Of a DNA stretch of 64,000 nucleotides, positions 1 to 64,000 are shown one piece after another. A program made the translations under genes and the position numbers. The stretch comes from a virus (Duplodnaviria > Heunggongvirae > Uroviricota > Caudoviricetes): the IMG/VR virus record IMGVR_UViG_3300033066_001079, positions 13,017 to 77,016 of that record; one strand, written 5' to 3'. Position 1 is the first letter of the stretch; each line of letters begins with the position of its first letter. The notes under the pieces were generated by a model. It saw only the letters and a program-made list of their open reading frames with translations. It had not been told where the DNA came from and did not search any database.

Positions 1-120
1 ATCTTCCGGTCGAAATCTTGTTCGTATAAAACTTCATATCAATACACTCCTTTGGGTCTATTCGCGGCATTTAGCCGTAGAACTTGTGTTTCGTTGTTAT
101 CTTCCAAAATTCCTTCTTTT

Positions 121-1347
121 TTACGGTTTCTTTACTGGCTTAGTAGCAGGCCTTCTTCCTCGACCGCCCGGCGCTGGTGGCGTTGGCGGAGTAAGAGGGC
201 TTGTAGAAGGCTTTGGATTTACTGGGTTTGGTGGCGTATAGCCCGTGTAATAAGGGTTTGCGCCAGCAGGTGCGGGAGCAGGAGCGCCGGGGGCTGGTGT
301 AGCAGACGGAGGAGGGGTAGGAACAACGCCAGCAGGAGGCGGAGTAGGAACGGGAGCAGTCGGAGAGCCGGGGCCTCCCGGACCAGCAGGAGGCGTTCCG
401 CCAGAAGCAGGAGGTGTTCCTCCCGCCGCAGCACCGGGCGATGCCGCAGAACTGCTAGAACCGCCAGTTCCCATGTTTATAGTTTGCTTAATGGCTTCCC
501 ATTTTTGCTGAACCGTTGCAGGAGATACAAGCTTAAGACTAGTCAATCCCTGAACTGCATTCTGAACAGACTGCTGTTGTTGCGGAGTGCGAGGCTTGAA
601 GTTACCTAAGTAATCAGAAAGCTTACGCTTCGCAGCTTCAAGAGCCGTAAGAGAAGTCATTACTCCGCTTACTGCTCTATCCATGTCTCCAAGTTGGCGA
701 CCAACATTGAAATCAAGCTTCATACCCTGCCATCTATTGCCAATAGCATGACCTATGCCGTCAAAGATACCAGCTTCTTTGACAAGTTGATCTGCTGCTT
801 CAGAAAGCTTAAGAGAAATGTCAGGACGAGAAACAAGATCATTTGCAACATCTAAAGCCTCGTTGCTAGAATGAATGAGTCCGTCAACTGGTTCTTGATA
901 AATGTCGTCCAAAGACGCAAATATAGCAGATCCAAGGTCTGCTCCGTTAGCTACTTTGTACTGAATTGTGTTTGCGAGTTCTAGGTCAAAGTCCTTAAAC
1001 TGCGTTTGAGCTTCAACAGAGGCGGTCTTTAGTAGATTGTTTGCCTCAGCATCAGCATACTTATTCCAAGAGTTATTGTCGTCATTCAAAGAGTCTACAT
1101 ACTCTTCATGGCATTCGGTCCAAATAACTTGCGCTGCCTTTTGAGGCGTTTCGGTACGCTTCTTACGATAGCAGTTGCCCCAGCAGCGAGAGTTACGAAT
1201 GGCGTAACCTTGAATACCAACATACTGAGCGGTCTTAATAGCTACGACCTTGTTGGCGACAGCATCTATTCTATCTGCAAGCGAAACAAGACCTTGCTGG
1301 TCTAGCTCTTCTGCAACAGAAACAAGTAGCTTAATCGTATTTTCCAT
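121..1347 (-). CDS. hypothetical protein with Pro/Ala/Gly-rich low-complexity C-terminal tail
   Basis: 408-aa ORF with a globular N-terminal part and a long PAPGAP/TPPP-type tail. The tail accounts for the local GC-rich stretch at 180-470. The antisense 185-aa Arg-rich ORF at 52..609 is an artefact of this composition. Confidence 0.6.
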   Translation of the reverse strand: MENTIKLLVSVAEELDQQGLVSLADRIDAVANKVVAIKTAQYVGIQGYAIRNSRCWGNCYRKKRTETPQKAAQVIWTECHEEYVDSLNDDNNSWNKYADAEANNLLKTASVEAQTQFKDFDLELANTIQYKVANGADLGSAIFASLDDIYQEPVDGLIHSSNEALDVANDLVSRPDISLKLSEAADQLVKEAGIFDGIGHAIGNRWQGMKLDFNVGRQLGDMDRAVSGVMTSLTALEAAKRKLSDYLGNFKPRTPQQQQSVQNAVQGLTSLKLVSPATVQQKWEAIKQTINMGTGGSSSSAASPGAAAGGTPPASGGTPPAGPGGPGSPTAPVPTPPPAGVVPTPPPSATPAPGAPAPAPAGANPYYTGYTPPNPVNPKPSTSPLTPPTPPAPGGRGRRPATKPVKKP

Positions 1348-1359
1348 AAAACCGACTCC

Positions 1360-2364
1360 TTATCGTACCCTAAACTTGGGTTGAAAGTCTCTTCCTACAA
1401 ACGAAAACTCTTTAACATTTTGCATGCGAAACGCTCGGATTCCTCCAACCGTTTCGTCAAATGTTACAAGAATCTCATGAGAAGGCTCTCCGTCTGGGTG
1501 AGACGTGTACCTTCCATGAGGCTCTACATATCTGGTTATCATAGTATTGCCAAAGAGCATCGTTCCCTTTGTTTTGGGAGTAGTTTGATAGTTTATCTTC
1601 ATTACTTGCTTGTTTTCTTGTCCCCAACTAAACGCATCCGAGATATTAGTGAACTGCGGAATCTGCTGCTCTAATTCTTCGACATTTTTCGGTTCTAACT
1701 CTTCTGGGACCGCAGGTTCTTCCTGAGGAAGACCCTCTTGGTCTTGCATTTGCTCTTGCTCTTCCATTGAATCTTCAAGATATTGACCAAGCTCATCAGG
1801 ATTAAGAACTGGAAGGTTTGGATCTTCTTGCGGATTCTGTTCTGGCTGTTGAGGAGGAAGCGAGTCTAGATGATCATAATATTCGCCAAGAGTAGGAAAC
1901 TGCTTTATAGTTTCGTCTGTGATTACTTGAGCAGACTTAAGAACAAGAGAGGACTCTCTTGAACCCTTCTTGGCAAAAGCGACAACTCCATTAGCCTTGT
2001 TGAAGATCATAATGTCGCCAACCTGAATTCGGTTTGCTTCAAAGTATCCAACATTTGCTTCAACGGCATATCGACACGGTTCAACGCTAGAAACCGTTTG
2101 TCTTGACAATGGGTTTATTCTATCTATTTTTACGACCTTGCCTTTATCGTCTGCAAATGCGATATCAAGAGGCAAATAGGTGTTCTCTCCCCAGAAGTTA
2201 AGTTTCTGAGTTCTTCCAAAGATAAACAGCATTCCGGCGTCATGCGGCATGCTTTTGACAAACATCAAACCTTGAGCCATAGCCTCGGGGGTTTCTGCTA
2301 TCTTTACTCTGAGAGTGGGGAAAACATTGAGAGACATAATTGAGAGTACCTTTTTGCGAAACAT
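1360..2364 (-). CDS. hypothetical protein with acidic E/Q/P-rich C-terminal region
   Basis: 334-aa ORF with an ATG start preceded by AAAAGGAGGTAA, a strong SD. No recognisable motif. Confidence 0.6.
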   Translation of the reverse strand: MFRKKVLSIMSLNVFPTLRVKIAETPEAMAQGLMFVKSMPHDAGMLFIFGRTQKLNFWGENTYLPLDIAFADDKGKVVKIDRINPLSRQTVSSVEPCRYAVEANVGYFEANRIQVGDIMIFNKANGVVAFAKKGSRESSLVLKSAQVITDETIKQFPTLGEYYDHLDSLPPQQPEQNPQEDPNLPVLNPDELGQYLEDSMEEQEQMQDQEGLPQEEPAVPEELEPKNVEELEQQIPQFTNISDAFSWGQENKQVMKINYQTTPKTKGTMLFGNTMITRYVEPHGRYTSHPDGEPSHEILVTFDETVGGIRAFRMQNVKEFSFVGRDFQPKFRVR

Positions 2365-2448
2365 TTACCTCCTTTTAGCAAATGACGGGTAGGACTTTTT
2401 GCCCGTAATTTTGTATAGAATGTATACACCAAAGAGAGGAGGTAAACT

Positions 2449-2718
2449 ATGTCAAACATCGTCCATTTTGTTCTAAAACTATTGTTCGGAAATAGCGATT
2501 CAGGAGATCTAATCATCTCTTCTAATGTTCCGGAAGTTGTTGTTCATACAGGTTGGACTCCTAAGCAAGTTTACATCAATCTCCATAATGAACACGGTCA
2601 CAGCGTTTGCGGTTCACATCATGACTGGTTTGATGTAAAGATCGTTCGTCACGGTTTCATTGTTCGATGCCTAATCAAAAGCAGCTTTAGGAAGATAACA
2701 TGGGTGGCAACCAAGTAA
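2449..2718 (+). CDS. small His-rich hypothetical protein
   Basis: 89-aa ORF with a strong SD (AGAGGAGGTAAACT-ATG). It opens a short plus-strand island inside a minus-strand region and overlaps the next gene's start by 19 nt. Confidence 0.45.
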   Translation: MSNIVHFVLKLLFGNSDSGDLIISSNVPEVVVHTGWTPKQVYINLHNEHGHSVCGSHHDWFDVKIVRHGFIVRCLIKSSFRKITWVATK

Positions 2719-3689
2719 ATGTTGTTGGATGGTATGGAAAAAGAAACTGTGGCGACGAAAGCTACAAGCTAGCTTTCCCATGCGTTTTCCCTGAATATGA
2801 GTTCGTGTTTTCTGATCAGCCAATAGAAAAAGCTGATGCTTATATACTTGGCGGAGGAGACATCTTAAATAACTCTCTTCTTGCTAAGTTTCAAAACATC
2901 AAAAAGCCAAAGCATGTGATGTCGGTAACAGCTTCTTCTAAGATAGAAAAGAAGATGCTAGACGGTTTTCGCACCATTATTGTAAGAGACACAGCCTCTC
3001 ATGCCAACTTAAAAAGCATAGGCGTTGACGCTCTTCTCTATCCAGACTTTTCATTTGCTCTTTCATACAACAGAGAAAGAGGCGCTCAGCTAATAAAAAG
3101 CTTCTTTGATAAGGAAAAACACGATCTATATGACAAGAAGGTTGTAGTTGTTATGAATGGACATATGGTTCCATATCATGCAGCCCCGGCCTATGAGTAC
3201 GCCCGGCTAGACAAGTTGTGCTATGACCTTGCTATTTCCTTGGACCAAACACCGGCTAGCTTTATCTTCATTCCATTTGGAACTAAAGCTCCTTGGGACG
3301 ACAGACTCCCAAATAGTATTGTAGCGTCCAGATGCAAATACTGGAAGAAGAATGTCATGGTTTATGACGAGTTAGGCGTTCAAGACATACTCGATATGAT
3401 TTCAGGATCTCATGCTGTAGTAAGCAGTCGCCTTCACTCTTCAATTTTTAGCGCAACTTGCGAACGGCCTTTTGTAGACATAACTCATAGCCACAAGAAC
3501 AGATACTTTCTTGAAACGATTGGTTATAAGAAGGCCTCTATTGGTTACGACAGCTTCAACTCAACACAAATGACAACCATGCTAAAACATGCTATTTTTG
3601 ATAGGAATGCCGCTGAAGAAATTGGAAGTATCGTTTCTCTAAACAAGTTCTTGCTTACTGGGCTCTCAAAGTCTATACTCTTAACGTAA
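2700..3689 (+). CDS. polysaccharide pyruvyl transferase-like protein (CsaB/PS_pyruv_trans family)
   Basis: N-terminal GWYGKRNCGDES matches the G-x-YG-x-x-N-x-GD-E signature of pyruvyl transferases. SD AGGAAG lies upstream. The family assignment comes from the motif only. Confidence 0.5.
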   Translation: MGGNQVNVVGWYGKRNCGDESYKLAFPCVFPEYEFVFSDQPIEKADAYILGGGDILNNSLLAKFQNIKKPKHVMSVTASSKIEKKMLDGFRTIIVRDTASHANLKSIGVDALLYPDFSFALSYNRERGAQLIKSFFDKEKHDLYDKKVVVVMNGHMVPYHAAPAYEYARLDKLCYDLAISLDQTPASFIFIPFGTKAPWDDRLPNSIVASRCKYWKKNVMVYDELGVQDILDMISGSHAVVSSRLHSSIFSATCERPFVDITHSHKNRYFLETIGYKKASIGYDSFNSTQMTTMLKHAIFDRNAAEEIGSIVSLNKFLLTGLSKSILLT

Positions 3690-3699
3690 AGAGGCGATC

Positions 3700-4974
3700 A
3701 TGTATCTTTTGTATGACGAAAATCAAATAATACGTATCGTCTCTTCAAATAAAGTGAAGTGCGACGGACTATTCCATGTACAGGTTGAAGACAACAGAGA
3801 TTGGAATAAGCTGATTTATAAGAAGCTTCCCGTAGAAGTCCTTGAAGCTATCGGCGCGAAGACAAGAAAGGCTCACGCCGACCTTCGAGTAGCGATTATC
3901 TGCAACTGGAATGACAGATGCGGAATATCGACGTATAGCAGCTTTCTTGTCAATTCTCTTAAGTCAAAAGTAAATGCAATCAAGATATTTTCCGAGTTCT
4001 CCGACGACGCATCATATACCGACGAACCAAATGTAATTCGATGCTGGAAACGAGGAGAAGACTTAGAAAAAACCGTCAAGCTAGTCAAAGAATGGTCGCC
4101 GGACTTCGTTATCATACAACATGAATACGGCATTTTCCCAAACGCTTTCAAGTTTATGCAACTTATGTCTGCTCTAGATAAGATACCATATGCTGTTGTT
4201 ATGCATAGCGTATATCATCACCTAGACAAGGCTGTATATAGCGAAAGCGCCAAGAACATCATTGTCCACTCGAATGAAGCCAAATCGCTACTCAGGACCA
4301 TAGGTAACACTAACAATATCTATGTAGTACCGCATGGCTGCGTTCAGCTCAAAGAAACGCAAGAACTATGGAACATTTGCGTAAATCCTTATACAATTCT
4401 TCAGTTCGGGTTTGGCTTTGCTTATAAAGGCGTTGACAGAGCATTGCATGCTATCGCCCATCTAAAAGCCGTAAACAACAAGTACGAGAACCTACAGTAC
4501 ATTTATCTATGCAGTACCAATAGCCACAACTATGCAGCAAATGCCGAGTATTGCAAGAAGCTAACTCAGCTAGCAAAAGACTTGGGCATTCTTCCAAACA
4601 TAGTCATCATACAAAAATACCAGACAGAAGAAATGATCAATCTCTATCTTCGTCTTGGTAAAATAGCTATCTTCCCATATGTCATTGACCCTCAGAATGA
4701 AGTCTTTGGAGCAAGCGGCGCTATACGAATAGCTCTTGCTAACAAGAGGCCTGTTATTGCTAGCGAGAGCCATCTATTTGACGACCTTGAAGGCATAGTG
4801 CCTCGTCCTACCAATCACATAGAACTAGCCAAGGAAATCGACAAGATCTTCAGTCAAACAGAGTACCGAGATGGTCTTGTAGAGAAGAGCTTCAATTTCG
4901 TAAAGGATACGTCTTGGGACGTAGCGGCTCAAAGCTATCTTGCAGCATATGACCAAATCGTAGATCAGCTATAA
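3700..4974 (+). CDS. glycosyltransferase, GT4/GT1-like (GT-B fold)
   Basis: The N-terminal RVAIICNWNDRCGISTYS and C-terminal EVFGASGAIRIALANKRPVIAS resemble the GT4 donor-binding E-x7-E region. SD AAAGAGG lies upstream. Confidence 0.5.
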   Translation: MYLLYDENQIIRIVSSNKVKCDGLFHVQVEDNRDWNKLIYKKLPVEVLEAIGAKTRKAHADLRVAIICNWNDRCGISTYSSFLVNSLKSKVNAIKIFSEFSDDASYTDEPNVIRCWKRGEDLEKTVKLVKEWSPDFVIIQHEYGIFPNAFKFMQLMSALDKIPYAVVMHSVYHHLDKAVYSESAKNIIVHSNEAKSLLRTIGNTNNIYVVPHGCVQLKETQELWNICVNPYTILQFGFGFAYKGVDRALHAIAHLKAVNNKYENLQYIYLCSTNSHNYAANAEYCKKLTQLAKDLGILPNIVIIQKYQTEEMINLYLRLGKIAIFPYVIDPQNEVFGASGAIRIALANKRPVIASESHLFDDLEGIVPRPTNHIELAKEIDKIFSQTEYRDGLVEKSFNFVKDTSWDVAAQSYLAAYDQIVDQL

Positions 4975-5435
4975 CGAAAGCCTACTGCCTCTATAGCCGA
5001 TTTTACTTCTTCTTCATTGTCGTCTTGAACATTGATTGCGATCAAGTTACCCCGACACTCTTCTGGATTAAGTTCAAAGTCCATAGAGACTTGATTTGCA
5101 AGTATCCATTTAATGATTTGCTGTTTATTGGATACGGTATCATAACCGACGCTTTTTAGCAGTTTAGGCTTTTGATCTTCGCCCTGAACAGCCAGCTTCT
5201 TTTGAGCAAAATCGTATTTGAGTTTTACTGGGACTGGGTTGGAAGGCTCTTCAACCTTTTCTTTTTCAACATATGGCTTCATGCGTCGTTCATGAATATC
5301 ATACTCGAACTTAAGTTCACTACCAATGAACTTGTGCATCTCTCCGGTTTTTACATCAAACCATAAGAGAGATTTGACCATCGCTTTGGATGTCTTGACT
5401 TGTCGTTTCTCGACTTCAAGATAGATAGTCTTCAT
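4965..5435 (-). CDS. hypothetical protein
   Basis: 156-aa ORF in the operon, lysine/glutamate-rich, with no motif. Confidence 0.5.
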   Translation of the reverse strand: MKTIYLEVEKRQVKTSKAMVKSLLWFDVKTGEMHKFIGSELKFEYDIHERRMKPYVEKEKVEEPSNPVPVKLKYDFAQKKLAVQGEDQKPKLLKSVGYDTVSNKQQIIKWILANQVSMDFELNPEECRGNLIAINVQDDNEEEVKSAIEAVGFRYS

Positions 5436-5790
5436 GCTTTAGTCTTTGATACCACCCAAGATCATTCCCCTTGGATGCCTTCTTTTCTAGCGCGAAAGTA
5501 TTATCATTCAAGATGATAACCTTGATAGCTTCTGCGCCCTTCTCGGTTATCTTGACGTACTTGCCCTCGTCCTGCACTAGACCTGCCGTTTCCATGCGAG
5601 CTAACTCCATAGGAGAGATATTAGCTGGCTTGAGAAACCTTCTGCTTGCAGACTTATTAGTTCCTTCCCACATAGAGAACAAAGCCTGATGAGTAGGATC
5701 GTTCTTGTTCAGCCTAGTTCTTACGTCCTGCAATGCAGGCATAAGCTGAATAAGAATATCTATCAATGATTGTTGAGCGGTTTTTTGCAT
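5416..5790 (-). CDS. putative winged-helix DNA-binding protein
   Basis: 124 aa. The segment ISPMELARMETAGLVQDEGKYVKITEKG resembles a MarR/wHTH recognition helix plus wing. Confidence 0.45.
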   Translation of the reverse strand: MQKTAQQSLIDILIQLMPALQDVRTRLNKNDPTHQALFSMWEGTNKSASRRFLKPANISPMELARMETAGLVQDEGKYVKITEKGAEAIKVIILNDNTFALEKKASKGNDLGWYQRLKHEDYLS

Positions 5791-5791
5791 A

Positions 5792-6037
5792 TTACATTCC
5801 TACTTGAACGCCCCATCCTCTTAGTTTCTTTCTGATTTTATCTTGTATCTCTACAAGAATCATAGCGTCAGATTCAGACGCTACATTCATACCAACAAGT
5901 CCAAGAGAGTTGAAAGCGTTCTGAAAACTCTTAATCCTAGGATTTGAAGGAGGGCCTTGAAGTCTTGAGGGATCAAAACGCAAGGTCTGCATCTGCGATT
6001 CAACATAAGATGAGGATACGATCTTTTTCATGACCAC
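5792..6037 (-). CDS. hypothetical protein
   Basis: 81-aa ORF tightly packed between neighbouring genes. Confidence 0.4.
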   Translation of the reverse strand: MVMKKIVSSSYVESQMQTLRFDPSRLQGPPSNPRIKSFQNAFNSLGLVGMNVASESDAMILVEIQDKIRKKLRGWGVQVGM

Positions 6038-6777
6038 AATGTATTCCTATGCGGGTAAGGGTTCTCGCCTTCTTTGCCCCACAAAAACGGTTCGTTCTTT
6101 AGCTCTCTCCAAACCTGTCCCTCATTTATGGACGGGTCGTTATATCCTTCAAGGCCCTTCTTGTACCTACTCTGATTCTTTATGTCTCTATCTCTGCCAG
6201 CTACTTCCTCGTCAATCTCTGACCACTCAAATACTCTTTCTTTCATTGGGAGATCTAGATTTGAGAAAGGCCCATGCACTCCCTTTGCTACCGTTTCAGG
6301 CTTTTTCCTTCTCAAAGCGTAGAACTGTACAAGCATAGAACGGATGTACAAGTTTCTCGATATGATATGGCCCACCCATTCAATAGCGAGTTTGTATTCG
6401 ATGACTTTGGACATGGTTTTATATGAAACACTCTTTGTGTCGCTGCATAGAGTGCGACAAAGAGCGGCGTCAACTCTCTCGAAATCGGATAGTCCGGGAT
6501 ACAAGGCTACCGCCCTCTTCAATCCCTGAACGGCATAAACAAAGATGTTCTCTATCCCCTCTGTTGGAGGGCTATTGCTTGGAACGGAAGATTCTAACGT
6601 GTCAGCCAAATCCGTCCAAAGCTTAGAAACAATGCCATAGGCATTCCTAGCCTTCTTCTTGAAGGCAGAAATCGCCGTCTGGATAGGCATTTTACCCATT
6701 CCTTCAACTTCTATGAAGCCTTGTGGCAAAACCTTGATACCATGAATAGAAAGCTCTTTTTCGAGGAGTTCAAGCAT
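6028..6777 (-). CDS. hypothetical protein
   Basis: 249-aa ORF with overlapping packing in the same operon. Confidence 0.5.
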   Translation of the reverse strand: MLELLEKELSIHGIKVLPQGFIEVEGMGKMPIQTAISAFKKKARNAYGIVSKLWTDLADTLESSVPSNSPPTEGIENIFVYAVQGLKRAVALYPGLSDFERVDAALCRTLCSDTKSVSYKTMSKVIEYKLAIEWVGHIISRNLYIRSMLVQFYALRRKKPETVAKGVHGPFSNLDLPMKERVFEWSEIDEEVAGRDRDIKNQSRYKKGLEGYNDPSINEGQVWRELKNEPFLWGKEGENPYPHRNTLWS

Positions 6778-7363
6778 CCTTGCCCTCCCTTGGCAAAACG
6801 CCTACAGTAATATGAAACTTGTGGTCCTTGATTGTAGGAGTCAAATCGTAATCTTCTCTAAGCTCAGATAGCTCAGGAGCATCTATATCAAGAACCCAAA
6901 CCTTTTCTATCTCCGGCCATCCGTCAGGGTCTTTTATCTCTTCTAGTCCCATTATCTTGTACGGAATAGTCTTACCGTCTTCTGCAAACTCAATATCATT
7001 CTCTTCTATCTCGTCCCTGCGAATTACTGTTACATGAGCGCCTATGTCATTTCTCTTATGCTTAGGCGGCTTTTGCGCATCAGGCAAAAGAGGCAGAAAC
7101 GCTTTCAACAAAGAATCGTCAACCTTGAGATAAACAAAACCGTCTTCCGTCTGCTTGAGGGTTCCCTCTAAAACAGTCAGAACGCTATCTCCTGCTATCT
7201 TCTTAAAAATGGAAGCAAGAGCCGCCTGAGAATAGTTTTTAGTCATATCCAAGGCATAGTCCCTAGGATAGAGGTTAGACCAGTAAGTTGTTAGCTTACG
7301 TTGGTCTTTCTTTTGCCTCTTCTTCCAGCTTGGAGGAACATGCTTAGATACGATTTGCTTCAT
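6770..7363 (-). CDS. putative 2H-phosphoesterase superfamily protein (LigT/Acb1-like)
   Basis: Two H-x-T-V motifs (GAHVTVIRR and FHITVGV) about 70 aa apart in the C-terminal half, which is the hallmark of 2H phosphoesterases. The N-terminal ~100 aa is an unassigned extension. Confidence 0.4.
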   Translation of the reverse strand: MKQIVSKHVPPSWKKRQKKDQRKLTTYWSNLYPRDYALDMTKNYSQAALASIFKKIAGDSVLTVLEGTLKQTEDGFVYLKVDDSLLKAFLPLLPDAQKPPKHKRNDIGAHVTVIRRDEIEENDIEFAEDGKTIPYKIMGLEEIKDPDGWPEIEKVWVLDIDAPELSELREDYDLTPTIKDHKFHITVGVLPREGKDA

Positions 7364-8043
7364 TTATTGTTTGCCCTATCCTGCACAGCCTTCTGGAACT
7401 TGATGATACGCTCCTTTGCTTGTTCGTGGTCAGCAAAGGCAATTCCTTGATTCTTCTCCGCTTCATACTCAGCCAATAGATCTCGCGGCTTTGTGTTTTT
7501 TATATCAGGGCGAGCGATATGAACTCCCTCAGGAGGATTGTTGAATCTCTCATTGAGGCTCATATCTTCTCGGTCTTTCTTTTGCGGCAAAGGCTCGACT
7601 TCTGACTTCTTTACAGTAGCCATGATAGTCTTCTCTCCCGCCTTGCGTATCTTCTTGGATTCTTTAGACGCCTTTACTTCTGCCGCAGGAGGAGCCGCCT
7701 CAATAGTAGCTTCTGGCGTATCAAGCGCTATGAGATTACACTTGATAGCTGTTTGAACTTCAACAGACATGGCATCCTTAGCGCTGACATAAAAAAGCTG
7801 CTGAGGAGCGCAAACAATAGAGCCAATGCTTACTTTGGTTCGAGAGATATTCTTGTACGCAATCAAATTGATTGACTTGAAATCTCCTATTGCTTCGATC
7901 ATCTTATTAGTAACGGCAAACTGAATGCCTCCGTCTACGCATTGCTCTTCGGTAAGAGAAAACTCTTCGCCCGCTCTATAAGAGCGGCCAAGAGCATTTA
8001 CAACAAACTTACCCTTCATCGTTGGCGCTACTTTGAAATTCAT
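7360..8043 (-). CDS. hypothetical protein
   Basis: 227-aa ORF with a lysine-rich C-terminal half. Confidence 0.5.
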   Translation of the reverse strand: MNFKVAPTMKGKFVVNALGRSYRAGEEFSLTEEQCVDGGIQFAVTNKMIEAIGDFKSINLIAYKNISRTKVSIGSIVCAPQQLFYVSAKDAMSVEVQTAIKCNLIALDTPEATIEAAPPAAEVKASKESKKIRKAGEKTIMATVKKSEVEPLPQKKDREDMSLNERFNNPPEGVHIARPDIKNTKPRDLLAEYEAEKNQGIAFADHEQAKERIIKFQKAVQDRANNK

Positions 8044-8054
8044 GGTTCTTCCTT

Positions 8055-8534
8055 TCAGATGTTTCTTAGTCTTTGCTTGAGGCCCTGAAGAACGCCATTC
8101 CCGTTATATGAATTAACGTTTGAAGGCGGTCTGTCCCTATGGTTATCGTCTAATTGCCTGCTAGTTGTTTGATTGATGCCAAGAGTTGCGTCCGAGCTAT
8201 CTCCCTCTCCAATTTCGCCGTCGTCATGAAGCTCCAAACCATGATCTGTAACTATGCCTCTTCCATTATCTCTTTTTGGTCTACCTTCTGAATCGTCAAG
8301 GATAGTGCTATCAGAAGGCCATGCAGGACCGTTCTCAAATTGAGAAGCGCCTCCGCCCGGAATCGAGTTGGAGGTTCCTTGATTTCCTGCTCGTAGCTTA
8401 TCAACCGTATCTTCGCTTCCGGGCTTGCCTTTATTCAAACGATAAGGATCTCGTCGTTCTGGACTAAAGACATCAAAAGCTGACGGCGGATCTCTGCGAG
8501 CAATCTTAGAGAGATTATATGGTTGGGGGCGCAC
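8055..8534 (-). CDS. hypothetical Gly/Ser/Asp-rich protein
   Basis: 159-aa ORF in the operon. Confidence 0.45.
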   Translation of the reverse strand: MRPQPYNLSKIARRDPPSAFDVFSPERRDPYRLNKGKPGSEDTVDKLRAGNQGTSNSIPGGGASQFENGPAWPSDSTILDDSEGRPKRDNGRGIVTDHGLELHDDGEIGEGDSSDATLGINQTTSRQLDDNHRDRPPSNVNSYNGNGVLQGLKQRLRNI

Positions 8535-9894
8535 TAGGGCCTCCGCCTAATGGCTTTGGCTGAGGAGCCGGAGCGGGCGCTGGCTGCTCAGGAGTATCTA
8601 GACTAAAGTAGTTAGAAGATTGCGCTCCCGGGGCGGGCGGCGGAGTTGCTGGCGCTGGAGGAGACGCCGCCGAAGGCGTTCCTTCGCTTGGCGGTTGCTC
8701 GCCTACTCCCGCTCCAAATGGGTCATGATTGAATGTTGGTTCAGCAAGAGTTGGCTGACCGTCAGCAGTATTGGTTGCGCTTGGCGCAGGAGGAATAGTG
8801 CTTCCCATCTCAGGGACATCACCCATTGGCTCTCCTGTATCCATTGAGATATCGCCCTCAGAAGTAGGAAGTTCGCCCATGCCCGGTGCTCCGCTTCCAT
8901 CGCCGCCCATTGGGTCTGTTCCCATTGGGTCTGCTCCCGTCATACCAGATGGGTCTGATTGCTCTGCTGCTCCTTCTAAAGCTGAAGGATCAAATCCTGA
9001 TTGCTCTGCCCAAAGCCTTTCGTCTCCGGCTGTTGGGTCGTTACCATTAAGGAAGTCGGTATCTCGATCTTCAGGCGGGATATTGCCTTCTTGAGGCGGA
9101 ATGGCAGAGGTCTGAGCAATCGTCAAAAGAAACGCTTGCTTGTCTTTGGTTATACCGTTGACAAGATCTGTCTCTTCTGCATTGAGCGCTCTATTTTCTT
9201 TTGCTGCCTGAAGATAGGTATGATAAAGAAGCTTGTCTGCGTCTCTCATAGAAGAAAGAGCCATCTTCAAGGCTTTCTCTCCGCCCTTGAATCCGTGCAT
9301 GGCATCAACTTCTACCTTCTTGCCAAAATTATCTCGATTCTTTTCCGCGCTAGAATGATGAGGAAGACCATCTAGATTGCCAAATCTATCTGGATTGGCC
9401 TGCAACTGACTTCCTCTTTGAGGAACGTTGTTTGGAACCTTGGTAATAGGACCGTCTAGTTGATCGCCAACATACTTATCCCAAAATGCTGTATCTGGAT
9501 CGTTATTAGCCTTAGCAAAAGCGTCTCTGTACTTGCGGTCAAAAGCCTCAGAAAGAGCAGCGGCAGGAGTTACTCCGCCCCTTGTTCCGTCTTCGTGCTG
9601 CCTATGAGGATATAGCTTAGAGTCAGCGTCTCCCAAAGCTCCCTCAATGGTCTTATCATTGTGAGCGGCCTTTTTACGATTCTCGTCTAGCATGGCCTCA
9701 TGCGTAACCGGATTATCAATAGGTCTACGGTCTTCTTCCAATATGCTGTTAAAGTTTGGCACATAGCTCTTATCGCTAAGAGATAGGTTGTACTTTTGAG
9801 CGTGTTGAGGAAGAACGACAGAATGCGGAGATACGCTATCTTTCGCCTTCTGAGATATTTTCTTAAGATTGAAAGCCATTACTATACTCCTCAC
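8515..9894 (-). CDS. hypothetical protein with Pro/Ala-rich N-terminal low-complexity region
   Basis: 459-aa ORF immediately downstream of the terminase. The first ~60 residues are rich in PAPA/PPAP. Confidence 0.55.
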   Translation of the reverse strand: MRSIVMAFNLKKISQKAKDSVSPHSVVLPQHAQKYNLSLSDKSYVPNFNSILEEDRRPIDNPVTHEAMLDENRKKAAHNDKTIEGALGDADSKLYPHRQHEDGTRGGVTPAAALSEAFDRKYRDAFAKANNDPDTAFWDKYVGDQLDGPITKVPNNVPQRGSQLQANPDRFGNLDGLPHHSSAEKNRDNFGKKVEVDAMHGFKGGEKALKMALSSMRDADKLLYHTYLQAAKENRALNAEETDLVNGITKDKQAFLLTIAQTSAIPPQEGNIPPEDRDTDFLNGNDPTAGDERLWAEQSGFDPSALEGAAEQSDPSGMTGADPMGTDPMGGDGSGAPGMGELPTSEGDISMDTGEPMGDVPEMGSTIPPAPSATNTADGQPTLAEPTFNHDPFGAGVGEQPPSEGTPSAASPPAPATPPPAPGAQSSNYFSLDTPEQPAPAPAPQPKPLGGGPSAPPTI

Positions 9895-12800
9895 CTACGT
9901 GGATATGCACTACTTCTTTGTTCGAGTTTTCTTGCAACTTGCCCTCCCGGGCCTTGTCCATATGGCATGCCCGACATGGACCTCCATACTACATCATTCA
10001 TGCCATTAGATACTGGCGAATTTACAAGTTTTCCTTCTACGTACTTGTTCTGACCCTTCTCAATACAGTTATAACAAGCTCCTGCCAAAGCATCGCACAA
10101 ATCGTCAGTTGTTACGTCCCCGTCCTTCTTGGCATATACCTTATAACCGTTGTCAAGCCATTTACGCTGAAGATTCTTCATTTCGTTTTTGAGCAATAGG
10201 TGATGAGGAATCAACAACTTTCTCTGTATGACAAGCTGATATAGGTTATCATAAATAAGCGTCTTGTACTGCTTGGTAAATGGGGTCATTCTTGTAGGAA
10301 TGCCTCTCTTACGTAGTTTTGCAATACTTGTCTGGCTATTGAAATGGTCATAAGTAACAATACCCATGTTGAACTTCGAATTCAAATCGGCAACATACTC
10401 GTCTACTTGCTCTACAGAAATCGGTCGTTCTGGGGCAGGCGACCAGTACATAATGTGATCTACTATGATTCTCCATTCCATCTTCTTGCTACCATCGTGG
10501 TCAAACCAATGTTCTTTATGAGCAAGTATAAGAGCATAGTTGTGGCTAGATGTCGCTGGATCCAAGTGGGCAAAATAAACTTGTCCTCGAACTCCAAATT
10601 TCAACAACTGCAAATCCTTCTCTCGGAAGCAAGCCTCGATATCTTCCTCACTAAAGAAGTTTTCGCCTGCCGTGCCAGAGAACTCCGCTCCAAACTCCAT
10701 GCGGAACTTTTCTTCTGGCATACTAGGGAACGCAGCCATAAGACCCTTCTTAGACTGCATAGGATTAACTTGCCATGTAGCCGCTCGACAAACCAAACGA
10801 TGGTCAACCTCCATGTGATTCTCGAAGAGGTTGTAGAAGATACCTTCCTTGCTTCTAGGAGTTGAAAGACAAATGATCTTACCATCATATATCTTGTCCA
10901 CCTCTTGAATGCCATCAGGTCCAAGAATAGGAAGTCCCATGCTATTTACTTTAGGAACTTGACGAACATATGTCTTTACAGCGGGAGCAAGAGAGTTGAA
11001 TATGGAGTCTCCGGAAGACGAGCCAGCAGTATTCTTGTACAAACCAATCTCGTCCAATAGCAATACATAGCACGAAATACCTACGAGCGTATCTGAGTTA
11101 CTATGCCCTGCTCTAACAACAACAGAACCAAGGCTAGGCTGGAAGCCTTGCTCTACAAGCTCTTTGTTTCTCTTTTTGTCCTCAGGAGTTAGGAAGTGGA
11201 TAGCGTCAGAAGTTACGCCTTCTGGAATAATCTTGTCTCTAAAGTATTCGCTACTTAGAACTTTTTCCTTAATCTGGCGGAAGAGAATCTTCGCCTGCTG
11301 CGCCGAGTTAGCGATGGTCAAAATGGTAAACGGATCAGCCATACCTAGGTTGTAGACAGCATAAGGATTTCCGCCGGGCGTTTCCAATAGCCTCATCGTT
11401 TCATATAGAGCAATGATAGAAGTAAGGAAGTCTTTTCCGCTGTTATGACAAATGAATCCATTGGATACGAAGTTCTGCAAATGCTTCTTGTCAGATACCT
11501 GAATATCATATGTTCGTTTCGTGCCTATTTTTCGCAACTGAGTAATAGGAACAAAAACAGGAGCATCAAGGTCGTTCTCTGATTCGACATTTAGATTTAC
11601 GTCTTGAACCGTGTCGTTCTGTCCAATAAAACCTATCTCGTTGATAAACCTTTTGACATGGCAGTTTTTAGTTACCGACAAGATATGCTCTGGTTTACCA
11701 TTCATGATCTTCGATTGGAACCCGGCAAAAATACCGAATCTTGAAAGAAGATGCTGAACCTGCTTGATAAGCGTTATACTGCTAAAGGAAGCTTCTATCT
11801 TAGAAGTATATCTCGAAGACTTCGACGCCGTAAGAGATCCGTCGCAGCTAAACAAGCATCTCAAGTAAGCCGCAACAACAGTCTTTGGTGCCAAGAAAAT
11901 CTTTGCTGGCACGAATTTTTGCATGCCCGTCTTGTTATGAAGTCCATTATTCTTGAGTATAGTAGCGACGTTTACTACGTTACTCTTTGTAGAAACAGCC
12001 TTAGTTGTAGCAACATATGAGTATTTTCTCTCGTCTATAGACTTCAGATTATAGTTGGTAGCTGCTTCAATCTTCAAGTCCGTGCTGGTAGACTTTAGCT
12101 TGTCCTTGAAGTTGTCAAAGACTTCGCCATCCTTCAAAGTAGTTGCTATATAAGCTCCAACGGAGTCGCAGCACTCGCTGCTTAAATATCCAAGAAGAGA
12201 AGCCTCGTCTTCGGTAATATCTGTTGAACTGCCAAAGAAGGGCTGACAAGCAGCAACGGCAATCTTATCTTTTGGCTTCAAAGACTTTAGCTCAACCCAT
12301 CCCTTATCTGTCAGCATAGGATGATTGTCTGTAACTTCAATTTCATGGCCTGTTGTAGTCTGTATTTGATAAACCTCTCTCACGCCCTGAAATATGAGAT
12401 TACAGTTGTTCATTACCGTCATGGTCTGAGCGGTTTCGTCGTATGTCCATGAATCTAGATTGAGTTTTCCGTAGTTCCAAAGCTCGCCTAAGGTCCAGTT
12501 GCGGCCAGTCTTTACGTCTACTATTTCACAACTCTCAGACAAACAACGTCGGCCCCAAACAAGAACAAGCTCTCTAAAATCATGCCCGGCTTCCCATTTG
12601 TCTATCAAAGCCCCATTCTCGGGAGCATTCAATCCATTCTCGTTTATGAGCAGCTTGTCTGCGTCTGTCAAAACAAGATTTTCATTTCCTTCGCTTCCTC
12701 TGTAAAAGCATTTTAGCGTTAGCTTTTGCAGAGGATAAGGATTGATAGGAGGGTTTAGGAAAGGAAGACCTAGATACTTTTTGTCGTCAATGAACTCGAT

Positions 12801-12920
12801 AATGCTTGGGATCTTAGTGTTATTAACTAGATCTGTTTGAATCTTCGCCCTAAGCTCTCTAAAGAGATCAAAGCTTTTTTCATTCGAGTTGGACTTTTTC
12901 TTTTGCTTGTCAGAAGCCAT
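9891..12920 (-). CDS. terL: terminase large subunit interrupted by an intein
   Basis: ATG start with GAGGT SD. The N-extein ends ...LVLVWGRR and the C-extein begins SGKDFL..., so the spliced product reads GRRSGKD, a Walker-A-like P-loop. The C-extein has a nuclease-like segment (YFAHLDPATSSHNYALILAHKEHW). The mature protein would be about 641 aa. Confidence 0.8.
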   Translation of the reverse strand: MASDKQKKKSNSNEKSFDLFRELRAKIQTDLVNNTKIPSIIEFIDDKKYLGLPFLNPPINPYPLQKLTLKCFYRGSEGNENLVLTDADKLLINENGLNAPENGALIDKWEAGHDFRELVLVWGRRCLSESCEIVDVKTGRNWTLGELWNYGKLNLDSWTYDETAQTMTVMNNCNLIFQGVREVYQIQTTTGHEIEVTDNHPMLTDKGWVELKSLKPKDKIAVAACQPFFGSSTDITEDEASLLGYLSSECCDSVGAYIATTLKDGEVFDNFKDKLKSTSTDLKIEAATNYNLKSIDERKYSYVATTKAVSTKSNVVNVATILKNNGLHNKTGMQKFVPAKIFLAPKTVVAAYLRCLFSCDGSLTASKSSRYTSKIEASFSSITLIKQVQHLLSRFGIFAGFQSKIMNGKPEHILSVTKNCHVKRFINEIGFIGQNDTVQDVNLNVESENDLDAPVFVPITQLRKIGTKRTYDIQVSDKKHLQNFVSNGFICHNSGKDFLTSIIALYETMRLLETPGGNPYAVYNLGMADPFTILTIANSAQQAKILFRQIKEKVLSSEYFRDKIIPEGVTSDAIHFLTPEDKKRNKELVEQGFQPSLGSVVVRAGHSNSDTLVGISCYVLLLDEIGLYKNTAGSSSGDSIFNSLAPAVKTYVRQVPKVNSMGLPILGPDGIQEVDKIYDGKIICLSTPRSKEGIFYNLFENHMEVDHRLVCRAATWQVNPMQSKKGLMAAFPSMPEEKFRMEFGAEFSGTAGENFFSEEDIEACFREKDLQLLKFGVRGQVYFAHLDPATSSHNYALILAHKEHWFDHDGSKKMEWRIIVDHIMYWSPAPERPISVEQVDEYVADLNSKFNMGIVTYDHFNSQTSIAKLRKRGIPTRMTPFTKQYKTLIYDNLYQLVIQRKLLIPHHLLLKNEMKNLQRKWLDNGYKVYAKKDGDVTTDDLCDALAGACYNCIEKGQNKYVEGKLVNSPVSNGMNDVVWRSMSGMPYGQGPGGQVARKLEQRSSAYPRR
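11442..12545 (-). mobile_element. intein with LAGLIDADG homing endonuclease inserted in the terL P-loop
   Basis: Residues 126-493 of the terL ORF. Block A is CLSESCEIVDV, block B is EVTDNHPML and the C-terminal block is NGFICHN followed by Ser+1. Two LAGLIDADG-like motifs are present (LLGYLSSECCDS and AAYLRCLFSCDGS). Confidence 0.75.
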
Positions 12921-12922
12921 AT

Positions 12923-13453
12923 TTACCTCAAGTCGGAGGCTACTTTATAAACTAACCAAGTAGAACCACCGTCAAATGTAATCAGTTTTAGAATATCAAA
13001 GGCTGACGCATTAGGAGAAAACGTAATAGGAGCATGCGTCGTTGTCTTGAAAGTTGCTGGGAATGTGATACCAAAGCCTCCGCTCGTTTGCTCGACAACA
13101 AGAGTAATTTCGAATCCGCTATCGTCGGCAATGTCGCTCAAAATGGAAAGTATTACGTTTCCAGTGAGCGTAATCTTTTGCAGATTACCGCCCGCAGTTG
13201 AGATCTGATAGGTTCCGGTTTTATTACCAATGATGTTGGTATTGATTTGATAGGAATGAAGAACAACGTCTGAAAATACGCCGTCGCCAGCGTCAACTTC
13301 AATTTGATTTTGCGAGATTCTGATAGGCAAAGCTAAACCATTACCGCTGTACAAAGTACGCAGAGTTAGGTCAACGCCATTGTTCTCTGCATTTAGAAAG
13401 AACAAATCATTGTGAAGTTGGGCCGGTTCTTTATCGCCTATTCTTGTACTCAT
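12923..13453 (-). CDS. hypothetical protein
   Basis: 176-aa ORF upstream of terL. Confidence 0.5.
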   Translation of the reverse strand: MSTRIGDKEPAQLHNDLFFLNAENNGVDLTLRTLYSGNGLALPIRISQNQIEVDAGDGVFSDVVLHSYQINTNIIGNKTGTYQISTAGGNLQKITLTGNVILSILSDIADDSGFEITLVVEQTSGGFGITFPATFKTTTHAPITFSPNASAFDILKLITFDGGSTWLVYKVASDLR

Positions 13454-13466
13454 TTTTCAATCATCC

Positions 13467-13952
13467 TTATACGTTCTTCCATCCTATCTTTTCAAATGGC
13501 AAATGGATATCTTTCATGAGAAGATGAATGTCCTTCATTCTGGCTCTAGAATCGCCTATCACTGTTATCGTATATCCAGCCTGTTCGGAAAGAATGGCAT
13601 AAGTAAGAGGAACTTCTAAAAACTGTCCCCGCAAGAAGTCGTCCATATCCTCATATCCATAGAGCGAACCGTATTTATCCAATACATGATCATTAAGAGC
13701 GCGAATGGCAGAATACGTAGTCTGTTGATTGTCCAAATGACTAAAGACTATGTGAGCATATGTATCTCTAAGAAAACCCTCTAACTCAGTTCTATGGCGC
13801 TGCTGCGGGTTTACCGCCGTAGACTGAAGAGTATTGAATACGCAAATAAGCGGGCCTAAAGCCTGTTGTCCCAAGTCGTATGATTCCGAGATCGCTTCTG
13901 CGGCGATGCGATAATCATATGTTCCAATTCTATGTCCAAAGTCTATTGCCAT
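13467..13952 (-). CDS. hypothetical protein
   Basis: 161-aa ORF. Confidence 0.5.
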   Translation of the reverse strand: MAIDFGHRIGTYDYRIAAEAISESYDLGQQALGPLICVFNTLQSTAVNPQQRHRTELEGFLRDTYAHIVFSHLDNQQTTYSAIRALNDHVLDKYGSLYGYEDMDDFLRGQFLEVPLTYAILSEQAGYTITVIGDSRARMKDIHLLMKDIHLPFEKIGWKNV

Positions 13953-15967
13953 TAGCGGAATATGATCCTACGAAAATATCTCCATTCAAACTCTTCTAGA
14001 TCGTCTTTCTGTCTGATTCTAAACCAATAAAACTCGCCTCTTGTCAACAACTCTGAGGATTGACTTGTATATTTGATTCTTCTTCCCTCATAATTGCTTG
14101 TTATGCCATTTCCGTTCATTGGTTTGAAATCGCCGTTATAGTCCTCAAAAGTCCAATTTGTAACATCCTCAAATGTATCTTTCGAAAAGATTATAGCATT
14201 TTCCTCGAAATCTTCCAGTTGTCTTGCAACTTCAATCTCAATATGATAGAACCTAAAATCGCCGGGATAATGTTCTAGAGGAGCCTCAAAAGACCAAGAT
14301 CCTCTAGTCTCGATGTTCGTAGAAACAATCGAATCTGAAAAGGCCTGATTCTGCAAACCGTCAAGAAGTATCTGCGAGATCTTAGTATTCGTATAGGTAA
14401 GATACTGATTCAAGTTTGGATAGAAAAATGGCAAAGACGTAGAGTTTTTATCTACTACAAAACCAATCAGCTTATTAATGACATTGACATAATCATTCTT
14501 CCATGAAGTTTCGTCAAATAGCTTGTACAGTCTGTTCATTGGAGCATTAAGCTCAAGCTGAACGGTAGGCTCCATTCCAGCCGCAATCCTATCTCTGGCT
14601 CTCTTGAGAATAGTTGCTTTTCTCTCCAAGCATATTGCAGATTGCGCCAGACAAGTTTCCATTAGTTTCCAACCCTTAATCGGGTCCAACAATTCTGTAT
14701 TATCAAATGGAACTGGAAATGAGAAAACAGTAAGAGGATCTCCATAACAAGCCATGCTTGAGTCTAGCAAAGGCTGAGAGTACATAAAGGCCTCTCCAAG
14801 AGTTGCTCCCCTAAATAGAGTGTCCATAAAAGGAACTGGCCTTAAGAAGCCATTCGCATTCGTGCCAGACATTGCCCCAGCCGTAGCTACGTACCCCTGT
14901 CTAACTGCAAGTATGGGCCACGAACGAGCGTCTAGGCTTCTCATGCTTATACCGCCGTCAAAATCGGCATTATAGAAAAACGCTCTCGTGCTTGTAGATG
15001 TCTTGAAATACGAAAGAGAACCCCTGTCCGCTCCCCATCCCCAAAAGAATGAGTCGTCTTCAATTTGGGGCAAGAAAGCGTCCTTGCCAGCAGGAGGTTG
15101 ATTCGTTTTTGCAATTGCCAATCCAAGCCTAGAGAAATAGTTGTCATAGAAGTCTAGCAACGCCAAAGTATAATCTGAAGACCCCGAATAGGTATAGGCT
15201 GAATAAGGGTCAAGACAGAACTTGCCGTCTACCAAAACTCTAGCTTTAGCAGCTTCAATATTGTCAAACCATGTCTTTGTTACAGTGTTGGGGCCGTCTA
15301 TTCTCGTACAAATAAGGCCGTGTAGAGCATACTCGCCTGTAAACCTATTGAATATTTGCTTGTTGTAAATTGGATTGACAACGTTTTTGTTGAACGTATA
15401 GAAAATTCTAGACAGACGAGACGTACTTGATATAACATCAGATCCGTCTCGGAATCCGCCCGGAACGAATGGCATCAATACCATAGCGTATACGGTTCTT
15501 TCGCTTACTGGCGAAGTTGACAGAGACGTTCGTAGCGGTATCTCTACTTGATCTTGAAACTCGATATAGTCAGAAAGTATTTCTACGTTAGAACATGGAA
15601 TGGCTATTAACTGGTCGTCGTCCAATCCATGAAGAGCTTGATATCTCAAAGCATAACCATAACTATCTGAGTCGTTCTCTCGATAAACGCACACGACGTT
15701 ATCTTTGGTAAAGACAGCGGTTGGATTAGGAAGAACCTGAGCAACAGGACCAAGTACCGAAAAGAAAACGCAAGTAGTGGCGCTAGGAGAAGACTTGTTT
15801 CCATAGATGTCAACCGCAACTATATAATAGCAGTAAGTATCTCCAATGATAGTTGAGGTGTCATCAAAATTTGAAGTTACAGACGTGCCAATAAGCGAGA
15901 ATGGTCCCGTAGGATTATTCGTAGAACGATATATCTCGTAATATGCAAAATCCGATGGGGTGGGCAT
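13952..15967 (-). CDS. tail fibre-like structural protein starting with a partial FN3 domain
   Basis: 671 aa. The N-terminus PTPSDFAYYEIYRS...YCYYIVAVDIYGNKSSPS is the C-terminal two-thirds of a fibronectin type III domain. It has its own SD (TTAGGAGAAC) 9 nt upstream of the ATG. Confidence 0.55.
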   Translation of the reverse strand: MPTPSDFAYYEIYRSTNNPTGPFSLIGTSVTSNFDDTSTIIGDTYCYYIVAVDIYGNKSSPSATTCVFFSVLGPVAQVLPNPTAVFTKDNVVCVYRENDSDSYGYALRYQALHGLDDDQLIAIPCSNVEILSDYIEFQDQVEIPLRTSLSTSPVSERTVYAMVLMPFVPGGFRDGSDVISSTSRLSRIFYTFNKNVVNPIYNKQIFNRFTGEYALHGLICTRIDGPNTVTKTWFDNIEAAKARVLVDGKFCLDPYSAYTYSGSSDYTLALLDFYDNYFSRLGLAIAKTNQPPAGKDAFLPQIEDDSFFWGWGADRGSLSYFKTSTSTRAFFYNADFDGGISMRSLDARSWPILAVRQGYVATAGAMSGTNANGFLRPVPFMDTLFRGATLGEAFMYSQPLLDSSMACYGDPLTVFSFPVPFDNTELLDPIKGWKLMETCLAQSAICLERKATILKRARDRIAAGMEPTVQLELNAPMNRLYKLFDETSWKNDYVNVINKLIGFVVDKNSTSLPFFYPNLNQYLTYTNTKISQILLDGLQNQAFSDSIVSTNIETRGSWSFEAPLEHYPGDFRFYHIEIEVARQLEDFEENAIIFSKDTFEDVTNWTFEDYNGDFKPMNGNGITSNYEGRRIKYTSQSSELLTRGEFYWFRIRQKDDLEEFEWRYFRRIIFR

Positions 15968-15983
15968 TAGTATGTTCTCCTAA

Positions 15984-18900
15984 TTAATTCCATGCTATCC
16001 TTATTCTTCCATGACTAATATCCGCCGACGCTGATACGTTTGTAGGAGCATTCAATATTGGATCGTCTGCAATATATTTGACAGAGAAAGACGCAGGAGA
16101 CGAGGCGTTTCCATAAACATCATAAGCTATAATCTTGTAGTAATATGTCTTCTCTGAAAACACTTGATTATCTACAAATGACGAAGACTTGAGGTACGCC
16201 TTAGCATGATATGGCTTTGTAAGATCTGCTATTCCGTTTACGATTCTTGCCCTATATACTATGTAATGACTAAAATCTGGCTCCGTATTCTGCCTCCATG
16301 TTATAGCGATGCACTGTCTTCGCATCTGATAAGTAGCATTAACAAGAGCGTCAGAAATAGAAGTCATGATATTAGAAGGCGTTGCAAGCAGTTGATATTC
16401 GCTTGGCTTAGTATCATACACAAACCTTCTGTCTGCTGCCAAAAAGAGATCTGTTTCTGTCGAGATGTTTGCGGGATGATTGTTGTCATCTAGGAACGGT
16501 CCAGTGCAATATCCCCATGAAGCAAGAGAGGCCATCTGATTCTTTATCATTGGGCCGCTTACTGAACTGCCAAGCGTATTTGCAATATTTGTCACGTAGA
16601 CCCATGCAACTTGTTCGCTTCCGGGAGTAATATACTCGGCCAAAATATGAGGGCCTGTTATAGGGCCGCTAGAGTCATATGAAGACAAAAAGCTCATAGA
16701 ACCCAAAGAGGTAACGTCATTGGGCGACGGATTCACCATTAGTTTCAAATGAGGATGCAGTGACTTGACAAGGGCTATATATGCTTGCGATTGAGACAAA
16801 TCTTCGAATCCGTCAAAATATGAATCTAGACCAAGAATATTGCTTTTGATGTAATAGCTCATTAGGTCTAGTTCGCTTTTGGCATACTGAAGAGTCGTAC
16901 TATTGGACATATCTGCAATCCTAGCTAGGTCGGTATATGCAGGATTCCATTTTGGACTCACAACGCTTGCGTGTCCTTGATAAAAACCAAAGACTGGGAT
17001 TTCTTGGATAGCGTCTCTCAACAAGAACAAAGAACCTTTGAGTAACGAAGGAGCAACAGTAAACGATCCGCCAATACATGTGTCGCCAACTTTGGTAAGA
17101 CACGAATCTGTATAAGGACCAGCAGAAGACTGAGGATAGCTATTGGTTGTGTCAAAAAGAGGCGCAAGAGTTGAGAACGGATAGTTCCAGACGTTTCTGT
17201 TCCAATACAAGCCAGAGGGAGAAAACATAAACTGTCGCTCATACCCTAGGTTCTTGTAGTTATTCTTGATATTATTAGCCCACCATGCCCATCCGTGTAC
17301 GGCTGGATTGGTGTTAGCTGGATCGTAGGAACTCTGATAGTAAAGAGGCTGTCCATTAGACGCTACCGCTGTTATTGCTGGCCATACTGGGCGAGGGTCT
17401 TTCATATAGGTAACAGCCCCAAAAGTCTGAGCAAAATATGATTTGTAAGGAGAAAGAGTTGTTACCCAGCTTTTTGGATTCCTAGAGAATCGGACAGACA
17501 CTTTGACCGTATAGCTCTCCCCATACGCCAGACAGTCTTTATTGACGTAGTTGAGCGAATCTGCTTGCGTTTCCCCATACCAACCAAAAACAACGTTTGA
17601 AGCATATCCGGTGTCGCCAATTGCTGTTGTTGATACCGAAGTCAGTCGCTTGTCTTGAACAAAGTTCTGCTGCATGCAGATACCGACAGCATGCGTCTCA
17701 TTGAATAGGTTATGAGTAGGGCTGAACTTCTGAAACGGATAGGTTGCAGGAGTCCCATCATATGATCCAAGAATAGTTCTTCGTTCGAATGCGGTAGAGG
17801 CGTTAGTATTGTCTACTTCCGCGAAAATTCTACCCATATACAATCCGTCAAAAGATAGGCTTCCCATTCTTTGCGCAATATCGCCCTGATTCTGTACTGA
17901 TGGACCGTCATTGGTATAGACTATGGTAAGATCATATCCTGTAGAAACAGTAGACACAGAGACAGACGTATGTATCCAGTTTCCAAGAGTAACCGAGTTT
18001 TCTTGAAGATAGCAAACACCCCATCTGTTATATCCGTCTTCTAGAGATTCTGTATTGCGCAGATCGCTTGTTGGAACTTCGTCTGTTCCCAACACTTGAG
18101 CCGTAACTCCAACGCCGTCTAGAGCTATACCAATAGCCTGAACAAGCTCTTTGACTAACGAATAATCTGCTATGGCTATTTCAGCTAAAGTGTGCGGTAT
18201 GTTGTCTTTATCAATGAATCTTGCAACAAACGTGTCTACAGAGCTTACAGTCATTATTCCGAACGAAGCCGCTATGTATGCAGAGTTTTCGTCTCCGGTG
18301 TATTTGATTCTAAAAGCTCTTGACGCATTTAGATTTGCGTCTGTTGTTGTAAACTTAAGGATGTCGCTTACTGTGCTGTTTATCTGTTTTATGAGAGGCT
18401 TGGTCACAGAAGATCCAGAAGAATCTAGAGTTGTAGAGTCTGGATCTACTACTTGCACAAATGCATTTTGACAGCTTGACATAGCCGACCTAGTTCTTGT
18501 TTTTATGGTTGTCGTAGAAGTAAAGCCAGAAGAACTAAGCGAAGGAGCTACATAGATAGGGATTGCCGCGCCAACAACTCTGCTAGCGAACACGTTCTTA
18601 GGGGAATCATTGTAGTCCCTAGCGGAAGCAGGGTTCTCTGTCGCCTGCAAGAACAGCGGGAGATATGACGGATATGAGAGCTTGTATCTAAAGAAACTTG
18701 GAAGCTCCGTAACTGCTACGTTCATCTGTGTGGCGTCTGTCTCTTTTGATGACTTCCACTGGCTCCATGTCTTTGTTGCGCCATCCGCTATTGCGAACTC
18801 CATATCTGACCTACGCGAAGGCCAAATATTCGCTTTCAATGCAGAAAACTGATTAAGTTTGTCTATTGCAATCCATCTAGATACGCAGTAAGAAGAGTTC

Positions 18901-21833
18901 TCTACATTTAGATTATTGACAAAAGTGATAGAGCTTACAGAGATATTGTTCGCCGGAATGAAGTTCCAAAAAGCTGTTTGAGTATCTACATTGGCATTTG
19001 CTATAGTCGTATTGTTTACAATCTTGATGTTTGAAGCGCTTCCGGCAACTTCGTCAACAAAGCTAAAGCATCCGGCGTAGGGTGCTCCGCCGGGAATAAA
19101 GACATTGCTTGCGATTGTAAGTCCGCTAGTATTGCCTGAGACAAGTATGGCCGCAGCGTTGGCTCCTGATTCGAATATATTGGCGTCCATTCGAATATCT
19201 GTAGAAGAGAAAAGCGAGTTGGTTCCCTTGGCTATTCTGCATCCATAAATGCTTGAATCTACAATGTTCTTTAGCTTGAAACAACCATATGTAATTTTAG
19301 GATATCCGTAGATATCTAAGTCGTCTGACTCTTCTGCGTTGTATTCGAAATCGCAAAACTGAATAGACAGCAATGACGAAGTGATAAAATTGAACCCGAA
19401 AGTAAAAGCCCAGTCCTTATTAGAAACTACAGCGATCTTATCATTATCTCCAAATATGCAGCCATTCATAACAACAGAAGTACCACCTGTCATTTCTACA
19501 ATGGTATTGTTAGAGCTATGAAACCGACACTGGTTGAAGTATACCTGCTCCATAAACTCACCTAGAACAGCTTGATCTAGGTTTTTGAATGTACAATTAG
19601 TAAATGTTGTATTTCTAGGACCAATAGATTCGTAAAGATCGCATCCTCTCAATAGAGAAGTAGTTTCGCTTCCTTGGGCATGGTCGTCGTCATCAAAATC
19701 AAATGTAGCATTTGCGCCAAACTGTATGTTTTGGAAATGAACATTCTTAGCATTGATGTTATCTGTAACAAAGAGCGGAAGAGGTTCTGTCCTTGAAAAA
19801 GAACTGTTCGCATGAACTACTACGCCGCCAGTCTCAAGAGTTCGGATTATCACGTTCGGACTATTTATGGCGACTGTACCGCCTAGTGGCAATGTTTGAT
19901 CGTCAGTTGCGTTTGACTTTACTATGTCAAAGATTACCTTACCCTCTGGCTTGTTGTTATCCATCCAAGTCACTGCGTCTTGCATGGTTTGAAACGTATT
20001 TGCAGGCGGCGTTTGCTCTGCCATAATAACCGGAACTCTGGTCCACTCATCAAAGTTGTTTGTAGGATAGTCGTTTACAATAGGCGCTGTAACTGTTTTA
20101 GTAGTTGTGGCCGTAGAACTAACCTTACCATTATGCCATATCTTTAACGTTATCGTAAATGGAGTTCCACCGTTCGCATGCCAGTATGTATAAGCCGCTG
20201 ATATGCCTCTCTGCTTTGAACTTAGCGAGGTATTTCTGATTGCATTTCCATCAGAATCTTGTTTACCATCTACTCGACTATCTGCAAAATAAGTATAGTT
20301 ACGAACATTTGAAGGCGGAGAATTGTCTCCAAAATCCCATTCAAATACGCAGTCTTGTTTGCTTACTCCATTAAATGTGCTGTCATTAGCTGAAACATAA
20401 AGAGTATACGGATACACTTGTTCCGCATCTGACAATACAGTTATAACAGGACTTGGCGTATTATAAAACGTGGTATTGCCTGCTGATGCTTGAGAGAAAG
20501 ATTCCCACCACTCTTGACCAAGTACATAACTTGTCCACTCGTCGCCATCAATATCGTTTAGATATGCATAGTTTTGATCGAATGGCTCTTCTTTTACGTT
20601 AATGACTGGATCGCCAAGGTATTCAGAATCAGAAAGGTCGATTCCGTCAACAGTTGGCTTCTTTACAAGAATCTGGAAACGTTGTCTAGTCGCCCACGGA
20701 GGGCTTGAAGAGTCGTCTCCGTTAGTTACGTTGAACAAGAAGCTTTTTAGACCGCTATCCCACTCCACCGTAACCGTACCAGTCGTAAATGGAATAGGAT
20801 CTGGCTTTGGCGAAGGATCTAGTATTTGAGTTTGCAAGGCAGACTCAAGCGTAACCGCTACTTCTGTCATTGAAGAAGCGCCCATAGTATTGATTCCCTG
20901 TATTAGATACTCAATATTATGAATCTTGACAGAAAAAGCTCCTGAATCTACGTTTTTCCATGATCCGAGTACGTCTTCTTCTTTTTCTCCGCTTGGGAAA
21001 TATCTAAACCTTCCTCTTTGATAGCTTACGCCTAGTCCGCCTCGAAGAATAATACCGTCAGCGCTAGCGGACATTTCAGATAGACAACTATTCATGAAGC
21101 TAACATTTACTGGCTGCCCAATGTATATATCAGTTTCAGAATGATACATAGATGTCATGGCAAAGATTGGCTTGCCATTTGCTATGTCTCTTGTAAACGA
21201 AATCTGGTTTTTGGCAAAAAGACTCCATTCATAAGTAGCAGAATCGCCATTGCCCTTATATCCGTAAACTTGAGGTACGAAGAAATCGCAGAAATCAGAA
21301 ATTGGCCTAGATACATAAACTCCACCAGAGAGTCGCTTATTACAACGATTCTTGGCGGCTAAATAGGCGGTATAGTTTTCATTAAAAAGCGGATCGCTTG
21401 GATTGCTGATATAGTTCGTTATCGTTTCGTAGTCGTCGCTAAAGGACGGAAAAGCAGCAAATCCAATCATCAAGTCAGGACGACTGCTGGCAACCGCTCT
21501 TGCCTTGGCAGTTGTGTATATGTTCTCAAAAGCCTGAAGAGTTGCGTCTACTTCAGAGTCTTGGTAGTTACGAATGTCATACTTTATATGACTGCCAGTA
21601 ACTTCAAAAATCAACATATCCGTGCCTTCGGCTATAGCGCTGATGACACACTCATTGATCAGGTTGGTATCAAGCAAATATGTAAGCTTGTCGCTAAATA
21701 GATTGCTAGTTACAACCTTTGCAAAATGCATTCCATAGGAAGCTTTGAGAGAAGCCGCACTAGGAGCATTGGTAAATCCAAAAGCTTGTATATACTTGAA
21801 CGACATTCTTCCTGCTCTCCTAGCCCATAGCAC
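15984..21833 (-). CDS. giant tail fibre/tailspike-like protein with beta-helix segments and C-terminal FN3 domains
   Basis: 1949-aa ORF. It has repetitive N-x-T/S-rich beta-helix-like stretches (NCTFKNLDQA, VNNTTIANANVDT) and a C-terminal FN3 (YIVYRARIV...YYYKIIAYDVYGNASSPAS). It ends inside the start of another FN3 (APTNVSASADISHGRIRIAWN). Confidence 0.6.
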   Translation of the reverse strand: MLWARRAGRMSFKYIQAFGFTNAPSAASLKASYGMHFAKVVTSNLFSDKLTYLLDTNLINECVISAIAEGTDMLIFEVTGSHIKYDIRNYQDSEVDATLQAFENIYTTAKARAVASSRPDLMIGFAAFPSFSDDYETITNYISNPSDPLFNENYTAYLAAKNRCNKRLSGGVYVSRPISDFCDFFVPQVYGYKGNGDSATYEWSLFAKNQISFTRDIANGKPIFAMTSMYHSETDIYIGQPVNVSFMNSCLSEMSASADGIILRGGLGVSYQRGRFRYFPSGEKEEDVLGSWKNVDSGAFSVKIHNIEYLIQGINTMGASSMTEVAVTLESALQTQILDPSPKPDPIPFTTGTVTVEWDSGLKSFLFNVTNGDDSSSPPWATRQRFQILVKKPTVDGIDLSDSEYLGDPVINVKEEPFDQNYAYLNDIDGDEWTSYVLGQEWWESFSQASAGNTTFYNTPSPVITVLSDAEQVYPYTLYVSANDSTFNGVSKQDCVFEWDFGDNSPPSNVRNYTYFADSRVDGKQDSDGNAIRNTSLSSKQRGISAAYTYWHANGGTPFTITLKIWHNGKVSSTATTTKTVTAPIVNDYPTNNFDEWTRVPVIMAEQTPPANTFQTMQDAVTWMDNNKPEGKVIFDIVKSNATDDQTLPLGGTVAINSPNVIIRTLETGGVVVHANSSFSRTEPLPLFVTDNINAKNVHFQNIQFGANATFDFDDDDHAQGSETTSLLRGCDLYESIGPRNTTFTNCTFKNLDQAVLGEFMEQVYFNQCRFHSSNNTIVEMTGGTSVVMNGCIFGDNDKIAVVSNKDWAFTFGFNFITSSLLSIQFCDFEYNAEESDDLDIYGYPKITYGCFKLKNIVDSSIYGCRIAKGTNSLFSSTDIRMDANIFESGANAAAILVSGNTSGLTIASNVFIPGGAPYAGCFSFVDEVAGSASNIKIVNNTTIANANVDTQTAFWNFIPANNISVSSITFVNNLNVENSSYCVSRWIAIDKLNQFSALKANIWPSRRSDMEFAIADGATKTWSQWKSSKETDATQMNVAVTELPSFFRYKLSYPSYLPLFLQATENPASARDYNDSPKNVFASRVVGAAIPIYVAPSLSSSGFTSTTTIKTRTRSAMSSCQNAFVQVVDPDSTTLDSSGSSVTKPLIKQINSTVSDILKFTTTDANLNASRAFRIKYTGDENSAYIAASFGIMTVSSVDTFVARFIDKDNIPHTLAEIAIADYSLVKELVQAIGIALDGVGVTAQVLGTDEVPTSDLRNTESLEDGYNRWGVCYLQENSVTLGNWIHTSVSVSTVSTGYDLTIVYTNDGPSVQNQGDIAQRMGSLSFDGLYMGRIFAEVDNTNASTAFERRTILGSYDGTPATYPFQKFSPTHNLFNETHAVGICMQQNFVQDKRLTSVSTTAIGDTGYASNVVFGWYGETQADSLNYVNKDCLAYGESYTVKVSVRFSRNPKSWVTTLSPYKSYFAQTFGAVTYMKDPRPVWPAITAVASNGQPLYYQSSYDPANTNPAVHGWAWWANNIKNNYKNLGYERQFMFSPSGLYWNRNVWNYPFSTLAPLFDTTNSYPQSSAGPYTDSCLTKVGDTCIGGSFTVAPSLLKGSLFLLRDAIQEIPVFGFYQGHASVVSPKWNPAYTDLARIADMSNSTTLQYAKSELDLMSYYIKSNILGLDSYFDGFEDLSQSQAYIALVKSLHPHLKLMVNPSPNDVTSLGSMSFLSSYDSSGPITGPHILAEYITPGSEQVAWVYVTNIANTLGSSVSGPMIKNQMASLASWGYCTGPFLDDNNHPANISTETDLFLAADRRFVYDTKPSEYQLLATPSNIMTSISDALVNATYQMRRQCIAITWRQNTEPDFSHYIVYRARIVNGIADLTKPYHAKAYLKSSSFVDNQVFSEKTYYYKIIAYDVYGNASSPASFSVKYIADDPILNAPTNVSASADISHGRIRIAWN

Positions 21834-21902
21834 GGCTACGTAGTTACAAGGGTGCCATGTACTGTATTATCGCCAAAATGAGGCAGGGAATGGCTCGTTG
21901 TT

Positions 21903-21937
21903 AAAAGAAAATACCCAGAAGCCTCAGACTTCTGGGT
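21903..21937 (-). terminator. rho-independent terminator downstream of dut
   Basis: On the minus strand a 9-bp stem (ACCCAGAAG/CTTCTGGGT, loop CCTCAGA) is followed by ATTTTCTTTT. Confidence 0.55.
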
Positions 21938-21963
21938 ACGAGAAAAACTCCGTCTTTCCTCTA

Positions 21964-22512
21964 TCAATTCCCGCTTGAACCAAAGCCTCCGGTTCCTCTG
22001 CTGGAATCCGCAAGCTCTTGGACTTCCCAAAACTTACCCTCTTCTGTTCGGATAATAACAAGTTGGGCTATCTTGTCACCCTTCTTGTATGTTTTTATGT
22101 CTGGCGGAATAGGACGGTGAGCAAAAACTTGACCTGTTTCTTTGTTATGATAGAAATGATCAACAGGCTTAAACCTGACAAGAAGCTCGCCTCGATACCC
22201 ATTGTCCACAAGTCCAATGCTATTAGCTAGAACTAAATCGTACTTACTTATGCTTGAACGGGGCCAAATCTGAGTATGAAAACCTTCAGAAGGTTCTATA
22301 GCCAAGCCTGTACGATACTGCATATATCCGTCATCAGATACAGTACCATTGTCAATGGCTACCAAATCATATCCTGCATCTCCCTCTTTAGCTCTTGCCG
22401 GGAGAACTGCGTCTGGGTGTAGTTTTTGAACTTTTATCTTGCACTTCTTAAAGACTTCTAACGCTACCGGATCTGCCATGTTCTTCATTCGTCTTCCTTT
22501 CTTTATCCACAC
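21964..22512 (-). CDS. dut: dUTP diphosphatase (dUTPase)
   Basis: Motifs DAGYDL, PRSS and GLVDNGYRGEL are present. The true start is probably an internal ATG at 22488 or 22479, with AAAGGAAGA upstream. Confidence 0.85.
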   Translation of the reverse strand: MWIKKGRRMKNMADPVALEVFKKCKIKVQKLHPDAVLPARAKEGDAGYDLVAIDNGTVSDDGYMQYRTGLAIEPSEGFHTQIWPRSSISKYDLVLANSIGLVDNGYRGELLVRFKPVDHFYHNKETGQVFAHRPIPPDIKTYKKGDKIAQLVIIRTEEGKFWEVQELADSSRGTGGFGSSGN

Positions 22513-25025
22513 TTGCTACTTCCGCAACCCTTACAAGTCATACATCCTTCTTGGCGGATTACTTCGGTGCTTCCGCAGCTTTCGCATGTATAACCGCTAA
22601 CCTTCGTTCCGTCTGCAATGTACTTCTTCAAAACCCTTGCCATAGCCTTACCGAAGTTTGTCATATCTCCCGGAGACTTTTCAAGCTGATCAACAACATA
22701 GCTGATGTCTGAACCGTGTCGCAATGACAGGCTCAAAAGGCGAGTAATTACAGCTTGTTCGTCTGTAAGCAAATCGCATAGGTTTTCTACAGTAGTGCCG
22801 TCTTCGGCTTCCAAAACATAATGACCTCTCTTATGCTTGAGTAGCGTACCCTTCTTTGCATGGGTAATGCAGCCATTGCGACCAGCAAAGACCTCGTAAG
22901 GATTACCGTCCAATAGACCAACGATAACAAAGAAGTCTTCGCCTCTAGACTTGGTATGATGAATGTCGCAAGAAAGAGCCTTCGGACGCTTAGGAGCATG
23001 AGTCTTCTGGATCGTTTCTTTTTTCTTCGTACCGACCGCAACAAGAACTCCGTCTCTACAGCCTTCTCGGTAAACCGTGAAACCCTTGCAGCCTTTCTCC
23101 CAAGCTCTCATGTAGACTTGAGCAACAACTTCCTTTGGACAATCATTAGGAACATTGCAAGTCTTGCTGATAGCATGGCATACCCACTTTTGGGCTGCGG
23201 CTTGAAGATCTACGCTTGCTACCCAATCAACATCATTAGCTGTTGCCTTGTAATAAGGAGAGTCTTTGTAGAACTCAAGATCGTCTACGCTCTTGTATTC
23301 TGCCGCCTTTGACTCGTCAAAGGTGTGACCGTTGACTTGCATCCATGTCTTGAAGTGGTGATGGAAAACAGGATAGGCCTGCCACTTGTCTCCCATGTCG
23401 TCAACTCGGTCAACTCTCGTGTTCTGATCGTTGGGGTTGATTTTCTTCCAACGAAGATAGAATACCATGAATGCAGACTCAATTCCGCTGGTAGATTGAG
23501 TTAGAGTAGATCCTGAACCAACGGGAGCGGTAGTGGTGTTAGCAATGTTGCGACGGCCATACTTCTGGTAAAGTTCATACACGTCCGGAGCGGCGTCCCA
23601 AATTCTTTGCAAGAATGGATGACCCTTCTCAAGGGCTGCATTCCAAATAGGGAATGGGCCTCGTTCCTTTGCCAAAATACAAGAAGAACGGTACGAGCCA
23701 ATAGCCAAAGTCTTGTATATAGCCTCGGTTATATCAATGGACTCCTTCGAGCCATAGCGAACTCCCAAAGCAGCTATAGCGTCTCCTAGAGCCGTAATTC
23801 CAAGCCCTGTACGACGACCATTGACGCACGCCTCTCGGATGTTATGCCACATCTTTCGCTCGGCATACTTGGCGTCCTCTGTCTCAGGGTCGGAATCAAT
23901 TTTGGCAATAATCTTGTCGATTTGCTCAATCTCAATGTCGATCATGTCGTCCATAAGACGCTGAGCAATCTCCGCAATCTTCTCGAACTTCTCGAAGTCA
24001 AATCGAGCATTCTTGGTAAACGGATTGATAACAAACGAGTAGAGATTGATGCATACTAAGCGGCAAGAGTCGTATGCGCTAAGAATGATTTCTCCGCACG
24101 GATTCGTGGATATGCTCTCATATCCATACTGCTTGTAAATATCAGATGGAGTATACTTCTGCGCAGTATCCCAAAACAATATTCCGGGTTCAGCGCTTTG
24201 CCAAGCTGCGTCAATGATTTCGTTCCAAATAGCAGTAGCGTCTTCAAGAGCGGTTATCTTTGGAGTCTTTGAATTGACAGGCCAACGAAGCTCAACATTG
24301 GTTGAATTCTTAACTGCATTCATGAACTCGTCAGACAAGCGAATAGAGATGTTCGCCCCTGTTACTTTCTTCTTGTCTTTCTTGATGTTGATAAATGTAC
24401 GGATCTCAGGATGGTGCGAGGAGATCGAAAGCATCAAAGCTCCGCGACGACCATTCTGAGCTACTTCTCTACAGGTGTTTGAGAAGCGATCCATGAACAC
24501 GCCAATACCGTCAGTGGTTCTAGCTGCATTCTTGGTTTCTACGCCTTTTGGCCTAATTTTACTGATATCGAAGCCAACGCCGCCTCTTCGCTTCATAATC
24601 TGAGCTTGTTCTTGATCGGTCTTGAGGATGCCTCCATAGCTATCTTCAGGCGATGGAACAACAAAGCAGTTAGAACACGATTGTATTTGATAATCATTGC
24701 CAATGGCACTCATAGGAGAGCCTTGAGGAATGATCCATTGAAACTGATCGAAGTAAGAAAAGATTTCTTCTTCGCTCAACGGATTGGCGTACTTTTTCTC
24801 AATTCTAGCAAACTCTTTCGCAAGCCTCCGATGCATCTGACGAGGCGACTTCTCTAAAATGTTTCCTTTGTCGTCTCGCAAGGCGTACTTGCTTATAAAC
24901 ACGCTTGCTGCTAATTCGTCGCCTCGAAAATACTCAACTGATTCCTTGAAAGCTTCTTCGTAAGTGTAAGTCGTCGTTGCTTTATCATTTGTCACCTCGT
25001 CCATAATCATCATTTGCGTCTCCAA
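22503..25025 (-). CDS. nrdJ: ribonucleotide reductase, class II (adenosylcobalamin-type, NrdJ-like)
   Basis: 840 aa with the active-site motif NPCGEI and a C-terminal Cys cluster (CESCGSTEVIRQEGCMTCKGCGSSKCG) typical of monomeric class II RNR. Confidence 0.8.
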   Translation of the reverse strand: METQMMIMDEVTNDKATTTYTYEEAFKESVEYFRGDELAASVFISKYALRDDKGNILEKSPRQMHRRLAKEFARIEKKYANPLSEEEIFSYFDQFQWIIPQGSPMSAIGNDYQIQSCSNCFVVPSPEDSYGGILKTDQEQAQIMKRRGGVGFDISKIRPKGVETKNAARTTDGIGVFMDRFSNTCREVAQNGRRGALMLSISSHHPEIRTFINIKKDKKKVTGANISIRLSDEFMNAVKNSTNVELRWPVNSKTPKITALEDATAIWNEIIDAAWQSAEPGILFWDTAQKYTPSDIYKQYGYESISTNPCGEIILSAYDSCRLVCINLYSFVINPFTKNARFDFEKFEKIAEIAQRLMDDMIDIEIEQIDKIIAKIDSDPETEDAKYAERKMWHNIREACVNGRRTGLGITALGDAIAALGVRYGSKESIDITEAIYKTLAIGSYRSSCILAKERGPFPIWNAALEKGHPFLQRIWDAAPDVYELYQKYGRRNIANTTTAPVGSGSTLTQSTSGIESAFMVFYLRWKKINPNDQNTRVDRVDDMGDKWQAYPVFHHHFKTWMQVNGHTFDESKAAEYKSVDDLEFYKDSPYYKATANDVDWVASVDLQAAAQKWVCHAISKTCNVPNDCPKEVVAQVYMRAWEKGCKGFTVYREGCRDGVLVAVGTKKKETIQKTHAPKRPKALSCDIHHTKSRGEDFFVIVGLLDGNPYEVFAGRNGCITHAKKGTLLKHKRGHYVLEAEDGTTVENLCDLLTDEQAVITRLLSLSLRHGSDISYVVDQLEKSPGDMTNFGKAMARVLKKYIADGTKVSGYTCESCGSTEVIRQEGCMTCKGCGSSKCG

Positions 25026-25118
25026 AAAGTGTTTAGCGTAACGACTATGTTCTAATCGACAGGATAGCGTTCCTTCCTATGAAAGAATTAAGCCATTATC
25101 GCCTACACTACAAGCTAT

Positions 25119-26501
25119 TTATAAGTCTTCCGGATTGATAGAATCCGGTTCTGCGCCAAGGAATTCTTCCAAAGAATTGCCAGACGACTGCGTGAATCCA
25201 AAGCCCTTACCCTTACCTTGCAACTGTGCATAGGAAGAATAATCCTTGTGCTTAACTTCTTTGATCGCTTCGTCAAAGTGTTGCTTCTTGAGAAGGAGTT
25301 TATCTCCTTCAATAGAAGACGCTCGAACAGCAAACATTGCTGTAGTCGTACACAAGTCTTTGATATGCGCGCCAGTCAACCCTTCGAGGGATTCGGCCAG
25401 CTTCTTGACTCTAACCTTCGGATCAAGAATGAAGTTTCGAGTGAACTGTCGAATCATCTTCTCTCGGCCCTTTTCGTCAGGCTTGTCGATCTTGATAAGT
25501 CTATCAAATCGACCGGGACGATTCTTGACAGCATCTTCCAACTCTTCGAGACAGTTGGTTGTTCCGAGAGTGATTACGTCACCGAAGCTCTCGATTCCGT
25601 CCAACTGGTTCATAAGCTCCATGACGAAGCCAGCATTGCCTTGATGCCTGTTCTGAGCGATCCAGTCTATGTCTTCTACAATCAAAAGACATGGGGCCAA
25701 GTCTTTTGCCATATGGCAGACCTTGCGTACTCCGCCTCGATTTGAGGCGAAATCCGTAGGCAAAGCATACAAGACCGAGAAGTTTGCGTCCTTAGCTAGG
25801 CAGCGGCAAACTTGCGTCTTTCCAGTCCCGGGAGGCCCATAAAGGATAATACCTCTCTTAACTGGGAGATTGAATCTCTTGAATGCCTCTCGCATCTCAA
25901 AGAGATCGTTGACGTTAGCTTTGATAACGTCTGTTACTCCGTCAGATAGGATTACGTCGTCCCAAGAAAGATTGTCTAGCTTCAGAAAGCGACAATCGCA
26001 ATCGATCTTCTTTCCCTTGTATAGATTCTTCTCGTCCGCAAGCTTGGTTAGCCCCTGATAGACGTTGCTCTTCTTATCTGAAGAATGGATAGTATAGAAG
26101 AAACCGCCGTTGTGTCCAGCGGTAACTTCCATGACCAACTTCTCTTTAGTCTTCTTGTTCTCGTAGAAGACTGTAGCCTCTTTGTAGGCTCGAATAAAAA
26201 CGTCAGGAGACGTTTCAATCTCCATCATGGTCGGAGGCTGCTGATTGAGGTAGCCGAAGCTTACTTCTTTGACGAGGGTATAGCCATTCGTGTCAAAGAA
26301 CTCTTTCCAGATGTATTGGATCTTGCGATGTTGATAGTCGGAAAGCGTTTCCGAATCGCTTGTCGATCTTTCGGTCGTGCCGAAAAACTCATTGAAGGCG
26401 ACTTCTCTGAGCGTATCCGACTCGGCGCTCATGAGCGCTATAACATAGTCATGAAGAGTACACTCGGAGAGCTTGATGTCTTTGAGAGAGGAGTTTTGCA
26501 T
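25119..26501 (-). CDS. AAA+ ATPase (classic clade) with N-terminal domain
   Basis: Walker A is ILYGPPGTGKTQ, Walker B is LLIVEDIDW and sensor-2 is RPGRFDRLI. It is paralogous to the GC-rich AAA+ at 53694..55409. Confidence 0.75.
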   Translation of the reverse strand: MQNSSLKDIKLSECTLHDYVIALMSAESDTLREVAFNEFFGTTERSTSDSETLSDYQHRKIQYIWKEFFDTNGYTLVKEVSFGYLNQQPPTMMEIETSPDVFIRAYKEATVFYENKKTKEKLVMEVTAGHNGGFFYTIHSSDKKSNVYQGLTKLADEKNLYKGKKIDCDCRFLKLDNLSWDDVILSDGVTDVIKANVNDLFEMREAFKRFNLPVKRGIILYGPPGTGKTQVCRCLAKDANFSVLYALPTDFASNRGGVRKVCHMAKDLAPCLLIVEDIDWIAQNRHQGNAGFVMELMNQLDGIESFGDVITLGTTNCLEELEDAVKNRPGRFDRLIKIDKPDEKGREKMIRQFTRNFILDPKVRVKKLAESLEGLTGAHIKDLCTTTAMFAVRASSIEGDKLLLKKQHFDEAIKEVKHKDYSSYAQLQGKGKGFGFTQSSGNSLEEFLGAEPDSINPEDL

Positions 26502-26551
26502 ACCGCAGCATCGGCATGCGCTACCCGACTATCAAGACAAAATCACTCGCC

Positions 26552-27733
26552 TCAGATATTGTCTTTTTCGTCTCTCGTCTTTGTTGCGTAAAGATGGAAG
26601 AACGGCTCAATCAGCTTGTCAACCGACAACTCGGAACCGTTGGGTTGGCGACGAACAAAGTCAATAACAGCGCACAGCTTATCGTCCAGTGGAACCTTAG
26701 CGGCTCCTGCCCCTCTGCGACCGCCGCCATGCTTCTTTCCAAAGATTCGCTGGACAAACTGCTGAACATTGATTGCCAAGACTTGCGTTCGGAAAGACGC
26801 AATCAAATACTTGGGCTTATCAAATCCGGCGTCAACAAGGCCCATAACAAGAGCGCTGTCAATAGACTCAATCTCAAGCATTTCTTCGCAGAGCTTGGCG
26901 AGCAACGCTCTCTGTTGCGGATTGATAAGACCAACTGATGCAATCGTCAGGTTATTACCGCAGATGATAACATTAGAATATGCTCTACGACGAAGTTCCA
27001 ACAAAGCAAGAGGCTTAGGATAGTCGTAAATCTTTCTCAGAAGCTCAACATCAACCAGACTCTTGAGCGTCTCAAGAGCAACTCTATCGTTCTCTGTTGT
27101 TCCTTCTGACTTTAGATCAGCAGTATCAGTAGAGATTCCCAAGTAAAGCGCTGTTGCCAACGCCTTCATGCCAGTAGCGCCTGCGTCCAAGATCTTGAGA
27201 TCATTCATAATCTCATAGAGAATGGTTGAACAAGAGCCATACGCCTTATGGATGTATACGCAATCAAGAGAAGGGTTAGGCGAGTGGTGATCAATAACCA
27301 CATCGGCCTTGCGATCCTTATCAATGAACGCAGCAATACCTGTATTGTTTTCCTTGCCGAATCCACAGCTAGTATCAACAACAACTACATAGCTCTTTTC
27401 AAGAGCATTTCTAATAAGCTGAGCAGATTCTTCTTCATTATCCTCGTCAATCTCAAGCTTGATGGCGTTGATATTGAGGACATTCATCATAACACTATTT
27501 TGGGTGTAGGGAATTTCTCCGCCGTAGTAGATTGTAGAAGTAAGACCATAGCTATCCGCAATCATAGAAACTGCCATTGCGGAAGCAATACAGTCAGGAT
27601 CGGGTTGGTCATGACAGATAATGGCTACAGAGTTCTTCTGCTTACTTTCAAACAACTTGATAAGACCTTCAGCGGCCTTCTTATCAAGAGTTGTGATTTC
27701 TGACTGTTCCATCGTTGCCAAACCAGCTTTCAT
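26552..27733 (-). CDS. DHH-DHHA1 family phosphoesterase (NrnA-like)
   Basis: DHH motifs are present: ICHDQPDPDC, VVDTS and VVIDHHSPN. The DHHA1 GGGH-like motif is KHGGGRRGAG. The ATG overlaps the upstream stop as ATGA. Confidence 0.7.
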   Translation of the reverse strand: MKAGLATMEQSEITTLDKKAAEGLIKLFESKQKNSVAIICHDQPDPDCIASAMAVSMIADSYGLTSTIYYGGEIPYTQNSVMMNVLNINAIKLEIDEDNEEESAQLIRNALEKSYVVVVDTSCGFGKENNTGIAAFIDKDRKADVVIDHHSPNPSLDCVYIHKAYGSCSTILYEIMNDLKILDAGATGMKALATALYLGISTDTADLKSEGTTENDRVALETLKSLVDVELLRKIYDYPKPLALLELRRRAYSNVIICGNNLTIASVGLINPQQRALLAKLCEEMLEIESIDSALVMGLVDAGFDKPKYLIASFRTQVLAINVQQFVQRIFGKKHGGGRRGAGAAKVPLDDKLCAVIDFVRRQPNGSELSVDKLIEPFFHLYATKTRDEKDNI

Positions 27734-28383
27734 AGTAATCGTCCTAATCTCACCAAATGAGGCTCTTTATTGGCCTTTGTTCGCTCGATAGCTTCCTCTA
27801 ATCCTATTCGAGGCCAATAAGGAACATCGCCACAATTCAATACGGGAATAGGGCATTCACGGTTCACCCATTCCATTGCTCCTAGAAAATTCGCTAGCGT
27901 CTGATCAGAATGATGTTTATTGATTCCATAGAAGTCAGTCCTGTCGCTTTTGTATTTGCAATCGACACCGAGAAATACAATGGCAGAACAACCTAAAGCA
28001 TTTGCTAGCTGAGCAGATAAAGCGGCTGTACATCCGCCTCCGTGAAGAATGGCAGGATTATGACAAAACCTAAAAGGCCCATGCACTAGCTCGAAATGAC
28101 TAAACAATCCCTCAGAGTCGATATCTCTTCTTGTTATTTTCGCGCACCCAAGAGTTCTCAAATCCTCATAACAATCGTCATGCAAAGACTCGTCCTGCCA
28201 CATCAATATGGTAGGAAGCAACAATCGGAACGCTCGATTTATGCCAATGGTAAACAACCCGTCTAGTAGATCTAGGTTGTTCTCTGTCAAAGAAGGCCCA
28301 TTACCGATAACAAAAGCAACTTCGCCTCGAAGCCGATTGCTCCATGCGTTCACTGGGAACTTGGTTGACTTTCTAAAGTTCAT
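27730..28383 (-). CDS. GT42/DUF115-like (sialyltransferase/Maf-fold) protein, paralog 1
   Basis: Motifs GNGPSL, TIGINR, ILMWQD and GGGCTAALSAQLANALGCSAIVFLGVDCKY align with Campylobacter Cst-II (AGNGPSL...FRCNQ...CAVAIALGYKEIYLSGIDFY). The start is placed at the ATG at 28383, which forms an ATGA overlap with the upstream stop. The ORF-track start at 28401 would overlap by 22 nt. Confidence 0.55.
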   Translation of the reverse strand: MNFRKSTKFPVNAWSNRLRGEVAFVIGNGPSLTENNLDLLDGLFTIGINRAFRLLLPTILMWQDESLHDDCYEDLRTLGCAKITRRDIDSEGLFSHFELVHGPFRFCHNPAILHGGGCTAALSAQLANALGCSAIVFLGVDCKYKSDRTDFYGINKHHSDQTLANFLGAMEWVNRECPIPVLNCGDVPYWPRIGLEEAIERTKANKEPHLVRLGRLL

Positions 28384-29069
28384 ACAAGAAACTGATTCCA
28401 ATACTCTCGGCTCTGCTTATGCTTCTGGTCCAGAGACGCAACAACTTCTGCAAGAGGCTTCCGTTCAAAATAGTCATTATCCGAACAACTGATAATCTTA
28501 CGAATACCCTTATCGTGAACTTCCGTCCTTGCCCATTGCAATCCTGCTACGCATTGCGGCATGGTATTCGGACTATGGAATCTATTTACACCATAGAAAT
28601 CCGTATCAGAGCCTCTGTGTTTGCAGTCAGACCCCAATATGATAATCGGATTACAACCGAGTATATATGCAAGCTGAATAGCCAAAGGCCCGCTAGCTCC
28701 ATGCCCATGCAAAACATCTACGCTTTGAGGCAGAGCAAAAGGACCGGCTTCTAAACGGAAATGCGCAAAACGGTTCTCTGGATCTCCCACAGCAGTACAA
28801 AACTTGATAGCCTTAGTTTCTACAACTTCATGTCTCTCGGTGTACCAGAGTCCGAGATCTTGCCACATGAGGATTGTACTATCAAGCTTCTTAAACGAGC
28901 GATTTATCCCGATTGTAAAATAAGAAGACAAAGAGGCAACGTCCTCGTCGTTTAGGGACGGCCCATTGCCCAGCACGAATGCTGGTACATCAATGAGCTT
29001 ATCCTTCCACTTACGGACATCGCCTCTTTGTCTTACCGAAGAATACCTTAATGGACGGCCACCGCTCAC
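28380..29069 (-). CDS. GT42/DUF115-like (sialyltransferase/Maf-fold) protein, paralog 2
   Basis: Motifs GNGPSL, TIGINR, ILMWQD and GHGASGPLAIQLAYILGCNPIIILGSDCKH. The start is placed at the GTG at 29069, which forms a GTGA overlap with the HNH stop. The ORF-track start at 29174 would overlap the HNH gene by 109 nt. There is no in-frame ATG before the conserved region. Confidence 0.5.
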   Translation of the reverse strand: MSGGRPLRYSSVRQRGDVRKWKDKLIDVPAFVLGNGPSLNDEDVASLSSYFTIGINRSFKKLDSTILMWQDLGLWYTERHEVVETKAIKFCTAVGDPENRFAHFRLEAGPFALPQSVDVLHGHGASGPLAIQLAYILGCNPIIILGSDCKHRGSDTDFYGVNRFHSPNTMPQCVAGLQWARTEVHDKGIRKIISCSDNDYFERKPLAEVVASLDQKHKQSREYWNQFLV

Positions 29070-29683
29070 ACAGGTACTCCAAACGGGTTTCCCTCGACCT
29101 TGATGAACTTCTCCCATGATTCCGGGATGTTTGCTGAAGCCAATCGAGCAAAACGAGCGTACACAGGACTCCACTTAGGCTTGACCGGCTGCTTGAGCAG
29201 CTTTAGTCCAGCTTCCTGAGGAGTACGGTCAGCCTTTTGCGCATTCACATCCAAGCAGCACATGACCAGATTTTCCCATGTAGAATTTCCACCCTTTGAT
29301 CGAGGGCGAACATGGTCAATAGTCGCCGTGTCCATTGAGATCGGCTTGCCAGTGTACTGACAAGTAAAGTTGTCTCGAATGAGCAGGTTACGACGAGTGA
29401 GCTTTACCTCACGATGCGGCAACCTGTCATAGTCAGACAAGACAATGATTTCTGGGACTCGGATTTGCTGGTTTGCAGACTGAATGAAACGCTCTCCGTC
29501 ACGAACAGGAAGCTTCATCCACTCTTCAAAATCATAGAGAACGTAGTCCTCATCCATGATCTTTGCGAGATCGCTGAGAACCTTCGTCACAGCCTTCTTG
29601 ACAGGCATGATGGAGATTGCTGTCCAGCCCTTGTTTAGGACTAGAGTAGGCAGGTTTACAGATGAACGTAGCTTCGTGGTCAT
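29066..29683 (-). CDS. HNH endonuclease
   Basis: HNH motif: TIDHVRPRSKGGNSTWENLVMCCLDVNAQK. The start overlaps the macrodomain gene stop by 4 nt. Confidence 0.8.
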   Translation of the reverse strand: MTTKLRSSVNLPTLVLNKGWTAISIMPVKKAVTKVLSDLAKIMDEDYVLYDFEEWMKLPVRDGERFIQSANQQIRVPEIIVLSDYDRLPHREVKLTRRNLLIRDNFTCQYTGKPISMDTATIDHVRPRSKGGNSTWENLVMCCLDVNAQKADRTPQEAGLKLLKQPVKPKWSPVYARFARLASANIPESWEKFIKVEGNPFGVPV

Positions 29684-30204
29684 GACTGATTCTCTATCGG
29701 GATGCTAAGACATTTTTTGAAAGCCTCAATGAAATCTTCGTTGGTATCTACTACCTGTATCTTGATTCGCTGATCGTACTCCTGCGCTACGACAGCCATT
29801 CGGTGCGCAACTTCCGTCTTATCCAAACCGCCAATGCCGCACCCAAGGCCGCCGAAGGCAATGGACTGTAGGCCACTTGCAATGGCTTTGTCTAGTACCC
29901 GACGAAGAAGATTTGGTATCGTGCCTAAAGAAGTTCGTCCTCCCGGAAACTGCATGGTGACAGCATGATAGATATACGTTACACCTCGACGCTTCAATAA
30001 TCCTGCATCAGAAACGTAAACGTCGCCTACTTGGAACGGACCCTCTTGTTCAATAACTTTTCCGACATTTTCACGAAGCAGGTCGCCACCTGAACGAGCA
30101 ATAGCGCCCGCTACGCCAGCGCCCATAACGCCAATGCCGTTGGCAGCATTGACGAGGGCATCGACGTTCTCGACTTTGGTGAGGTCGCCTACGAAAACCT
30201 TCAT
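29680..30204 (-). CDS. macrodomain protein (ADP-ribose binding/hydrolase fold)
   Basis: DALVNAANGIGVMGAGVAGAIARSGG matches the macro-domain signature (NAAN...GGGVAGAI). 174 aa, stand-alone. Confidence 0.8.
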   Translation of the reverse strand: MKVFVGDLTKVENVDALVNAANGIGVMGAGVAGAIARSGGDLLRENVGKVIEQEGPFQVGDVYVSDAGLLKRRGVTYIYHAVTMQFPGGRTSLGTIPNLLRRVLDKAIASGLQSIAFGGLGCGIGGLDKTEVAHRMAVVAQEYDQRIKIQVVDTNEDFIEAFKKCLSIPIENQS

Positions 30205-30221
30205 GGAGCCTCCCTTGGGCC

Positions 30222-31037
30222 TTACGCTTGCAGTATACTCACAAGTCCGCTCATGTACTCTGGGTTCAAAGTGACTTTTTTCTGGAGCCGCTCAAGAATC
30301 TTGGCATGCATCTGGCTAATGCGGGATTCGCTGTAACCAGTTTCGGCAGCGATCTCTTTCATAGTCATATCGCCGTAGTAGTGCATATGGATAATCTTGC
30401 GCTCAAGAGGAACAAAGTTCTTTCCCAAAAGCTTCTTGAACATCTCTTCCTTGACCACCTTCCCCAAAGGGTGCCGGTCATTGGTAGTTACGCTCTCGAT
30501 CTGAAGCTCTTCCCCGCCATCGGTAGAATGAGATCCGCCAGCAAACATGCTCACACATCCGATTGGATTTGCCTTAGAAGCCATTTCCAAGTATTCGTCT
30601 ACGGAAAGGTTAAGAGCAGCAGCCACTTCGTCGTCATTGGGAGTGCGACCAAGATCGCATTCAAGCTGGTGCTTAGCCTTCTGAATCTTGCCATATCGCT
30701 GACGGACAAGACGAGGAACCCAATCCACCTGACGAATGTTATCGAGGATAGAACCTCGGATTCTGTGAATAGCGAACGTCTCGAACTTGTTCTTTAGATC
30801 TGGGTCGAAGCGGTCAACGGCATGATAGAGGCCGTCCGTTCCCCACGAAACAAGATCGTCAATATCAACTTCACGAATCTTCTTGTGCATACGCTCCGCC
30901 ACCTTTGTAACAAGTGGGTAGTATATCTCAAGAAGCTCATTACGAGCCTTGACATAGATAGGGTCTTCTTTTTCGTGCTTAGAACGGATGGCAACAAAAT
31001 CAGACCACTTCTGGCTAAGCTTCTCAGGGGTAAGCAT
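30222..31037 (-). CDS. RNA polymerase sigma factor, sigma-70 family (group 3-like)
   Basis: Region 2 is LVSWGTDGLYHAVDRFDPDLKNKFETFAIHRIRGSI. Region 4 HTH is MTMKEIAAETGYSESRISQMHAKILERLQ. SD AAAAAGGAG lies upstream. Confidence 0.75.
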   Translation of the reverse strand: MLTPEKLSQKWSDFVAIRSKHEKEDPIYVKARNELLEIYYPLVTKVAERMHKKIREVDIDDLVSWGTDGLYHAVDRFDPDLKNKFETFAIHRIRGSILDNIRQVDWVPRLVRQRYGKIQKAKHQLECDLGRTPNDDEVAAALNLSVDEYLEMASKANPIGCVSMFAGGSHSTDGGEELQIESVTTNDRHPLGKVVKEEMFKKLLGKNFVPLERKIIHMHYYGDMTMKEIAAETGYSESRISQMHAKILERLQKKVTLNPEYMSGLVSILQA

Positions 31038-31130
31038 TCCACGCTCCTTTTTACGTCGTTTTTCGCTTCGTCCTAACCTACGTCTTAAGTATAGGTCTTT
31101 CTTAGAACACCTGCTAAGTTATAAAACGTG

Positions 31131-32183
31131 TTATCCAAGAATGGTCTTAGCTTCAGACAATGGTGTATTGCCTGCCGTTGCCATGACCATATCAGGTGCC
31201 TTATATGGATCAGTCACTAGCATGTCGCCCGGCGTTGGTCGCCAGAACTTCGGAAGCTCTGGCGCTAGACCAAAGCCCCTCTTTGGCTTCTCTTGCTCTC
31301 TGACCGTAGAAACAAGCTTCTGTGTAGCCGTAGACTGAATCTGATGAGCAACGCCCGGCTCAACTGCGGTTCCGAATATCTTCTCTCGAACGGAAGCTGG
31401 CATGTAAGTCTTAGCAACCTCTCCGGTATGAACCAGTTCTTTTACAGCAACGTCTCGATTACGAATCTGGAAGACTACGTAAACTACTGCTCCTACAAAG
31501 CCAACTCCCAATACCGCAAGGGCAATCCAAGCAATAGTTGAGAGATACATAGTTACCGCTACTGCTACTCCCAAAGTTGCAACGCATCCTGCGGCTATCA
31601 TGAAGGCAGATGGAGTCTTGAAGAAGAAACCTATTACTAGGCATGCCCCGATACCTACTACGCAAGCGGCTATAATCCATGCCAGCATTGTCTTTAGTAG
31701 CTTTGCATTCGAGCTTTGTAGATCTTTGATCTTCGCTTCAAGCTTTGCTCTTTCGACCTCTGCGTTCTTAGCGAAATCGGTATAGCTGTCGATTTTCTTC
31801 TGCTCTTCCAACAGTCGGTTTTGCGTTTCTTTGAGCTTCTGCTCTGTTGCAGCAAGAGTCGCTTGGTCCGCTCGAAGCCCCTTCGTTTCCTCTTTGATTC
31901 CCTTTATCTCGGGATCGGTCTTGGGCTTTGCTTCTGGTGGAACTGCCGCTGATACAGCATCAGCATGGCCATCAATCTTGTCGGCTCTTGCTCCAACGTC
32001 CTTCGATACATCACCAACTGTTTTTGAAGCGTCCCCAACAGAAGTGCCTTCGTCGGCAACCTTTGGTAGCTCTGGCGAGCCTTTAGTGACAACAGTGGCT
32101 CCATGATTGCAGGAAGTGATTAGAAATACCCAGCCAAATACTCCCACAATGAACAAAGTTATAAGTGCTGTTCTAGTCGTCAT
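31131..32183 (-). CDS. membrane protein with lipoprotein-like signal, coiled-coil region and three C-terminal TM helices
   Basis: N-terminus LITLFIVGVFGWVFLITSC (lipobox-like LITSC). The middle is K/E-rich and coiled-coil-like. Three hydrophobic helices follow (LAWIIAACVVGIGACLVIGFFF etc.). Confidence 0.55.
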   Translation of the reverse strand: MTTRTALITLFIVGVFGWVFLITSCNHGATVVTKGSPELPKVADEGTSVGDASKTVGDVSKDVGARADKIDGHADAVSAAVPPEAKPKTDPEIKGIKEETKGLRADQATLAATEQKLKETQNRLLEEQKKIDSYTDFAKNAEVERAKLEAKIKDLQSSNAKLLKTMLAWIIAACVVGIGACLVIGFFFKTPSAFMIAAGCVATLGVAVAVTMYLSTIAWIALAVLGVGFVGAVVYVVFQIRNRDVAVKELVHTGEVAKTYMPASVREKIFGTAVEPGVAHQIQSTATQKLVSTVREQEKPKRGFGLAPELPKFWRPTPGDMLVTDPYKAPDMVMATAGNTPLSEAKTILG

Positions 32184-32385
32184 TCTCTTCTCCTAAGGTT
32201 ATCTTTAATAAGGCGTCGGCTTCTTCTGCGGTAAACGATCTATATGAATAGGCTACAAAATAGCCCATTTCCCTATTCAAGATTCTTACCTCAAACCCTA
32301 TGTCGCAGAGCTTATTTTTGTAAAGCCGTGCATAACCTTCGTCCCAATTGCAGCCAATTCCGGCTATTCTAATGGGTTTTGTCAT
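32173..32385 (-). CDS. small hypothetical protein
   Basis: 70-aa ORF in the lysis-proximal operon. Confidence 0.4.
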   Translation of the reverse strand: MTKPIRIAGIGCNWDEGYARLYKNKLCDIGFEVRILNREMGYFVAYSYRSFTAEEADALLKITLGEENDD

Positions 32386-32719
32386 TAGGAGGCTCGCTTG
32401 GGCTAGGAGTCTTGTCTAGAACATTCAAAAACTCTATAACAAACCAAGTTAGTCCCAAGGCAATCACTCCCGTGAAAGGCCATAGGAAAATCCCTGTTAT
32501 GAAGCATTTCAAGACCAACTCGCCAACCAACGAAGCCCAAAACGAAGCGCAAACGGTACACTCTAACATATGCGGAAGCTTGCTATTGAAGAATCCCAAA
32601 AACCCCCGCAGAGGCTTTGTCAAGATTGTAATAGGCCAATCATCTCCTTTCTCTACAAGCATAATCGCAAGAGAAAAAGCAAACGCCAACGAAAGAATTA
32701 CGTGTACTAGCAACCCCAT
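32369..32719 (-). CDS. small multi-pass membrane protein (holin candidate)
   Basis: 116 aa with about three hydrophobic segments. It sits next to the endolysin region. Confidence 0.45.
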   Translation of the reverse strand: MGLLVHVILSLAFAFSLAIMLVEKGDDWPITILTKPLRGFLGFFNSKLPHMLECTVCASFWASLVGELVLKCFITGIFLWPFTGVIALGLTWFVIEFLNVLDKTPSPSEPPNDKTH

Positions 32720-32940
32720 TCGTTCTCCCCAAAGTCTTTTAGATACTCGTAGTTTTCCAAGTATCTAGTTATCCTATCAAAGCCATTGAACTCTCTTAGC
32801 TTCTGCGCTTTCTTGATAGATAGAATAAAACCGTCAAAAAGAACAAACTCGTGTTTTATCTGACGGTCAAGAAGCAAATACGATATTCGATACCCTCTGG
32901 GCGATACATCTCCATAGAAGATTACTGCCCCAATGTTCAT
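32707..32940 (-). CDS. small hypothetical protein
   Basis: 77-aa ORF. Confidence 0.4.
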   Translation of the reverse strand: MNIGAVIFYGDVSPRGYRISYLLLDRQIKHEFVLFDGFILSIKKAQKLREFNGFDRITRYLENYEYLKDFGENEWGC

Positions 32941-33293
32941 GTTTTCTTAGAGTGACTCGCTTTTTCTAAAGCAGATTGTATGAGTTTCCATTTCTCGCTC
33001 TTATTTTCAGAAGTATACGAATCTGATTTTTCTGTATACTTCGCTTCCATATTTAGATGCATGGCAATAAAGACAACGTATAGCCACTTATGATCTGGAA
33101 CGGAGATTGGATATTTCTCTACAAAACCCCAATCTACTAGTTCATTGTAAATTTCAAGAGTCTCGCCAGAGATAGCTTTGTCTGGACGAGTGCAGGCCTC
33201 CCTAATCTCGTCATAGGCGGCAACGGCTCTCTGAACAGCTAGCATACGAGGATTCATTAGAATGCGGTTTCCAGTCATTGTTTGATTAGCCAT
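32937..33293 (-). CDS. hypothetical protein
   Basis: 118-aa ORF divergent from the endolysin. Confidence 0.45.
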   Translation of the reverse strand: MANQTMTGNRILMNPRMLAVQRAVAAYDEIREACTRPDKAISGETLEIYNELVDWGFVEKYPISVPDHKWLYVVFIAMHLNMEAKYTEKSDSYTSENKSEKWKLIQSALEKASHSKKT

Positions 33294-33369
33294 TTTCTAT
33301 CTCCCAGTTAATACTTGATATATCGTCAGTTTTCCTTGGTCCCAAGGTAAAAGAGACGAAAATTAGAAT

Positions 33370-34197
33370 ATGAGTAGAATGAATAACAAAGGATGGTACA
33401 AAGCCGCTCAGCCTCTTTCTTCAAAAGAAGCTGATGTCAACTGGGACCACGTTCGCAAAGGTCTAGGATGGGGAGCGGGCCTCGGCGCTATCCCTTTAGC
33501 GGTAGGACTCATGAATCCGCCTAACCGTCCTGCCGAAAGCCCTCAAGCTCCTCAATCCATCGTAAATCAAGATTCTCCCAAAGAGCAGCTAAGGTCGCCT
33601 AGCAAAGAAATAGCTTCGCCAAGCCCAAACGCTGCTCCTACAGCAATGCCGCAAGCTTCTCAAGGCCTTCCCGGCGACCAAGAGCTTTCTTCATTCATAG
33701 AGCCATTCGAAGGCAATGTGCCTTATGCCTACAAAGATTCTAAAGGAGTACCCACCATTGGTATTGGATTCAATCTCCTCAAGCCCGGAGCCAAAGAGAA
33801 GATTTCTTCTCTCGGCCTGAACTATGACAAGATTGTAAGCGAAGCCAATTTACCGAAGGCTCAGCGAACCAAGCTCAGTCCTCAACAAGTGCAGACCTTG
33901 TTCAAAGCAGACGTTCAGACAGCAATTTCTGACGCTCAACGATGGATACCGAACCTGTCCTCGCATCCCAAGCCAGTGCAGCTTGTGGCTATAGATTTGG
34001 CCTTTAACATGGGAGCCAGCACGCTGTCTCAGTTCAAGAATACCAAAAAGCTCATTGAAGAGAAAAAGTACGAATCAGCCGCCCAAGCTCTTCAACAGTC
34101 TAAATGGTATAGCCAAGTCCAAGACTCCCGCAGTCATGGTCATTGCCAAATGCTTATGGAACTTGGGGATCAGGCTCAGTCGGCAGACGGGCAATAA
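33370..34197 (+). CDS. endolysin, GH24 (T4-type) lysozyme with Gly/Ala-rich SAR-like N-terminal segment
   Basis: FEGNVPYAYKDSKGVPTIGIGFNL matches the T4 lysozyme E-x8-D-x5-T catalytic region. The N-terminus GLGWGAGLGAIPLAVGLM is a weakly hydrophobic Gly/Ala-rich helix, typical of signal-anchor-release endolysins. The N-terminus also contains GWYKAAQ. Confidence 0.8.
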   Translation: MSRMNNKGWYKAAQPLSSKEADVNWDHVRKGLGWGAGLGAIPLAVGLMNPPNRPAESPQAPQSIVNQDSPKEQLRSPSKEIASPSPNAAPTAMPQASQGLPGDQELSSFIEPFEGNVPYAYKDSKGVPTIGIGFNLLKPGAKEKISSLGLNYDKIVSEANLPKAQRTKLSPQQVQTLFKADVQTAISDAQRWIPNLSSHPKPVQLVAIDLAFNMGASTLSQFKNTKKLIEEKKYESAAQALQQSKWYSQVQDSRSHGHCQMLMELGDQAQSADGQ

Positions 34198-34726
34198 CCC
34201 TAGCTATGCTAGCGGCAGCCAAGGCGTCGTTTAACCCTCTATGTAGCCTGAAGTTATGAATGATGCCCTCTTTTGCGAGGACTTCTTTTACGCTACACTT
34301 ATCGCCTCTTTGAACATTACGCTTTTCAGTATAGATGTCTTTTAGATTGCGATGCTCTCCAAACGGGAAAACAAGATTATTTCTCGCGCAATCGGCATTT
34401 AGACACTTCAAATCCCAACTACCCCAAGTAAACCAAGGAATCTCGCTAGGAGATACTTTGTGGTTTTCTATAAACCATGCGACAAAGGAAGGAAGAACTA
34501 CGTCAAATCCCTGAGCGGCGTCTACTTCTTCTTGACGTATCTTTGTTAATCGTTTGCAAAAAGGAGATAGCCTATAGTTGAACTTTGGCTTTACAAAGCT
34601 CGACCATGTTCCTAAGATTTCATAGTTCTCATCGCAGACCACAACCCCAATATCAATAATCTCGTTAAGATCAGGGGTCTTGGGAACTTCCCAACAGGTC
34701 GCTTCGAGATCAACAAGCAAGTACAT
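34154..34726 (-). CDS. 3'-5' exonuclease, DEDDh (DnaQ/ERI-1-like) family
   Basis: Exo I is LVDLEATC, Exo II is WGSWD and Exo III is HRGLNDALAAA. The gene overlaps the 3' end of the endolysin convergently. Confidence 0.75.
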   Translation of the reverse strand: MYLLVDLEATCWEVPKTPDLNEIIDIGVVVCDENYEILGTWSSFVKPKFNYRLSPFCKRLTKIRQEEVDAAQGFDVVLPSFVAWFIENHKVSPSEIPWFTWGSWDLKCLNADCARNNLVFPFGEHRNLKDIYTEKRNVQRGDKCSVKEVLAKEGIIHNFRLHRGLNDALAAASIARVIARLPTEPDPQVP

Positions 34727-34820
34727 ATCGAAGAGTCATTCTTTCTGGTGTTATAGCAATCTTGCTTAGACTGCTTATAACTTCTTTCCGCATCCAAGCG
34801 TTCTAAGCCTTTGTTTATAA

Positions 34821-35690
34821 CTAGGAACAGCTTAGTTCGTATTCCTTTACGAGAGACTGCAAATCGCATTTCCTATTCTCATTTGGGAAGAAATGACGGT
34901 ACTGGCTCCATCCAACAAAGTTTCCTATAGCCTTCTCAACCCCAGCCTGACAAGCATGCTCAAATGGCGACCAATGGCCGTTTTGGGCCAATATGTCATG
35001 AAGAGCTATGTCTTTTTCCGTAGAAGAGTTGCCTTCGATGGTAAGATAAGACGTTCGAGCAGCACGAGCGGTTGCAATCTTCAATCGTACTTCGTTGTCA
35101 ACATTTTCAAGCCTATCGCCAAATGGGATATGCCACTCGCCCCATTCTTTCTTAACCGGCTGGCTTCCTAAGTAAGTCTTTAGTATAAGATGAGATAGAT
35201 GCTGGAACTCTGGCTGAGCGTCTTTGTGTACTCTTAATGAGAAAAAGTTCTCCCATTGAGTAGCAGTAACAAGAGTTGTCATCCAAACAAACGGCTCTAA
35301 AACTCTATTAACAATCTGCTTATGCAGACCTAGATTCTTGAGAGCCATAGCAGATTCTATAGCCCTATTTGCCGCTTCTCTCCATTGAGCTTCGCAAGAG
35401 GCTTTTTCTGCGGCCTCTGTAAAAACGCCGTGGTCCTGCATTCCCTTGCCATTCTTGCCCCAACGAATAGGCATTGCCGGATTCGTCCTTACTTGCTCAA
35501 TAATTTTTTCGATAGGGATAGCTCGACTACTAGCTGCATTTCTGCTAAATGCCCTATGCGTCATTAGCTCTGAATGTATGAATCGAGGATAAGTTAATAG
35601 AAACGTTGTTACTCTATTGCCATTCGGATTTATAGAATCCGCTATTATGTTTGTTACGTAAGAACTCATCTCAAACTCCTTATCGACCAC
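34821..35690 (-). CDS. thyX: flavin-dependent thymidylate synthase
   Basis: ThyX signature THRAFSRNAASSRAIP (xHRxxSxxxxSxR). SD AAGGAG lies upstream. Confidence 0.8.
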   Translation of the reverse strand: MVDKEFEMSSYVTNIIADSINPNGNRVTTFLLTYPRFIHSELMTHRAFSRNAASSRAIPIEKIIEQVRTNPAMPIRWGKNGKGMQDHGVFTEAAEKASCEAQWREAANRAIESAMALKNLGLHKQIVNRVLEPFVWMTTLVTATQWENFFSLRVHKDAQPEFQHLSHLILKTYLGSQPVKKEWGEWHIPFGDRLENVDNEVRLKIATARAARTSYLTIEGNSSTEKDIALHDILAQNGHWSPFEHACQAGVEKAIGNFVGWSQYRHFFPNENRKCDLQSLVKEYELSCS

Positions 35691-35692
35691 GT

Positions 35693-35731
35693 AAAAAAGC
35701 CCTCGTCCGGGTTTGAAGACCGGAAAAGGGC
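35693..35731 (-). terminator. rho-independent terminator upstream of thyX
   Basis: On the minus strand an interrupted GC stem (AGCCCT-TTTCCGG...CCGGACGAGGGCT) is followed by TTTTTT. Confidence 0.5.
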
Positions 35732-35799
35732 TGTTCTAGCTGCAAGCTGTTGAACGCCATCCGAATCTCCTTGGAGAATCAGATGGCTAATCGTCTCAA

Positions 35800-36252
35800 T
35801 CAGAACAGTGGGTCGTACCCTTCACGGGGAGAACCAGACTCGTTGATTGCTCTGGCGACTTGGGTTGAAAGTTGGTGAAACTTTTCCGTCACTTCCTCGA
35901 CAGTTTCCGCAAACTGGTCCATTCTCTCGTACCACTTGTGTTCGCTAGGGTTTTCGACATGCTTTTCCTGAAAGATGGTCAAGCGGCGAAGAACCGCCAA
36001 AAGATCTCTCCTCAACTCGGCATGCCTTGTTTGCAGGGCCAATTTGCCGGGAAAAGGAGCAGTCATGTCAAACAGTCCCACCAACGAATCGTTGGCGAGA
36101 ATCATCTTTCCCACAAAAAGCCTACACCCTTGAAGTGCAGGTCCGATTTCTTTGGCGCGAGTATGCATACCTGCGATCTGTTCGTCCATGTCGTTCTCCT
36201 TGTTCCGTAATCCACGAAGTATATCCCCAAGCGATTTGAAAACAATTTGCAT
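35800..36252 (-). CDS. hypothetical protein
   Basis: 150-aa ORF. Confidence 0.5.
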   Translation of the reverse strand: MQIVFKSLGDILRGLRNKENDMDEQIAGMHTRAKEIGPALQGCRLFVGKMILANDSLVGLFDMTAPFPGKLALQTRHAELRRDLLAVLRRLTIFQEKHVENPSEHKWYERMDQFAETVEEVTEKFHQLSTQVARAINESGSPREGYDPLF

Positions 36253-36331
36253 GTTGTGGCAAGCGAGATCTGAAAAATAGTCGAAATCACCTTATAAAGG
36301 AATAGTATGTCTTTTCCGCTAAGAGAATAGC

Positions 36332-36943
36332 ATGAGATGGTACGATAGAGCTATTCCCCAGATTAATGATGTCATGCCTTACATCAAAGAGGCGGCTAAG
36401 AGTATCTCTGCGTTTGCACAGGTAAAGAACGTTTACGTCTGGGGCGGAATAGCCGAGAACGTTGACAACGCATCCTTTCGTGTCAAGGACATTGATATTC
36501 TGATTGAATGCGGATTTGATTCGGGCGACCTTTTGGCGATTGATAGCAGTTCAGAAGGCGCTCTCAAAATCGCTTCGAGCGAACTTGAAGACTTAGGTTT
36601 CAATCCGTCCGCCGTTCGCTTTACAAGTTCTCTGCTAAAAATGAAAGCACCTTCCGTCGATTTTTGGGCTGTTTCCAAGGACCAAAAACTGCTGCACTGG
36701 GGTCCGATTACCGAAACCGTTGAGGAATGGAAGCAAGTCAGAAAGGAAGCCGAAAGCAAGGCCGAAATAGCCACAGGCGTTTCCAAAAAAGACCTTCATC
36801 GAACCTCTGAGGCTGAACGCCGCAAATGGCATGAGGCATACGAACAAAGCATTCATGACTTCTCTGAAGGCTGCCCTCAAGGTTGGTACGCCTCCCAAAA
36901 CAACGTAGACAAGGTGTTCGAGAAAGCCATCAAGCTAACCTAA
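36332..36943 (+). CDS. putative nucleotidyltransferase-fold protein (Pol-beta superfamily minimal NTase)
   Basis: VYVWGGIAENVDNASFRVKDIDILIE fits hG[GS]-x9-13-D-h-D-h. The N-terminus MRWYDRA carries the M-x-W-Y leader seen in the 53-63 kb cluster. Confidence 0.45.
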   Translation: MRWYDRAIPQINDVMPYIKEAAKSISAFAQVKNVYVWGGIAENVDNASFRVKDIDILIECGFDSGDLLAIDSSSEGALKIASSELEDLGFNPSAVRFTSSLLKMKAPSVDFWAVSKDQKLLHWGPITETVEEWKQVRKEAESKAEIATGVSKKDLHRTSEAERRKWHEAYEQSIHDFSEGCPQGWYASQNNVDKVFEKAIKLT

Positions 36944-37383
36944 TGCCCAAAGCCGCTCTTCGTTGCTGCGTTTGCAACTCCAACGCCGCCCTCAAACAAA
37001 CCCACATTTTCTCCCTCGCACTCTGCAAAAAGTGCGACCACGCCTACCTCCTGTCAACGGAAGAAAACCATGACAGGTTTGAAAAAGACGCTCTGAAAAA
37101 ACGGAAGCTATCGCAGTCCCGTCAAGGTGTAATCGAAAACGTATTTGAGTTTTGCTACTGTCCGTTTTGGACCGCTATGGAGCTTTTGCCAAACGCCACA
37201 GAGTTCCATATACAGCTAAACTTTGGTCGATTTGAAGAGTTCCTGCAATCGCAGTATTTCTCTGCAAAGAGCTTTGAAGTCTTCGCTTCCCGACTTCGAC
37301 TTCCATTGTCTACAAAGATAGATACAGTTGGGATAATAGAACTTCAGAAACAATCTTCGCTGTCGTCTTCGAAAATATCCTGA
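36943..37383 (+). CDS. hypothetical Cys4 zinc-ribbon protein
   Basis: The start is re-set to the ATG that overlaps the upstream TAA (TAATG). It has CCVCNS...CKKCDH cysteine pairs. Confidence 0.35.
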   Translation: MPKAALRCCVCNSNAALKQTHIFSLALCKKCDHAYLLSTEENHDRFEKDALKKRKLSQSRQGVIENVFEFCYCPFWTAMELLPNATEFHIQLNFGRFEEFLQSQYFSAKSFEVFASRLRLPLSTKIDTVGIIELQKQSSLSSSKIS

Positions 37384-37691
37384 GGTTCTTCGGCTCTCAG
37401 CACGTACATCTGCTTCCAGTCAACAGTTAATAGATCAGGTCGTTCGTCTACGATATAGTCAAGAACCTTGTCATTGATATACTCCGCCATGTCCTCGCAG
37501 TTCATAAGACAAGAGCATGTTGATATAGGCGCTCGTCTGCCTAGAAAATACTGAAAAACAAGGTTCTGAACGGCTGAAGCCCTTTCAATGCCAACAAGAG
37601 ATTGTCCCTTTTGGTCAAGAAAGAAGTCTCGCAACCGTACTAAACAAACTACAAATGCCTCTTCCCATTGACTCTTGGTTCTTTTTTCCAT
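37344..37691 (-). CDS. hypothetical protein (shortened from the 256-aa ORF)
   Basis: The start is re-set to ATG 37691, which has GGGAGGAG 9 nt upstream. The ORF-track N-terminal half is Cys/Arg/Trp-rich and antisense to the plus-strand gene 37779..38285, so it is judged non-coding. Confidence 0.45.
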   Translation of the reverse strand: MEKRTKSQWEEAFVVCLVRLRDFFLDQKGQSLVGIERASAVQNLVFQYFLGRRAPISTCSCLMNCEDMAEYINDKVLDYIVDERPDLLTVDWKQMYVLRAEEPQDIFEDDSEDCF

Positions 37692-37778
37692 ATCAACGTC
37701 TCCTCCCATACTTATCGAAACTTCGAGAGCAGTAGAGATAGTCGATAACTTGTTATACGCCCAACGGAGTGCTAAAAT

Positions 37779-38285
37779 ATGTTCCGATTCTTTATGGCGA
37801 TCATTAACTTCTTTTTTGGAGTCTCTCGTAACAAAAAGAAGCCACAAGCCAATGACAATCAACATTCGACAAACACGGAATCGGATTCTATCGTGCCTGT
37901 TGAAGCTCAGAACATTGAAGTTCATAAGGACAAGATTATGTTCCAGCCTAATATGTTGCACGCACGAAACCCTCTCGAATATCCTCCCAGCAAAGCTTCT
38001 CTTATAACAGATCCAACGGCTATTCCTTTGAATAGTCCTCCGCAGCTTCCTGCCGGTCATACTCCAACAAAGCACACAATAACGCTTGAGTGCAGCGAAA
38101 CAACAGTCATGCATCTACAAAGTCTATGTCGTTATTTCGAGCTTTCTCAGCCGGAAGCTATAGCAAGGGGAGTTTGGCTACTCACCATTGCCAGAGATAT
38201 TGAGATTGCAAATAAGAAGCTAGGCGTTCTCACAACAGACCATAATGGCCTTGTTGTTGACGTAGTGCCTGTCAATATTGTTTAG
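37779..38285 (+). CDS. hypothetical protein
   Basis: 168-aa ORF with normal composition. It is divergent from the gene at 37344..37691. Confidence 0.45.
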   Translation: MFRFFMAIINFFFGVSRNKKKPQANDNQHSTNTESDSIVPVEAQNIEVHKDKIMFQPNMLHARNPLEYPPSKASLITDPTAIPLNSPPQLPAGHTPTKHTITLECSETTVMHLQSLCRYFELSQPEAIARGVWLLTIARDIEIANKKLGVLTTDHNGLVVDVVPVNIV

Positions 38286-38571
38286 GCCTAGGTAGCTCGT
38301 CAATAAATAGCAGTTTTCTGCCAACCGCTTGATATTCAAGCGATCTTCTTATTGGCTCTACCATAGACGCAGCAAGAGCGTTCCTGCCCTCTTCTGTTTC
38401 AAGAGCTATTGAAATAATCCGTTCTTTATCAGCGTCCGTCAAAGGCTTTTTAGCAACTTTGACAGGTTCGACTTTAGGCGTTAGTAATGAGCCGACCTTG
38501 GAGATGATCAAACTCGTGCTGGAAACAGCGAGCAGACAACCTAGAAAGGTTCTTCTTGAAAGTTTTGCCAT
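38272..38571 (-). CDS. small protein with twin-arginine (Tat) signal peptide
   Basis: N-terminus MAKLSRRTFLGCLLAVSSTSLIIS contains the S-R-R-x-F-L-G Tat motif followed by a hydrophobic core. ATG with GAGG upstream. It overlaps the 3' end of def by 98 nt in another frame. Confidence 0.4.
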   Translation of the reverse strand: MAKLSRRTFLGCLLAVSSTSLIISKVGSLLTPKVEPVKVAKKPLTDADKERIISIALETEEGRNALAASMVEPIRRSLEYQAVGRKLLFIDELPRPKQY

Positions 38572-38917
38572 CTAATCCCTTTGCCTCAATAGAAATGTTC
38601 TTGAAACGGCGAACATTCTTCTTCACACCCGGTATCGACAAACAGCCCTCTTCTTCCACTTCGCTTCCAGAAGTGTGAAGGATTTTCGGGTTGATGTAGA
38701 CTTGGGGCAGAGGCATCTCATTAGGGATATACATTACAAACATCTGAACAGATAGGCCTACCTGAGGAGCAGCAAGTCCTATTCCGTTGTTTTCGAGCAT
38801 GATCTGAATCATGCGATCTGCTATCAACTTTGTCTGGTCAGTAATCTCTACAGGGATAGCAACCTGCTTGAGTACATCAGAGGGAGCAATAACAAGAGTT
38901 AGATCTTTTGGACTCAT
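38474..38917 (-). CDS. def: peptide deformylase
   Basis: Motifs GIGLAAPQVG, EGCLSIPG and QHEFDHLQG. The start is re-set to the ATG at 38917 (MSPKDL...), which forms an ATGA overlap with the upstream stop. Confidence 0.75.
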   Translation of the reverse strand: MSPKDLTLVIAPSDVLKQVAIPVEITDQTKLIADRMIQIMLENNGIGLAAPQVGLSVQMFVMYIPNEMPLPQVYINPKILHTSGSEVEEEGCLSIPGVKKNVRRFKNISIEAKGLDGKTFKKNLSRLSARCFQHEFDHLQGRLITNA

Positions 38918-39144
38918 ACTGACAAAATCTCGTTGTCTACCTCTTCGGTTGAACGGCCTTCTATTGCAGCGATTTCGCTCAGCATGGAATCGTAGCAAGC
39001 GGCTTCGTCAGCATCAAGACCTATCAGGTGATACTGTTCTTCGCAAATAGACAGCACCCAGTCTCCGCTTGCTTGTCTTTTCCAGCCCTTCTTTTCAAGA
39101 TACTTCCTGAGGAGAAACTCTTCGATTCTTCTGTTTAGGTTCAT
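38914..39144 (-). CDS. hypothetical protein
   Basis: 76-aa ORF, translationally coupled to def. Confidence 0.45.
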   Translation of the reverse strand: MNLNRRIEEFLLRKYLEKKGWKRQASGDWVLSICEEQYHLIGLDADEAACYDSMLSEIAAIEGRSTEEVDNEILSV

Positions 39145-39148
39145 AGAA

Positions 39149-39343
39149 TTACTTCCCTTCTCGATGTTCTTTAGAGATAGAAGACTGATCTAGGACTGCG
39201 CCCCACATCGTTCTATTCTCCGAGTTCTTGTTATTTTCGATATTTTTCTGTAGCGCATTCCAATCAATATTAGTTGGCAGTTTGTTTACGCTACTTATCT
39301 GTGCGCCGTTAAAACGAAAATCAGGGTTCTTTGGTTCGGCCAT
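39149..39343 (-). CDS. small hypothetical protein
   Basis: 64-aa ORF, the first gene after the long non-coding region. Confidence 0.4.
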   Translation of the reverse strand: MAEPKNPDFRFNGAQISSVNKLPTNIDWNALQKNIENNKNSENRTMWGAVLDQSSISKEHREGK

Positions 39344-40040
39344 TGTAATCTCCTTGTATAATCTCTTATAGCGATTTTTTGTTGAAAAACCTTGATCGAC
39401 AAAAGCAGGTTCCGATTAACTATAAACCTATTTTTTCATTGTCGAAGGGTCGAAGCTGCCTAAAGGTGTTTTATGCTCGCCAAGCCTCGCACCAAACACC
39501 TCGATAGAATCTCGCAAAGCCGTCGATTCTATCGTTGCATTAAGTATATATTCCATTCTGTGAATGGAATCTTGCGAGTTGGCCTTTTGCCCTCTTCGAT
39601 TGCGCTTAAGGGCGCTGCGCGTACCCTTTCAGCCTCCTACGCAACAAGAGTTGAGTAAAGATTAGGGAGGCTGAATCCGCAGTAACCTGCGTTGTTAGAT
39701 TGGTCTTTTGAGGTCGGTGTTAATATCTAACTCTCATTGGCAGTCAGACCGTCTCTGTTCGCCCATCCAGCGGATGAAATAGGGGCAAAGCCCGCTGGAC
39801 AGCTAGCCGTTTCCTTACGGAAGGGCAGAGAATACGCTAAAGAGGCCATTCTCTTAGCTGTATACCGCTCTTTATGGAGCGTTTAGCGTCTCCTCAACAA
39901 AGGTCAGAGACTTAGCCTAATCAAGTATAATGGCTTGAATTCCATTCAAGGCTGATCGCTAAGCCCTAATAGCAGGGCGATAGCTGTTTACACCACGTAG
40001 GGCTATCGGTACTGCAAATAGATTCAACCATGAATGCACC
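39344..40040. other. ~700-nt ORF-poor, hairpin-dense intergenic region (candidate structured ncRNA and/or regulatory hub)
   Basis: No credible ORF is present (only a 61-aa plus-strand ORF). It carries multiple perfect inverted repeats (CGATAGAATC/GATTCTATCG, TCAGCCTCC/GGAGGCTGA, CTTGAAT/ATTCAAG, CCAGCGG/CCGCTGG, TCCATTC/GAATGGA). The sequences ATTCCATTC and CGATAG recur. Confidence 0.3.
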
Positions 40041-40067
40041 AAAGAAAAAGCCCCGCTCGGGCGGGGC
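40041..40067 (-). terminator. rho-independent terminator after the acidic-protein gene
   Basis: On the minus strand the hairpin GCCCCGC-CCGA-GCGGGGC is followed by TTTTTCTTT. It lies immediately 3' of the stop at 40074. Confidence 0.7.
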
Positions 40068-40073
40068 TGAGTT

Positions 40074-40256
40074 TCAAAACTCGTCGTCCTCTTCATCATC
40101 TTCATCAAAATCGTCGTCGTCTTCGAAGTCATCATCGTCTTCGAATTCGTCCTCATCAAACTCATCATCTTCCAACTCGTCGTCCTCTTCATCCAGTTCC
40201 TTGAGATCTGGATCTTCTTTTTCTAGCTCATCCTCGTCGTCATCGTACTTGCCCAT
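40074..40256 (-). CDS. hyper-acidic 60-aa protein (DNA-mimic candidate)
   Basis: MGKYDDDEDELEKEDPDLKELDEEDDELEDDEFDEDEFEDDDDFEDDDDFDEDDEEDDEF. The protein is more than 70% Asp/Glu and has its own terminator. Confidence 0.55.
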   Translation of the reverse strand: MGKYDDDEDELEKEDPDLKELDEEDDELEDDEFDEDEFEDDDDFEDDDDFDEDDEEDDEF

Positions 40257-40267
40257 CGATGTTCTCC

Positions 40268-41008
40268 TTACACAAAGCGTTGTCGTTGAAGACTGAACTG
40301 TTCCTTATGAATGTTATCAAGAGCGATATCATTCAAATGCTCAAAGTGAGACGTTCTAAAAATCCGGTTCTTCTTAAGTTCAAGGAATCCTTCCCAGAAA
40401 TGAAGCCTTCCGGTCGCAAACTGCTCGTCCGTAAAGTTCTTGAACTCGTCTCGTACCTTTCGGGTATTTTCAAAGAACTTCTCAACCGGCGTTGATGCAA
40501 GACCCAAGAGGTCAATATCAACAATCAGTTGACCTTCATAATCGTCTGCGGGAGGGTTATACTTGTGCTTCGTATACATGACGAGATCCCAAACTCGTCC
40601 TGCTCGCTCACCTGCCCATCCCATTTGAAGAAGATCAATCAATGCAAGATCGGCGCTAGCTCGCTCATTATCGAAGCTCTTGTCGCCAACTCTGTAATAT
40701 GCGTCATGATAGAGCCAAGCAACCAGAACGCTATTTACTAAGCATTCGCAATGAGGTTCAATCTTTCGCAGAGCGTCAACGCCATCCCTGATATGATCAA
40801 AGTTGTGATAATTGCGAGGAATGGGTACTGAGTCGGCCCCCATAGCCACAGGCTGGTCGTAATGCTCCCTCAATCGTGTCCAAAATGATGTCGTATCAAC
40901 AAGGTCGTCCAAAGCAAAACCATTGTTGATCGCTCTGTCATAGATGTACTTGAAGTCCATTGAATGATCAAAGCGAGGAGGAGCCTTTGGTGGAACAACA
41001 ATGTTCAT
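40268..41008 (-). CDS. HD-domain metal-dependent phosphohydrolase-like protein
   Basis: YHNFDHIRDG...LYHDAYY gives an H...HD...D arrangement. The start is re-set to the ATG at 41008 (MNIVVPP), which forms an ATGA overlap with the coaD-like stop. Confidence 0.5.
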   Translation of the reverse strand: MNIVVPPKAPPRFDHSMDFKYIYDRAINNGFALDDLVDTTSFWTRLREHYDQPVAMGADSVPIPRNYHNFDHIRDGVDALRKIEPHCECLVNSVLVAWLYHDAYYRVGDKSFDNERASADLALIDLLQMGWAGERAGRVWDLVMYTKHKYNPPADDYEGQLIVDIDLLGLASTPVEKFFENTRKVRDEFKNFTDEQFATGRLHFWEGFLELKKNRIFRTSHFEHLNDIALDNIHKEQFSLQRQRFV

Positions 41009-41505
41009 TGAGGGGTTCCTTTTGCCATCATGCACATAGCGACATATTCAGGAACGTACTTCCGAATTTCTTCTACAGATCTCTCGTATCCCATCAGTCC
41101 TTTTACAAAGCTACTGGATACCTCTGCAAGATCAGTAGGAGGAACAAGGAAGAGCGTTTGAATGTCAGGAGCCATGCGGCTATTGATATTCTTGAAAGTT
41201 AGTTCGTATGCAAAATCGCCAGCATTTCGCACTCCACGCACGATGTAGTTGGCATTATTGGCTTTGGCGAAATCAACCAGATAAACCATGCCCATAACTG
41301 CAACTCGGCAGTTTCTATGGACATTGACTGCATTTGCCATTCGAACCCGTTCTATTTCGCTGAAGAGGTACTTCTTGGACGGGTTAACGCCTACTGCGAT
41401 AATGACTTCATCGAAAAGCTTTGCTGCCTCTCGAATTACCCACAGATGCCCATTAGTAATGGGGTCAAGGCTTGCGGCAAAGACAGCGCGGCGAATATCG
41501 CTCAT
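41005..41505 (-). CDS. coaD: phosphopantetheine adenylyltransferase-like nucleotidyltransferase
   Basis: LDPITNGH (PPAT H/TxGH motif) and IVRGVRNAGDFAYE (PPAT RGLR..DFEYE motif). The start is set to the ATG at 41505 (MSDIRR). The ORF-track start at 41583 is TTG. Confidence 0.65.
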   Translation of the reverse strand: MSDIRRAVFAASLDPITNGHLWVIREAAKLFDEVIIAVGVNPSKKYLFSEIERVRMANAVNVHRNCRVAVMGMVYLVDFAKANNANYIVRGVRNAGDFAYELTFKNINSRMAPDIQTLFLVPPTDLAEVSSSFVKGLMGYERSVEEIRKYVPEYVAMCMMAKGTPQ

Positions 41506-41539
41506 GGCGGCTATTCTACCCAACTTATTGCCACAATTT

Positions 41540-42496
41540 CTAGAACGAAGGCTCGTCTTCGTCAGAGGTTTCCAGCAGGTCAAATCGGTGCTGGTACGCC
41601 ACTACGCTTGCGTCAATAGCGTTTCCCGGTAGCTCCGTAATTTGAGCTACAATCTTGACTGCCAAGCAACCTGTCAAAGTCCGGAAAGCCTCTGACAGCC
41701 ATCGAATCCTCTGATTGACTTCTTGTATAGAAGAAAAGCGAATGGTTCTGAGCTTGAAGACGCTTCCCTTGTCATTCTCTTTGGTATTGACGTATTGATT
41801 ACTGCTAGGTCCGTCATAATGATGAGCAGCGAAGTCCTCGCTCTCATGGCATAGGATTAAAACATCCTTCGAAGTGATAGATACAGGGACTACTCTTTCT
41901 TCAAAAGGCAAAAGCTCCTGCTTATCAATGACAACGCAGTTGGTGTCCTCTTGGAAGTTTCCGATCTCTCTACTCAAAATATCCCAAGCGTCGTCTGGTC
42001 TATGAGCGACCGTCATGCGCTGCATAGTCCGCAATCGCAGCTTATGGATCTTTGCGTCTTTGAGGAAGAGATTCGTGCCTCCAATTGCAAAGAATCTCTT
42101 ACCCTGAGGGTCGATATGCCGAAAGACGTAAACCCTTATGTGTCTAGGGTTTAGAGTCGAGTGATTCCCAAAAGTTACAACAAACTTAGAGATGCGATAG
42201 ATAAGCTCTTCCTTAGTACCGCATTCAGCAAATGGAACCCAAAAACTACCAACAGAACAGTCCTTATGTTCATGGATAGCAACTTTTTTATCTTCCATGA
42301 GGGAAGCGTAGTGGGTTGTATCGAAGTTGATCGCAACAACTTGGAATCCGTCTCCCATAGAATCAACGTCGATAAAACGTCGTTCATATTTGACGTTCTC
42401 TTCCGCGAAATAATCAACTGCTGGCTGCTGAGCAGTCCAATCCAAAAGACCTGCGCTATTCGTTGGTGGGGCTTGGTTCATTTGGGTACCAGACAT
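41540..42496 (-). CDS. hypothetical protein
   Basis: 318-aa ORF with no motif. Confidence 0.5.
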   Translation of the reverse strand: MSGTQMNQAPPTNSAGLLDWTAQQPAVDYFAEENVKYERRFIDVDSMGDGFQVVAINFDTTHYASLMEDKKVAIHEHKDCSVGSFWVPFAECGTKEELIYRISKFVVTFGNHSTLNPRHIRVYVFRHIDPQGKRFFAIGGTNLFLKDAKIHKLRLRTMQRMTVAHRPDDAWDILSREIGNFQEDTNCVVIDKQELLPFEERVVPVSITSKDVLILCHESEDFAAHHYDGPSSNQYVNTKENDKGSVFKLRTIRFSSIQEVNQRIRWLSEAFRTLTGCLAVKIVAQITELPGNAIDASVVAYQHRFDLLETSDEDEPSF

Positions 42497-43031
42497 TTAC
42501 AAATCCATAATCGTTTATTTTTGCGTCGTCCAAGTTTGTAGAAACTGTTTTGCCGCACATAGCAAAGAACAGAGAAATAGATCTAACAAGAAGTCCCATA
42601 GCTGGCTCGTCCAAGCTTAGTTTGTCCATAAGCATGAACGCTCCTAGCTCGGATACAAGCCGTATAGCGTCTTGAGTTGCTACTATTGTCAGGTTAGTAG
42701 AACAAGAAAGCGTGGAAGTCAGATTAGTAACAAACTCTTCGTTAAGCGGCTCTTTTGTCTTGACTTCTTTTCGCATACTCTGAAGACCAGCCTTAGCGAT
42801 CTCAAGCATTCGATTAGAGTCAAAATATGAAACCGCCATAAGAAAAACAAAGGCAGGTCGATTCGACGTTTTAGCTGCAACGACTTTAGTGACCATGTTT
42901 TTGCGATACGTGCCTAACTCATACACGGAGTCGTCGGCCAAGATATTCTTGGCGTCAAAAATCATTGCATTAATGTGCCGAACTGCCTTGGTTCTTCGAG
43001 CCGTCTCTGACATTTCTTGCATGTTCGACAT
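42456..43031 (-). CDS. hypothetical protein
   Basis: 191-aa ORF. Confidence 0.5.
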   Translation of the reverse strand: MSNMQEMSETARRTKAVRHINAMIFDAKNILADDSVYELGTYRKNMVTKVVAAKTSNRPAFVFLMAVSYFDSNRMLEIAKAGLQSMRKEVKTKEPLNEEFVTNLTSTLSCSTNLTIVATQDAIRLVSELGAFMLMDKLSLDEPAMGLLVRSISLFFAMCGKTVSTNLDDAKINDYGFVNVWYPNEPSPTNE

Positions 43032-43040
43032 TTATGCTGC

Positions 43041-44051
43041 TCAATCGACTAGGAGTTGGCCCTTGATAACAGGGATATCGAATAGACAGTCCTCTCCGTA
43101 CTTCTCTCTCACGTAGTCAATGATGATTCCACTATGAGTAGTCACAATAAACTGCTTATCGGGGAAGGCGTCATGCAGTTTATCGATCATCTTCTTGTGT
43201 CGCTTGAAATACACATGCATTTCAATATTGTCTATCATGACGATATCACTTCTATCGATCATTGTAGGATCGCATAGACTTCTCAATAGAGTGGCAATCT
43301 TCTTTTCTCCGGCGCTCATGGATTTGTGATGAACCCGAACGTCGCCCTTTTCAATGACAAAATCCTGATAGAATGCGTTTTCGCCTTTTTCTACGCCTTC
43401 TGTTATTACGTCGTAAACGGCAGACCGAGACATTCCCGGGTCTACCTTGTTCTTTCGAACTGCGTCTATGTTGTCTGCATATGCCTTTAGCGCTCCGCTG
43501 AGGGCCTTGTTGCCAGCTTCAACGCCAGACGCAGAAACAGCCTTCTCTACAAAGCATTCATAGCCATAGATTGTGCGAGCTAGGTCTAAGAAAAGCTCTA
43601 TTCTCTCAGCAGGAATCTGGAACTTGTTCATATTGATAGGATGATCTGCGTCAATGTATACGCAATTATCAAACCCTCGATCAACCAAGTCGTTTCGAAT
43701 AACTTCGTCGTCCTTGATATGAACAATCAGGTCTCTCTTGCCATCCCAAAAGTTACCGATTATTTCCATCTCGTCAGAATACTTGGTAAAGCCCTGATAG
43801 TTTGGATCATAATCTGGATGGAATTGCATCTTACGAAGCAATAGATTCGTTTCGGTAGGATCTCTTTTCGCATATGCCTTGGCTCTGCATAGAACTGCAA
43901 TAGCGTTGAGCCCCGTACTCTTTCCGCAACCATTAGGACCAAAGAAGACGTTCAATGATTTGAAATCACCATTGTCTTTGGTGAAGATAAACTTGTTCTC
44001 GCCCTTGAAACCCGCATAGTTTTTTAGAACCAACGACTTAGCCTTAAGCAT
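43041..44051 (-). CDS. ABC/RecF/SMC-like ATPase (AAA_21-type)
   Basis: Walker A is FFGPNGCGKST, the signature-like motif is MSAGEKK, Walker B is IVMIDNIE and the H-loop is VTTHS. The start is re-set to ATG 44051, which has CTCAGGAGGTTTTT upstream. The ORF-track start at 44072 is TTG. Confidence 0.7.
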   Translation of the reverse strand: MLKAKSLVLKNYAGFKGENKFIFTKDNGDFKSLNVFFGPNGCGKSTGLNAIAVLCRAKAYAKRDPTETNLLLRKMQFHPDYDPNYQGFTKYSDEMEIIGNFWDGKRDLIVHIKDDEVIRNDLVDRGFDNCVYIDADHPINMNKFQIPAERIELFLDLARTIYGYECFVEKAVSASGVEAGNKALSGALKAYADNIDAVRKNKVDPGMSRSAVYDVITEGVEKGENAFYQDFVIEKGDVRVHHKSMSAGEKKIATLLRSLCDPTMIDRSDIVMIDNIEMHVYFKRHKKMIDKLHDAFPDKQFIVTTHSGIIIDYVREKYGEDCLFDIPVIKGQLLVD

Positions 44052-44118
44052 AAAAACCTCCTGAGTTGCCAATCTTACATCGGCTAACGCAGGAGGTTGG
44101 AGAAAGGTTAGTCTTATT

Positions 44119-44523
44119 TTACCCGTATTTGACTTCTCTGATCTTTTTCAATTGATCTGCAAGCTTCCATTGGAAACGAGCGTTGTTCCTAGGCTTAGAG
44201 TCAACAAAAGAAACATGATATTCGGTTCCAAGCGGGTTCCCATTTGGTACCGACATATGAACATCTACTACGATGACTGCATTATCTCGAAGAGCTTTCG
44301 ACTTGCTAAGGTTTGTGATTTTATTGCCAATGGAAGTAGCCATTGTTACAATTTTTTGCTCTCCATTAATAACGCAGTTTCCTCCAACTCTTTGATAAGA
44401 CCGGCTATCCTTTGGGCTTTTCTTAGAAGTAAACTTCTGGTTGAATGTAATCAATGGCAGAAATACTTCAACTCGAACAGTCTCGTTTCGAGGAAAGCGA
44501 AAGAATGGATTAGATGAGGACAT
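44119..44523 (-). CDS. hypothetical protein
   Basis: 134-aa ORF. Confidence 0.5.
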   Translation of the reverse strand: MSSSNPFFRFPRNETVRVEVFLPLITFNQKFTSKKSPKDSRSYQRVGGNCVINGEQKIVTMATSIGNKITNLSKSKALRDNAVIVVDVHMSVPNGNPLGTEYHVSFVDSKPRNNARFQWKLADQLKKIREVKYG

Positions 44524-44568
44524 AAGCCTCAGCCCTCCCGATTAGGGAGAGCCAAGGGGAGGAGAGTT

Positions 44569-45825
44569 TTAGCGAGAGGGAGCGGGAGCCGGAGCAGGAA
44601 CGGTTGTTGAGGTAGTCGTGGTTCTATTAGTAGGACTCATAACCGAGCGAACAGCGCTGAGGAAGTTATCGCTGAGCAAGTTGATGTTCATTCCCTGAGG
44701 GAGATAGCCCTGAATGCCGCTGAATGAGTTGCCCATAGACTGAGCAATCTGAATCTGAGCATAGATTTCTGCGCCGGGGGCAGAGTAAGAAGAGAACTCA
44801 AGCTTCTTGGCCGCTGCATTAGCTTCGCCCAGAGCCTTGATAGCAGACGCTCTCGCTTCTGCGGCTTCCTTCTCGGCATTTGCTGCGAGCTTAACCTGTT
44901 GAGCAGAAGCTTCGGCAGCAAGAACGGTCTGCTCTTTACTTGCCTTGGCCGCTTCGACCTGCGCTGCTGCAAGCTGCTGAGCCTTCAAGATAGCAACTTG
45001 CTTATCTCGTTCGGCTTCAACAACCGCTCTATTGAGGTCGGATTGAGCAACAGCTTTAGCCTTGAGAGCTTCTGCGTCTGCGGCCTTTGTTTCTTCATCA
45101 GCGCGAATCTTCTTCTGCTGAGCAATCTGACTCGCCTTGATCTCAAGAGTGTAGTTGGGGTCAAGACCAATCTTCTCGATTACGAAGTTGTCAACGATGA
45201 TTCCCTGATGACGAAGATCTCCCTCGGGATTCGCAAGCTCTTTCTCAATACCAGCTTGCAGAGCAACAAGTCCGTCGCCAGAGTAGGCGTCCATCGCCTT
45301 CATCTTAGTGACATGGTTCTTGACAATAAACATTATTGCCGGACGAATCAGCTTCTCTTCAAGAATGTCTTCGTCCCTAGCTCCCATATAGGCATGGTAA
45401 GTAGTATGCAGAGAGACAAGTCTCGCAGGATCAATTCTCCAACGAACATTCAAATTGACATGCATATCCTGTCTATCGCTAGACTGTACAAGATATGCGT
45501 CCTTATCTCTTCCCTTACCCTTTTCGCCATGAGTCATGTCGTTCATGACGAAGATTTGGCTGGACATATCGTAATGGTAGATGGACTGAGTGTACCTGTT
45601 GATAAAGTACATCTTTGTAGGAAGAGCTTGCGGCATAACGCCAAGCTTCCAGTCTTCCATGACCCCCATTTCGTTACCGCGAATCGTTTCTACGGAGCAA
45701 AAAGACAGTCCGCCTCCAAGAAGGATGACGGCTATGACTATGGAGATGATTGTCTTAATGGGCATGTTGTTTAGTCGCTTTCTCTTGTTGCGTGAATAAT
45801 ACGAAGTTGCTTCAATGACAGTCAT
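44569..45825 (-). CDS. SPFH/band-7 (prohibitin/HflKC-like) membrane protein
   Basis: N-terminal TM helix IISIVIAVILLGGGLSF, then an SPFH core and a long Ala/Lys/Glu-rich coiled-coil tail. Confidence 0.7.
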   Translation of the reverse strand: MTVIEATSYYSRNKRKRLNNMPIKTIISIVIAVILLGGGLSFCSVETIRGNEMGVMEDWKLGVMPQALPTKMYFINRYTQSIYHYDMSSQIFVMNDMTHGEKGKGRDKDAYLVQSSDRQDMHVNLNVRWRIDPARLVSLHTTYHAYMGARDEDILEEKLIRPAIMFIVKNHVTKMKAMDAYSGDGLVALQAGIEKELANPEGDLRHQGIIVDNFVIEKIGLDPNYTLEIKASQIAQQKKIRADEETKAADAEALKAKAVAQSDLNRAVVEAERDKQVAILKAQQLAAAQVEAAKASKEQTVLAAEASAQQVKLAANAEKEAAEARASAIKALGEANAAAKKLEFSSYSAPGAEIYAQIQIAQSMGNSFSGIQGYLPQGMNINLLSDNFLSAVRSVMSPTNRTTTTSTTVPAPAPAPSR

Positions 45826-46355
45826 TTTTCGTGGCGGGATAGATTTTGAAGTCTCTCGGCTTGACGAATGGCATGCTCGGTTTCTGCTGAGCTTCTGCGA
45901 GCTTCTGCGGCTTTCTGCTTGGCCTTATAGCTATTCAAAAGGCTCATTCCAAGCATAACGAAGCCAACCAGCCCCAAGGCCGGAACAACAAACTCTAGAA
46001 GATACATTCTTCTAGCGAATACGCCGACCAAGAAAAGAACGCCGCAAAGAGCCCAGACGCCAAGCATGATGTTTTCATGACGACTAGACTTGTTCACGTT
46101 GACTCCTGCTTTTTCCAGAATGGCGTCTATGTCTACTGACAAGTCCTTGGACCTATCAACAAACTTTTCTGGCAGATCGTCTTCAGCAACAATCCGAACA
46201 GTTGCAAGCAAATTTACCTGTTCAACTTTGAACAGGAGCTTGTCTCTATCCATGAACTCTTGAAGCCTGCCTTGCTTAGCAAGCTTAACAACTCCCTCTT
46301 CTGGAAGTTGAAGAACCTTTGCGGCCTCTGCGACGGTATAGAACATCTTTGCCAT
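45822..46355 (-). CDS. membrane protein with N-terminal excisionase/MerR-like HTH
   Basis: YTVAEAAKVLQLPEEGVVKLAKQGRL is an HTH. Two TM helices follow. The stop overlaps the SPFH start as ATGA. Confidence 0.5.
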   Translation of the reverse strand: MAKMFYTVAEAAKVLQLPEEGVVKLAKQGRLQEFMDRDKLLFKVEQVNLLATVRIVAEDDLPEKFVDRSKDLSVDIDAILEKAGVNVNKSSRHENIMLGVWALCGVLFLVGVFARRMYLLEFVVPALGLVGFVMLGMSLLNSYKAKQKAAEARRSSAETEHAIRQAERLQNLSRHEK

Positions 46356-46502
46356 GTTCGCCTTCTTTCTCGAAAGACATTATAGCCAGACGATTCTCAC
46401 TTGCTTTTATTGTTCCATGCACTACAAAAGTCTAGTAAGATACGAACCCACAAATAAAGCATGGACAGAATGATAGCACCTGCTATCCAGTACCACATAG
46501 GT

Positions 46503-47465
46503 TTACACTTTGTAGTTGGTGAAGTTCAGCGGTTCGTCAAGATTCTCATTGTAGAAAACCCAGCCAACAAACTGCGATCCTTCATAATCATGAATAACAA
46601 CCATCAGTCGGTCGCAAGCGAATAGAATCTCAGGAACGGTCTTGCCGTTTACGCAAGCTTTATCCACTTCGGACGCCATCACTCCGTTGATGATTGCGTC
46701 ATAGGAAAGGTCAGATTCACTCCAACCAGACTCTATGGCTCGATTGCGTTCTCTCTTGTAGTCGTCTATCGTGACAAATGTTTTCTGCATCATTGGGAGT
46801 GCGAAATGAGCACCTGAACGAAGCAAAATCGGCTTGCTGCGGACTTTATTGGTAATTTTGCAGCGCATGTTTGCGTAAACCATGCGATGAGTGTTGGCAA
46901 TCGTCTCGTAACCCTTGAGTTTTTCAGACGGCTCAATCAGGCAATCGTCTTCCAGCAACCTGATCTGAACCTTGAGGCCGCTAATCTGACGAGGAGTAAG
47001 AGCAGCTATCCTGTTTTCCAAAGTATCGGGAAGATTTTTGAAAATACGCATACCTCGACCGTCCTTGTTCTCGAATTTGTTGAAGTATTCAAGATCCACC
47101 TGCGTCTTGAACTTCTTCTTTATACTCTTGGTAAAACGCTGGGCACTCTCCTTTGTAGGGAACTCGTAGTCGCATCGTGAGGGTTCCCAATCAGAAAAAG
47201 TTCCACCACATTTTTGGGCCTCTACCTGAAGCTTATCAAAAGTAGGGCCGAGACTGCTACCTTCTCCATGCAGGATTTCCGCCATCGTGTCTGGGCAGTC
47301 ATCCGTGAGGAGAACTCGAACAATATGTATCTCTTGAATCATGCGCAGCAATGCCTCTGTTTGTTGCATCAAACATCGGAATACCGCCGCTCGACTGCAA
47401 ATCTTGCACCCAGCGCTAGTTACACTTCTTTTGACACTTGGGCCTATTTGACTTGGCGATACCAA
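46503..47465 (-). CDS. hypothetical protein
   Basis: 320-aa ORF. Confidence 0.5.
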   Translation of the reverse strand: MVSPSQIGPSVKRSVTSAGCKICSRAAVFRCLMQQTEALLRMIQEIHIVRVLLTDDCPDTMAEILHGEGSSLGPTFDKLQVEAQKCGGTFSDWEPSRCDYEFPTKESAQRFTKSIKKKFKTQVDLEYFNKFENKDGRGMRIFKNLPDTLENRIAALTPRQISGLKVQIRLLEDDCLIEPSEKLKGYETIANTHRMVYANMRCKITNKVRSKPILLRSGAHFALPMMQKTFVTIDDYKRERNRAIESGWSESDLSYDAIINGVMASEVDKACVNGKTVPEILFACDRLMVVIHDYEGSQFVGWVFYNENLDEPLNFTNYKV

Positions 47466-50400
47466 CCAGAAGCCTGAACCGGCGGATTTCCGGGTTCGTC
47501 GTCTTTTAGCTGTTGAGCTTCATACTCAGCATCCAAATCGAGATTACCACCAACCATATCCGCTTGAGCTTCGCCAAGGATATTTACGCCGAATGGTCGC
47601 ATCATGTCGTCCAAGTCATGAACGAGATCTACGTTTGCTTGACGATCTTGCTCTCTAGCCTCGTTGATCTGCGCCTGAACCTGCGTATCGTCAAGGCCCT
47701 TGAGCAGGTACTCTTCTGATTCAGAGTCCAAGTCCTGAATGATTCCTGACAATCGAATCTTGGTACGAACGTAGTTATAGAAAAGCTCGTCTGGCGTGTT
47801 CTTGCCTTTGATAACCGTATATCTAGTAAGCACAGGCATGACATTGTTGATTCTGTATGCTCTACCTTCGGTCTGTTCGGTAATACGAGGAGTCCAGTCA
47901 AAGTCGTTCATAAGAACATCTTGAGTCGTATTAGGCAAGCTTACACCAGTACCGCCCTTCAAAGAAGCAATAACCATAGCTCTTGCAGGAGAGAACGGGT
48001 CTTTGAATGATTGAATAGACGCTCTAATGCTATCGCTATCGTCGCCGTCCATGATGTGAACAACTTGCGCTTCTGGGTCAACTTGAGCCAAGTGAGCCTT
48101 CAGTTGATTGGCAATAGCATGACAAGTATTGCGGAAGCAAGAGAAGATTAGAACTCTCTTTCCTTGATCCAATATGTTCTTGGCTTCTTGAACGGTATAA
48201 GGAACCTTCATGGTAGCTAGCGTCATTCTTGCAGCAGTCATACCGCAAATAGCCGCCGCAGGATTCTTGTAAGCATTTAGCTTATTTTGAAGCTGAACAG
48301 CAAACGCTTGCATGTCGAAGTCTGCTTCTGGAATTGGTAGCTCGCCAATCTCATGCGGAGGAAGATTCTCGTTCATAGCTCGCATGGAACGGCTAAGATA
48401 TGCGCCAGATAGAGTTAGCCACTTACGAAGATTGTAAGCTCCCTTCTCTTGTAGAGCAATGATATCTTTGTCTCCCATACTCTTTAGATTCATCTTGCCG
48501 CCAACAAAAGCGTCATTGAACGCCTTGGAAGAAAGCTCTCCTAGAGTGTGTCCAGTCAAAGCGAGCAAGTTATGGATGTCCATTCCTGTGTTAGCGGCTG
48601 GCGTTGCGGTTACGCCCCACTTGAACGGAATCTTTGGCGCAAGATGAGAAATGATTCTAGACATACCAGAAGCTTCATTCTTAAGAACGTGAGCCTCGTC
48701 CAATACCATACAAGTGAACTTGGCGTCGAAAAGCTTATTGACTAGCTCCTGAGCTTTCTTCTTCTTTGGCGCAAGAACAGGCGCTCCATTAGGAAGGAAC
48801 TGAGGCTTACCGTCTGGTCCTCTCTGAGGAATAGCGGAGATAGAGCTATAAGAGATAATAACCCAACGAGAGTCAGAAGCCGGATCGTCAGAAACCGTAT
48901 CTTCTGGATTGTTAGCCAACCATTGATTGATTTCTTCTCCCCATTGCTCTTTAGTGTTCTTTAGAACAAAGACCAAGGCTCGTCCGCCAGATTGCTTCAA
49001 TCGCATTGCGCAAGCGGCGATGCTTTCTGCGGTCTTGCCAGTTCCAGCCTTGTCGCCAAGAATAGCGCTGTTGCGGCTGTATAGCCAAGCAACGCCTTGC
49101 TTTTGCTTAGGAAGAAGCTGTCCACCAGCGATGGTCTGATCAACGTCCTGATAAAAGGCGTCGGTATTGAATAGCTGAGATCCGCTCTTGTCTCGAAGCT
49201 GCTTACCGTCCTCTCCCATAGCAGGATAGCCGTCTAGTTCGCCAGAGAATCGCTGTCTTTCAAGCTTCTTGCCAGCCAACAATCGTCCAAGAACTCTTCT
49301 ATAACCGTCTACGTTCCATTTGCTGTTCTTAAGAAGATTACCGAATCTTACAAAGTCGTCAAAGTTTCCGTAAAGATAGTGCTTGCCTTGAGCTTCAAGC
49401 CTCATGCCTTCTGGCTTAGGGCGAACTCTCGGAGCGGCTGCTGCTTGAGGATCAGCGGGATCTGCGCCAGCAGGTGCAGGAGCCTCAGCAGGAGGCTGTC
49501 CTATCCCCGGAAGCTGACCTTGCTGGGGTTGCGCTGCAAACGGAGGCTTCATATCATTAGTTAAGTGTCCTACGCTTGGGAAAGAGAACTTAACAAACTC
49601 TGTTATTTCTGTTCGAAGTTCTGGTATTCTTGGCATTCGAATAGCCATGAGGAATCTAGTTTGATCGCTTACATCCTCTGCTTGTATAATTCGATTAGGA
49701 TCTTCGTTGTTTGCTTTCTTTTGATCAAGCGTCTTATCATAAGCGTCGATAAGGCCTTCAAACTCTTCAGTATTGAAGCCTCTCTGCTTCATGAACTGAG
49801 CAAGTTCTTTGAGCTTAGAAGGAAGAACGTTTTCAAAGTCCCATGCAAAATCATTAGGACTCCATCTTCCGCCCATGCGTTGCTGTTTAATATAGTCAAC
49901 AACCGTATTGTCTCTCTTGAACTTGAGCTTGAAATAGTTCCATTCCGGCATGGTAACTTGAATCTTGTTACCATTTTGCGCTTGCTGAGCCGCTTGAGGA
50001 GCTTCAGCGGCCTCCTGAGGCTGTTGAGCAGCGGCAGCAGCGGCGGCGTCTCCTAGAGCTTGAATAGGAGTAACGTCAAAACCAGATTGTCCCAAAACCT
50101 TAAGAGCTTGTTGATAGAACGCAGGCTCAGCAGTTGCTATCGCATAGCAACCGGGTCGTTCCTTAACACCGCTGAATAGCTTGAAGGCGGCTTTTTCAAC
50201 TCGACCGCCAGCCTTCTTTTCAGCGTCCGTACCCTTCCATTTGTTCTTCCAAGTAGCCCACGGAGGATAAGCTCCCGTTGCTGGATCTTTTGCCGCTTCG
50301 ATGTAATCTGAAGCAAGCTTCTCAAGAGCAGTTCTTTCTTGAGCGTATAGCTCCATAGCAACGATTACCGTTGTCCATTTTCCCCATGCTTTTTGTTCTA

Positions 50401-50641
50401 TAAACTGAAGTTGCCTTGCTCCATGCTGCTGAGGCTGCTGAGGGGCTTGCGGTTGCGGATTTTGCTGTTGTGGGGGCTGTTGAGGAGCCGCAGGAGGGGC
50501 GTTCATTGCGGGCGGTTGAGGAGCAGGGTTCTGTGGGATAGGAGCTTCTTCTAATGGAGCGTCGTCGCCCGGACCAATAGGCATAGCTACCTTCATGAGG
50601 GTATCAAAGTTATGGTCATTTAGTGAAAAATACTCTATCAT
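47444..50641 (-). CDS. SNF2-family helicase with Gln/Pro-rich N-terminal region
   Basis: Motif I is ILGDKAGTGKTAES, motif II is MVLDEAHVLKN and the C-terminal helicase domain has VLIFSCFRNTCHAI. The N-terminus is PQQP-rich. SD AGGAAA lies upstream. Confidence 0.75.
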   Translation of the reverse strand: MIEYFSLNDHNFDTLMKVAMPIGPGDDAPLEEAPIPQNPAPQPPAMNAPPAAPQQPPQQQNPQPQAPQQPQQHGARQLQFIEQKAWGKWTTVIVAMELYAQERTALEKLASDYIEAAKDPATGAYPPWATWKNKWKGTDAEKKAGGRVEKAAFKLFSGVKERPGCYAIATAEPAFYQQALKVLGQSGFDVTPIQALGDAAAAAAAQQPQEAAEAPQAAQQAQNGNKIQVTMPEWNYFKLKFKRDNTVVDYIKQQRMGGRWSPNDFAWDFENVLPSKLKELAQFMKQRGFNTEEFEGLIDAYDKTLDQKKANNEDPNRIIQAEDVSDQTRFLMAIRMPRIPELRTEITEFVKFSFPSVGHLTNDMKPPFAAQPQQGQLPGIGQPPAEAPAPAGADPADPQAAAAPRVRPKPEGMRLEAQGKHYLYGNFDDFVRFGNLLKNSKWNVDGYRRVLGRLLAGKKLERQRFSGELDGYPAMGEDGKQLRDKSGSQLFNTDAFYQDVDQTIAGGQLLPKQKQGVAWLYSRNSAILGDKAGTGKTAESIAACAMRLKQSGGRALVFVLKNTKEQWGEEINQWLANNPEDTVSDDPASDSRWVIISYSSISAIPQRGPDGKPQFLPNGAPVLAPKKKKAQELVNKLFDAKFTCMVLDEAHVLKNEASGMSRIISHLAPKIPFKWGVTATPAANTGMDIHNLLALTGHTLGELSSKAFNDAFVGGKMNLKSMGDKDIIALQEKGAYNLRKWLTLSGAYLSRSMRAMNENLPPHEIGELPIPEADFDMQAFAVQLQNKLNAYKNPAAAICGMTAARMTLATMKVPYTVQEAKNILDQGKRVLIFSCFRNTCHAIANQLKAHLAQVDPEAQVVHIMDGDDSDSIRASIQSFKDPFSPARAMVIASLKGGTGVSLPNTTQDVLMNDFDWTPRITEQTEGRAYRINNVMPVLTRYTVIKGKNTPDELFYNYVRTKIRLSGIIQDLDSESEEYLLKGLDDTQVQAQINEAREQDRQANVDLVHDLDDMMRPFGVNILGEAQADMVGGNLDLDAEYEAQQLKDDEPGNPPVQASGWYRQVK

Positions 50642-50686
50642 TTAGTTTCCTACCACTATTTCGTAGTTTTTTACCGAAAGCCTTTA

Positions 50687-53494
50687 CTATAAAACGCCTA
50701 AACGAGCCTTACCATACCACGAAGCTTGCGGTCTATTAGCTCCGGGAAGGGCTGGCGCGGCTGGCGGCCTACCAATCGGATTGATAGGAGGACGAGGCGG
50801 CTGAATAGGAGGTGGCGGACGAATGCCTCTCTCGCAGTAATCTTCAACCTCAGGGTCCGTAAACGCAACTGGGTCAATCGTGTCGCAACGAACTTTCCAT
50901 ACGTTGTTCTGATTTCCTTGGAACAACATCTGTTTTACCATTGATATGTAAGTTTTCTTAACTTCATCCTTATCTTTTAGGAATGGAGGAAGATTGGCGT
51001 ACTCAAGAATGATTTGCAATTTCTGTGGCATAAATTGGCTCTTTGTTCGAACGTCAATGTAGGCGTTGTATACTTCTGGAATAGACTGAATATCCAATGG
51101 AAGCTTGGTGAAGTATTCTGCTCGACTCTTGATCATCTGAATAACATACGGAATGTTTCCACGGAAGTTATTCTTAGCCGCAAGCCACTCTTCATCTTTT
51201 TCGAGCATCGGGTCAATAGGAACCGGAGGGAATCGAAGAGGTCGATTTTCCCCAAGCATGTGCTTCTTATAGTCGCTAAATAGAGCTTGGTCTTGCTTGA
51301 ACTCTGGTTCAAACTTCTGGAACTTTGCAATATGCTTCCTAAGCACCTTCTGCTTGGTTGCTGCTACAAACTGCTGATAACCCGGCAGTCTTCGAATCCA
51401 TATAGGAGCCAGAGCCTTTAGCTCTTTATCCATGAAGTTGTTCAGATATACAGAGTCTTCCGTTTGTCGAGAGTGCGGAGCAAGGTGCGCATTGGCTATC
51501 TTCTCTGCGTTCTCGGTAGCTAGCTTTTCAATGTTCGCAGGATCTTGGAAGAATGCATTAACAGCGTCTTTTGGAAGCTCTTGAGAGTAGTTGCCTTCTT
51601 GAATAGCTTCTACCGCTGTTTCTTCTTTGATCTGGTTTACAGCAGCTTCAAACTCTCGATTCTCGTTAAGCTCTGGCATGTACTTGCCAATAGCTTCTTG
51701 GAGTTCTTGGAGAGAGATCTTGGCGACCGTAATACGGTCTTTCTGCTGCTTGGTCTTGCGAGACATGCCGTAGGCGTTGGCTCTCCAATAGAGGCCTTCT
51801 CTATACTTCTGCAAAACGCCTTGCTTGAAGACTTCCTTGCCCTGAGGATACATCTGCCAGTGATTAGGAACCTTCTCAAGAACGTCTTTGATACGCTCTG
51901 GGTTGTTTTGATAGAGAGTAGTAAGTCTTCCGTGAACATTCTCAATAAACGCAGGGTCAGCAAGAACGAAGTCTGGCATGTTCTGAGCATTCTCTGCGAC
52001 GTTCTGAGCCATCTGCATAGCGTCTCTTGCTGGCAGAGCTTGGATCTTCTTGAACCAACCTTGCTTACAAGCTTGCTTTAGCTGCTCAATGGTTTCAGGA
52101 TATTGGAGGAACTTCTCGTTGTCTGTAACTCTTGCAAAGAGCAGAGGATCAGCAATAAGCTGCTTCTTGAACTCTTCAATCTCTTCCTGATTTGGCGTTC
52201 CGTCCTCGTTGAAGAAGCTCTTGTTGAGCGCTCGCTCTTGAAGAAGACGTTCCCAGTGGTACTTAGCAGAACTACCGCTGATTCGTCCTTGTAGATTTTC
52301 GCGGAAAATAAGATCCGTTACTTCTCTCCAATACTGAGTTGGACAAGAACGGCTTACTCCGCCAGCATAGCTTTGGTCGCCTGCAATCTCTAGAATATCC
52401 TCGCCGCCGAATCGAATACCTACATTTGCCTTGCCGTTCTCTACTAAGATCCAGAAGTCGCCAGCCGTAAGATACAGCGGTCCATTGGAGTTTTTCTTAG
52501 TACACCATTCATTAGGAACAGAAAAGTTATGCAGAATCTCAACGTTCTCTTCAAATACTTTTTCTGCCGGAGTTATCGTTCCGTCAGCATTCTGGCGCGG
52601 CTTGGTATTCGCTTTCTTGGGAAGTTTGAGCCAACCAGCCTTGTTTTCTCCGTCAAACTCCTGACGAGAAACTTCGAGGCAATGGTCCGCAAGCTCTTTC
52701 TCATAGACCTTGAATATGTCAATGTTTCGAGATTCATTCTGGTTGATAGCGTCTTGGACAATCTGAGGGTCTAGCTGAGTTTGAGCGGCAATCTGCTCTA
52801 TAGTCAACTTGGGATTGTTCTGCTTGCTAAGCGCAAAGACAGCCTTTAGGGTCTTCTCGTCTTTGATTGGACCGTCATACTTGAACTTTGTGTTCTTAAC
52901 TTGCTGAAGCATCTTCGCAATAACTGGCGGAGACGCTGCTGGCGGCGGCTTCAATGTCTTAGGACCAGAGCTATCGAAAATGGGATTCAAAAGCAGGTAG
53001 ATGAAGGCAGGACTTTGATTATACTCAGGATGGTCCTTGATATAGTTAATCCAACCGTCGAAGCCTTGCTTCTTCATGCGGTTGATAACGTCAAGATAGA
53101 ACTTCTCTCCTCCCGCAGGATCTCCCCTCTGAACAAGATTATAGGCATGTTCTAGTTCAGGGTTGTAAATCTGATTCTGCTTGGCGTAGGTGTACTCTTT
53201 CTCTACGTCAAACTTCTTGAGATAGTTATTGGCTGGATTCTCAGGGTCTACCTTAGCGTAAACCTTTGGTAGCACTTGAGTTCTGATAAACTCGTTGATG
53301 TCGTCCTGAGACTTAATGGCTTTGGGGACTTCCTCGCCAGTTTCTTCGTTTTCAATGCTATAACCGTTCCATTTGATCATGCCCTCATATCGCATGATAA
53401 ATAGCTGTAGAGCAACGTCAGCAATCTTGAATTGCTGAATCTTCTCTTTCGGACCTGCAATCTTTATGAGTCTATCAAGGCGGTACCATCCCAT
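50687..53494 (-). CDS. large hypothetical protein (possible virion component) with Pro-rich C-terminus
   Basis: 935-aa ORF. It begins MGWYRL (a partial leader motif) and ends PPPPIQPPRPPINPIGRPPAAP. Confidence 0.55.
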   Translation of the reverse strand: MGWYRLDRLIKIAGPKEKIQQFKIADVALQLFIMRYEGMIKWNGYSIENEETGEEVPKAIKSQDDINEFIRTQVLPKVYAKVDPENPANNYLKKFDVEKEYTYAKQNQIYNPELEHAYNLVQRGDPAGGEKFYLDVINRMKKQGFDGWINYIKDHPEYNQSPAFIYLLLNPIFDSSGPKTLKPPPAASPPVIAKMLQQVKNTKFKYDGPIKDEKTLKAVFALSKQNNPKLTIEQIAAQTQLDPQIVQDAINQNESRNIDIFKVYEKELADHCLEVSRQEFDGENKAGWLKLPKKANTKPRQNADGTITPAEKVFEENVEILHNFSVPNEWCTKKNSNGPLYLTAGDFWILVENGKANVGIRFGGEDILEIAGDQSYAGGVSRSCPTQYWREVTDLIFRENLQGRISGSSAKYHWERLLQERALNKSFFNEDGTPNQEEIEEFKKQLIADPLLFARVTDNEKFLQYPETIEQLKQACKQGWFKKIQALPARDAMQMAQNVAENAQNMPDFVLADPAFIENVHGRLTTLYQNNPERIKDVLEKVPNHWQMYPQGKEVFKQGVLQKYREGLYWRANAYGMSRKTKQQKDRITVAKISLQELQEAIGKYMPELNENREFEAAVNQIKEETAVEAIQEGNYSQELPKDAVNAFFQDPANIEKLATENAEKIANAHLAPHSRQTEDSVYLNNFMDKELKALAPIWIRRLPGYQQFVAATKQKVLRKHIAKFQKFEPEFKQDQALFSDYKKHMLGENRPLRFPPVPIDPMLEKDEEWLAAKNNFRGNIPYVIQMIKSRAEYFTKLPLDIQSIPEVYNAYIDVRTKSQFMPQKLQIILEYANLPPFLKDKDEVKKTYISMVKQMLFQGNQNNVWKVRCDTIDPVAFTDPEVEDYCERGIRPPPPIQPPRPPINPIGRPPAAPALPGANRPQASWYGKARLGVL

Positions 53495-53600
53495 TCCTAG
53501 AGTCTCCTGTACCCTCTATTTATTGCGAAATTGTCTACTGTCCTCCTTATAGAAATCGACTAAATTGCGCGCAAAAGAAAACCCTCCAACATAGCAGAGG

Positions 53601-53641
53601 GTTTATTAGACACGAAAAACCGCCGGTCACCTTTTGAAGGG
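53601..53641 (-). terminator. rho-independent terminator after the GC-rich AAA+ gene
   Basis: On the minus strand the stem CCGCCGGT...ACCGGCGG with an inner CCTT/AAGG is followed by GTTTTTCG. It lies about 50 nt 3' of the stop at 53694. Confidence 0.5.
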
Positions 53642-53693
53642 CAACCGGCGGCTGAGATAAGAAGGAGGGGACTCCTTCCTATGGAGCTTGAAC

Positions 53694-55409
53694 TTAGCCC
53701 TTCGTCCCGTTCAGGACGGGCTTGGCCGCAGCGGTAGTAGCCGCAGCAGGCTTGCGCTCGCCATTCAGGTCAATGCCAAGCTTGCCAACCTCGTCGGCGG
53801 TCTTCAAGCCAGCCCCGCTACCCGTGGCATTCATGGCGTGAAGAGCGTTGACCATTGCCTGACCAACAGCATGCTCCGCAAGCTGCTTGAGAATGGGCGG
53901 AAGGTTGGTGCCGCTCGTCGCAGCGACCGCCTTGCCGATACCCGCTCCAAGGCAAGCCATGCTGACTTCCAAAGCGGAAGGTCCGTCGCCGGTCTTCGCT
54001 CCGTTGAGCAGAAGCATGTGAGGCTCCATGCCCTTCATAGCGACGATGAGATCGTCAGACGTAACCTGACCAGTGAGGTCGTCCGTTCGTGCCAGAGTCG
54101 CAATCTTGCTGCGCTCAACGCACTCGCGGATGGTCGCCGGGATCTGACCAGTAAGGAACTCAGCCGCAGGCTCGATGTCGCAGCCCTCAGCAAGCAGGTC
54201 GCCGCCGTAGAGACGAATCAGACGCTCAGCCGCCTGCTTGTCGGGAGGCAGAACAGGGATAACCGTGTCGATACGGCCCGGACGGAGGAAAGCCTTGTTG
54301 ATGTTCTCAGCATGGTTGGTGGTGAGAATCGTGATGATTTCCTTGTCCTTGTAGTCAACGCCGTCGATGATGTTGAGAACTTCGTTGAGCTTCGGGTCGC
54401 GAGGCCCGTTCGTCGCCATGTCAACGTCCTCAGCGAAGATAACGCAGGGAGCGTAGAGCTTGGCGAACTTGAAGGCGAGCGGGAGGTCGCGAACGTCGTT
54501 GAGGTAGAGGAACGTGAACCCGTTGTCCTCGCAGAGCTTCGCCGTGACGTAGGCCGTCAACGTCTTGCCGCAGCCGTAAGGCCCCGTCAACAGAACGCCG
54601 CGCTTGAGGGGGATACCGAACTTGCGGCAGAGCCTCGCCTTCTTGATGGGAGCGAAGAGGCCGACGTTCAGGAGGTTCTTGATCTCGTCACCAAAGATCA
54701 ACTGCTCTTCGCTGATCTTCGAAACGTCGATGAAGCGAGGAGAGTCAACCTGCCAGTCGAAGGGGCGCTGATCCCGAATCCAATTGAAGTGGACGCGAAT
54801 CGCCTTGCCCTTGTAGATGCTGTGCTTGCGGAGATTGTGTTCGGTCTTCGCCGCAATGTCCGCAACCAGCTTCTCGTTCTTCTTCTTGATCTCGCCCTGA
54901 ATGTAGAAGCGAGGCTCGGTTCCTTCGGGAGGCATGCCGGTTTCGAGGCGACCGTCAATGCCGAACAGCTTGATGCTGCCCCAAGGCACCTGAACCTTCT
55001 CGTTCACACCCGTCTCAACGGTAACGAGAACAGGAGGCTTCGGAGAATCGAAGAAGCTCTTCGGGGGAGTCTTCGTGCCGATGGGGTGGCCGAACATCTC
55101 GCAGACCGCACGATGGAACGCAATCGCTCCGTCCATCGGGAAGCAGTCAAACTGGTGGTGAACGCCGCAGGTAGCGTTCTCCTCGTCGCGAATCTGATGG
55201 AGGAAAGCAATGCCTTCGTCCGTCGTCATGTCGCGAGGATCGGAAGGAAGAACAATCTTCCTGCCTGAGCGCTCAAGAATCACATCCTTGAACAGAACTT
55301 GCGAGTCATCCTCCTCTCCGTTCACATTCTTCTTGCTAATCGCTTTCGTCGGTGCGTTGGGGGTCGCCATGCGTCTTCCTATCTCATAGAACTCTTGTCT
55401 CGCTACCAT
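53694..55409 (-). CDS. AAA+ ATPase of anomalously high GC content
   Basis: Walker A is LLTGPYGCGKT, Walker B is VIFAEDVDM and sensor-2 is RPGRID. Sampled 60-nt blocks are about 58% GC, against about 38-45% in flanking genes. The antisense ORF at 53688..55268 and the nested minus-strand ORFs are artefacts of the GC bias. Confidence 0.8.
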   Translation of the reverse strand: MVARQEFYEIGRRMATPNAPTKAISKKNVNGEEDDSQVLFKDVILERSGRKIVLPSDPRDMTTDEGIAFLHQIRDEENATCGVHHQFDCFPMDGAIAFHRAVCEMFGHPIGTKTPPKSFFDSPKPPVLVTVETGVNEKVQVPWGSIKLFGIDGRLETGMPPEGTEPRFYIQGEIKKKNEKLVADIAAKTEHNLRKHSIYKGKAIRVHFNWIRDQRPFDWQVDSPRFIDVSKISEEQLIFGDEIKNLLNVGLFAPIKKARLCRKFGIPLKRGVLLTGPYGCGKTLTAYVTAKLCEDNGFTFLYLNDVRDLPLAFKFAKLYAPCVIFAEDVDMATNGPRDPKLNEVLNIIDGVDYKDKEIITILTTNHAENINKAFLRPGRIDTVIPVLPPDKQAAERLIRLYGGDLLAEGCDIEPAAEFLTGQIPATIRECVERSKIATLARTDDLTGQVTSDDLIVAMKGMEPHMLLLNGAKTGDGPSALEVSMACLGAGIGKAVAATSGTNLPPILKQLAEHAVGQAMVNALHAMNATGSGAGLKTADEVGKLGIDLNGERKPAAATTAAAKPVLNGTKG

Positions 55410-55587
55410 GCGAGACTGTCATTTTTGGGCAGTCAGCCTTTCCGACTGCCAACTTGGAAGACCATACTAGCATGGATTCCACGCTTTCAAATTCTTTCGA
55501 TGTGACAACAAAAGAAATCGTGCCGAATCGACAGCTTCTAGGTGAAGCCTATATAGACCGCCGAGAGATCTGGTCGATTATTTCTGT

Positions 55588-56001
55588 ATGGCTGTTTCTC
55601 CGCGCAAACAAAAGCTCTTGCACTCCGTTGATTTCGGTCAACTAGAGCATTCAACCGGAAGTCGTCCGGTCATGAGATACAGTACAGCCGTAGACGACTT
55701 TTCTCTGGCAATGAATCCGAGCATGATTTCCCGGTTTGATCCGTCATATATAGACAGAGACGCAAGGAATAGACAGTCAATCATTGTGGAAGATATAACT
55801 GTCCAAGACCTCTGCGACTATATCAAGGTTCTGCGCGACGAAAACGCAAAGCGCAAAGAAGAAATGATGACAATGATTTATGGTCGTTCTTTCTCAACCA
55901 TAGAACCTATGTATATACCTAAGGATATTGCCAAGGAACTGAATATCAAAGTTGAAGAGCCGAAAGAGATATCTAAGTTTGAGCTTCTAGACCTTACTTA
56001 G
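55588..56001 (+). CDS. hypothetical protein (weak)
   Basis: 137-aa plus-strand ORF between minus-strand genes with an uncertain start. No SD was evaluated. Confidence 0.3.
   Translation: MAVSPRKQKLLHSVDFGQLEHSTGSRPVMRYSTAVDDFSLAMNPSMISRFDPSYIDRDARNRQSIIVEDITVQDLCDYIKVLRDENAKRKEEMMTMIYGRSFSTIEPMYIPKDIAKELNIKVEEPKEISKFELLDLT

Positions 56002-64000: not shown

What the first reader, a model, noticed from the sequence alone, without database searches (positions are those of the whole stretch)
11442..12545. Intein with LAGLIDADG homing endonuclease splitting the terminase P-loop
The TerL ORF is 1009 aa. A 368-aa insertion starts with Cys (CLSESCEIVDV) and ends ...NGFICHN followed by Ser. Removing it restores GRR-SGKD, a Walker-A-like loop. 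Inside are two LAGLIDADG-type motifs. This is a mobile selfish element sitting at the ATP-binding site of an essential packaging enzyme.
Basis: partly seen in the sequence, partly recalled or inferred. Interest (0 to 1): 0.6.

Follow-up and report, generated by a model that had tools for sequence, protein, structure and literature searches.

The report
Intein splitting phage terminase ATP loop
The DNA-packaging enzyme gene of this uncultured large phage is interrupted, in the middle of its ATP-binding loop, by a 368-residue self-splicing protein insert (an intein) that carries a homing-endonuclease domain; this is a real example of a kind of element already described in phage terminases.

Summary
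ORF 9891..12920 (minus strand, 1009 aa) is a terminase large subunit (TerL). Residues 126-493 (window 11442..12545) form a class 1 intein with a nested LAGLIDADG domain.

- **Profile and fold evidence:** Pfam Intein_splicing and LAGLIDADG_3 both score above their cut-offs. The AlphaFold model (pLDDT 92) matches the TliVMA, PI-PfuI and PI-SceI inteins.
- **Splice site:** Removing the insert in silico gives a 72.6 kDa protein. Its GRR|SGKD loop is contiguous in at least 80 intein-less homologues, and its model matches the HK97, T4 and Sf6 TerL structures.

The "mobile selfish element" reading needs qualifying.

- **Fixation:** Every sampled member of the window's TerL clade carries the intein.
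- **Vertical descent:** The intein and host-protein trees largely agree.
- **Active site:** The first LAGLIDADG catalytic position is acidic in only 5 of 29 related inteins. The window's Glu124 is one of those exceptions.
- **Selection:** The endonuclease domain is nevertheless under purifying selection (dN/dS 0.05-0.11).

It looks like an old, fixed intein late in the homing cycle.

P-loop inteins in TerL are already published for mycobacteriophages, so this is a new member of a known kind, at a different bond of the loop (R|SGK instead of GK|T).

In passing, two related contigs carry two different inteins in tandem at this same bond.

The parts
9891..12920 (-). TerL precursor ORF: 1009 aa plus stop, 113.6 kDa
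   Evidence: ORF list. PHROG terminase large subunit hits. The exact protein also occurs on independent contigs of SRR32380195.
12546..12920 (-). N-extein, residues 1-125, ending in strand LVLVW and the first half of Walker A (GRR, 12546..12554)
   Evidence: G123, R124 and R125 are invariant in 53 homologues. The model shows strand 117-122 followed by a loop.
11442..12545 (-). Intein, precursor residues 126-493, 368 aa, 41.0 kDa, class 1 (Cys1 ... His-Asn)
   Evidence: Pfam PF14890 54.2 bits and PF14528 51.9 bits. TIGR01445 and TIGR01443 hits. AF2 pLDDT 92.2, pTM 0.91. Foldseek top hits are TliVMA, PhoVMA, PI-PfuI and PI-SceI.
12531..12545 (-). Block A (CLSES) with the Cys1 nucleophile
   Evidence: C1 is invariant in 26-31 related inteins.
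12321..12350 (-). Block B (GHEIEVTDNH) with the TxxH motif (T72, H75)
   Evidence: T72 is invariant and H75 is conserved in at least 90% of sequences.
11574..12230 (-). Nested LAGLIDADG endonuclease domain, about intein residues 106-324
   Evidence: PF14528 hit at intein 223-305. The region is absent from the 150-aa mini-inteins P0109 and P0119 at the same site. The fold matches bifunctional inteins, I-OnuI-type meganucleases and the bI3 maturase.
12171..12197 (-). Block C, first LAGLIDADG motif, degenerate (LLGYLSSEC). Glu124 sits at the catalytic position and Cys replaces the usual Gly.
   Evidence: Helix 112-122 in the model. The catalytic position is acidic in only 5 of 29 related full-length inteins.
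11907..11918 (-). Block D (KFVP) with Lys210
   Evidence: K210 and P213 are conserved in at least 90% of sequences. That this is block D is my own knowledge of the KxIP motif.
11838..11864 (-). Block E, second LAGLIDADG motif (LRCLFSCDG), with Asp235 and Gly236
   Evidence: Helix 221-235 ends at D235. This position is acidic in 23 of 29 related inteins.
11439..11513 (-). Blocks F and G (TYDIQVSDKKHLQNFVSNG / FICHN) plus the +1 Ser of the C-extein
   Evidence: D347, N358, F359 and N368 are invariant and H367 is conserved in at least 90%. TIGR01443 intein C-terminal hit.
9894..11441 (-). C-extein, residues 494-1009. It holds the second half of Walker A (SGKD, 11430..11441), Walker B with the catalytic Glu (VLLLDE, 11049..11066), and the RNase H-like nuclease domain (HLDPA at 10554..10568, TTDDLCDALAG at 10080..10112).
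   Evidence: K128, D255, E256, D419, D571, D572 and D575 (spliced numbering) are invariant. Foldseek matches TerL ATPase and nuclease structures. hhalign against Mic1 TerL lines up Walker A, Walker B and the nuclease motif.

Best explanation
The gene encodes the large terminase (TerL) of an uncultured large tailed phage as a 113.6 kDa precursor. Its Walker A loop, G-R-R|S-G-K-D, is interrupted by a 368-residue class 1 intein.

Inferred mechanism, from the textbook class 1 pathway:
1. Cys126 undergoes an N-to-S acyl shift at the Arg125-Cys126 bond.
2. The hydroxyl of Ser494 attacks the thioester, forming a branched intermediate.
3. Asn493, helped by His492, cyclises and releases the intein.
4. 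An O-to-N shift makes the Arg125-Ser peptide bond.

The products are a 72.6 kDa TerL with an intact P-loop and a free 41 kDa intein. Until splicing occurs, the strand-loop-helix that binds ATP is physically separated, so the precursor should be inactive in packaging.

The intein carries a nested two-motif LAGLIDADG domain that originally drove homing into empty GRR|SGKD alleles. In the lineage of this window the intein is old, fixed and mostly vertically inherited, and the endonuclease active site is eroding. The domain is still kept as a folded scaffold, probably because the splicing domain depends on it.

Shown here: sequence, fold, exact site, distribution and selection pattern. Inferred: splicing chemistry, inactivity of the precursor and the current state of the nuclease.
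For: - **Intein and LAGLIDADG profiles** score above their curated cut-offs, and there are intein N- and C-terminal TIGRFAM hits.
- **Catalytic residues:** Cys1, T72xxH75, H367-N368 and Ser+1 are present and conserved in 26-31 related inteins.
- **Intein fold:** the AF2 model has pLDDT 92 and its top Foldseek hits are HEN-containing inteins (TliVMA E 1.5e-20, PI-PfuI, PI-SceI).
- **Host protein after splicing:**
  - The PHROG TerL match becomes one continuous stretch, residues 109-625, E 2.9e-29.
  - The model shows strand 117-122, loop RRSGK and helix 128-144.
  - The model matches HK97, T4 gp17, Sf6, D6E and P74-26 TerL.
- **Intein-less alleles:**
  - Intein-less homologues carry contiguous GRRSGKD.
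  - G123, R124, R125, K128 and D255-E256 are invariant.
  - hhalign puts GRRSGKD over Mic1 TerL SRRYGKS.
- **Fixation:** all 16 protein clusters and all 13 IMG/VR loci at 64% or higher identity to the window carry the intein. Elsewhere in the family it is sporadic, in at least 19 of 80 loci.
- **Vertical descent:**
  - HINT-domain and extein distances correlate (Spearman 0.76).
  - No pair has an intein much closer than its extein; the lowest intein/extein distance ratio is 0.80.
  - The intein's GC and GC3 equal those of the extein.
- **Active-site erosion:** the block C catalytic position is acidic in 5 of 29 relatives, and block E in 23 of 29.
- **Selection on the endonuclease domain:** dN/dS is 0.05-0.11, against 0.02-0.04 for the extein. 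This was measured in unsaturated pairs whose block C catalytic residue is Gly.
- **Literature:**
  - TerL P-loop inteins splice and some have active HENs (PMC5050341).
  - The homing cycle and HEN-HINT mutualism are described in PMC8966425.
Against: - No experiment: splicing, precursor inactivity and nuclease state are all inferred.
- The window's own intein does have an acidic residue at both canonical LAGLIDADG positions (E124, D235) and the block D lysine, so its nuclease could still be active.
- An Asp three residues downstream (D127) is invariant within the window's clade and might be a shifted catalytic residue.
- Strong purifying selection on the endonuclease domain is also what an active or otherwise functional domain would show.
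- The trees are neighbour-joining on corrected p-distances without support values, and dS is saturated for most pairs.
Confidence: 0.9

Rival explanations
1. The intein is currently an active, homing selfish element. On this view its LAGLIDADG enzyme cuts empty GRR|SGKD alleles of co-infecting relatives and copies itself in.
For: E124, D235 and K210 are all present in the window's copy. The endonuclease domain is full length and under purifying selection. The family as a whole shows a sporadic presence/absence pattern, with closely related intein-plus and intein-less pairs such as P0054 and P0041, whose exteins are 85% identical at the nucleotide level and whose flanks are nearly identical. 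Related TerL inteins have experimentally active HENs (PMC5050341).
Against: No empty allele was found among 16 protein clusters and 13 loci of the window's clade, so there are no visible targets. The Glu124 position is S, G, N, A, C, T, H or Q in 24 of 29 relatives, so it is not under selection. The motif lacks the usual Gly after the acidic residue. Six relatives have also lost the block E acid. Intein and extein trees are largely congruent.
Confidence: 0.3
2. The intein has been domesticated. On this view it is kept because splicing acts as a post-translational switch that times or conditions TerL activation (conditional protein splicing), or because the nuclease-dead LAGLIDADG domain has gained another DNA-binding role.
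For: The intein is fixed in a whole clade. The endonuclease domain is under purifying selection (dN/dS 0.05-0.11) in copies that lack a canonical block C acid. The insertion sits at the catalytic P-loop, where the literature argues for selective retention (PMC4760082). Cysteines lie near both junctions (C1, C6, C366), as in redox-sensitive inteins; that last comparison is my own knowledge.
Against: A constraint from folding and splicing competence of an insert inside an essential protein explains the same selection pattern without any new function (HEN-HINT mutualism, PMC8966425). Most of the TerL family works without the intein. Nothing here tests regulation.
Confidence: 0.12
3. The insert does not splice. 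On this view it is a permanent inserted domain, a dead intein in a pseudogene, or a misread group I intron or free-standing endonuclease gene, or an assembly chimera.
For: No experimental proof of splicing exists for this protein.
Against: The reading frame is continuous through both junctions, and every splicing residue is conserved across relatives down to 29% intein identity. The extein is under strong purifying selection, dN/dS 0.02-0.04, so it is not a pseudogene. A P-loop split by 368 residues cannot bind ATP. There is no Rfam hit, hence no group I intron, in 8000..16000. The exact protein recurs on independent contigs, and homologous inteins occur at the same bond on more than 30 contigs.
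Confidence: 0.02

Closest known systems
Mycobacteriophage TerL1-a and TerL1-b inteins (Kelley, Lennon, Belfort and Novikova, mBio 2016, PMC5050341)
   Same: Inteins inserted in the Walker A P-loop of a phage terminase large subunit. Some carry homing endonucleases. Their distribution among related phages is sporadic. Splicing is required to form the active site. For those inteins, splicing and HEN cleavage were shown experimentally.
   Different: There the insertion is at GK|T (site a) or one residue away (site b). Here it is R|SGK, three residues upstream of site a. In this TerL family the residue after Lys is Asp, so no nucleophile is available at the classic position. The host TerL family also differs: Pfam MJ0330_N type, about 25% identical to the nearest cultured-phage TerL. 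So this is not an allele of TerL1-a or TerL1-b.
Microcystis phage Mic1 TerL with two inteins (PMC7156551)
   Same: A distantly related TerL (hhalign E 0.003) that carries a large HEN-containing intein in the ATPase domain and a second intein in the nuclease domain.
   Different: Mic1's P-loop (SRRYGKS) is intact. Its inteins sit at LLTG|TPKG and at DHL|CDAL. The second of these sites is used in the window's family by P0042 (DDL|CDALAG), but it is empty in the window.
VMA inteins TliVMA (active HEN) and PhoVMA (degenerate HEN), plus PI-PfuI and PI-SceI
   Same: These are the best structural matches to the model (TM about 0.6). They share the HINT domain with a nested double-LAGLIDADG domain. 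The Tli/Pho pair is the published example of active and eroded endonucleases at one site within the homing cycle.
   Different: Different hosts (archaeal and yeast V-ATPase, RNR). Sequence identity is 10-19%. The window's intein has no extra DNA-recognition or accessory domain detectable by length (368 aa, against 430-540).
P-loop inteins of cellular ATPases (DnaB-b, MCM-a, RFC-a; Novikova et al., MBE 2016, PMC4760082)
   Same: The Walker A loop of an essential DNA-handling ATPase is a recurrent intein target. The best NCBIfam hit of the window's intein is the intein part of an intein-containing replicative DNA helicase model (E 7e-42).
   Different: Different host proteins. Whether any of them uses the bond before the residue preceding GK was not checked here.

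Membership tests
Class 1 intein (HINT splicing domain) | Profile match to the intein splicing domain above the curated threshold | tested here: met
   PF14890 scores 54.2 bits (cut-off 35.8). TIGR01445 scores 25.6 (24.5) and TIGR01443 scores 22.1 (15.6) on the excised insert.
Class 1 intein (HINT splicing domain) | Cys, Ser or Thr as first residue (block A) | tested here: met
   Cys126 of the precursor. It is invariant in relatives.
Class 1 intein (HINT splicing domain) | Block B TxxH | tested here: met
   T72-D-N-H75. T72 is invariant.
Class 1 intein (HINT splicing domain) | C-terminal His-Asn (block G) followed by Ser, Thr or Cys at +1 | tested here: met
   ...FICH367N368 | S494. N368 is invariant. 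The +1 residue is Ser in 30 of the 31 related inteins aligned and Cys in one, P0039.
Class 1 intein (HINT splicing domain) | HINT fold | tested here: met
   The AF2 model (pLDDT 92) superposes on the Mtu RecA, Ssp DnaB and Npu DnaB mini-inteins at 1.3-2 A over about 97 residues, and on full bifunctional inteins.
Class 1 intein (HINT splicing domain) | In-frame insertion at a conserved host site, absent from homologues, whose removal restores the host motif | tested here: met
   GRR|SGKD is contiguous in about 85 of 120 protein clusters and in 57 of 80 IMG/VR loci.
Class 1 intein (HINT splicing domain) | Autocatalytic protein splicing | not testable with these tools
   Needs expression of the precursor or a reporter fusion.
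LAGLIDADG homing endonuclease (double-motif, monomeric) | Profile match and two-fold pseudo-symmetric alpha-beta-beta-alpha-beta-beta-alpha fold with two LAGLIDADG helices | tested here: met
   PF14528 scores 51.9 bits (cut-off 22.5). Helices 112-122 and 221-235 are each followed by strands. Foldseek hits include the HEN domains of inteins, I-OnuI-type enzymes and I-Tsp061I.
LAGLIDADG homing endonuclease (double-motif, monomeric) | Conserved acidic residue at the end of each LAGLIDADG helix (metal ligands) | tested here: inconclusive
   The window has E124 and D235. However, the block C position is acidic in only 5 of 29 relatives and is followed by Cys instead of Gly. Block E is acidic in 23 of 29.
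LAGLIDADG homing endonuclease (double-motif, monomeric) | Site-specific cleavage of the empty allele and homing | not testable with these tools
   Indirect evidence is against recent homing in this clade: the intein is fixed and the trees are congruent.
Terminase large subunit (TerL) | N-terminal ASCE ATPase with Walker A, and Walker B with a catalytic Glu | tested here: met
   After in-silico splicing: GRRSGKD in a strand-loop-helix, and VLLLDE with invariant D255 and E256. hhalign to Mic1 TerL aligns both motifs.
Terminase large subunit (TerL) | C-terminal RNase H-like nuclease with conserved acidic residues | tested here: met
   D419, D571, D572 and D575 are invariant. Foldseek hits include the G20c, P74-26 and RB49 nuclease domains and RuvC.
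Terminase large subunit (TerL) | Family profile match | tested here: met
   PHROG phrog_2, terminase large subunit, E 2.9e-29 over residues 109-625. Pfam TerL_ATPase reaches only 14.9 bits against a cut-off of 23.7. Whole-protein fold match to HK97 TerL, E 4.9e-18.
TerL1-a / TerL1-b intein alleles of mycobacteriophages | Insertion between the invariant Lys and the following Thr of Walker A, or one residue away, in a Terminase_1 family TerL | tested here: not met
   Here the insertion is between Arg125 and Ser126, with Lys at 128 (spliced numbering). The residue after Lys is Asp. The host is a different TerL family. Site definitions are from PMC5050341.

The most novel reading that the evidence does not exclude
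In this clade of large phages the P-loop intein may no longer be a free-riding parasite. It could be a fixed module whose nuclease-dead LAGLIDADG scaffold is kept by selection and whose splicing gates terminase activation. The same bond is also a contested site, re-invaded by a second intein lineage with a canonical endonuclease. That produces natural tandem inteins (L099, and L010/L098), an arrangement for which I found no precedent in a limited phrase search of the paper library.
Probability: 0.12. Interest if true: 0.55.

Novelty: new member of a known kind. Interest (0 to 1): 0.25.

Why it matters
For annotation, the true terminase is the 641-residue spliced product. The 1009-aa ORF fails the Pfam terminase models and was labelled only 'intein/homing endonuclease' by JGI, so phylogenies or packaging-type predictions made from the raw ORF would be distorted.

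Biologically it adds a large, uncultured-phage TerL family to the list of terminases with P-loop inteins. Relatives lie on contigs up to about 550 kb. The family offers intein-less alleles, a mini-intein, a full intein with an eroding nuclease and a full intein with a canonical nuclease, all at one bond. That set is a convenient natural series for studying the homing cycle.

It does not change any current concept. P-loop inteins in phage terminases, their splicing and their homing are already documented.

Tried and rejected
**Searches that found nothing**
- Megablast of the gene against 50,697 phage records gave no match. The closest cultured-phage TerLs are about 25% identical.
- A profile search of the extein alignment against PDB sequences gave no hit at E 0.01 or below. 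Fold comparison was needed instead.
- Searching the 5.8-billion-protein index with the intein alone returned only two short fragments and nothing useful on other host proteins.
- Rfam on 8000..16000 gave no family, so a group I intron was rejected.
- The promoter and terminator scan of 9000..14000 gave counts equal to shuffled expectation, so there is no sign of separate expression of the endonuclease.

**Ideas tested and dropped**
- Opposite-strand ORFs inside the intein (11751..12020 and 12499..12705, plus strand) are mechanical and unsupported.
- A compositional anomaly of the insert was rejected: GC is 0.414 against 0.432 and GC3 is 0.446 against 0.437.
- Recent horizontal transfer of the intein between distant TerL lineages was looked for and not found.
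- The idea that Mic1's ATPase-domain intein is at the same site was rejected after reading the sequence.

**Technical failures**
Full report
**1. The observation**

The window holds a 1009-aa ORF on the minus strand at 9891..12920. The string CLSESCEIVDV...NGFICHN is residues 126-493 of it, 368 aa. It maps exactly to 11442..12545 (-). It is preceded by ...RELVLVWGRR and followed by SGKDFLTS.

**2. The insert is an intein**

Profile evidence:
- The excised insert matches Pfam Intein_splicing (54.2 bits, cut-off 35.8) and LAGLIDADG_3 (51.9 bits, cut-off 22.5).
- It matches the TIGRFAM intein N- and C-terminal models and the intein portions of many intein-containing NCBIfam models. The best of these is a replicative DNA helicase model, E 7e-42.
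- By sequence it also finds solved mini-inteins (DnaX, DnaB) and VMA inteins.

Conserved blocks, from an alignment of 31 homologous inteins at the same site:
- Block A: Cys1.
- Block B: T72-x-x-H75.
- Block F: D347, N358, F359.
- Block G: H367-N368.
- The +1 residue is Ser in 30 of the 31 (Cys in P0039).

Fold evidence:
- An AlphaFold2 model built on 26 of these sequences has pLDDT 92.2 and pTM 0.91.
- Its best PDB matches are endonuclease-containing inteins: TliVMA (E 1.5e-20), PhoVMA, PI-PfuI, PI-TkoII and PI-SceI.
- The splicing half superposes on the RecA and DnaB mini-inteins at 1.3-2 A.

Cys1 together with TxxH, HN and Ser+1 makes it a standard class 1 intein.

**3. The host protein is TerL and the site is the P-loop**

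- With the intein in place, only fragments of PHROG terminase families match.
- After in-silico splicing, phrog_2 (terminase large subunit) matches in one stretch, residues 109-625, E 2.9e-29. Pfam TerL_ATPase stays below threshold.
- A model of the spliced protein (pLDDT 86.4) shows strand 117-122 (LVLVWG), loop RRSGK and helix 128-144. This is the Walker A topology.
- The model matches the HK97, T4 gp17, Sf6 gp2, D6E and P74-26 terminases, and the G20c and RB49 nuclease domains.
- In 53 homologues G123, R124, R125, K128, D255 and E256 (Walker B and the catalytic Glu) are invariant, as are the nuclease acids D419, D571, D572 and D575.
- hhalign against the spliced TerL of Microcystis phage Mic1 places GRRSGKD over SRRYGKS and LLLDE over AGLDE.

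The intein therefore sits between the third and fourth residues of the P-loop, G-R-R|S-G-K-D.

**4. Comparison with intein-less alleles**

- A search with the spliced protein found 448 relatives. Among the top 120 clusters, 31 have an intein at this bond and about 85 have the contiguous motif GRRSGKD.
- In IMG/VR, the best 80 loci include 57 intein-less alleles, 18 with a single intein and one with two inteins at this bond.
- A sister pair, P0041 (empty) and P0054 (occupied), has exteins 85% identical at the nucleotide level and nearly identical flanks.
- The exact window protein occurs on other contigs, so an assembly artefact is excluded.

**5. Is it still mobile?**

- **Fixation.** On a neighbour-joining tree of exteins, the window lies in a clade (P0001-P0016) in which every member has the intein. 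All 13 IMG/VR loci at 73% or higher identity also have it. Elsewhere the intein is scattered among empty alleles.
- **Vertical descent.** Splicing-domain and extein distances correlate (Spearman 0.76). No pair has an intein markedly closer than its extein; the lowest intein/extein distance ratio is 0.80. Base composition of the intein equals that of the extein. Together these point to old residence, vertical descent and repeated loss, not recent transfer.
- **Active-site erosion.**
  - Only three of the 29 related full-length inteins (P0054, P0060, P0099) have the canonical first LAGLIDADG motif (GY.xGDG). So do loci L079-81 and the second intein (I2) of the tandem pair described in section 8. 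L096 has a near-canonical variant, GYMTADG.
  - In the other 26 the motif reads LGY.SS-x. Position x is S, G, N, A, C, T, H or Q in 24 of them, E in P0001 (as in the window) and D in P0005.
  - The second motif keeps its acid in 23 of 29.
  - The window's copy does have E124, D235 and the block D lysine K210. But E124 lies at a position that is evidently not under selection, and it is followed by Cys instead of Gly.
- **Selection on the domain.**
  - The endonuclease domain is not decaying freely. In the four mutually close relatives where dS is unsaturated (L001, L002, L003, L009), the block C position is Gly.
  - There, dN/dS is 0.05-0.11 for the endonuclease domain, 0.03-0.07 for the splicing domain and 0.02-0.04 for the extein.
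  - The simplest reading is the published HEN-HINT mutualism. The domain must keep folding for the essential host protein to be made, even after nuclease activity is lost (PMC8966425).
  - An active nuclease using a shifted acid remains possible: D127 is invariant in the clade. So does a new function.

**6. Mechanism**

The precursor cannot form the ATP site, because the strand and the helix that flank the P-loop are separated by a 41 kDa domain. Class 1 splicing proceeds by these steps: Cys126 thioester, attack by Ser494, Asn493 cyclisation, and acyl shift. It joins Arg125 to Ser and restores GRRSGKD. These steps are inferred from conserved residues and established intein chemistry. They were not shown here.

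**7. What is known**

- Inteins in the Walker A loop of phage terminases were described in mycobacteriophages (TerL1-a at GK|T and TerL1-b one residue away). Splicing and endonuclease activity were shown experimentally for several of those TerL inteins, TerL1-b among them (PMC5050341).
- P-loops of DnaB, MCM and RFC are classic intein sites (PMC4760082).
- Mic1 TerL has two inteins, but elsewhere in the protein.
- JGI already labels this protein cluster 'intein/homing endonuclease'.
- The new points are the host TerL family, which is uncultured, sits on contigs up to about 550 kb and is about 25% identical to cultured-phage TerLs, and the exact bond, R|SGK.
- The classic bond is unavailable here because Asp follows the Lys.

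Verdict: a new member of a known kind.

**8. Seen in passing**

The most unusual thing is in relatives, not in the window.

- L099 (IMGVR_UViG_3300033067_002502) has an intact 1424-aa TerL ORF with two different inteins back to back at this one bond: GRR|I1|I2|SGKD.
- I1 (368 aa) is 61% identical to the window's intein. I2 (396 aa) belongs to the canonical-endonuclease lineage and is only 32.5% identical to I1.
- A second contig, L010/L098, has the same arrangement but is blurred by homopolymer-type frameshifts.
- A phrase search of the paper library found no description of tandem inteins. That search is limited and does not show absence from the literature.

**9. Surroundings**

- There is no Rfam family in 8000..16000.
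- Promoter- and terminator-like sites occur at chance level.
- Neighbouring genes are phage structural or unknown. The window also encodes a ribonucleotide reductase, an SNF2 helicase and AAA ATPases, none with an intein.

Noticed in passing
L099 5793-10067 (I1 6228-7331, I2 7332-8519); also L010 about 6260-8530, same contig as L098: Two diverged inteins lie in tandem at the very same P-loop bond of a TerL 71% identical to the window's: GRR|C..ICHN|C..IVSN|SGKD. I1 is of the window's type with a degenerate nuclease motif. I2 has canonical GDG and CDG motifs. The ORF is intact in L099. In L010 it is broken by homopolymer-type frameshifts. This suggests a second intein lineage can invade alleles already occupied in a clade with no empty sites. 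I found no precedent by phrase search.
   Followed up: partly
Protein P0042 (1040 aa, homologue of the window TerL); compare window 10080-10112: P0042 has an intact P-loop but a 397-aa LAGLIDADG intein in the nuclease domain at DDL|C...HN|CDALAG. By hhalign this is the same position as the second intein of Microcystis phage Mic1 TerL (DHL|C...SN|CDAL). It is a second recurrent TerL intein site, and it is empty in the window.
   Followed up: partly
Proteins P0109 and P0119 (773 aa): These carry 150-aa mini-inteins with no endonuclease domain at the same GRR|SGKD bond, nested among intein-less relatives. The family therefore shows empty sites, full inteins with canonical nuclease motifs, full inteins with eroded motifs, and mini-inteins.
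   Followed up: partly
window 11430-11441 (SGKD) and homologues: The Walker A of this TerL family has Asp where P-loop NTPases normally have Ser or Thr after the Lys (GKD, conserved in at least 90% of 53 sequences; a few have N, G, S or T). This is unusual for a Walker A, by my own knowledge, and it removes the classic GK|T intein insertion point.
   Followed up: no
Loci L018-L097, insertion-site codons: The +1 Ser codon is AGC in 16 of 18 intein-containing alleles, against 14 of 50 Ser-bearing empty alleles; this is not corrected for phylogeny. Seven of 57 empty alleles have Ala or Gly at +1 (GRRAGKD, GRRASKD, GRRGGKD) and so lack a nucleophile, which would make invasion lethal.
   Followed up: partly
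window 8515-9894 (-), 13952-15967 (-), 15984-21833 (-): Three neighbouring ORFs lack annotation. The ORF directly downstream of terL (459 aa, with a Pro/Ala/Gly-rich tail) and the 671-aa ORF upstream gave no PHROG hit; the 459-aa ORF also gave no Pfam hit. The 1949-aa ORF further upstream was not searched. A homologue of the 459-aa ORF follows terL in L099 and L010 as well.
   Followed up: no
whole window; loci L001, L008, L011, L026, L060: Close relatives of this TerL lie on IMG/VR contigs of 333-548 kb, so the window probably comes from a huge (jumbo or mega) phage. The window also encodes a class I/II-type ribonucleotide reductase (22503-25025), an SNF2-family helicase (47444-50641) and two AAA ATPases, none interrupted by inteins.
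   Followed up: partly

What the first reader, a model, noticed from the sequence alone, without database searches (positions are those of the whole stretch)
26552..30204. Translationally coupled operon macrodomain - HNH - two GT42/DUF115-like paralogs - DHH/DHHA1 phosphoesterase
Five consecutive genes are linked by 4-nt overlaps: ATGA at 29680/29683, GTGA at 29066/29069, ATGA at 28380/28383 and ATGA at 27730/27733. The two central paralogs share GNGPSL, TIGINR, ILMWQD and an (A)L(G)C-x-IIxLGxDCK(Y/H) block that aligns with the Cst-II/Maf sialyltransferase fold (AGNGPSL...SGIDFY). They are flanked by a stand-alone macrodomain and an NrnA-like DHH-DHHA1 phosphoesterase.

Two readings are possible. 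One is a glycan-modification module that transfers nonulosonic acids to phage or host surface proteins, as Maf enzymes do for flagellin, together with a GT4 and a pyruvyl transferase elsewhere. The other is an anti-defence module. The macrodomain would remove ADP-ribose marks or bind ADPR-derived signals. The DHH enzyme would degrade pAp, nanoRNA or cyclic-oligonucleotide immune signals. The DUF115 fold is also used by MptE-type pyrophosphokinases. Neither combination is a described phage system as far as I know.
Basis: partly seen in the sequence, partly recalled or inferred. Interest (0 to 1): 0.7.

Follow-up and report, generated by a model that had tools for sequence, protein, structure and literature searches.

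The report
Conserved huge-phage cassette with Maf-like glycosyltransferases
The five overlapping genes are real, but they are the variable middle of a longer operon (sigma factor to dUTPase) conserved in an uncultivated lineage of large and huge phages; its near-constant element is a small sialyltransferase/Maf-fold enzyme whose target is unknown, not a five-part glycan or anti-defence machine.

Summary
Macro, HNH, two PF01973/DUF115 paralogs (37% identical) and a DHH/DHHA1 enzyme lie on the minus strand and are joined by ATGA/GTGA/ATGA/ATGA overlaps.

The five genes are not a self-contained unit. They sit inside a co-directional array: sigma-70-like factor, the five genes, an AAA+ ATPase, class II RNR and dUTPase. 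The only strong terminator follows dUTPase.

Among 57 non-redundant cassettes from viral and metagenomic contigs (up to about 550 kb; those with a complete sigma-to-RNR interval were 17 kb or longer), all of which were retrieved through the DUF115 gene:
- HNH is present in 96%.
- Macro is present in 88%; in 3 loci a BNR sialidase-like gene sits in that slot.
- A second DUF115 gene, and DHH, are each present in only 32%.

The glycosyltransferase reading of the paralogs rests on four results:
- The sister clade of paralog B lies directly behind phage nucleotide-sugar gene clusters.
- One distant cellular relative lies beside a CMP-sugar synthetase gene and another beside a sugar aminotransferase gene.
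- The A-type proteins are basic, and several relatives carry K/R-rich tails.

Glycosyltransferase function is therefore favoured over pyrophosphokinase function, about 0.6 to 0.2. Donor and acceptor are unknown. Macro, HNH and DHH are ordinary family members and are separable. No isolated phage carries the cassette and no paper in the library describes it.

The parts
30222..31037 (-). Sigma-70-family factor (271 aa); first gene of the conserved array, 17 nt upstream of macro
   Evidence: Pfam Sigma70_r2, r3 and r4, 1e-11 to 1e-13. phrog_351, 4.5e-32. It defines the 5' boundary in all 57 cassettes; being part of the selection criterion, its presence there is not an independent result.
29680..30204 (-). 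Stand-alone macrodomain (174 aa) of the AF1521/TTHA0132-like type
   Evidence: Pfam Macro 3.3e-24. The closest solved structure is TTHA0132, 8e-19. DarG models score 46 bits against a cut-off of 250. Present in 50 of 57 cassettes.
29066..29683 (-). HNH endonuclease (205 aa): a conserved N-terminal domain plus an IscB/Cas9-type HNH core
   Evidence: HNH_5, HNH_4 and HNH. phrog_16726, 2e-30. PDB IscB/Cas9d HNH domains, 6e-11. D123, H124, N138 and N147 are invariant. Present in 55 of 57 cassettes.
28380..29069 (-). DUF115/PF01973 paralog A (229 aa, GTG start): a single-domain Maf/Cst-II/MptE-fold enzyme; the element of the cassette retained in nearly all cassettes
27730..28383 (-). DUF115/PF01973 paralog B (217 aa): an anciently diverged second transferase
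   Evidence: PF01973 4.9e-9, above the cut-off. 37% identical to A. Its clade is sister to the copies that lie behind nucleotide-sugar clusters in other huge phages. A second DUF115 gene is present in 18 of 57 cassettes.
26552..27733 (-). DHH/DHHA1 phosphoesterase (393 aa), NrnA/GdpP/TmPDE-like
25119..26501 (-). AAA+ ATPase (460 aa, classic clade); an optional member of the same array
   Evidence: Pfam AAA 9e-21. NCBIfam PAN/Cdc48/FtsH-like, about 1e-40. PADLOC IetA 6e-24. Present in 26 of 57 cassettes.
22503..25025 (-). Class II (B12-dependent) ribonucleotide reductase; the conserved 3' neighbour of the cassette
   Evidence: Synteny. Phage hits are annotated as vitamin B12-dependent RNR.
21964..22512 (-). 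dUTPase; last gene before the terminator
   Evidence: Pfam dUTPase 2.3e-18. Conserved after RNR in the related loci.
21911..21939 (-). The only strong intrinsic-terminator-like hairpin on the minus strand in 21.5-33.5 kb (13-bp stem followed by a T-run); probable 3' end of the transcription unit
   Evidence: The other terminator-like hits have stems of 5-8 bp, and the total number of hits is at chance level.

Best explanation
The five genes are the centre of a longer co-transcribed early/metabolic array: sigma-70-type factor, macro, HNH, DUF115-A, DUF115-B, DHH/DHHA1, AAA+, class II RNR, dUTPase, terminator. This array is the conserved backbone of an uncultivated lineage of large to huge phages.

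Shown:
- Every cassette examined (all were retrieved through this gene family) carries at least one small (about 220-240 aa), single-domain PF01973 enzyme between sigma and RNR, and the A-type copies are basic.
- Its fold is closest to the catalytic core of Maf and Cst-II-type sialyltransferases.
- HNH, macro, a second DUF115 gene, DHH and AAA+ are present in 96, 88, 32, 32 and 46% of cassettes.

Inferred for the paralogs:
- Both are nucleotide-sugar-dependent glycosyltransferases.
- The most likely donor is a CMP-activated ulosonic or nonulosonic acid supplied by the host, for example CMP-Kdo in a Gram-negative host. For the B type, sugars made by phage pathways are also possible.
- They decorate an intracellular acceptor during infection. 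The basic N-termini and K/R-rich tails in relatives suggest a polyanionic partner: nucleic acid, or an acidic protein, membrane or glycan.
- A is the lineage's core enzyme. B is an old second transferase that was moved next to A in this clade.

Inferred for the other three genes: they are separable companions, not steps in one glycosylation pathway.
- HNH is a conventional DNA nuclease for host takeover.
- The NrnA-type DHH enzyme turns short oligonucleotides or pAp into mononucleotides. With the nearby RNase T exonuclease, this feeds RNR, dUTPase and ThyX.
- Macro binds or hydrolyses ADP-ribose derivatives, as the stand-alone macrodomains common in jumbo phages are thought to do.
For: Gene structure and overlaps. 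Domains. Terminator only after dUTPase.

Synteny: conserved from about 30 to 80% identity in viral and metagenomic loci. Frequencies in 57 non-redundant cassettes. The family is essentially viral; the genome collection gave one close hit, on a 21-kb contig of a MAG.

Glycosyltransferase rather than pyrophosphokinase:
- Foldseek top hits are sialyltransferases.
- The motif layout GNGPS / N56 / Q70-D71 / G.G(S/A)(S/T)G / G.DC / Y159-G-x-N162-xx-H165 lines up with the CMP-sugar site segments of Cst-II (weak, E 0.5).
- The B clade is sister to copies that lie directly downstream of aldo-keto reductase, three NAD-dependent epimerase/dehydratases, RmlC, RmlA, a B12-radical SAM enzyme and a fused cytidylyltransferase-like/APS kinase enzyme. 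It is also found in tandem with a GT29-like gene.
- One distant cellular relative lies next to a PF02348 cytidylyltransferase, a SIS-domain protein and a GT4; another lies next to a DegT aminotransferase.
- A BNR_2 sialidase-like gene sits between sigma and HNH in L026, L027 and L101, where no macro gene was detected.

Basic character: mean pI 9.5 and net charge +6 in the first 30 residues for the A clade; long K/R-rich tails in the sugar-cluster clade and in P0120.

DHH: two-domain NrnA-type fold and conserved catalytic motifs. RNase T and ThyX lie nearby. Macro: AF1521/TTHA0132-like. Macrodomains occur in 56% of jumbo phages (PMC9503650).
Against: - No enzymatic or structural-ligand evidence exists. 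The donor, the acceptor and even the reaction class are inferred.
- Sequence similarity to Cst-II is not significant (E 0.5). Paralog A is below the Pfam cut-off.
- MptE is also a strong structural match, with the lower rmsd (2.5 A).
- No CMP-sugar or nonulosonic acid biosynthesis gene was found in the 64-kb window.
- The sugar clusters beside the sister clade are of the dTDP/NDP-sugar type, which is not the donor class of GT42/Maf enzymes.
- HNH accompanies DUF115 in 96% of cassettes, and every HNH orthologue of at least 47% identity whose ORF was called lies in such a cassette. This could mean a real functional pair, contrary to my 'separable' reading.
- The BNR case is one clade of three loci.
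- Tight linkage across a vertically inherited lineage cannot separate function from ancestry.
Confidence: 0.5

Rival explanations
1. Restriction-modification-like takeover acting on DNA. The DUF115 enzyme(s) glycosylate phage DNA, which would be a new hypermodification. The adjacent HNH nuclease destroys unmodified host DNA, and the products are recycled through DHH, RNR, dUTPase and ThyX.
For: - HNH and DUF115 are adjacent in 55 of 57 cassettes.
- Every cassette-type HNH (at least 47% identity) whose ORF was called is followed by a DUF115 gene, while DUF115 can occur without HNH, which is the pattern expected for a modifier and a nuclease.
- The A family is basic, and relatives carry long K/R-rich tails typical of nucleic-acid binders.
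- In L054-L057 the sister clade lies among DNA/RNA-associated genes: lysine-rich small proteins, RlaP and a topoisomerase IA-like ORF.
- The cassette lies in the nucleotide-metabolism region.
Against: - The window has no hydroxymethylase, TET/JBP enzyme or other generator of an acceptor group. It has only ThyX, dUTPase and a Dam methylase.
- No GT42/Maf-fold enzyme is known to act on DNA (my own knowledge).
- The HNH family is common in bacteria and in other phages that lack any DUF115 gene.
- Basic pI also fits membrane or acidic-glycan association, as in Cst-II.
Confidence: 0.12
2. Counter-defence module centred on NAD/ADP-ribose and nucleotide signals. Macro removes ADP-ribose marks or degrades ADPR-derived signals. 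DHH degrades cyclic or linear oligonucleotide messengers. The DUF115 proteins act as MptE-type pyrophosphokinases, for example activating ADP-ribose for NAD+ rebuilding in the manner of NARP1.
For: - In 21 related loci a NAPRTase-family gene, and in 13 a NadE gene, lie divergently just upstream of sigma.
- Macro scores weakly against DarG models.
- DHH phosphodiesterases and macrodomains of jumbo phages have been proposed as counter-signalling enzymes (PMC7824862; PMC9503650).
Against: - Maf is the better and longer structural match.
- The gene contexts of the sister clade and of two distant cellular relatives are sugar-nucleotide pathways, not NAD pathways.
- There are no PADLOC hits for the paralogs or DHH.
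- The window itself has no NAPRTase.
- The cassette is inherited vertically at a fixed position over deep divergence, unlike typical fast-turnover anti-defence genes.
- DHH is absent from 68% of cassettes and macro from 12%.
Confidence: 0.13
3. Virion or host-surface glycosylation. The DUF115 enzymes transfer nonulosonic acids to phage structural proteins or to host envelope glycans, working with the GT4 and pyruvyl transferase elsewhere in the genome. Possible purposes are immune or receptor masking, or superinfection exclusion.
For: - The fold and the contexts of distant cellular relatives are as in the best explanation.
- A DUF115 relative lies among genes that look structural in L066 (read by eye only).
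- Distant DUF115 genes occur in flagellotropic Caulobacter and Brevundimonas phages, where they are annotated as sialyltransferase.
- The window encodes a GT4 and a pyruvyl transferase.
- Jumbo-phage glycosyltransferase clusters have been proposed to remodel host polysaccharides (PMC7824862).
Against: - The gene lies in the sigma/RNR early-metabolic unit, not in a structural or envelope cluster.
- Surface-remodelling glycosyltransferases are sporadic and polymorphic, whereas this one is a fixed core gene.
- The proteins lack the N- and C-terminal domains of Maf (217-229 aa against 632 aa).
- The GT4 and pyruvyl transferase are 22 kb away, on the other strand, in a low-GC island.
Confidence: 0.15

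Closest known systems
Maf (motility accessory factor) flagellin nonulosonic-acid glycosyltransferases; PF01973 central domain; PDB 5MU5
   Different: The phage proteins are only the catalytic core, 217-229 aa against about 630 aa, and lack the flanking N- and C-terminal domains. No flagellin or nonulosonic acid biosynthesis genes are nearby. They lie in a sigma/RNR operon of a phage. Sequence identity is 14%.
GT42 sialyltransferases Cst-I and Cst-II of Campylobacter jejuni (PDB 1RO7/1RO8, 2P56)
   Different: The profile-to-sequence match is not significant (E 0.5). Equivalence of the catalytic His188 and Tyr156/Tyr162 could not be established. The target of Cst-II is lipooligosaccharide; the target here is unknown.
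MptE, the archaeal 6-hydroxymethyl-7,8-dihydropterin pyrophosphokinase (PDB 8SD5), and thiamine pyrophosphokinases
   Different: Only 144 residues align; the subdomain shared with Maf is missing. There is no folate or pterin gene context. The gene contexts of relatives are sugar-nucleotide pathways.
NrnA/Pde2/TmPDE/GdpP-type DHH-DHHA1 phosphodiesterases (COG0618)
   Different: About 25-30% identity to cellular members. The GGGH motif reads GGGR. There is an extra C-terminal helix (368-392). The clade is specific to this phage lineage. The substrate has not been tested.
Stand-alone macrodomains of jumbo phages and AF1521/TTHA0132-type bacterial and archaeal macrodomains
   Same: Macro 3.3e-24; TTHA0132 8e-19. 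The NAAN, GAGVAGAI and GCGIGG ADP-ribose-site motifs are present (alignment). Macrodomains occur in 56% of jumbo phages (PMC9503650).
   Different: It is not DarG: 46 bits against a cut-off of 250. It lacks the Asp/His pair of the MacroD type at the aligned positions (read from the sequence). No partner ADP-ribosyltransferase was seen in the window.
T4-type DNA glucosyltransferases with host-DNA nucleases (analogy only)
   Same: A sugar transferase is a fixed early gene beside nucleotide-metabolism genes and a nuclease.
   Different: The fold is unrelated (GT-B or GT-A against Maf/GT42-like). No hydroxymethylase was found in the window. DNA as the acceptor is entirely hypothetical.

Membership tests
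PF01973 (MptE-like / DUF115 / Maf_flag10) superfamily | Match to the family HMM at or above the gathering score (34.6 bits) | tested here: met
   Paralog B scores 36.6 bits. Paralog A scores 31.2 bits, just below the cut-off. 118 of the 120 listed homologues of A carry a precomputed PF01973 hit.
PF01973 (MptE-like / DUF115 / Maf_flag10) superfamily | Rossmann-like fold of Maf, Cst-II and MptE, with an N-terminal GxGPS nucleotide loop | tested here: met
Maf flagellin glycosyltransferase | Three-domain architecture (about 600-700 aa) and linkage to flagellin and nonulosonic acid biosynthesis genes | tested here: not met
   The proteins are 217-229 aa and consist of the core domain only. No flagellin, NeuB/PseI or NeuA/PseF genes were found in the window.
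GT42 sialyltransferase (Cst-I/Cst-II) | Significant sequence relationship, with the catalytic His and the two phosphate-binding Tyr residues in place | tested here: inconclusive
   Profile against PDB sequences gives E 0.5. Invariant Y159 and N162 and near-invariant H165 lie in the corresponding segment, but the alignment is not reliable enough to assign equivalence.
GT42/Maf-type enzymes | Transfer from a CMP-activated ulosonic or nonulosonic acid donor | not testable with these tools
   Needs enzyme assays. There are only contextual hints.
MptE 6-hydroxymethyl-7,8-dihydropterin pyrophosphokinase | Pterin/folate pathway context and pyrophosphokinase active site | tested here: not met
   No folate or pterin genes lie in the cassette or in the loci of relatives. 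The structural match is shorter than the match to Maf. The active site could not be mapped.
Macro domain (PF01661) | HMM match above the cut-off and ADP-ribose-site motifs | tested here: met
   85.6 bits against a cut-off of 22. The alignment to TTHA0132 shows the NAAN, GAGVAGAI and G(C/T)G(I/V)GG motifs.
DarG antitoxin macrodomain | NCBIfam equivalog score of at least 250 bits and a DarT partner | tested here: not met
   46.4 bits. No DarT-like gene was seen among the ORFs that were scanned.
HNH (beta-beta-alpha-Me) nuclease | HNH HMM match and conserved catalytic D-H...N...N residues | tested here: met
   HNH_5 40 bits, HNH_4 36 bits, HNH 34 bits. D123, H124, N138 and N147 are invariant in 20 homologues.
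DHH/DHHA1 subfamily 1 (NrnA/GdpP/RecJ-core) | DHH domain with motifs I-IV | tested here: met
   51 bits against a cut-off of 28.1. D45, D47, D120 and D148-H149-H150 are invariant and D203 is conserved in at least 90% of sequences.
DHH/DHHA1 subfamily 1 (NrnA/GdpP/RecJ-core) | C-terminal DHHA1 domain with the GGGH motif | tested here: inconclusive
Described phage counter-defence systems (NARP1/2, Acb1, Apyc1, Tad1/2) | Presence of their signature proteins | tested here: not met
   No NAPRTase/Namat-like gene in the window by tblastn. No Prs-like, Acb1 or other such family among the Pfam, PHROG and PADLOC results for the five proteins. A 2H-SAK domain gene lies 19 kb away.

The most novel reading that the evidence does not exclude
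The small basic DUF115 enzymes are nucleic-acid glycosyltransferases. They would write a previously unknown sugar hypermodification, possibly an ulosonic acid or a phage-made deoxy-sugar, on the DNA (or RNA) of a whole lineage of huge phages. The co-inherited HNH nuclease would act as the matching 'restriction' arm that clears unmodified host DNA for nucleotide recycling.
Probability: 0.12. Interest if true: 0.85.

Novelty: new variant of a known kind. Interest (0 to 1): 0.45.

Why it matters
Huge phages are known almost only from metagenomes, and most of their conserved genes have no assigned role.

This analysis defines a fixed cassette, sigma - (macro) - HNH - DUF115 - ... - RNR - dUTPase, in at least 57 distinct phage genomes. 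Every cassette retrieved contains a minimal Maf/sialyltransferase-fold enzyme, and no isolated phage carries the cassette.

If the enzyme is a glycosyltransferase, as argued, it is a lineage-wide, early-expressed glycosylation step with an unknown intracellular target. It would also be the smallest natural form of the Maf catalytic core, which is of interest for glyco-engineering. If the target is nucleic acid, it would be a new class of phage DNA modification.

The analysis also serves as a caution. Translational coupling and an attractive set of domains do not make a 'system'; comparative genomics shows which of the five genes are separable.

Tried and rejected
- **DNA similarity of the region to 50,697 phage records.** No match.
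- **tblastn against the phage records.** Paralog A and macro gave no match. Paralog B gave only weak hits to Caulobacter and Brevundimonas phages and to LR756500. DHH matched only three unannotated gut phage contigs.
- **NCBIfam and PADLOC.** Nothing for either paralog. PADLOC gave nothing for DHH.
- **Contexts of HNH homologues.** Tunturi_5 and the 595-kb phage LR756511 were uninformative. Bacterial homologues of 198 aa are isolated chromosomal genes.
- **Family II pyrophosphatase idea for DHH.** It arose from the NCBIfam N-domain hit. I rejected it because the whole protein aligns with NrnA-type two-domain structures.
- **DHH strictly coupled to paralog B.** Rejected: L091 and L092 have an A-type gene plus DHH only, and L008, L011 and L090 have A plus B without DHH.
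- **The paralogs as a recent tandem duplication.** Rejected by the tree, in which B groups with the sugar-cluster clade.
- **Promoter scan.** At chance level.
- **tRNA genes in the window.** None.
- **AFDB Foldseek library.** Unavailable.
- **Literature searches** for MptE-like or DUF115 plus phage, macrodomain/HNH/jumbo phage, phage-encoded nonulosonic acid, and huge phages plus sialyltransferase. No description of this cassette was found.

Full report
**1. Observation**

The minus strand of 26552-30204 carries five ORFs:
- macro: 29680-30204, 174 aa
- HNH: 29066-29683, 205 aa
- DUF115 paralog A: 28380-29069, 229 aa, GTG start
- DUF115 paralog B: 27730-28383, 217 aa
- DHH: 26552-27733, 393 aa

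The GTG start of A agrees with an independent gene call, P0001, which is 100% identical and 229 aa. A GGAG lies 11 nt before that GTG, and AAGGGAGG precedes the macro ATG. No Shine-Dalgarno sequence precedes the ATG of B, which fits termination-reinitiation.

The two paralogs are 37% identical, E 7e-46, and share the quoted motifs. Four-nt overlaps are frequent in this window, 11 of 49 same-strand pairs, so only the run of four is mildly unusual. In relatives the junctions are short gaps or overlaps rather than conserved ATGA.

**2. Domain identities**

Pfam results:
- Macro: 3.3e-24.
- HNH_5, HNH_4, HNH: 1e-8 to 4e-10.
- PF01973 'MptE-like': 2.3e-7 for A (31.2 bits, below the 34.6 cut-off) and 4.9e-9 for B (36.6 bits, above it).
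- DHH: 2e-13.
- DHHA1: 0.007.

PHROGs place both paralogs in phrog_4603, annotated 'alpha-2,3-sialyltransferase' (3e-14 and 1e-9), and place HNH in phrog_16726. NCBIfam and PADLOC have nothing for the paralogs. Macro reaches only 46 bits against the DarG model, whose cut-off is 250. For DHH, NCBIfam gives only N-domain hits and PADLOC gives nothing.

The closest solved sequences are TTHA0132/AF1521-type macrodomains (8e-19), IscB/Cas9d HNH domains (6e-11), and TmPDE, NrnA and CnpB for DHH (about 3e-4).

**3. Structures**

Foldseek ranks ST8SiaIII, Cst-II and HPPK together at about E 1e-3. A profile search of PDB sequences finds only Cst-II, at E 0.5. The extra roughly 55 residues that align with Maf but not with MptE favour the glycosyltransferase branch.

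In A1, sixteen positions are invariant apart from the hydrophobic L67: N35, P37, G54, N56, Q70, D71, G122, G124, A134, C139, C149, Y159, G160, N162 and T169. G34, S38, D148 and H165 are conserved in at least 90% of sequences.

**4. The unit is larger than five genes**

Upstream, 17 nt away and in the same orientation, is a sigma-70-family gene (30222-31037). Downstream follow an AAA+ ATPase (25119-26501), a class II RNR (22503-25025) and dUTPase (21964-22512). The only strong terminator-like hairpin on this strand, with a 13-bp stem, lies at 21911-21939, just after dUTPase. Promoter-like hits are at chance level.

**5. Comparative genomics**

- Paralog A has 183 homologues, all unnamed and from metagenomes, on contigs up to 502 kb.
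- Scans found 60 loci in IMG/VR and 80 in JGI metagenomes.
- Among 185,579 reference genomes there was one close hit, on a 21-kb contig of a MAG. The remaining hits are distant DUF115 proteins.
- Gene tables and my own labelling show one architecture across 30-80% identity: sigma - macro - HNH - DUF115 - (DUF115) - (DHH) - (AAA+) - RNR - dUTPase.

In 57 non-redundant complete cassettes:

| Component | Cassettes | Share |
|---|---|---|
| HNH | 55 | 96% |
| Macro | 50 | 88% |
| Second DUF115 | 18 | 32% |
| DHH | 18 | 32% |
| AAA+ | 26 | 46% |

Other points from the cassette survey:
- The window's five-gene form occurs in 15 cassettes.
- Two cassettes are just sigma-DUF115-RNR.
- L059-L061 keep only the B type, and L091/L092 have an A-type gene plus DHH.
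- At least one DUF115 gene is always present, though this follows from how the loci were retrieved. The other components are separable.
- Searching from the HNH side, every orthologue of at least 47% identity whose ORF was called lies in such a cassette.
- More distant HNH relatives are scattered through other phages and through bacterial chromosomes as isolated genes.

**6. Evidence on the chemistry of the DUF115 proteins**

An NJ tree places all syntenic A copies in one clade. The syntenic B copies are sister to a clade found elsewhere in huge phages (L054-L057, L064). One of those phages, on a 548-kb contig, has both an A cassette (L052) and such a copy (L054).

These copies lie directly downstream of variable nucleotide-sugar gene sets:
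- aldo-keto reductase, three NAD-dependent epimerase/dehydratases and RmlC (L054);
- RmlA (L056), followed by RmlD- and RmlB-like genes read by eye;
- a B12-radical SAM enzyme (L055);
- a fused cytidylyltransferase-like/APS kinase enzyme, probably a PAPS synthase (L057).

In L064 the copy is in tandem with another DUF115 gene and a GT29-like sialyltransferase.

Two distant cellular relatives were examined. The one in Marinicaulis (L075) lies beside a PF02348 cytidylyltransferase (the CMP-ulosonic acid synthetase family), a SIS-domain protein, a GFO/IDH/MocA oxidoreductase and a GT4. The one in a Desulfuromonadales MAG (L077) lies beside a DegT aminotransferase and LuxC/LuxE-type genes.

In L026, L027 and L101 no macro gene was detected, and a 324-328-aa BNR_2 sialidase-like protein lies between sigma and HNH (5.6e-13 for L026; 44% identity among the three).

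**7. Acceptor**

Nothing identifies the acceptor. The A family is basic, with mean pI 9.5 and +6 net charge in the first 30 residues. The sugar-cluster clade has about 60-aa K/R-rich tails and pI 10.1. P0120 has a 160-aa K/R/E-rich extension.

This suggests a polyanionic partner. Combined with the HNH linkage and the nucleotide-metabolism setting, it keeps a DNA-modification reading alive. However, the window has no hydroxymethylase or TET-type gene. It has only ThyX, dUTPase, an RNase T exonuclease and a Dam methylase.

**8. The companion genes**

- **HNH.** It has intact catalytic residues and belongs to a family of more than 1,299 members. It is a generic DNA nuclease.
- **DHH.** It is an NrnA-type enzyme. 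Next to RNR, dUTPase, ThyX and RNase T, the simplest role is converting short oligonucleotides or pAp to mononucleotides. A role against cyclic-nucleotide signals, as proposed for jumbo-phage DHH enzymes (PMC7824862), is not excluded.
- **Macro.** It is one of the stand-alone macrodomains found in 56% of jumbo phages (PMC9503650). In the single-DUF115 clade, a NAPRTase-family gene (21 loci) and NadE (13 loci) lie divergently upstream of sigma. This weakly hints at an NAD/ADP-ribose theme in the neighbourhood, but the window lacks these genes.

**9. Comparison with what is known, and novelty**

Each protein belongs to a known superfamily, but none passes the tests for a specific characterised family (Maf, Cst-II, MptE, DarG, NrnA equivalog). 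No isolated phage in INPHARED carries the cassette. The nearest database phages by RNR are unannotated huge-phage assemblies, LR756500 and LR745206. No paper in the library describes the cassette.

I rate it a new variant of a known kind: a minimal Maf-core transferase fixed as a core early gene of a huge-phage lineage, with variable macro, HNH and DHH companions.

**10. Verdict**

The glycan-type chemistry of the paralogs is favoured. The five-gene 'system' and the anti-defence reading are not supported.
- Interest is moderate (0.45).
- The most novel reading that the evidence does not exclude is nucleic-acid glycosylation paired with the HNH nuclease, at a probability of about 0.12.

Noticed in passing
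window 41005-41583 (-): A 192-aa HIGH-motif nucleotidyltransferase (Pfam CTP_transf_like, 7e-15). By eye its sequence closely resembles phosphopantetheine adenylyltransferase (CoaD), which is an unusual gene for a phage.
   Followed up: no
window 38474-38998 (-): Peptide deformylase (2.6e-40). It is also present in the related locus L008.
   Followed up: no
window 9891-12920 (-): A 1009-aa protein interrupted by an intein with a LAGLIDADG domain. The orthologue in L008 carries the MJ0330_N domain and two inteins. The RNR genes of several related loci are also split by inteins.
   Followed up: partly
window 2700-4974 (+): Polysaccharide pyruvyl transferase (1.2e-17) and a GT1/GT4 glycosyltransferase lie on the opposite strand in a low-GC (0.41) island. 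This looks like a separately acquired glycan module, 22 kb from the operon.
   Followed up: partly
window 6770-7363 (-): A 2H-SAK (2H phosphoesterase) domain protein, a family linked to RNA repair and cyclic-nucleotide processing. L010 has a LigT/Acb1-like gene in its flank.
   Followed up: no
window 25119-26501 (-): A classic-clade AAA+ ATPase with an unassigned 170-aa N-terminal region. It matches PADLOC IetA (6e-24) and PAN/Cdc48/FtsH models. It lies between DHH or DUF115 and RNR in 46% of cassettes.
   Followed up: partly
L005-L007, L025-L029, L031-L033, L037-L041, L043, L045, L049, L050, L052: A NAPRTase-family gene (21 loci) and a glutamine-dependent NAD synthase, NadE (13 loci), lie divergently just upstream of the sigma gene in the single-DUF115 clade. 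This indicates phage-encoded NAD+ synthesis next to the macro gene.
   Followed up: partly
L026 6121-7101, L027 6305-7279, L101 4381-5367: A BNR_2 (sialidase-like beta-propeller) protein of 324-328 aa lies between sigma and HNH in three related loci, where no macro gene was detected.
   Followed up: yes
L054-L057 (about 7.8-11.2 kb in each locus): A conserved block in 220-550 kb phages. Variable nucleotide-sugar genes are followed by a B-type DUF115 with a K/R-rich tail, an 84-aa Cys-rich protein, a lysine-rich protein of about 155 aa, RlaP, and a 71-aa protein. A topoisomerase IA-like ORF follows in L056 and L057. L057 also has a fused cytidylyltransferase-like/APS kinase enzyme.
   Followed up: partly
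L085-L087: Bacterial 198-aa HNH homologues, 48-51% identical to the phage HNH, are isolated chromosomal genes. They lie among Ser/Thr kinases, sulfatases, ECF sigma factors and PEP-CTERM proteins. These contexts look like Planctomycetota or Verrucomicrobiota, which is a weak hint about the donor or host phylum.
   Followed up: no
window 53688-55409: A GC-rich patch (0.53 against about 0.45) with long ORFs on both strands: 526 aa on the plus strand and a 571-aa AAA ATPase on the minus strand.
   Followed up: no
window 15984-21833 (-): A 1949-aa protein with a weak DUF3383 match lies directly after the terminator. It is absent from this position in relatives such as L008, so it is probably an insertion between dUTPase and the conserved roughly 600-aa protein.
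   Followed up: no
window 63210-63992 (-): A D12-class N6-adenine DNA methyltransferase (5e-14). It is the only DNA-modification enzyme recognised in the window.
   Followed up: no

What the first reader, a model, noticed from the sequence alone, without database searches (positions are those of the whole stretch)
40038..40260. 60-aa hyper-acidic protein with dedicated terminator: DNA-mimic/anti-restriction candidate
The protein is more than 70% Asp/Glu, arranged as DDxE/DDFE repeats. Its charge density is comparable to Ocr/ArdA-type DNA mimics. It is followed immediately by a perfect GC hairpin plus T-run terminator (40041..40067). It is the first gene after a ~700-nt non-coding region, which is consistent with an early, independently expressed anti-defence gene.
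Basis: partly seen in the sequence, partly recalled or inferred. Interest (0 to 1): 0.55.

Follow-up and report, generated by a model that had tools for sequence, protein, structure and literature searches.

The report
Hyperacidic disordered protein of giant phages
A real 60-residue gene that is three-quarters Asp/Glu is kept, in composition but not in sequence, at the same spot in a small clade of uncultured giant phages; it is probably a floppy polyanion that decoys basic protein surfaces, and it closes an operon just upstream of a previously undescribed ~660-nt structured RNA.

Summary
The ORF is real. It lies at window 40074..40256 on the minus strand: 60 aa, 44 D/E, net charge -41. It has a perfect AAGGAG ribosome-binding site and is followed by the strongest terminator in 19 kb.

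HMMER finds no homologues. Synteny shows six distinct hyperacidic ORFs (50-68 aa, 58-74% D/E, 10-12 hydrophobic residues) directly after the same HD-phosphohydrolase gene in related giant-phage contigs of up to 334 kb. One lineage lost the ORF and keeps a remnant.

AlphaFold predicts no structure. The protein is not Ocr/ArdA-like: Ocr is a folded 116-aa dimer with 29% D/E.

This is the last cistron of a tightly packed operon, not an independently expressed first gene. The "700-nt non-coding region" lies downstream and is a conserved structured RNA: 44 covarying pairs, no Rfam match.

Best reading (about 0.4): a disordered polyanionic decoy, working like the acidic domain of SPO1 Gp44 or like SSB/T7 gp2.5 acidic tails. 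Two neighbouring proteins also end in an acidic run plus an aromatic residue.

Main rival (about 0.15): a cis-acting D/E-rich ORF whose translation gates read-through into the RNA.

All functions are inferred. Nothing here tests anti-restriction.

The parts
40074..40256 (-). Hyperacidic ORF: 60 aa, 73% D/E, net charge -41, ending ...EEDDEF. Stop codon TGA at 40076..40074.
   Evidence: The same product was called by the gene finder on an independent Logan contig. Syntenic hyperacidic ORFs occur in six lineages. Predicted disordered.
40264..40269 (-). Shine-Dalgarno AAGGAG, 7 nt before the ATG. It overlaps the TAA stop codon (40270..40268) of the upstream HD gene.
   Evidence: Sequence. A perfect AAGGAG 6-8 nt before the ATG is present in all seven syntenic ORFs.
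40039..40068 (-). Intrinsic-terminator-like hairpin (stem 40068..40049, 8 bp with 7 G-C, loop CGAG) plus T-run. It starts 5 nt after the stop codon.
   Evidence: A G+C-rich hairpin plus T-run with compensatory stem changes is present in six of seven lineages. It is absent together with the ORF in L005.
39383..40043 (-). Conserved structured RNA candidate of about 660 nt. It begins at TTTGGTG, right at the end of the terminator T-run, and ends before the ribosome-binding site of the next gene.
   Evidence: Alignments A5 and A7. Of its cells, 87.6% are paired, against about 42% for slid controls. There are 44 pairs with double changes, and 0/500 shuffles reach that. G-U 34 against A-C 4 favours the minus strand. 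Indels are 132 frame-breaking against 24 in-frame. There is no Rfam, tRNA or tmRNA hit. There is one copy per locus.
40268..41008 (-). HD-superfamily phosphohydrolase gene (246 aa), immediately upstream. It was the synteny anchor used to find relatives.
   Evidence: phrog_19425 at 1.5e-22. Homologues P0001-P0006 have 47-100% identity. Loci.
41005..41505 (-). Phage-encoded pantetheine-phosphate adenylyltransferase (CoaD), same operon.
   Evidence: TIGR01510 equivalog, 156.9 bits against a cut-off of 103.3. PF01467.
41540..42496 (-). 318-aa protein of unknown function in the same operon. Its C-terminus is an acidic run ending in Phe (...ETSDEDEPSF).
   Evidence: Homologues end ...EEDEEETAF...REDEETDF and ...REDEEVDF. 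L005, the lineage without the acidic ORF, ends ...NENDDDEA.
37344..37691 (-). 115-aa protein of unknown function with an acidic C-terminal tail ending in an aromatic residue (...FEDDSEDCF).
   Evidence: Homologues end ...NEDDKENY and ...DGDNEEEW. The gene call comes from L001.

Best explanation
The ORF is translated into a standalone, intrinsically disordered polyanion: about 60 aa, roughly three-quarters Asp/Glu, with 10-12 interspersed F/L/I/Y residues. It is made as the last cistron of an auxiliary-gene operon of an uncultured giant phage.

It acts in trans as an electrostatic decoy. It occupies basic surfaces that normally hold single-stranded nucleic acid or the acidic, aromatic-tipped C-terminal tails of other proteins. 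This is how the disordered acidic domain of SPO1 Gp44 and the SSB/T7 gp2.5 tails work.

**Shown:** the gene is real, it is selected for composition rather than sequence, it is predicted disordered, and it is co-transcribed with the HD gene and followed by a terminator.

**Inferred:** that the protein is stable, that it binds anything, and what it binds. The target could be a host nucleic-acid-binding or defence protein, or the phage's own docking site for acidic tails.
For: **The gene is real and translated**
- It has a perfect AAGGAG site and an ATG in all seven syntenic copies.
- It was called independently on a Logan contig.
- Between the close relatives L004 and L012 the changes are three synonymous substitutions, one F-to-L change and one in-frame 3-nt indel.

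**Selection acts on composition**
- There are six distinct lineages of 50-68 aa with 58-74% D/E. K/R residues are few (1-3) and lie mostly at the N-terminus. Each has at most 1 Pro and a near-constant 10-12 hydrophobic residues.
- Pairwise identity stays near 40% even where the adjacent HD protein is 82% identical (L011 against L002) or the adjacent RNA is 84% identical (L011 against L018).

**Disorder**
- AlphaFold2 gives pLDDT 59, pTM 0.19 and no secondary structure.

**Precedents**
- SPO1 Gp44 residues 56-122 are 57% D/E with no basic residue. They are disordered, behave like ssDNA and bind RNA polymerase beta/beta' (PMC8208478).
- The acidic tail of T7 gp2.5, with its essential C-terminal Phe, docks on a basic patch of T7 DNA polymerase (PMC12339929). 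It also competes with ssDNA for the same binding surface (title of reference 31 in PMC10359462).

**A local acidic-tail theme**
- Four of six lineages end in an acidic run plus F, L or I: ..EEDDEF, ..DDDDDEF, ..DDDDDDDL, ..DDEDDDDI.
- Two neighbouring protein families also end in an acidic run plus F, Y or W, in 8 of 9 sequences.
Against: - There is no experimental or interaction evidence of any kind.
- No partner was identified. No strongly basic genuine ORF lies in the window.
- The C-terminal hydrophobic residue is missing in two lineages (..GDDEDE..FLDTDE).
- One lineage (L005) has lost the gene, so it is dispensable there.
- D/E runs that start at codon 5 are the context reported to abort translation in bacteria (10.1101/2021.02.02.429294). 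Efficient synthesis of the full-length protein is therefore not guaranteed.
- Conservation of composition alone fits the cis-acting rival equally well.
Confidence: 0.4

Rival explanations
1. The ORF is a cis-acting translational sensor. The D/E-rich nascent chain destabilises the ribosome (intrinsic ribosome destabilisation, as in MgtL).

Whether a ribosome reaches the stop codon, 5-6 nt before the hairpin, would decide whether the terminator forms. That in turn would decide how much transcription reads through into the ~660-nt RNA and the peptide-deformylase genes. On this reading the peptide itself is a by-product.
For: - The D/E run starts at residue 5, the N-terminal context reported to cause translation abortion. 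MgtL uses this effect to sense Mg2+ (10.1101/2021.02.02.429294).
- The stop codon is 5-6 nt from the hairpin stem in four of six lineages.
- The conserved RNA starts at the end of the T-run, which leaves no room for its own promoter.
- L005 lacks the ORF and the hairpin together, and there the RNA directly follows the HD gene.
- Only composition is conserved, not sequence.
Against: - 50-68 codons is far longer than a leader of this kind needs.
- The stop-to-hairpin distance is 12-16 nt in L002 and L013, beyond the reach of a terminating ribosome.
- No alternative anti-terminator pairing is possible within GAN-only codons (read directly from the sequence).
- The constant number of hydrophobic residues and the recurrent acidic-run-plus-hydrophobic C-terminus suggest selection on the product.
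- Terminators directly after stop codons are common in compact phage genomes (my own knowledge).
Confidence: 0.15
2. This is the first reader's reading in the strict sense: an Ocr/ArdA-type double-stranded-DNA mimic that blocks type I R-M, BREX or similar DNA-binding defence enzymes early in infection.
For: The extreme negative charge. Ocr is also very acidic and inhibits type I R-M and BREX (PMC3439906; PMC7261183, listed). A flexible polyanion could still bind some DNA-binding grooves non-specifically.
Against: - No homology to Ocr or ArdA.
- No folded shape that could mimic bent B-DNA.
- Half the length of Ocr.
- It is the last gene of an operon with CoaD and an HD hydrolase, without its own promoter.
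- No defence or anti-defence neighbours were recognised. The ATPase neighbour gives only sub-threshold matches: PtuA at 53 bits against a cut-off of 500.
Confidence: 0.1
3. The protein is an accessory to the adjacent HD phosphohydrolase, or a general cation or polyamine (Mg2+, spermidine) buffer or solubility chaperone. It would act on metal or counter-ion availability, not on nucleic-acid-binding proteins.
For: - It always sits 11-13 nt after the HD gene and is translationally juxtaposed to it.
- In L005 a remnant of the ORF start (FYDDDE) is fused to the C-terminus of the HD protein.
- HD enzymes depend on metal ions (my own knowledge).
Against: L005 keeps the HD gene without the ORF. No example of such a partner is known to me. 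Adjacency may simply be inherited synteny.
Confidence: 0.08
4. The ORF is not a functional gene. It would be a chance ORF in a purine-rich spacer, or in the 5' part of the RNA.
For: No detectable homologues by sequence search. Low-complexity sequence. All frames of a (GAN)n tract are stop-poor; for example, the antisense 88-aa poly-Ser ORF at 40030..40296.
Against: - The acidic frame, ATG, perfect AAGGAG site and downstream terminator are conserved in six lineages whose flanking proteins are only about 50% identical.
- Synonymous codon use is mixed.
- Close relatives differ by an in-frame indel and synonymous changes.
Confidence: 0.04

Closest known systems
Central acidic domain (residues 56-122) of Bacillus phage SPO1 Gp44
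   Same: It is phage-encoded, about 65 residues long, more than half Asp/Glu and almost free of basic residues. It is disordered. It is proposed to work as a flexible ssDNA-like polyanion that binds a nucleic-acid-binding enzyme, RNA polymerase beta/beta' (PMC8208478).
   Different: Gp44 is a 27-kDa three-domain protein. Its folded N-terminal domain binds DNA and is needed for activity. Here the acidic segment is the whole protein. D/E content is higher (73% against 57%). There is no sequence homology, the target is unknown, and it is not a host-takeover early gene by position.
Acidic C-terminal tails of SSB proteins and T7 gp2.5/gp4 (acidic run plus terminal Phe)
   Same: Both are disordered acidic stretches tipped by a hydrophobic or aromatic C-terminal residue. 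The tail competes with ssDNA and docks on basic patches of partner proteins (PMC12339929; PMC10359462). The window protein ends EEDDEF and contains four internal acidic-run-plus-F units. Two neighbouring proteins carry similar tails.
   Different: Known tails are appendages of OB-fold or helicase proteins, not free-standing genes. The canonical bacterial D-D-D-[IL]-P-F motif (my own knowledge) is absent. Two of six lineages do not end in a hydrophobic residue.
Ocr (T7 gp0.3) and ArdA anti-restriction DNA mimics
   Same: They are small, very acidic proteins of mobile elements that compete with DNA for DNA-binding enzymes.
   Different: Ocr is a folded, curved 116-aa dimer with 34 D/E (29%) placed so as to copy the phosphates of bent B-DNA (PMC3439906). 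The window protein is half that size, 73% D/E and predicted unstructured. It is not homologous and is not a first or early gene.
MgtL-type leader peptides acting through intrinsic ribosome destabilisation
   Same: Both have an N-terminal D/E(/P)-rich coding sequence whose translation continuity could control a downstream transcription decision (10.1101/2021.02.02.429294). A terminator follows directly after the ORF.
   Different: MgtL is 17 aa (my own knowledge) and sits in a 5' leader with alternative RNA structures. This ORF is 50-68 aa, sits at the end of an operon, and has no evident anti-terminator.
Eukaryotic disordered polyanions such as prothymosin-alpha and acidic tails of histone chaperones (my own knowledge, not tested)
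   Same: They have about 50% or more D/E and are fully disordered. They bind polycationic nucleic-acid-binding proteins with high affinity and stay disordered when bound.
   Different: They are eukaryotic and unrelated in sequence. No bacterial or phage counterpart as a standalone gene is known to me.

Membership tests
Ocr (T7 gp0.3) DNA mimics | Sequence membership in the Ocr family (Pfam model) | tested here: not met
   No Pfam-A family at E<=0.01. No PHROG. No homologue by phmmer or hmmsearch.
Ocr (T7 gp0.3) DNA mimics | Folded helical dimer of about 116 aa whose surface carboxylates copy bent B-DNA | tested here: not met
   The protein is 60 aa. AlphaFold2 gives pLDDT 59, pTM 0.19 and no helices or strands. 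Ocr is described in PMC3439906.
Ocr (T7 gp0.3) DNA mimics | First or early gene with its own promoter | tested here: not met
   It is the last cistron, 11 nt after the HD stop codon. No promoter-like site precedes it. The promoter type of this phage is unknown, so the scan is weak evidence.
Ocr (T7 gp0.3) DNA mimics | Inhibits type I R-M or BREX | not testable with these tools
   This needs plating and binding assays.
ArdA anti-restriction proteins | ArdA Pfam domain. By my own recollection, also about 165 aa with a three-domain fold. | tested here: not met
   No Pfam hit. The protein is 60 aa and predicted disordered.
Disordered acidic ssDNA mimic (SPO1 Gp44 type) | At least about 55% D/E, almost no basic residues, predicted or measured disorder over about 60 residues | tested here: met
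   73% D/E with 3 K (residues 3, 13, 19). No predicted structure. Compare Gp44 residues 56-122.
Disordered acidic ssDNA mimic (SPO1 Gp44 type) | Homology to Gp44, or the flanking folded DNA-binding domain | tested here: not met
   It is a standalone ORF with no homologues.
Disordered acidic ssDNA mimic (SPO1 Gp44 type) | Binds RNA polymerase or another nucleic-acid-binding enzyme | not testable with these tools
   No interaction data are available.
SSB-Ct / T7 gp2.5-type acidic tail | Acidic run ending in a hydrophobic or aromatic C-terminal residue | tested here: inconclusive
   Met in the window (EEDDEF), L004/L012 (DDDDDEF), L011 (DDDDDDDL) and L018 (DDEDDDDI). Not met in L002 (GDDEDE) or L013 (FLDTDE).
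SSB-Ct / T7 gp2.5-type acidic tail | Canonical bacterial D-D-D-[IL]-P-F tip, attached to an OB-fold protein | tested here: not met
   There is no Pro near the C-terminus and no folded domain. The motif is recalled from my own knowledge.
IRD leader peptide (MgtL type) | D/E(/P)-rich sequence within the first ~10 codons | tested here: met
   The window has MGKYDDDEDE. All lineages turn acidic by residues 5-8.
IRD leader peptide (MgtL type) | Short ORF placed so that ribosome position decides between alternative RNA structures or termination | tested here: inconclusive
   The stop codon is 5-6 nt before the terminator in four lineages and 12-16 nt in two. No anti-terminator alternative was found. 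The ORF is 50-68 codons long.
IRD leader peptide (MgtL type) | Mg2+- or ribosome-stability-dependent translation abortion | not testable with these tools
   This needs PURE-system and reporter assays.

The most novel reading that the evidence does not exclude
The acidic ORF, the terminator and the ~660-nt RNA would form one module. Translation of a D/E-rich, ribosome-destabilising ORF would gate read-through into a new class of large structured phage RNA and the peptide-deformylase genes behind it.

The peptide, if released, would double as a free-standing concatemer of "acidic run + Phe" tails. It would compete with the acid-tailed 318-aa and 115-aa phage proteins for a common docking site.

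Either half alone would be without described precedent in phages, as far as I know.
Probability: 0.12. Interest if true: 0.8.

Novelty: new variant of a known kind. Interest (0 to 1): 0.55.

Why it matters
If the protein is made and acts in trans, it would be the most extreme and most minimal natural nucleic-acid or acidic-tail mimic described from a phage. It has no fold and no conserved sequence, only charge plus a few hydrophobic residues.

Such genes are invisible to homology searches. HMMER failed to recover even true family members here, so they may be widely overlooked among phage "ORFans". This one shows that they can be found by synteny.

A generic polyanionic decoy could be a broad-spectrum inhibitor of nucleic-acid-binding host or defence proteins.

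If it instead acts in cis, it would extend ribosome-destabilisation sensing to a phage operon junction.

Independently of both readings, the adjacent ~660-nt RNA is a well-supported candidate for a new large structured RNA class in giant phages. Few such RNA classes are known.

Tried and rejected
- **Sequence searches for the acidic protein.** A single-sequence search and a 7-sequence profile against 5.8 billion proteins returned nothing. Composition correction hides even true members. Pfam, PHROGs and NCBIfam gave nothing.
- **DNA similarity.** 10 kb around the locus found no match in 50,697 phage records. The terminase is at most 26% identical to cultured phages, so there is no cultured relative and no host.
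- **First viral-contig scan.** A single HD protein as query found nothing. The HD alignment worked.
- **HD protein and 318-aa family against PDB sequences.** Nothing useful came back. AlphaFold2 of the 318-aa protein without an alignment gave pLDDT 38, which is unusable, so no fold search was run.
- **Known RNA families for the gap.** The Rfam gathering scan gave no matches. The two E-value scans gave only weak matches, with no family recurring in the RNA region of the homologous loci. ARAGORN found no tRNA or tmRNA. By eye I saw no group I, group II, RNase P, GOLLD or ROOL signature. The weak snoRNA and RsmY hits are purine-rich coding sequence and the terminator.
- **A protein-coding gene hidden in the gap.** Rejected. 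There is no shared ORF, and indels are 132 frame-breaking against 24 in-frame.
- **RNA on the opposite strand.** Disfavoured, with G-U 34 against A-C 4 in helices common to both strand predictions.
- **A basic partner protein in the window.** None is credible.
- **The antisense 88-aa poly-Ser ORF (40030..40296, plus strand) and the 56-aa His/Arg ORF.** These are by-products of a (GAN)n tract, with no ribosome-binding site or terminator logic.
- **CsrA-sponge idea for the GGA-rich mRNA.** Considered, but the GGA triplets follow from Glu-Asp codon pairs. Not pursued.
- **RNA 24-mer in 185,579 GTDB genomes.** No match. A relaxed pattern in viral contigs returned the same five contigs.
Full report
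**1. The observation**

The minus strand of the window carries an ATG ORF at 40074..40256. It encodes MGKYDDDEDELEKEDPDLKELDEEDDELEDDEFDEDEFEDDDDFEDDDDFDEDDEEDDEF.
- It has 26 Asp and 18 Glu (73.3%), 3 Lys, 5 Phe and net charge -41.
- No other stretch in any frame of the 64-kb window reaches 50% D/E over 30 residues.
- Its charge per residue (-0.68) is far outside the range of all other ORFs; the next is -0.09.
- Codon use is mixed (GAT 14, GAC 12, GAA 10, GAG 8). Only a weak 18-nt periodicity is present, 2.9 copies at 77% match. The composition is therefore not a simple DNA repeat.
- A perfect AAGGAG lies 7 nt before the ATG and overlaps the TAA of the upstream gene.
- Five nucleotides after the TGA comes an 8-bp hairpin (7 G-C) and a T-run on the same strand. 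The 51-nt stretch around it folds at -18.3 kcal/mol. It is the strongest terminator-like site in 19 kb.

These parts of the finding are confirmed.

**2.

Because the gene is on the minus strand, the ~700-nt gene-free stretch (39344..40040) is downstream of it, not upstream.

The ORF is the last cistron of a tightly packed block. All junctions overlap or are at most 11 nt. The block contains:
- an AAA/SMC-like ATPase (43041..44072);
- a 191-aa protein;
- a 318-aa protein;
- a true CoaD equivalog (TIGR01510, 156.9 bits against a cut-off of 103.3);
- an HD-superfamily phosphohydrolase (phrog_19425, 1.5e-22);
- the acidic ORF.

No sigma-70-like promoter precedes the ORF, although the promoter type of this phage is unknown. 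"First gene after the gap, early and independently expressed" is therefore not supported.

**3. Where the window comes from**

The window encodes a large terminase, a ribonucleotide reductase, an SNF2-type helicase, a peptide deformylase and many ORFans, almost all on one strand. It has no DNA match among 50,697 phage records. Its terminase is at most 26% identical to any cultured phage. Related contigs reach 248, 257 and 334 kb. It is an uncultured giant phage of unknown host.

**4. Is the acidic ORF conserved?**

Sequence searches are blind to it. A single-sequence search and a seven-sequence profile against 5.8 billion proteins both returned nothing.

Synteny is not blind. I used the adjacent HD protein as an anchor; six homologues have 47-100% identity. 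With it I fetched related loci. Directly after the HD gene there is a hyperacidic ORF in six distinct lineages:

| Lineage | Length | C-terminus | Note |
|---|---|---|---|
| window | 60 aa | ..EEDDEF | |
| L011 | 50 aa | ..DDDDDDDL | N-terminus MANYDDDEDMLEDDYPD, against MGKYDDDEDELEKEDPD in the window |
| L018 | 53 aa | ..DDEDDDDI | |
| L002 | 50 aa | ..GDDEDE | |
| L004/L012 | 68/67 aa | ..DDDDDEF | |
| L013 | 52 aa | ..FLDTDE | |

All copies share these features:
- a perfect AAGGAG 6-8 nt before the ATG;
- 58-74% D/E;
- 1-3 basic residues, mostly at the N-terminus;
- at most one Pro;
- 10-12 hydrophobic residues regardless of length;
- a G+C-rich hairpin plus T-run after the stop codon.

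Pairwise identity is about 40%, the baseline for two D/E-rich strings. This holds even where the HD protein is 82% identical or the downstream RNA is 84% identical. The close pair L004/L012 differs by three synonymous changes, one F-to-L change and one in-frame 3-nt indel.

One lineage (L005) lacks both the ORF and the hairpin. It keeps a remnant (TATGACGATGACGAG, "YDDDE") fused to the end of its HD gene, which indicates secondary loss.

The gene is therefore real. It is selected for composition rather than sequence, and it is dispensable in at least one lineage.

**5. Physical nature**

AlphaFold2 predicts no secondary structure, with pLDDT 59 and pTM 0.19. This is expected for 73% D/E.

Ocr, by contrast, is a folded curved dimer of 116-aa monomers with 34 D/E (29%) placed to copy DNA phosphates (PMC3439906). 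The window protein cannot be that kind of shape mimic. It fails every testable membership criterion for Ocr and ArdA.

**6. How it most likely works**

The nearest working analogue is the central domain of SPO1 Gp44. That domain has 67 residues, 57% D/E and no basic residue. It is disordered, ssDNA-like and binds RNA polymerase beta/beta' (PMC8208478).

A second analogue is the acidic tail of SSB-type proteins. The tail of T7 gp2.5, with its essential C-terminal Phe, docks on a basic patch of the DNA polymerase (PMC12339929) and competes with ssDNA (reference title in PMC10359462).

Three local observations fit the second analogue:
- The window protein reads like a concatemer of such tails (EDDEF-DEDEF-EDDDDF-EDDDDF-...-EEDDEF).
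- Four of six lineages end in an acidic run plus F, L or I.
- Two neighbouring protein families of unknown function also end in an acidic run plus an aromatic residue. The 318-aa operon member ends ..SDEDEPSF..EEDEEETAF..REDEETDF or ..REDEEVDF. The 115-aa protein ends ..EDDSEDCF..EDDKENY or ..GDNEEEW. The only exception..NENDDDEA, is in L005, the lineage that also lost the acidic ORF.

I therefore favour a disordered polyanionic decoy for basic surfaces that bind nucleic acid or acidic tails (confidence about 0.4). What is shown is that the gene is real, composition-selected, predicted disordered and placed at the end of its operon before a terminator. Stability, binding and target are inferred.

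**7. The main rival**

D/E-rich sequences at the very start of an ORF destabilise bacterial ribosomes and abort translation. MgtL exploits this to sense Mg2+ (10.1101/2021.02.02.429294).

Evidence for this reading here:
- The acidic run starts at codon 5.
- The stop codon is 5-6 nt from the hairpin in four lineages.
- The conserved downstream RNA begins at the end of the T-run, with no room for its own promoter.
- L005 lost the ORF and the hairpin together.

A ribosome reaching the stop codon could therefore mask the 5' arm of the hairpin and allow read-through.

Evidence against:
- The ORF is 50-68 codons long.
- The spacing is 12-16 nt in two lineages.
- There is no alternative anti-terminator pairing.
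- The constant hydrophobic content suggests selection on the product.

I give it about 0.15. The strict Ocr-type anti-restriction reading gets about 0.1, an HD or cation accessory role about 0.08, and a spurious ORF about 0.04.

**8. The "non-coding region"**

The stretch 39383..40043 (minus strand) is conserved in all nine related loci (alignments A5 and A7). It contains invariant blocks such as TTAACGCCGACCTYAAAAGAYCAA.
- On a 122-pair consensus structure, 87.6% of cells pair, against about 42% when partners are slid.
- 44 pairs show changes on both sides, against 9-19 for slid controls. No shuffle out of 500 reaches the observed values.
- In helices predicted on both strands, G-U outnumbers A-C by 34 to 4 on the operon strand.
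- Indels are 132 frame-breaking against 24 in-frame, and no ORF is shared.
- Rfam gives no credible match to it in three scans, and there is no tRNA or tmRNA.
- There is one copy per locus. Its 24-mer signature occurs in five IMG/VR contigs and in no GTDB genome.

This is a strong candidate for a new large structured RNA of giant phages. It always lies between the acidic-ORF terminator and the peptide-deformylase genes. Its function is unknown.

**9. Novelty and verdict**

It is wrong about the family and about the expression logic.

I found no described family of free-standing, fully disordered proteins with about 60-75% D/E in phages. The search was limited: a literature search for "hyperacidic" with "phage" gave nothing relevant. 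I rate the finding a new variant of a known kind, the acidic nucleic-acid or tail mimics. Interest is 0.55, raised by the conservation and by the adjacent new RNA, and limited by the absence of any functional evidence.

Noticed in passing
window 39383..40043 (minus strand); also L002 5989-6649, L004 5996-6612, L005 5782-6398, L011 3186-3851, L012 3950-4556, L013 3897-4562, L016 38-652, L018 2973-3639 (minus strand): A conserved structured RNA candidate of about 660 nt with no Rfam match. 87.6% of cells pair against about 42% in slid controls, 44 covarying pairs, G-U 34 against A-C 4 favouring the operon strand, and frame-breaking indels. It always lies between the acidic-ORF terminator and the peptide-deformylase genes of a giant-phage clade.
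   Followed up: partly
window 41540..42496 (-) and 37344..37691 (-); homologues in L002, L004, L005, L012: Two proteins of unknown function end in a short acidic run plus an aromatic residue (..SDEDEPSF, ..EDDSEDCF; homologues end in F, F, F, Y and W). This recalls SSB and T7 gp2.5/gp4 tails. The only exception (..DDDEA) is in L005, the lineage without the acidic ORF. AlphaFold2 of the 318-aa protein was unusable (pLDDT 38).
   Followed up: partly
L005 5730-5790: The HD gene of this lineage ends ..EPFYDDDECQAPS. The DNA TATGACGATGACGAG matches the start of the window's acidic ORF (TACGATGACGACGAG). This looks like a remnant left by deletion of the acidic ORF and its terminator.
   Followed up: yes
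window 41005..41505 (-), 38474..38917 (-); L001 12249-13764: The phage carries a true CoaD (pantetheine-phosphate adenylyltransferase) equivalog, a peptide deformylase, ThyX and an RNase T-like exonuclease. This is an unusual auxiliary metabolic set. A phage-encoded CoaD may deserve its own look.
   Followed up: no
window 9891..12920 (-): The large terminase ORF is 1009 aa, but only residues ~434-562 and ~753-961 match terminase families. That leaves an unexplained N-terminal extension of about 430 residues and an internal gap, possibly an insertion or an intein.
   Followed up: no
window 53688..55409: Two long ORFs overlap almost completely on opposite strands (526 aa on the plus strand, 571 aa on the minus strand). 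They lie in the one segment with raised G+C (0.53 against about 0.45). Only one can be real, and the composition suggests a repetitive or foreign gene.
   Followed up: no
L004 2033-2797: A 254-aa ORF with a faint LAGLIDADG hit is inserted between the ATPase and the next operon gene in this lineage only. It may be a homing endonuclease.
   Followed up: no
window 40030..40296 (+) and 40034..40204 (+): There is an 88-aa poly-Ser ORF and a 56-aa His/Arg-rich ORF antisense to the acidic gene. They are mechanical by-products of a (GAN)n coding tract and could mislead gene callers.
   Followed up: yes
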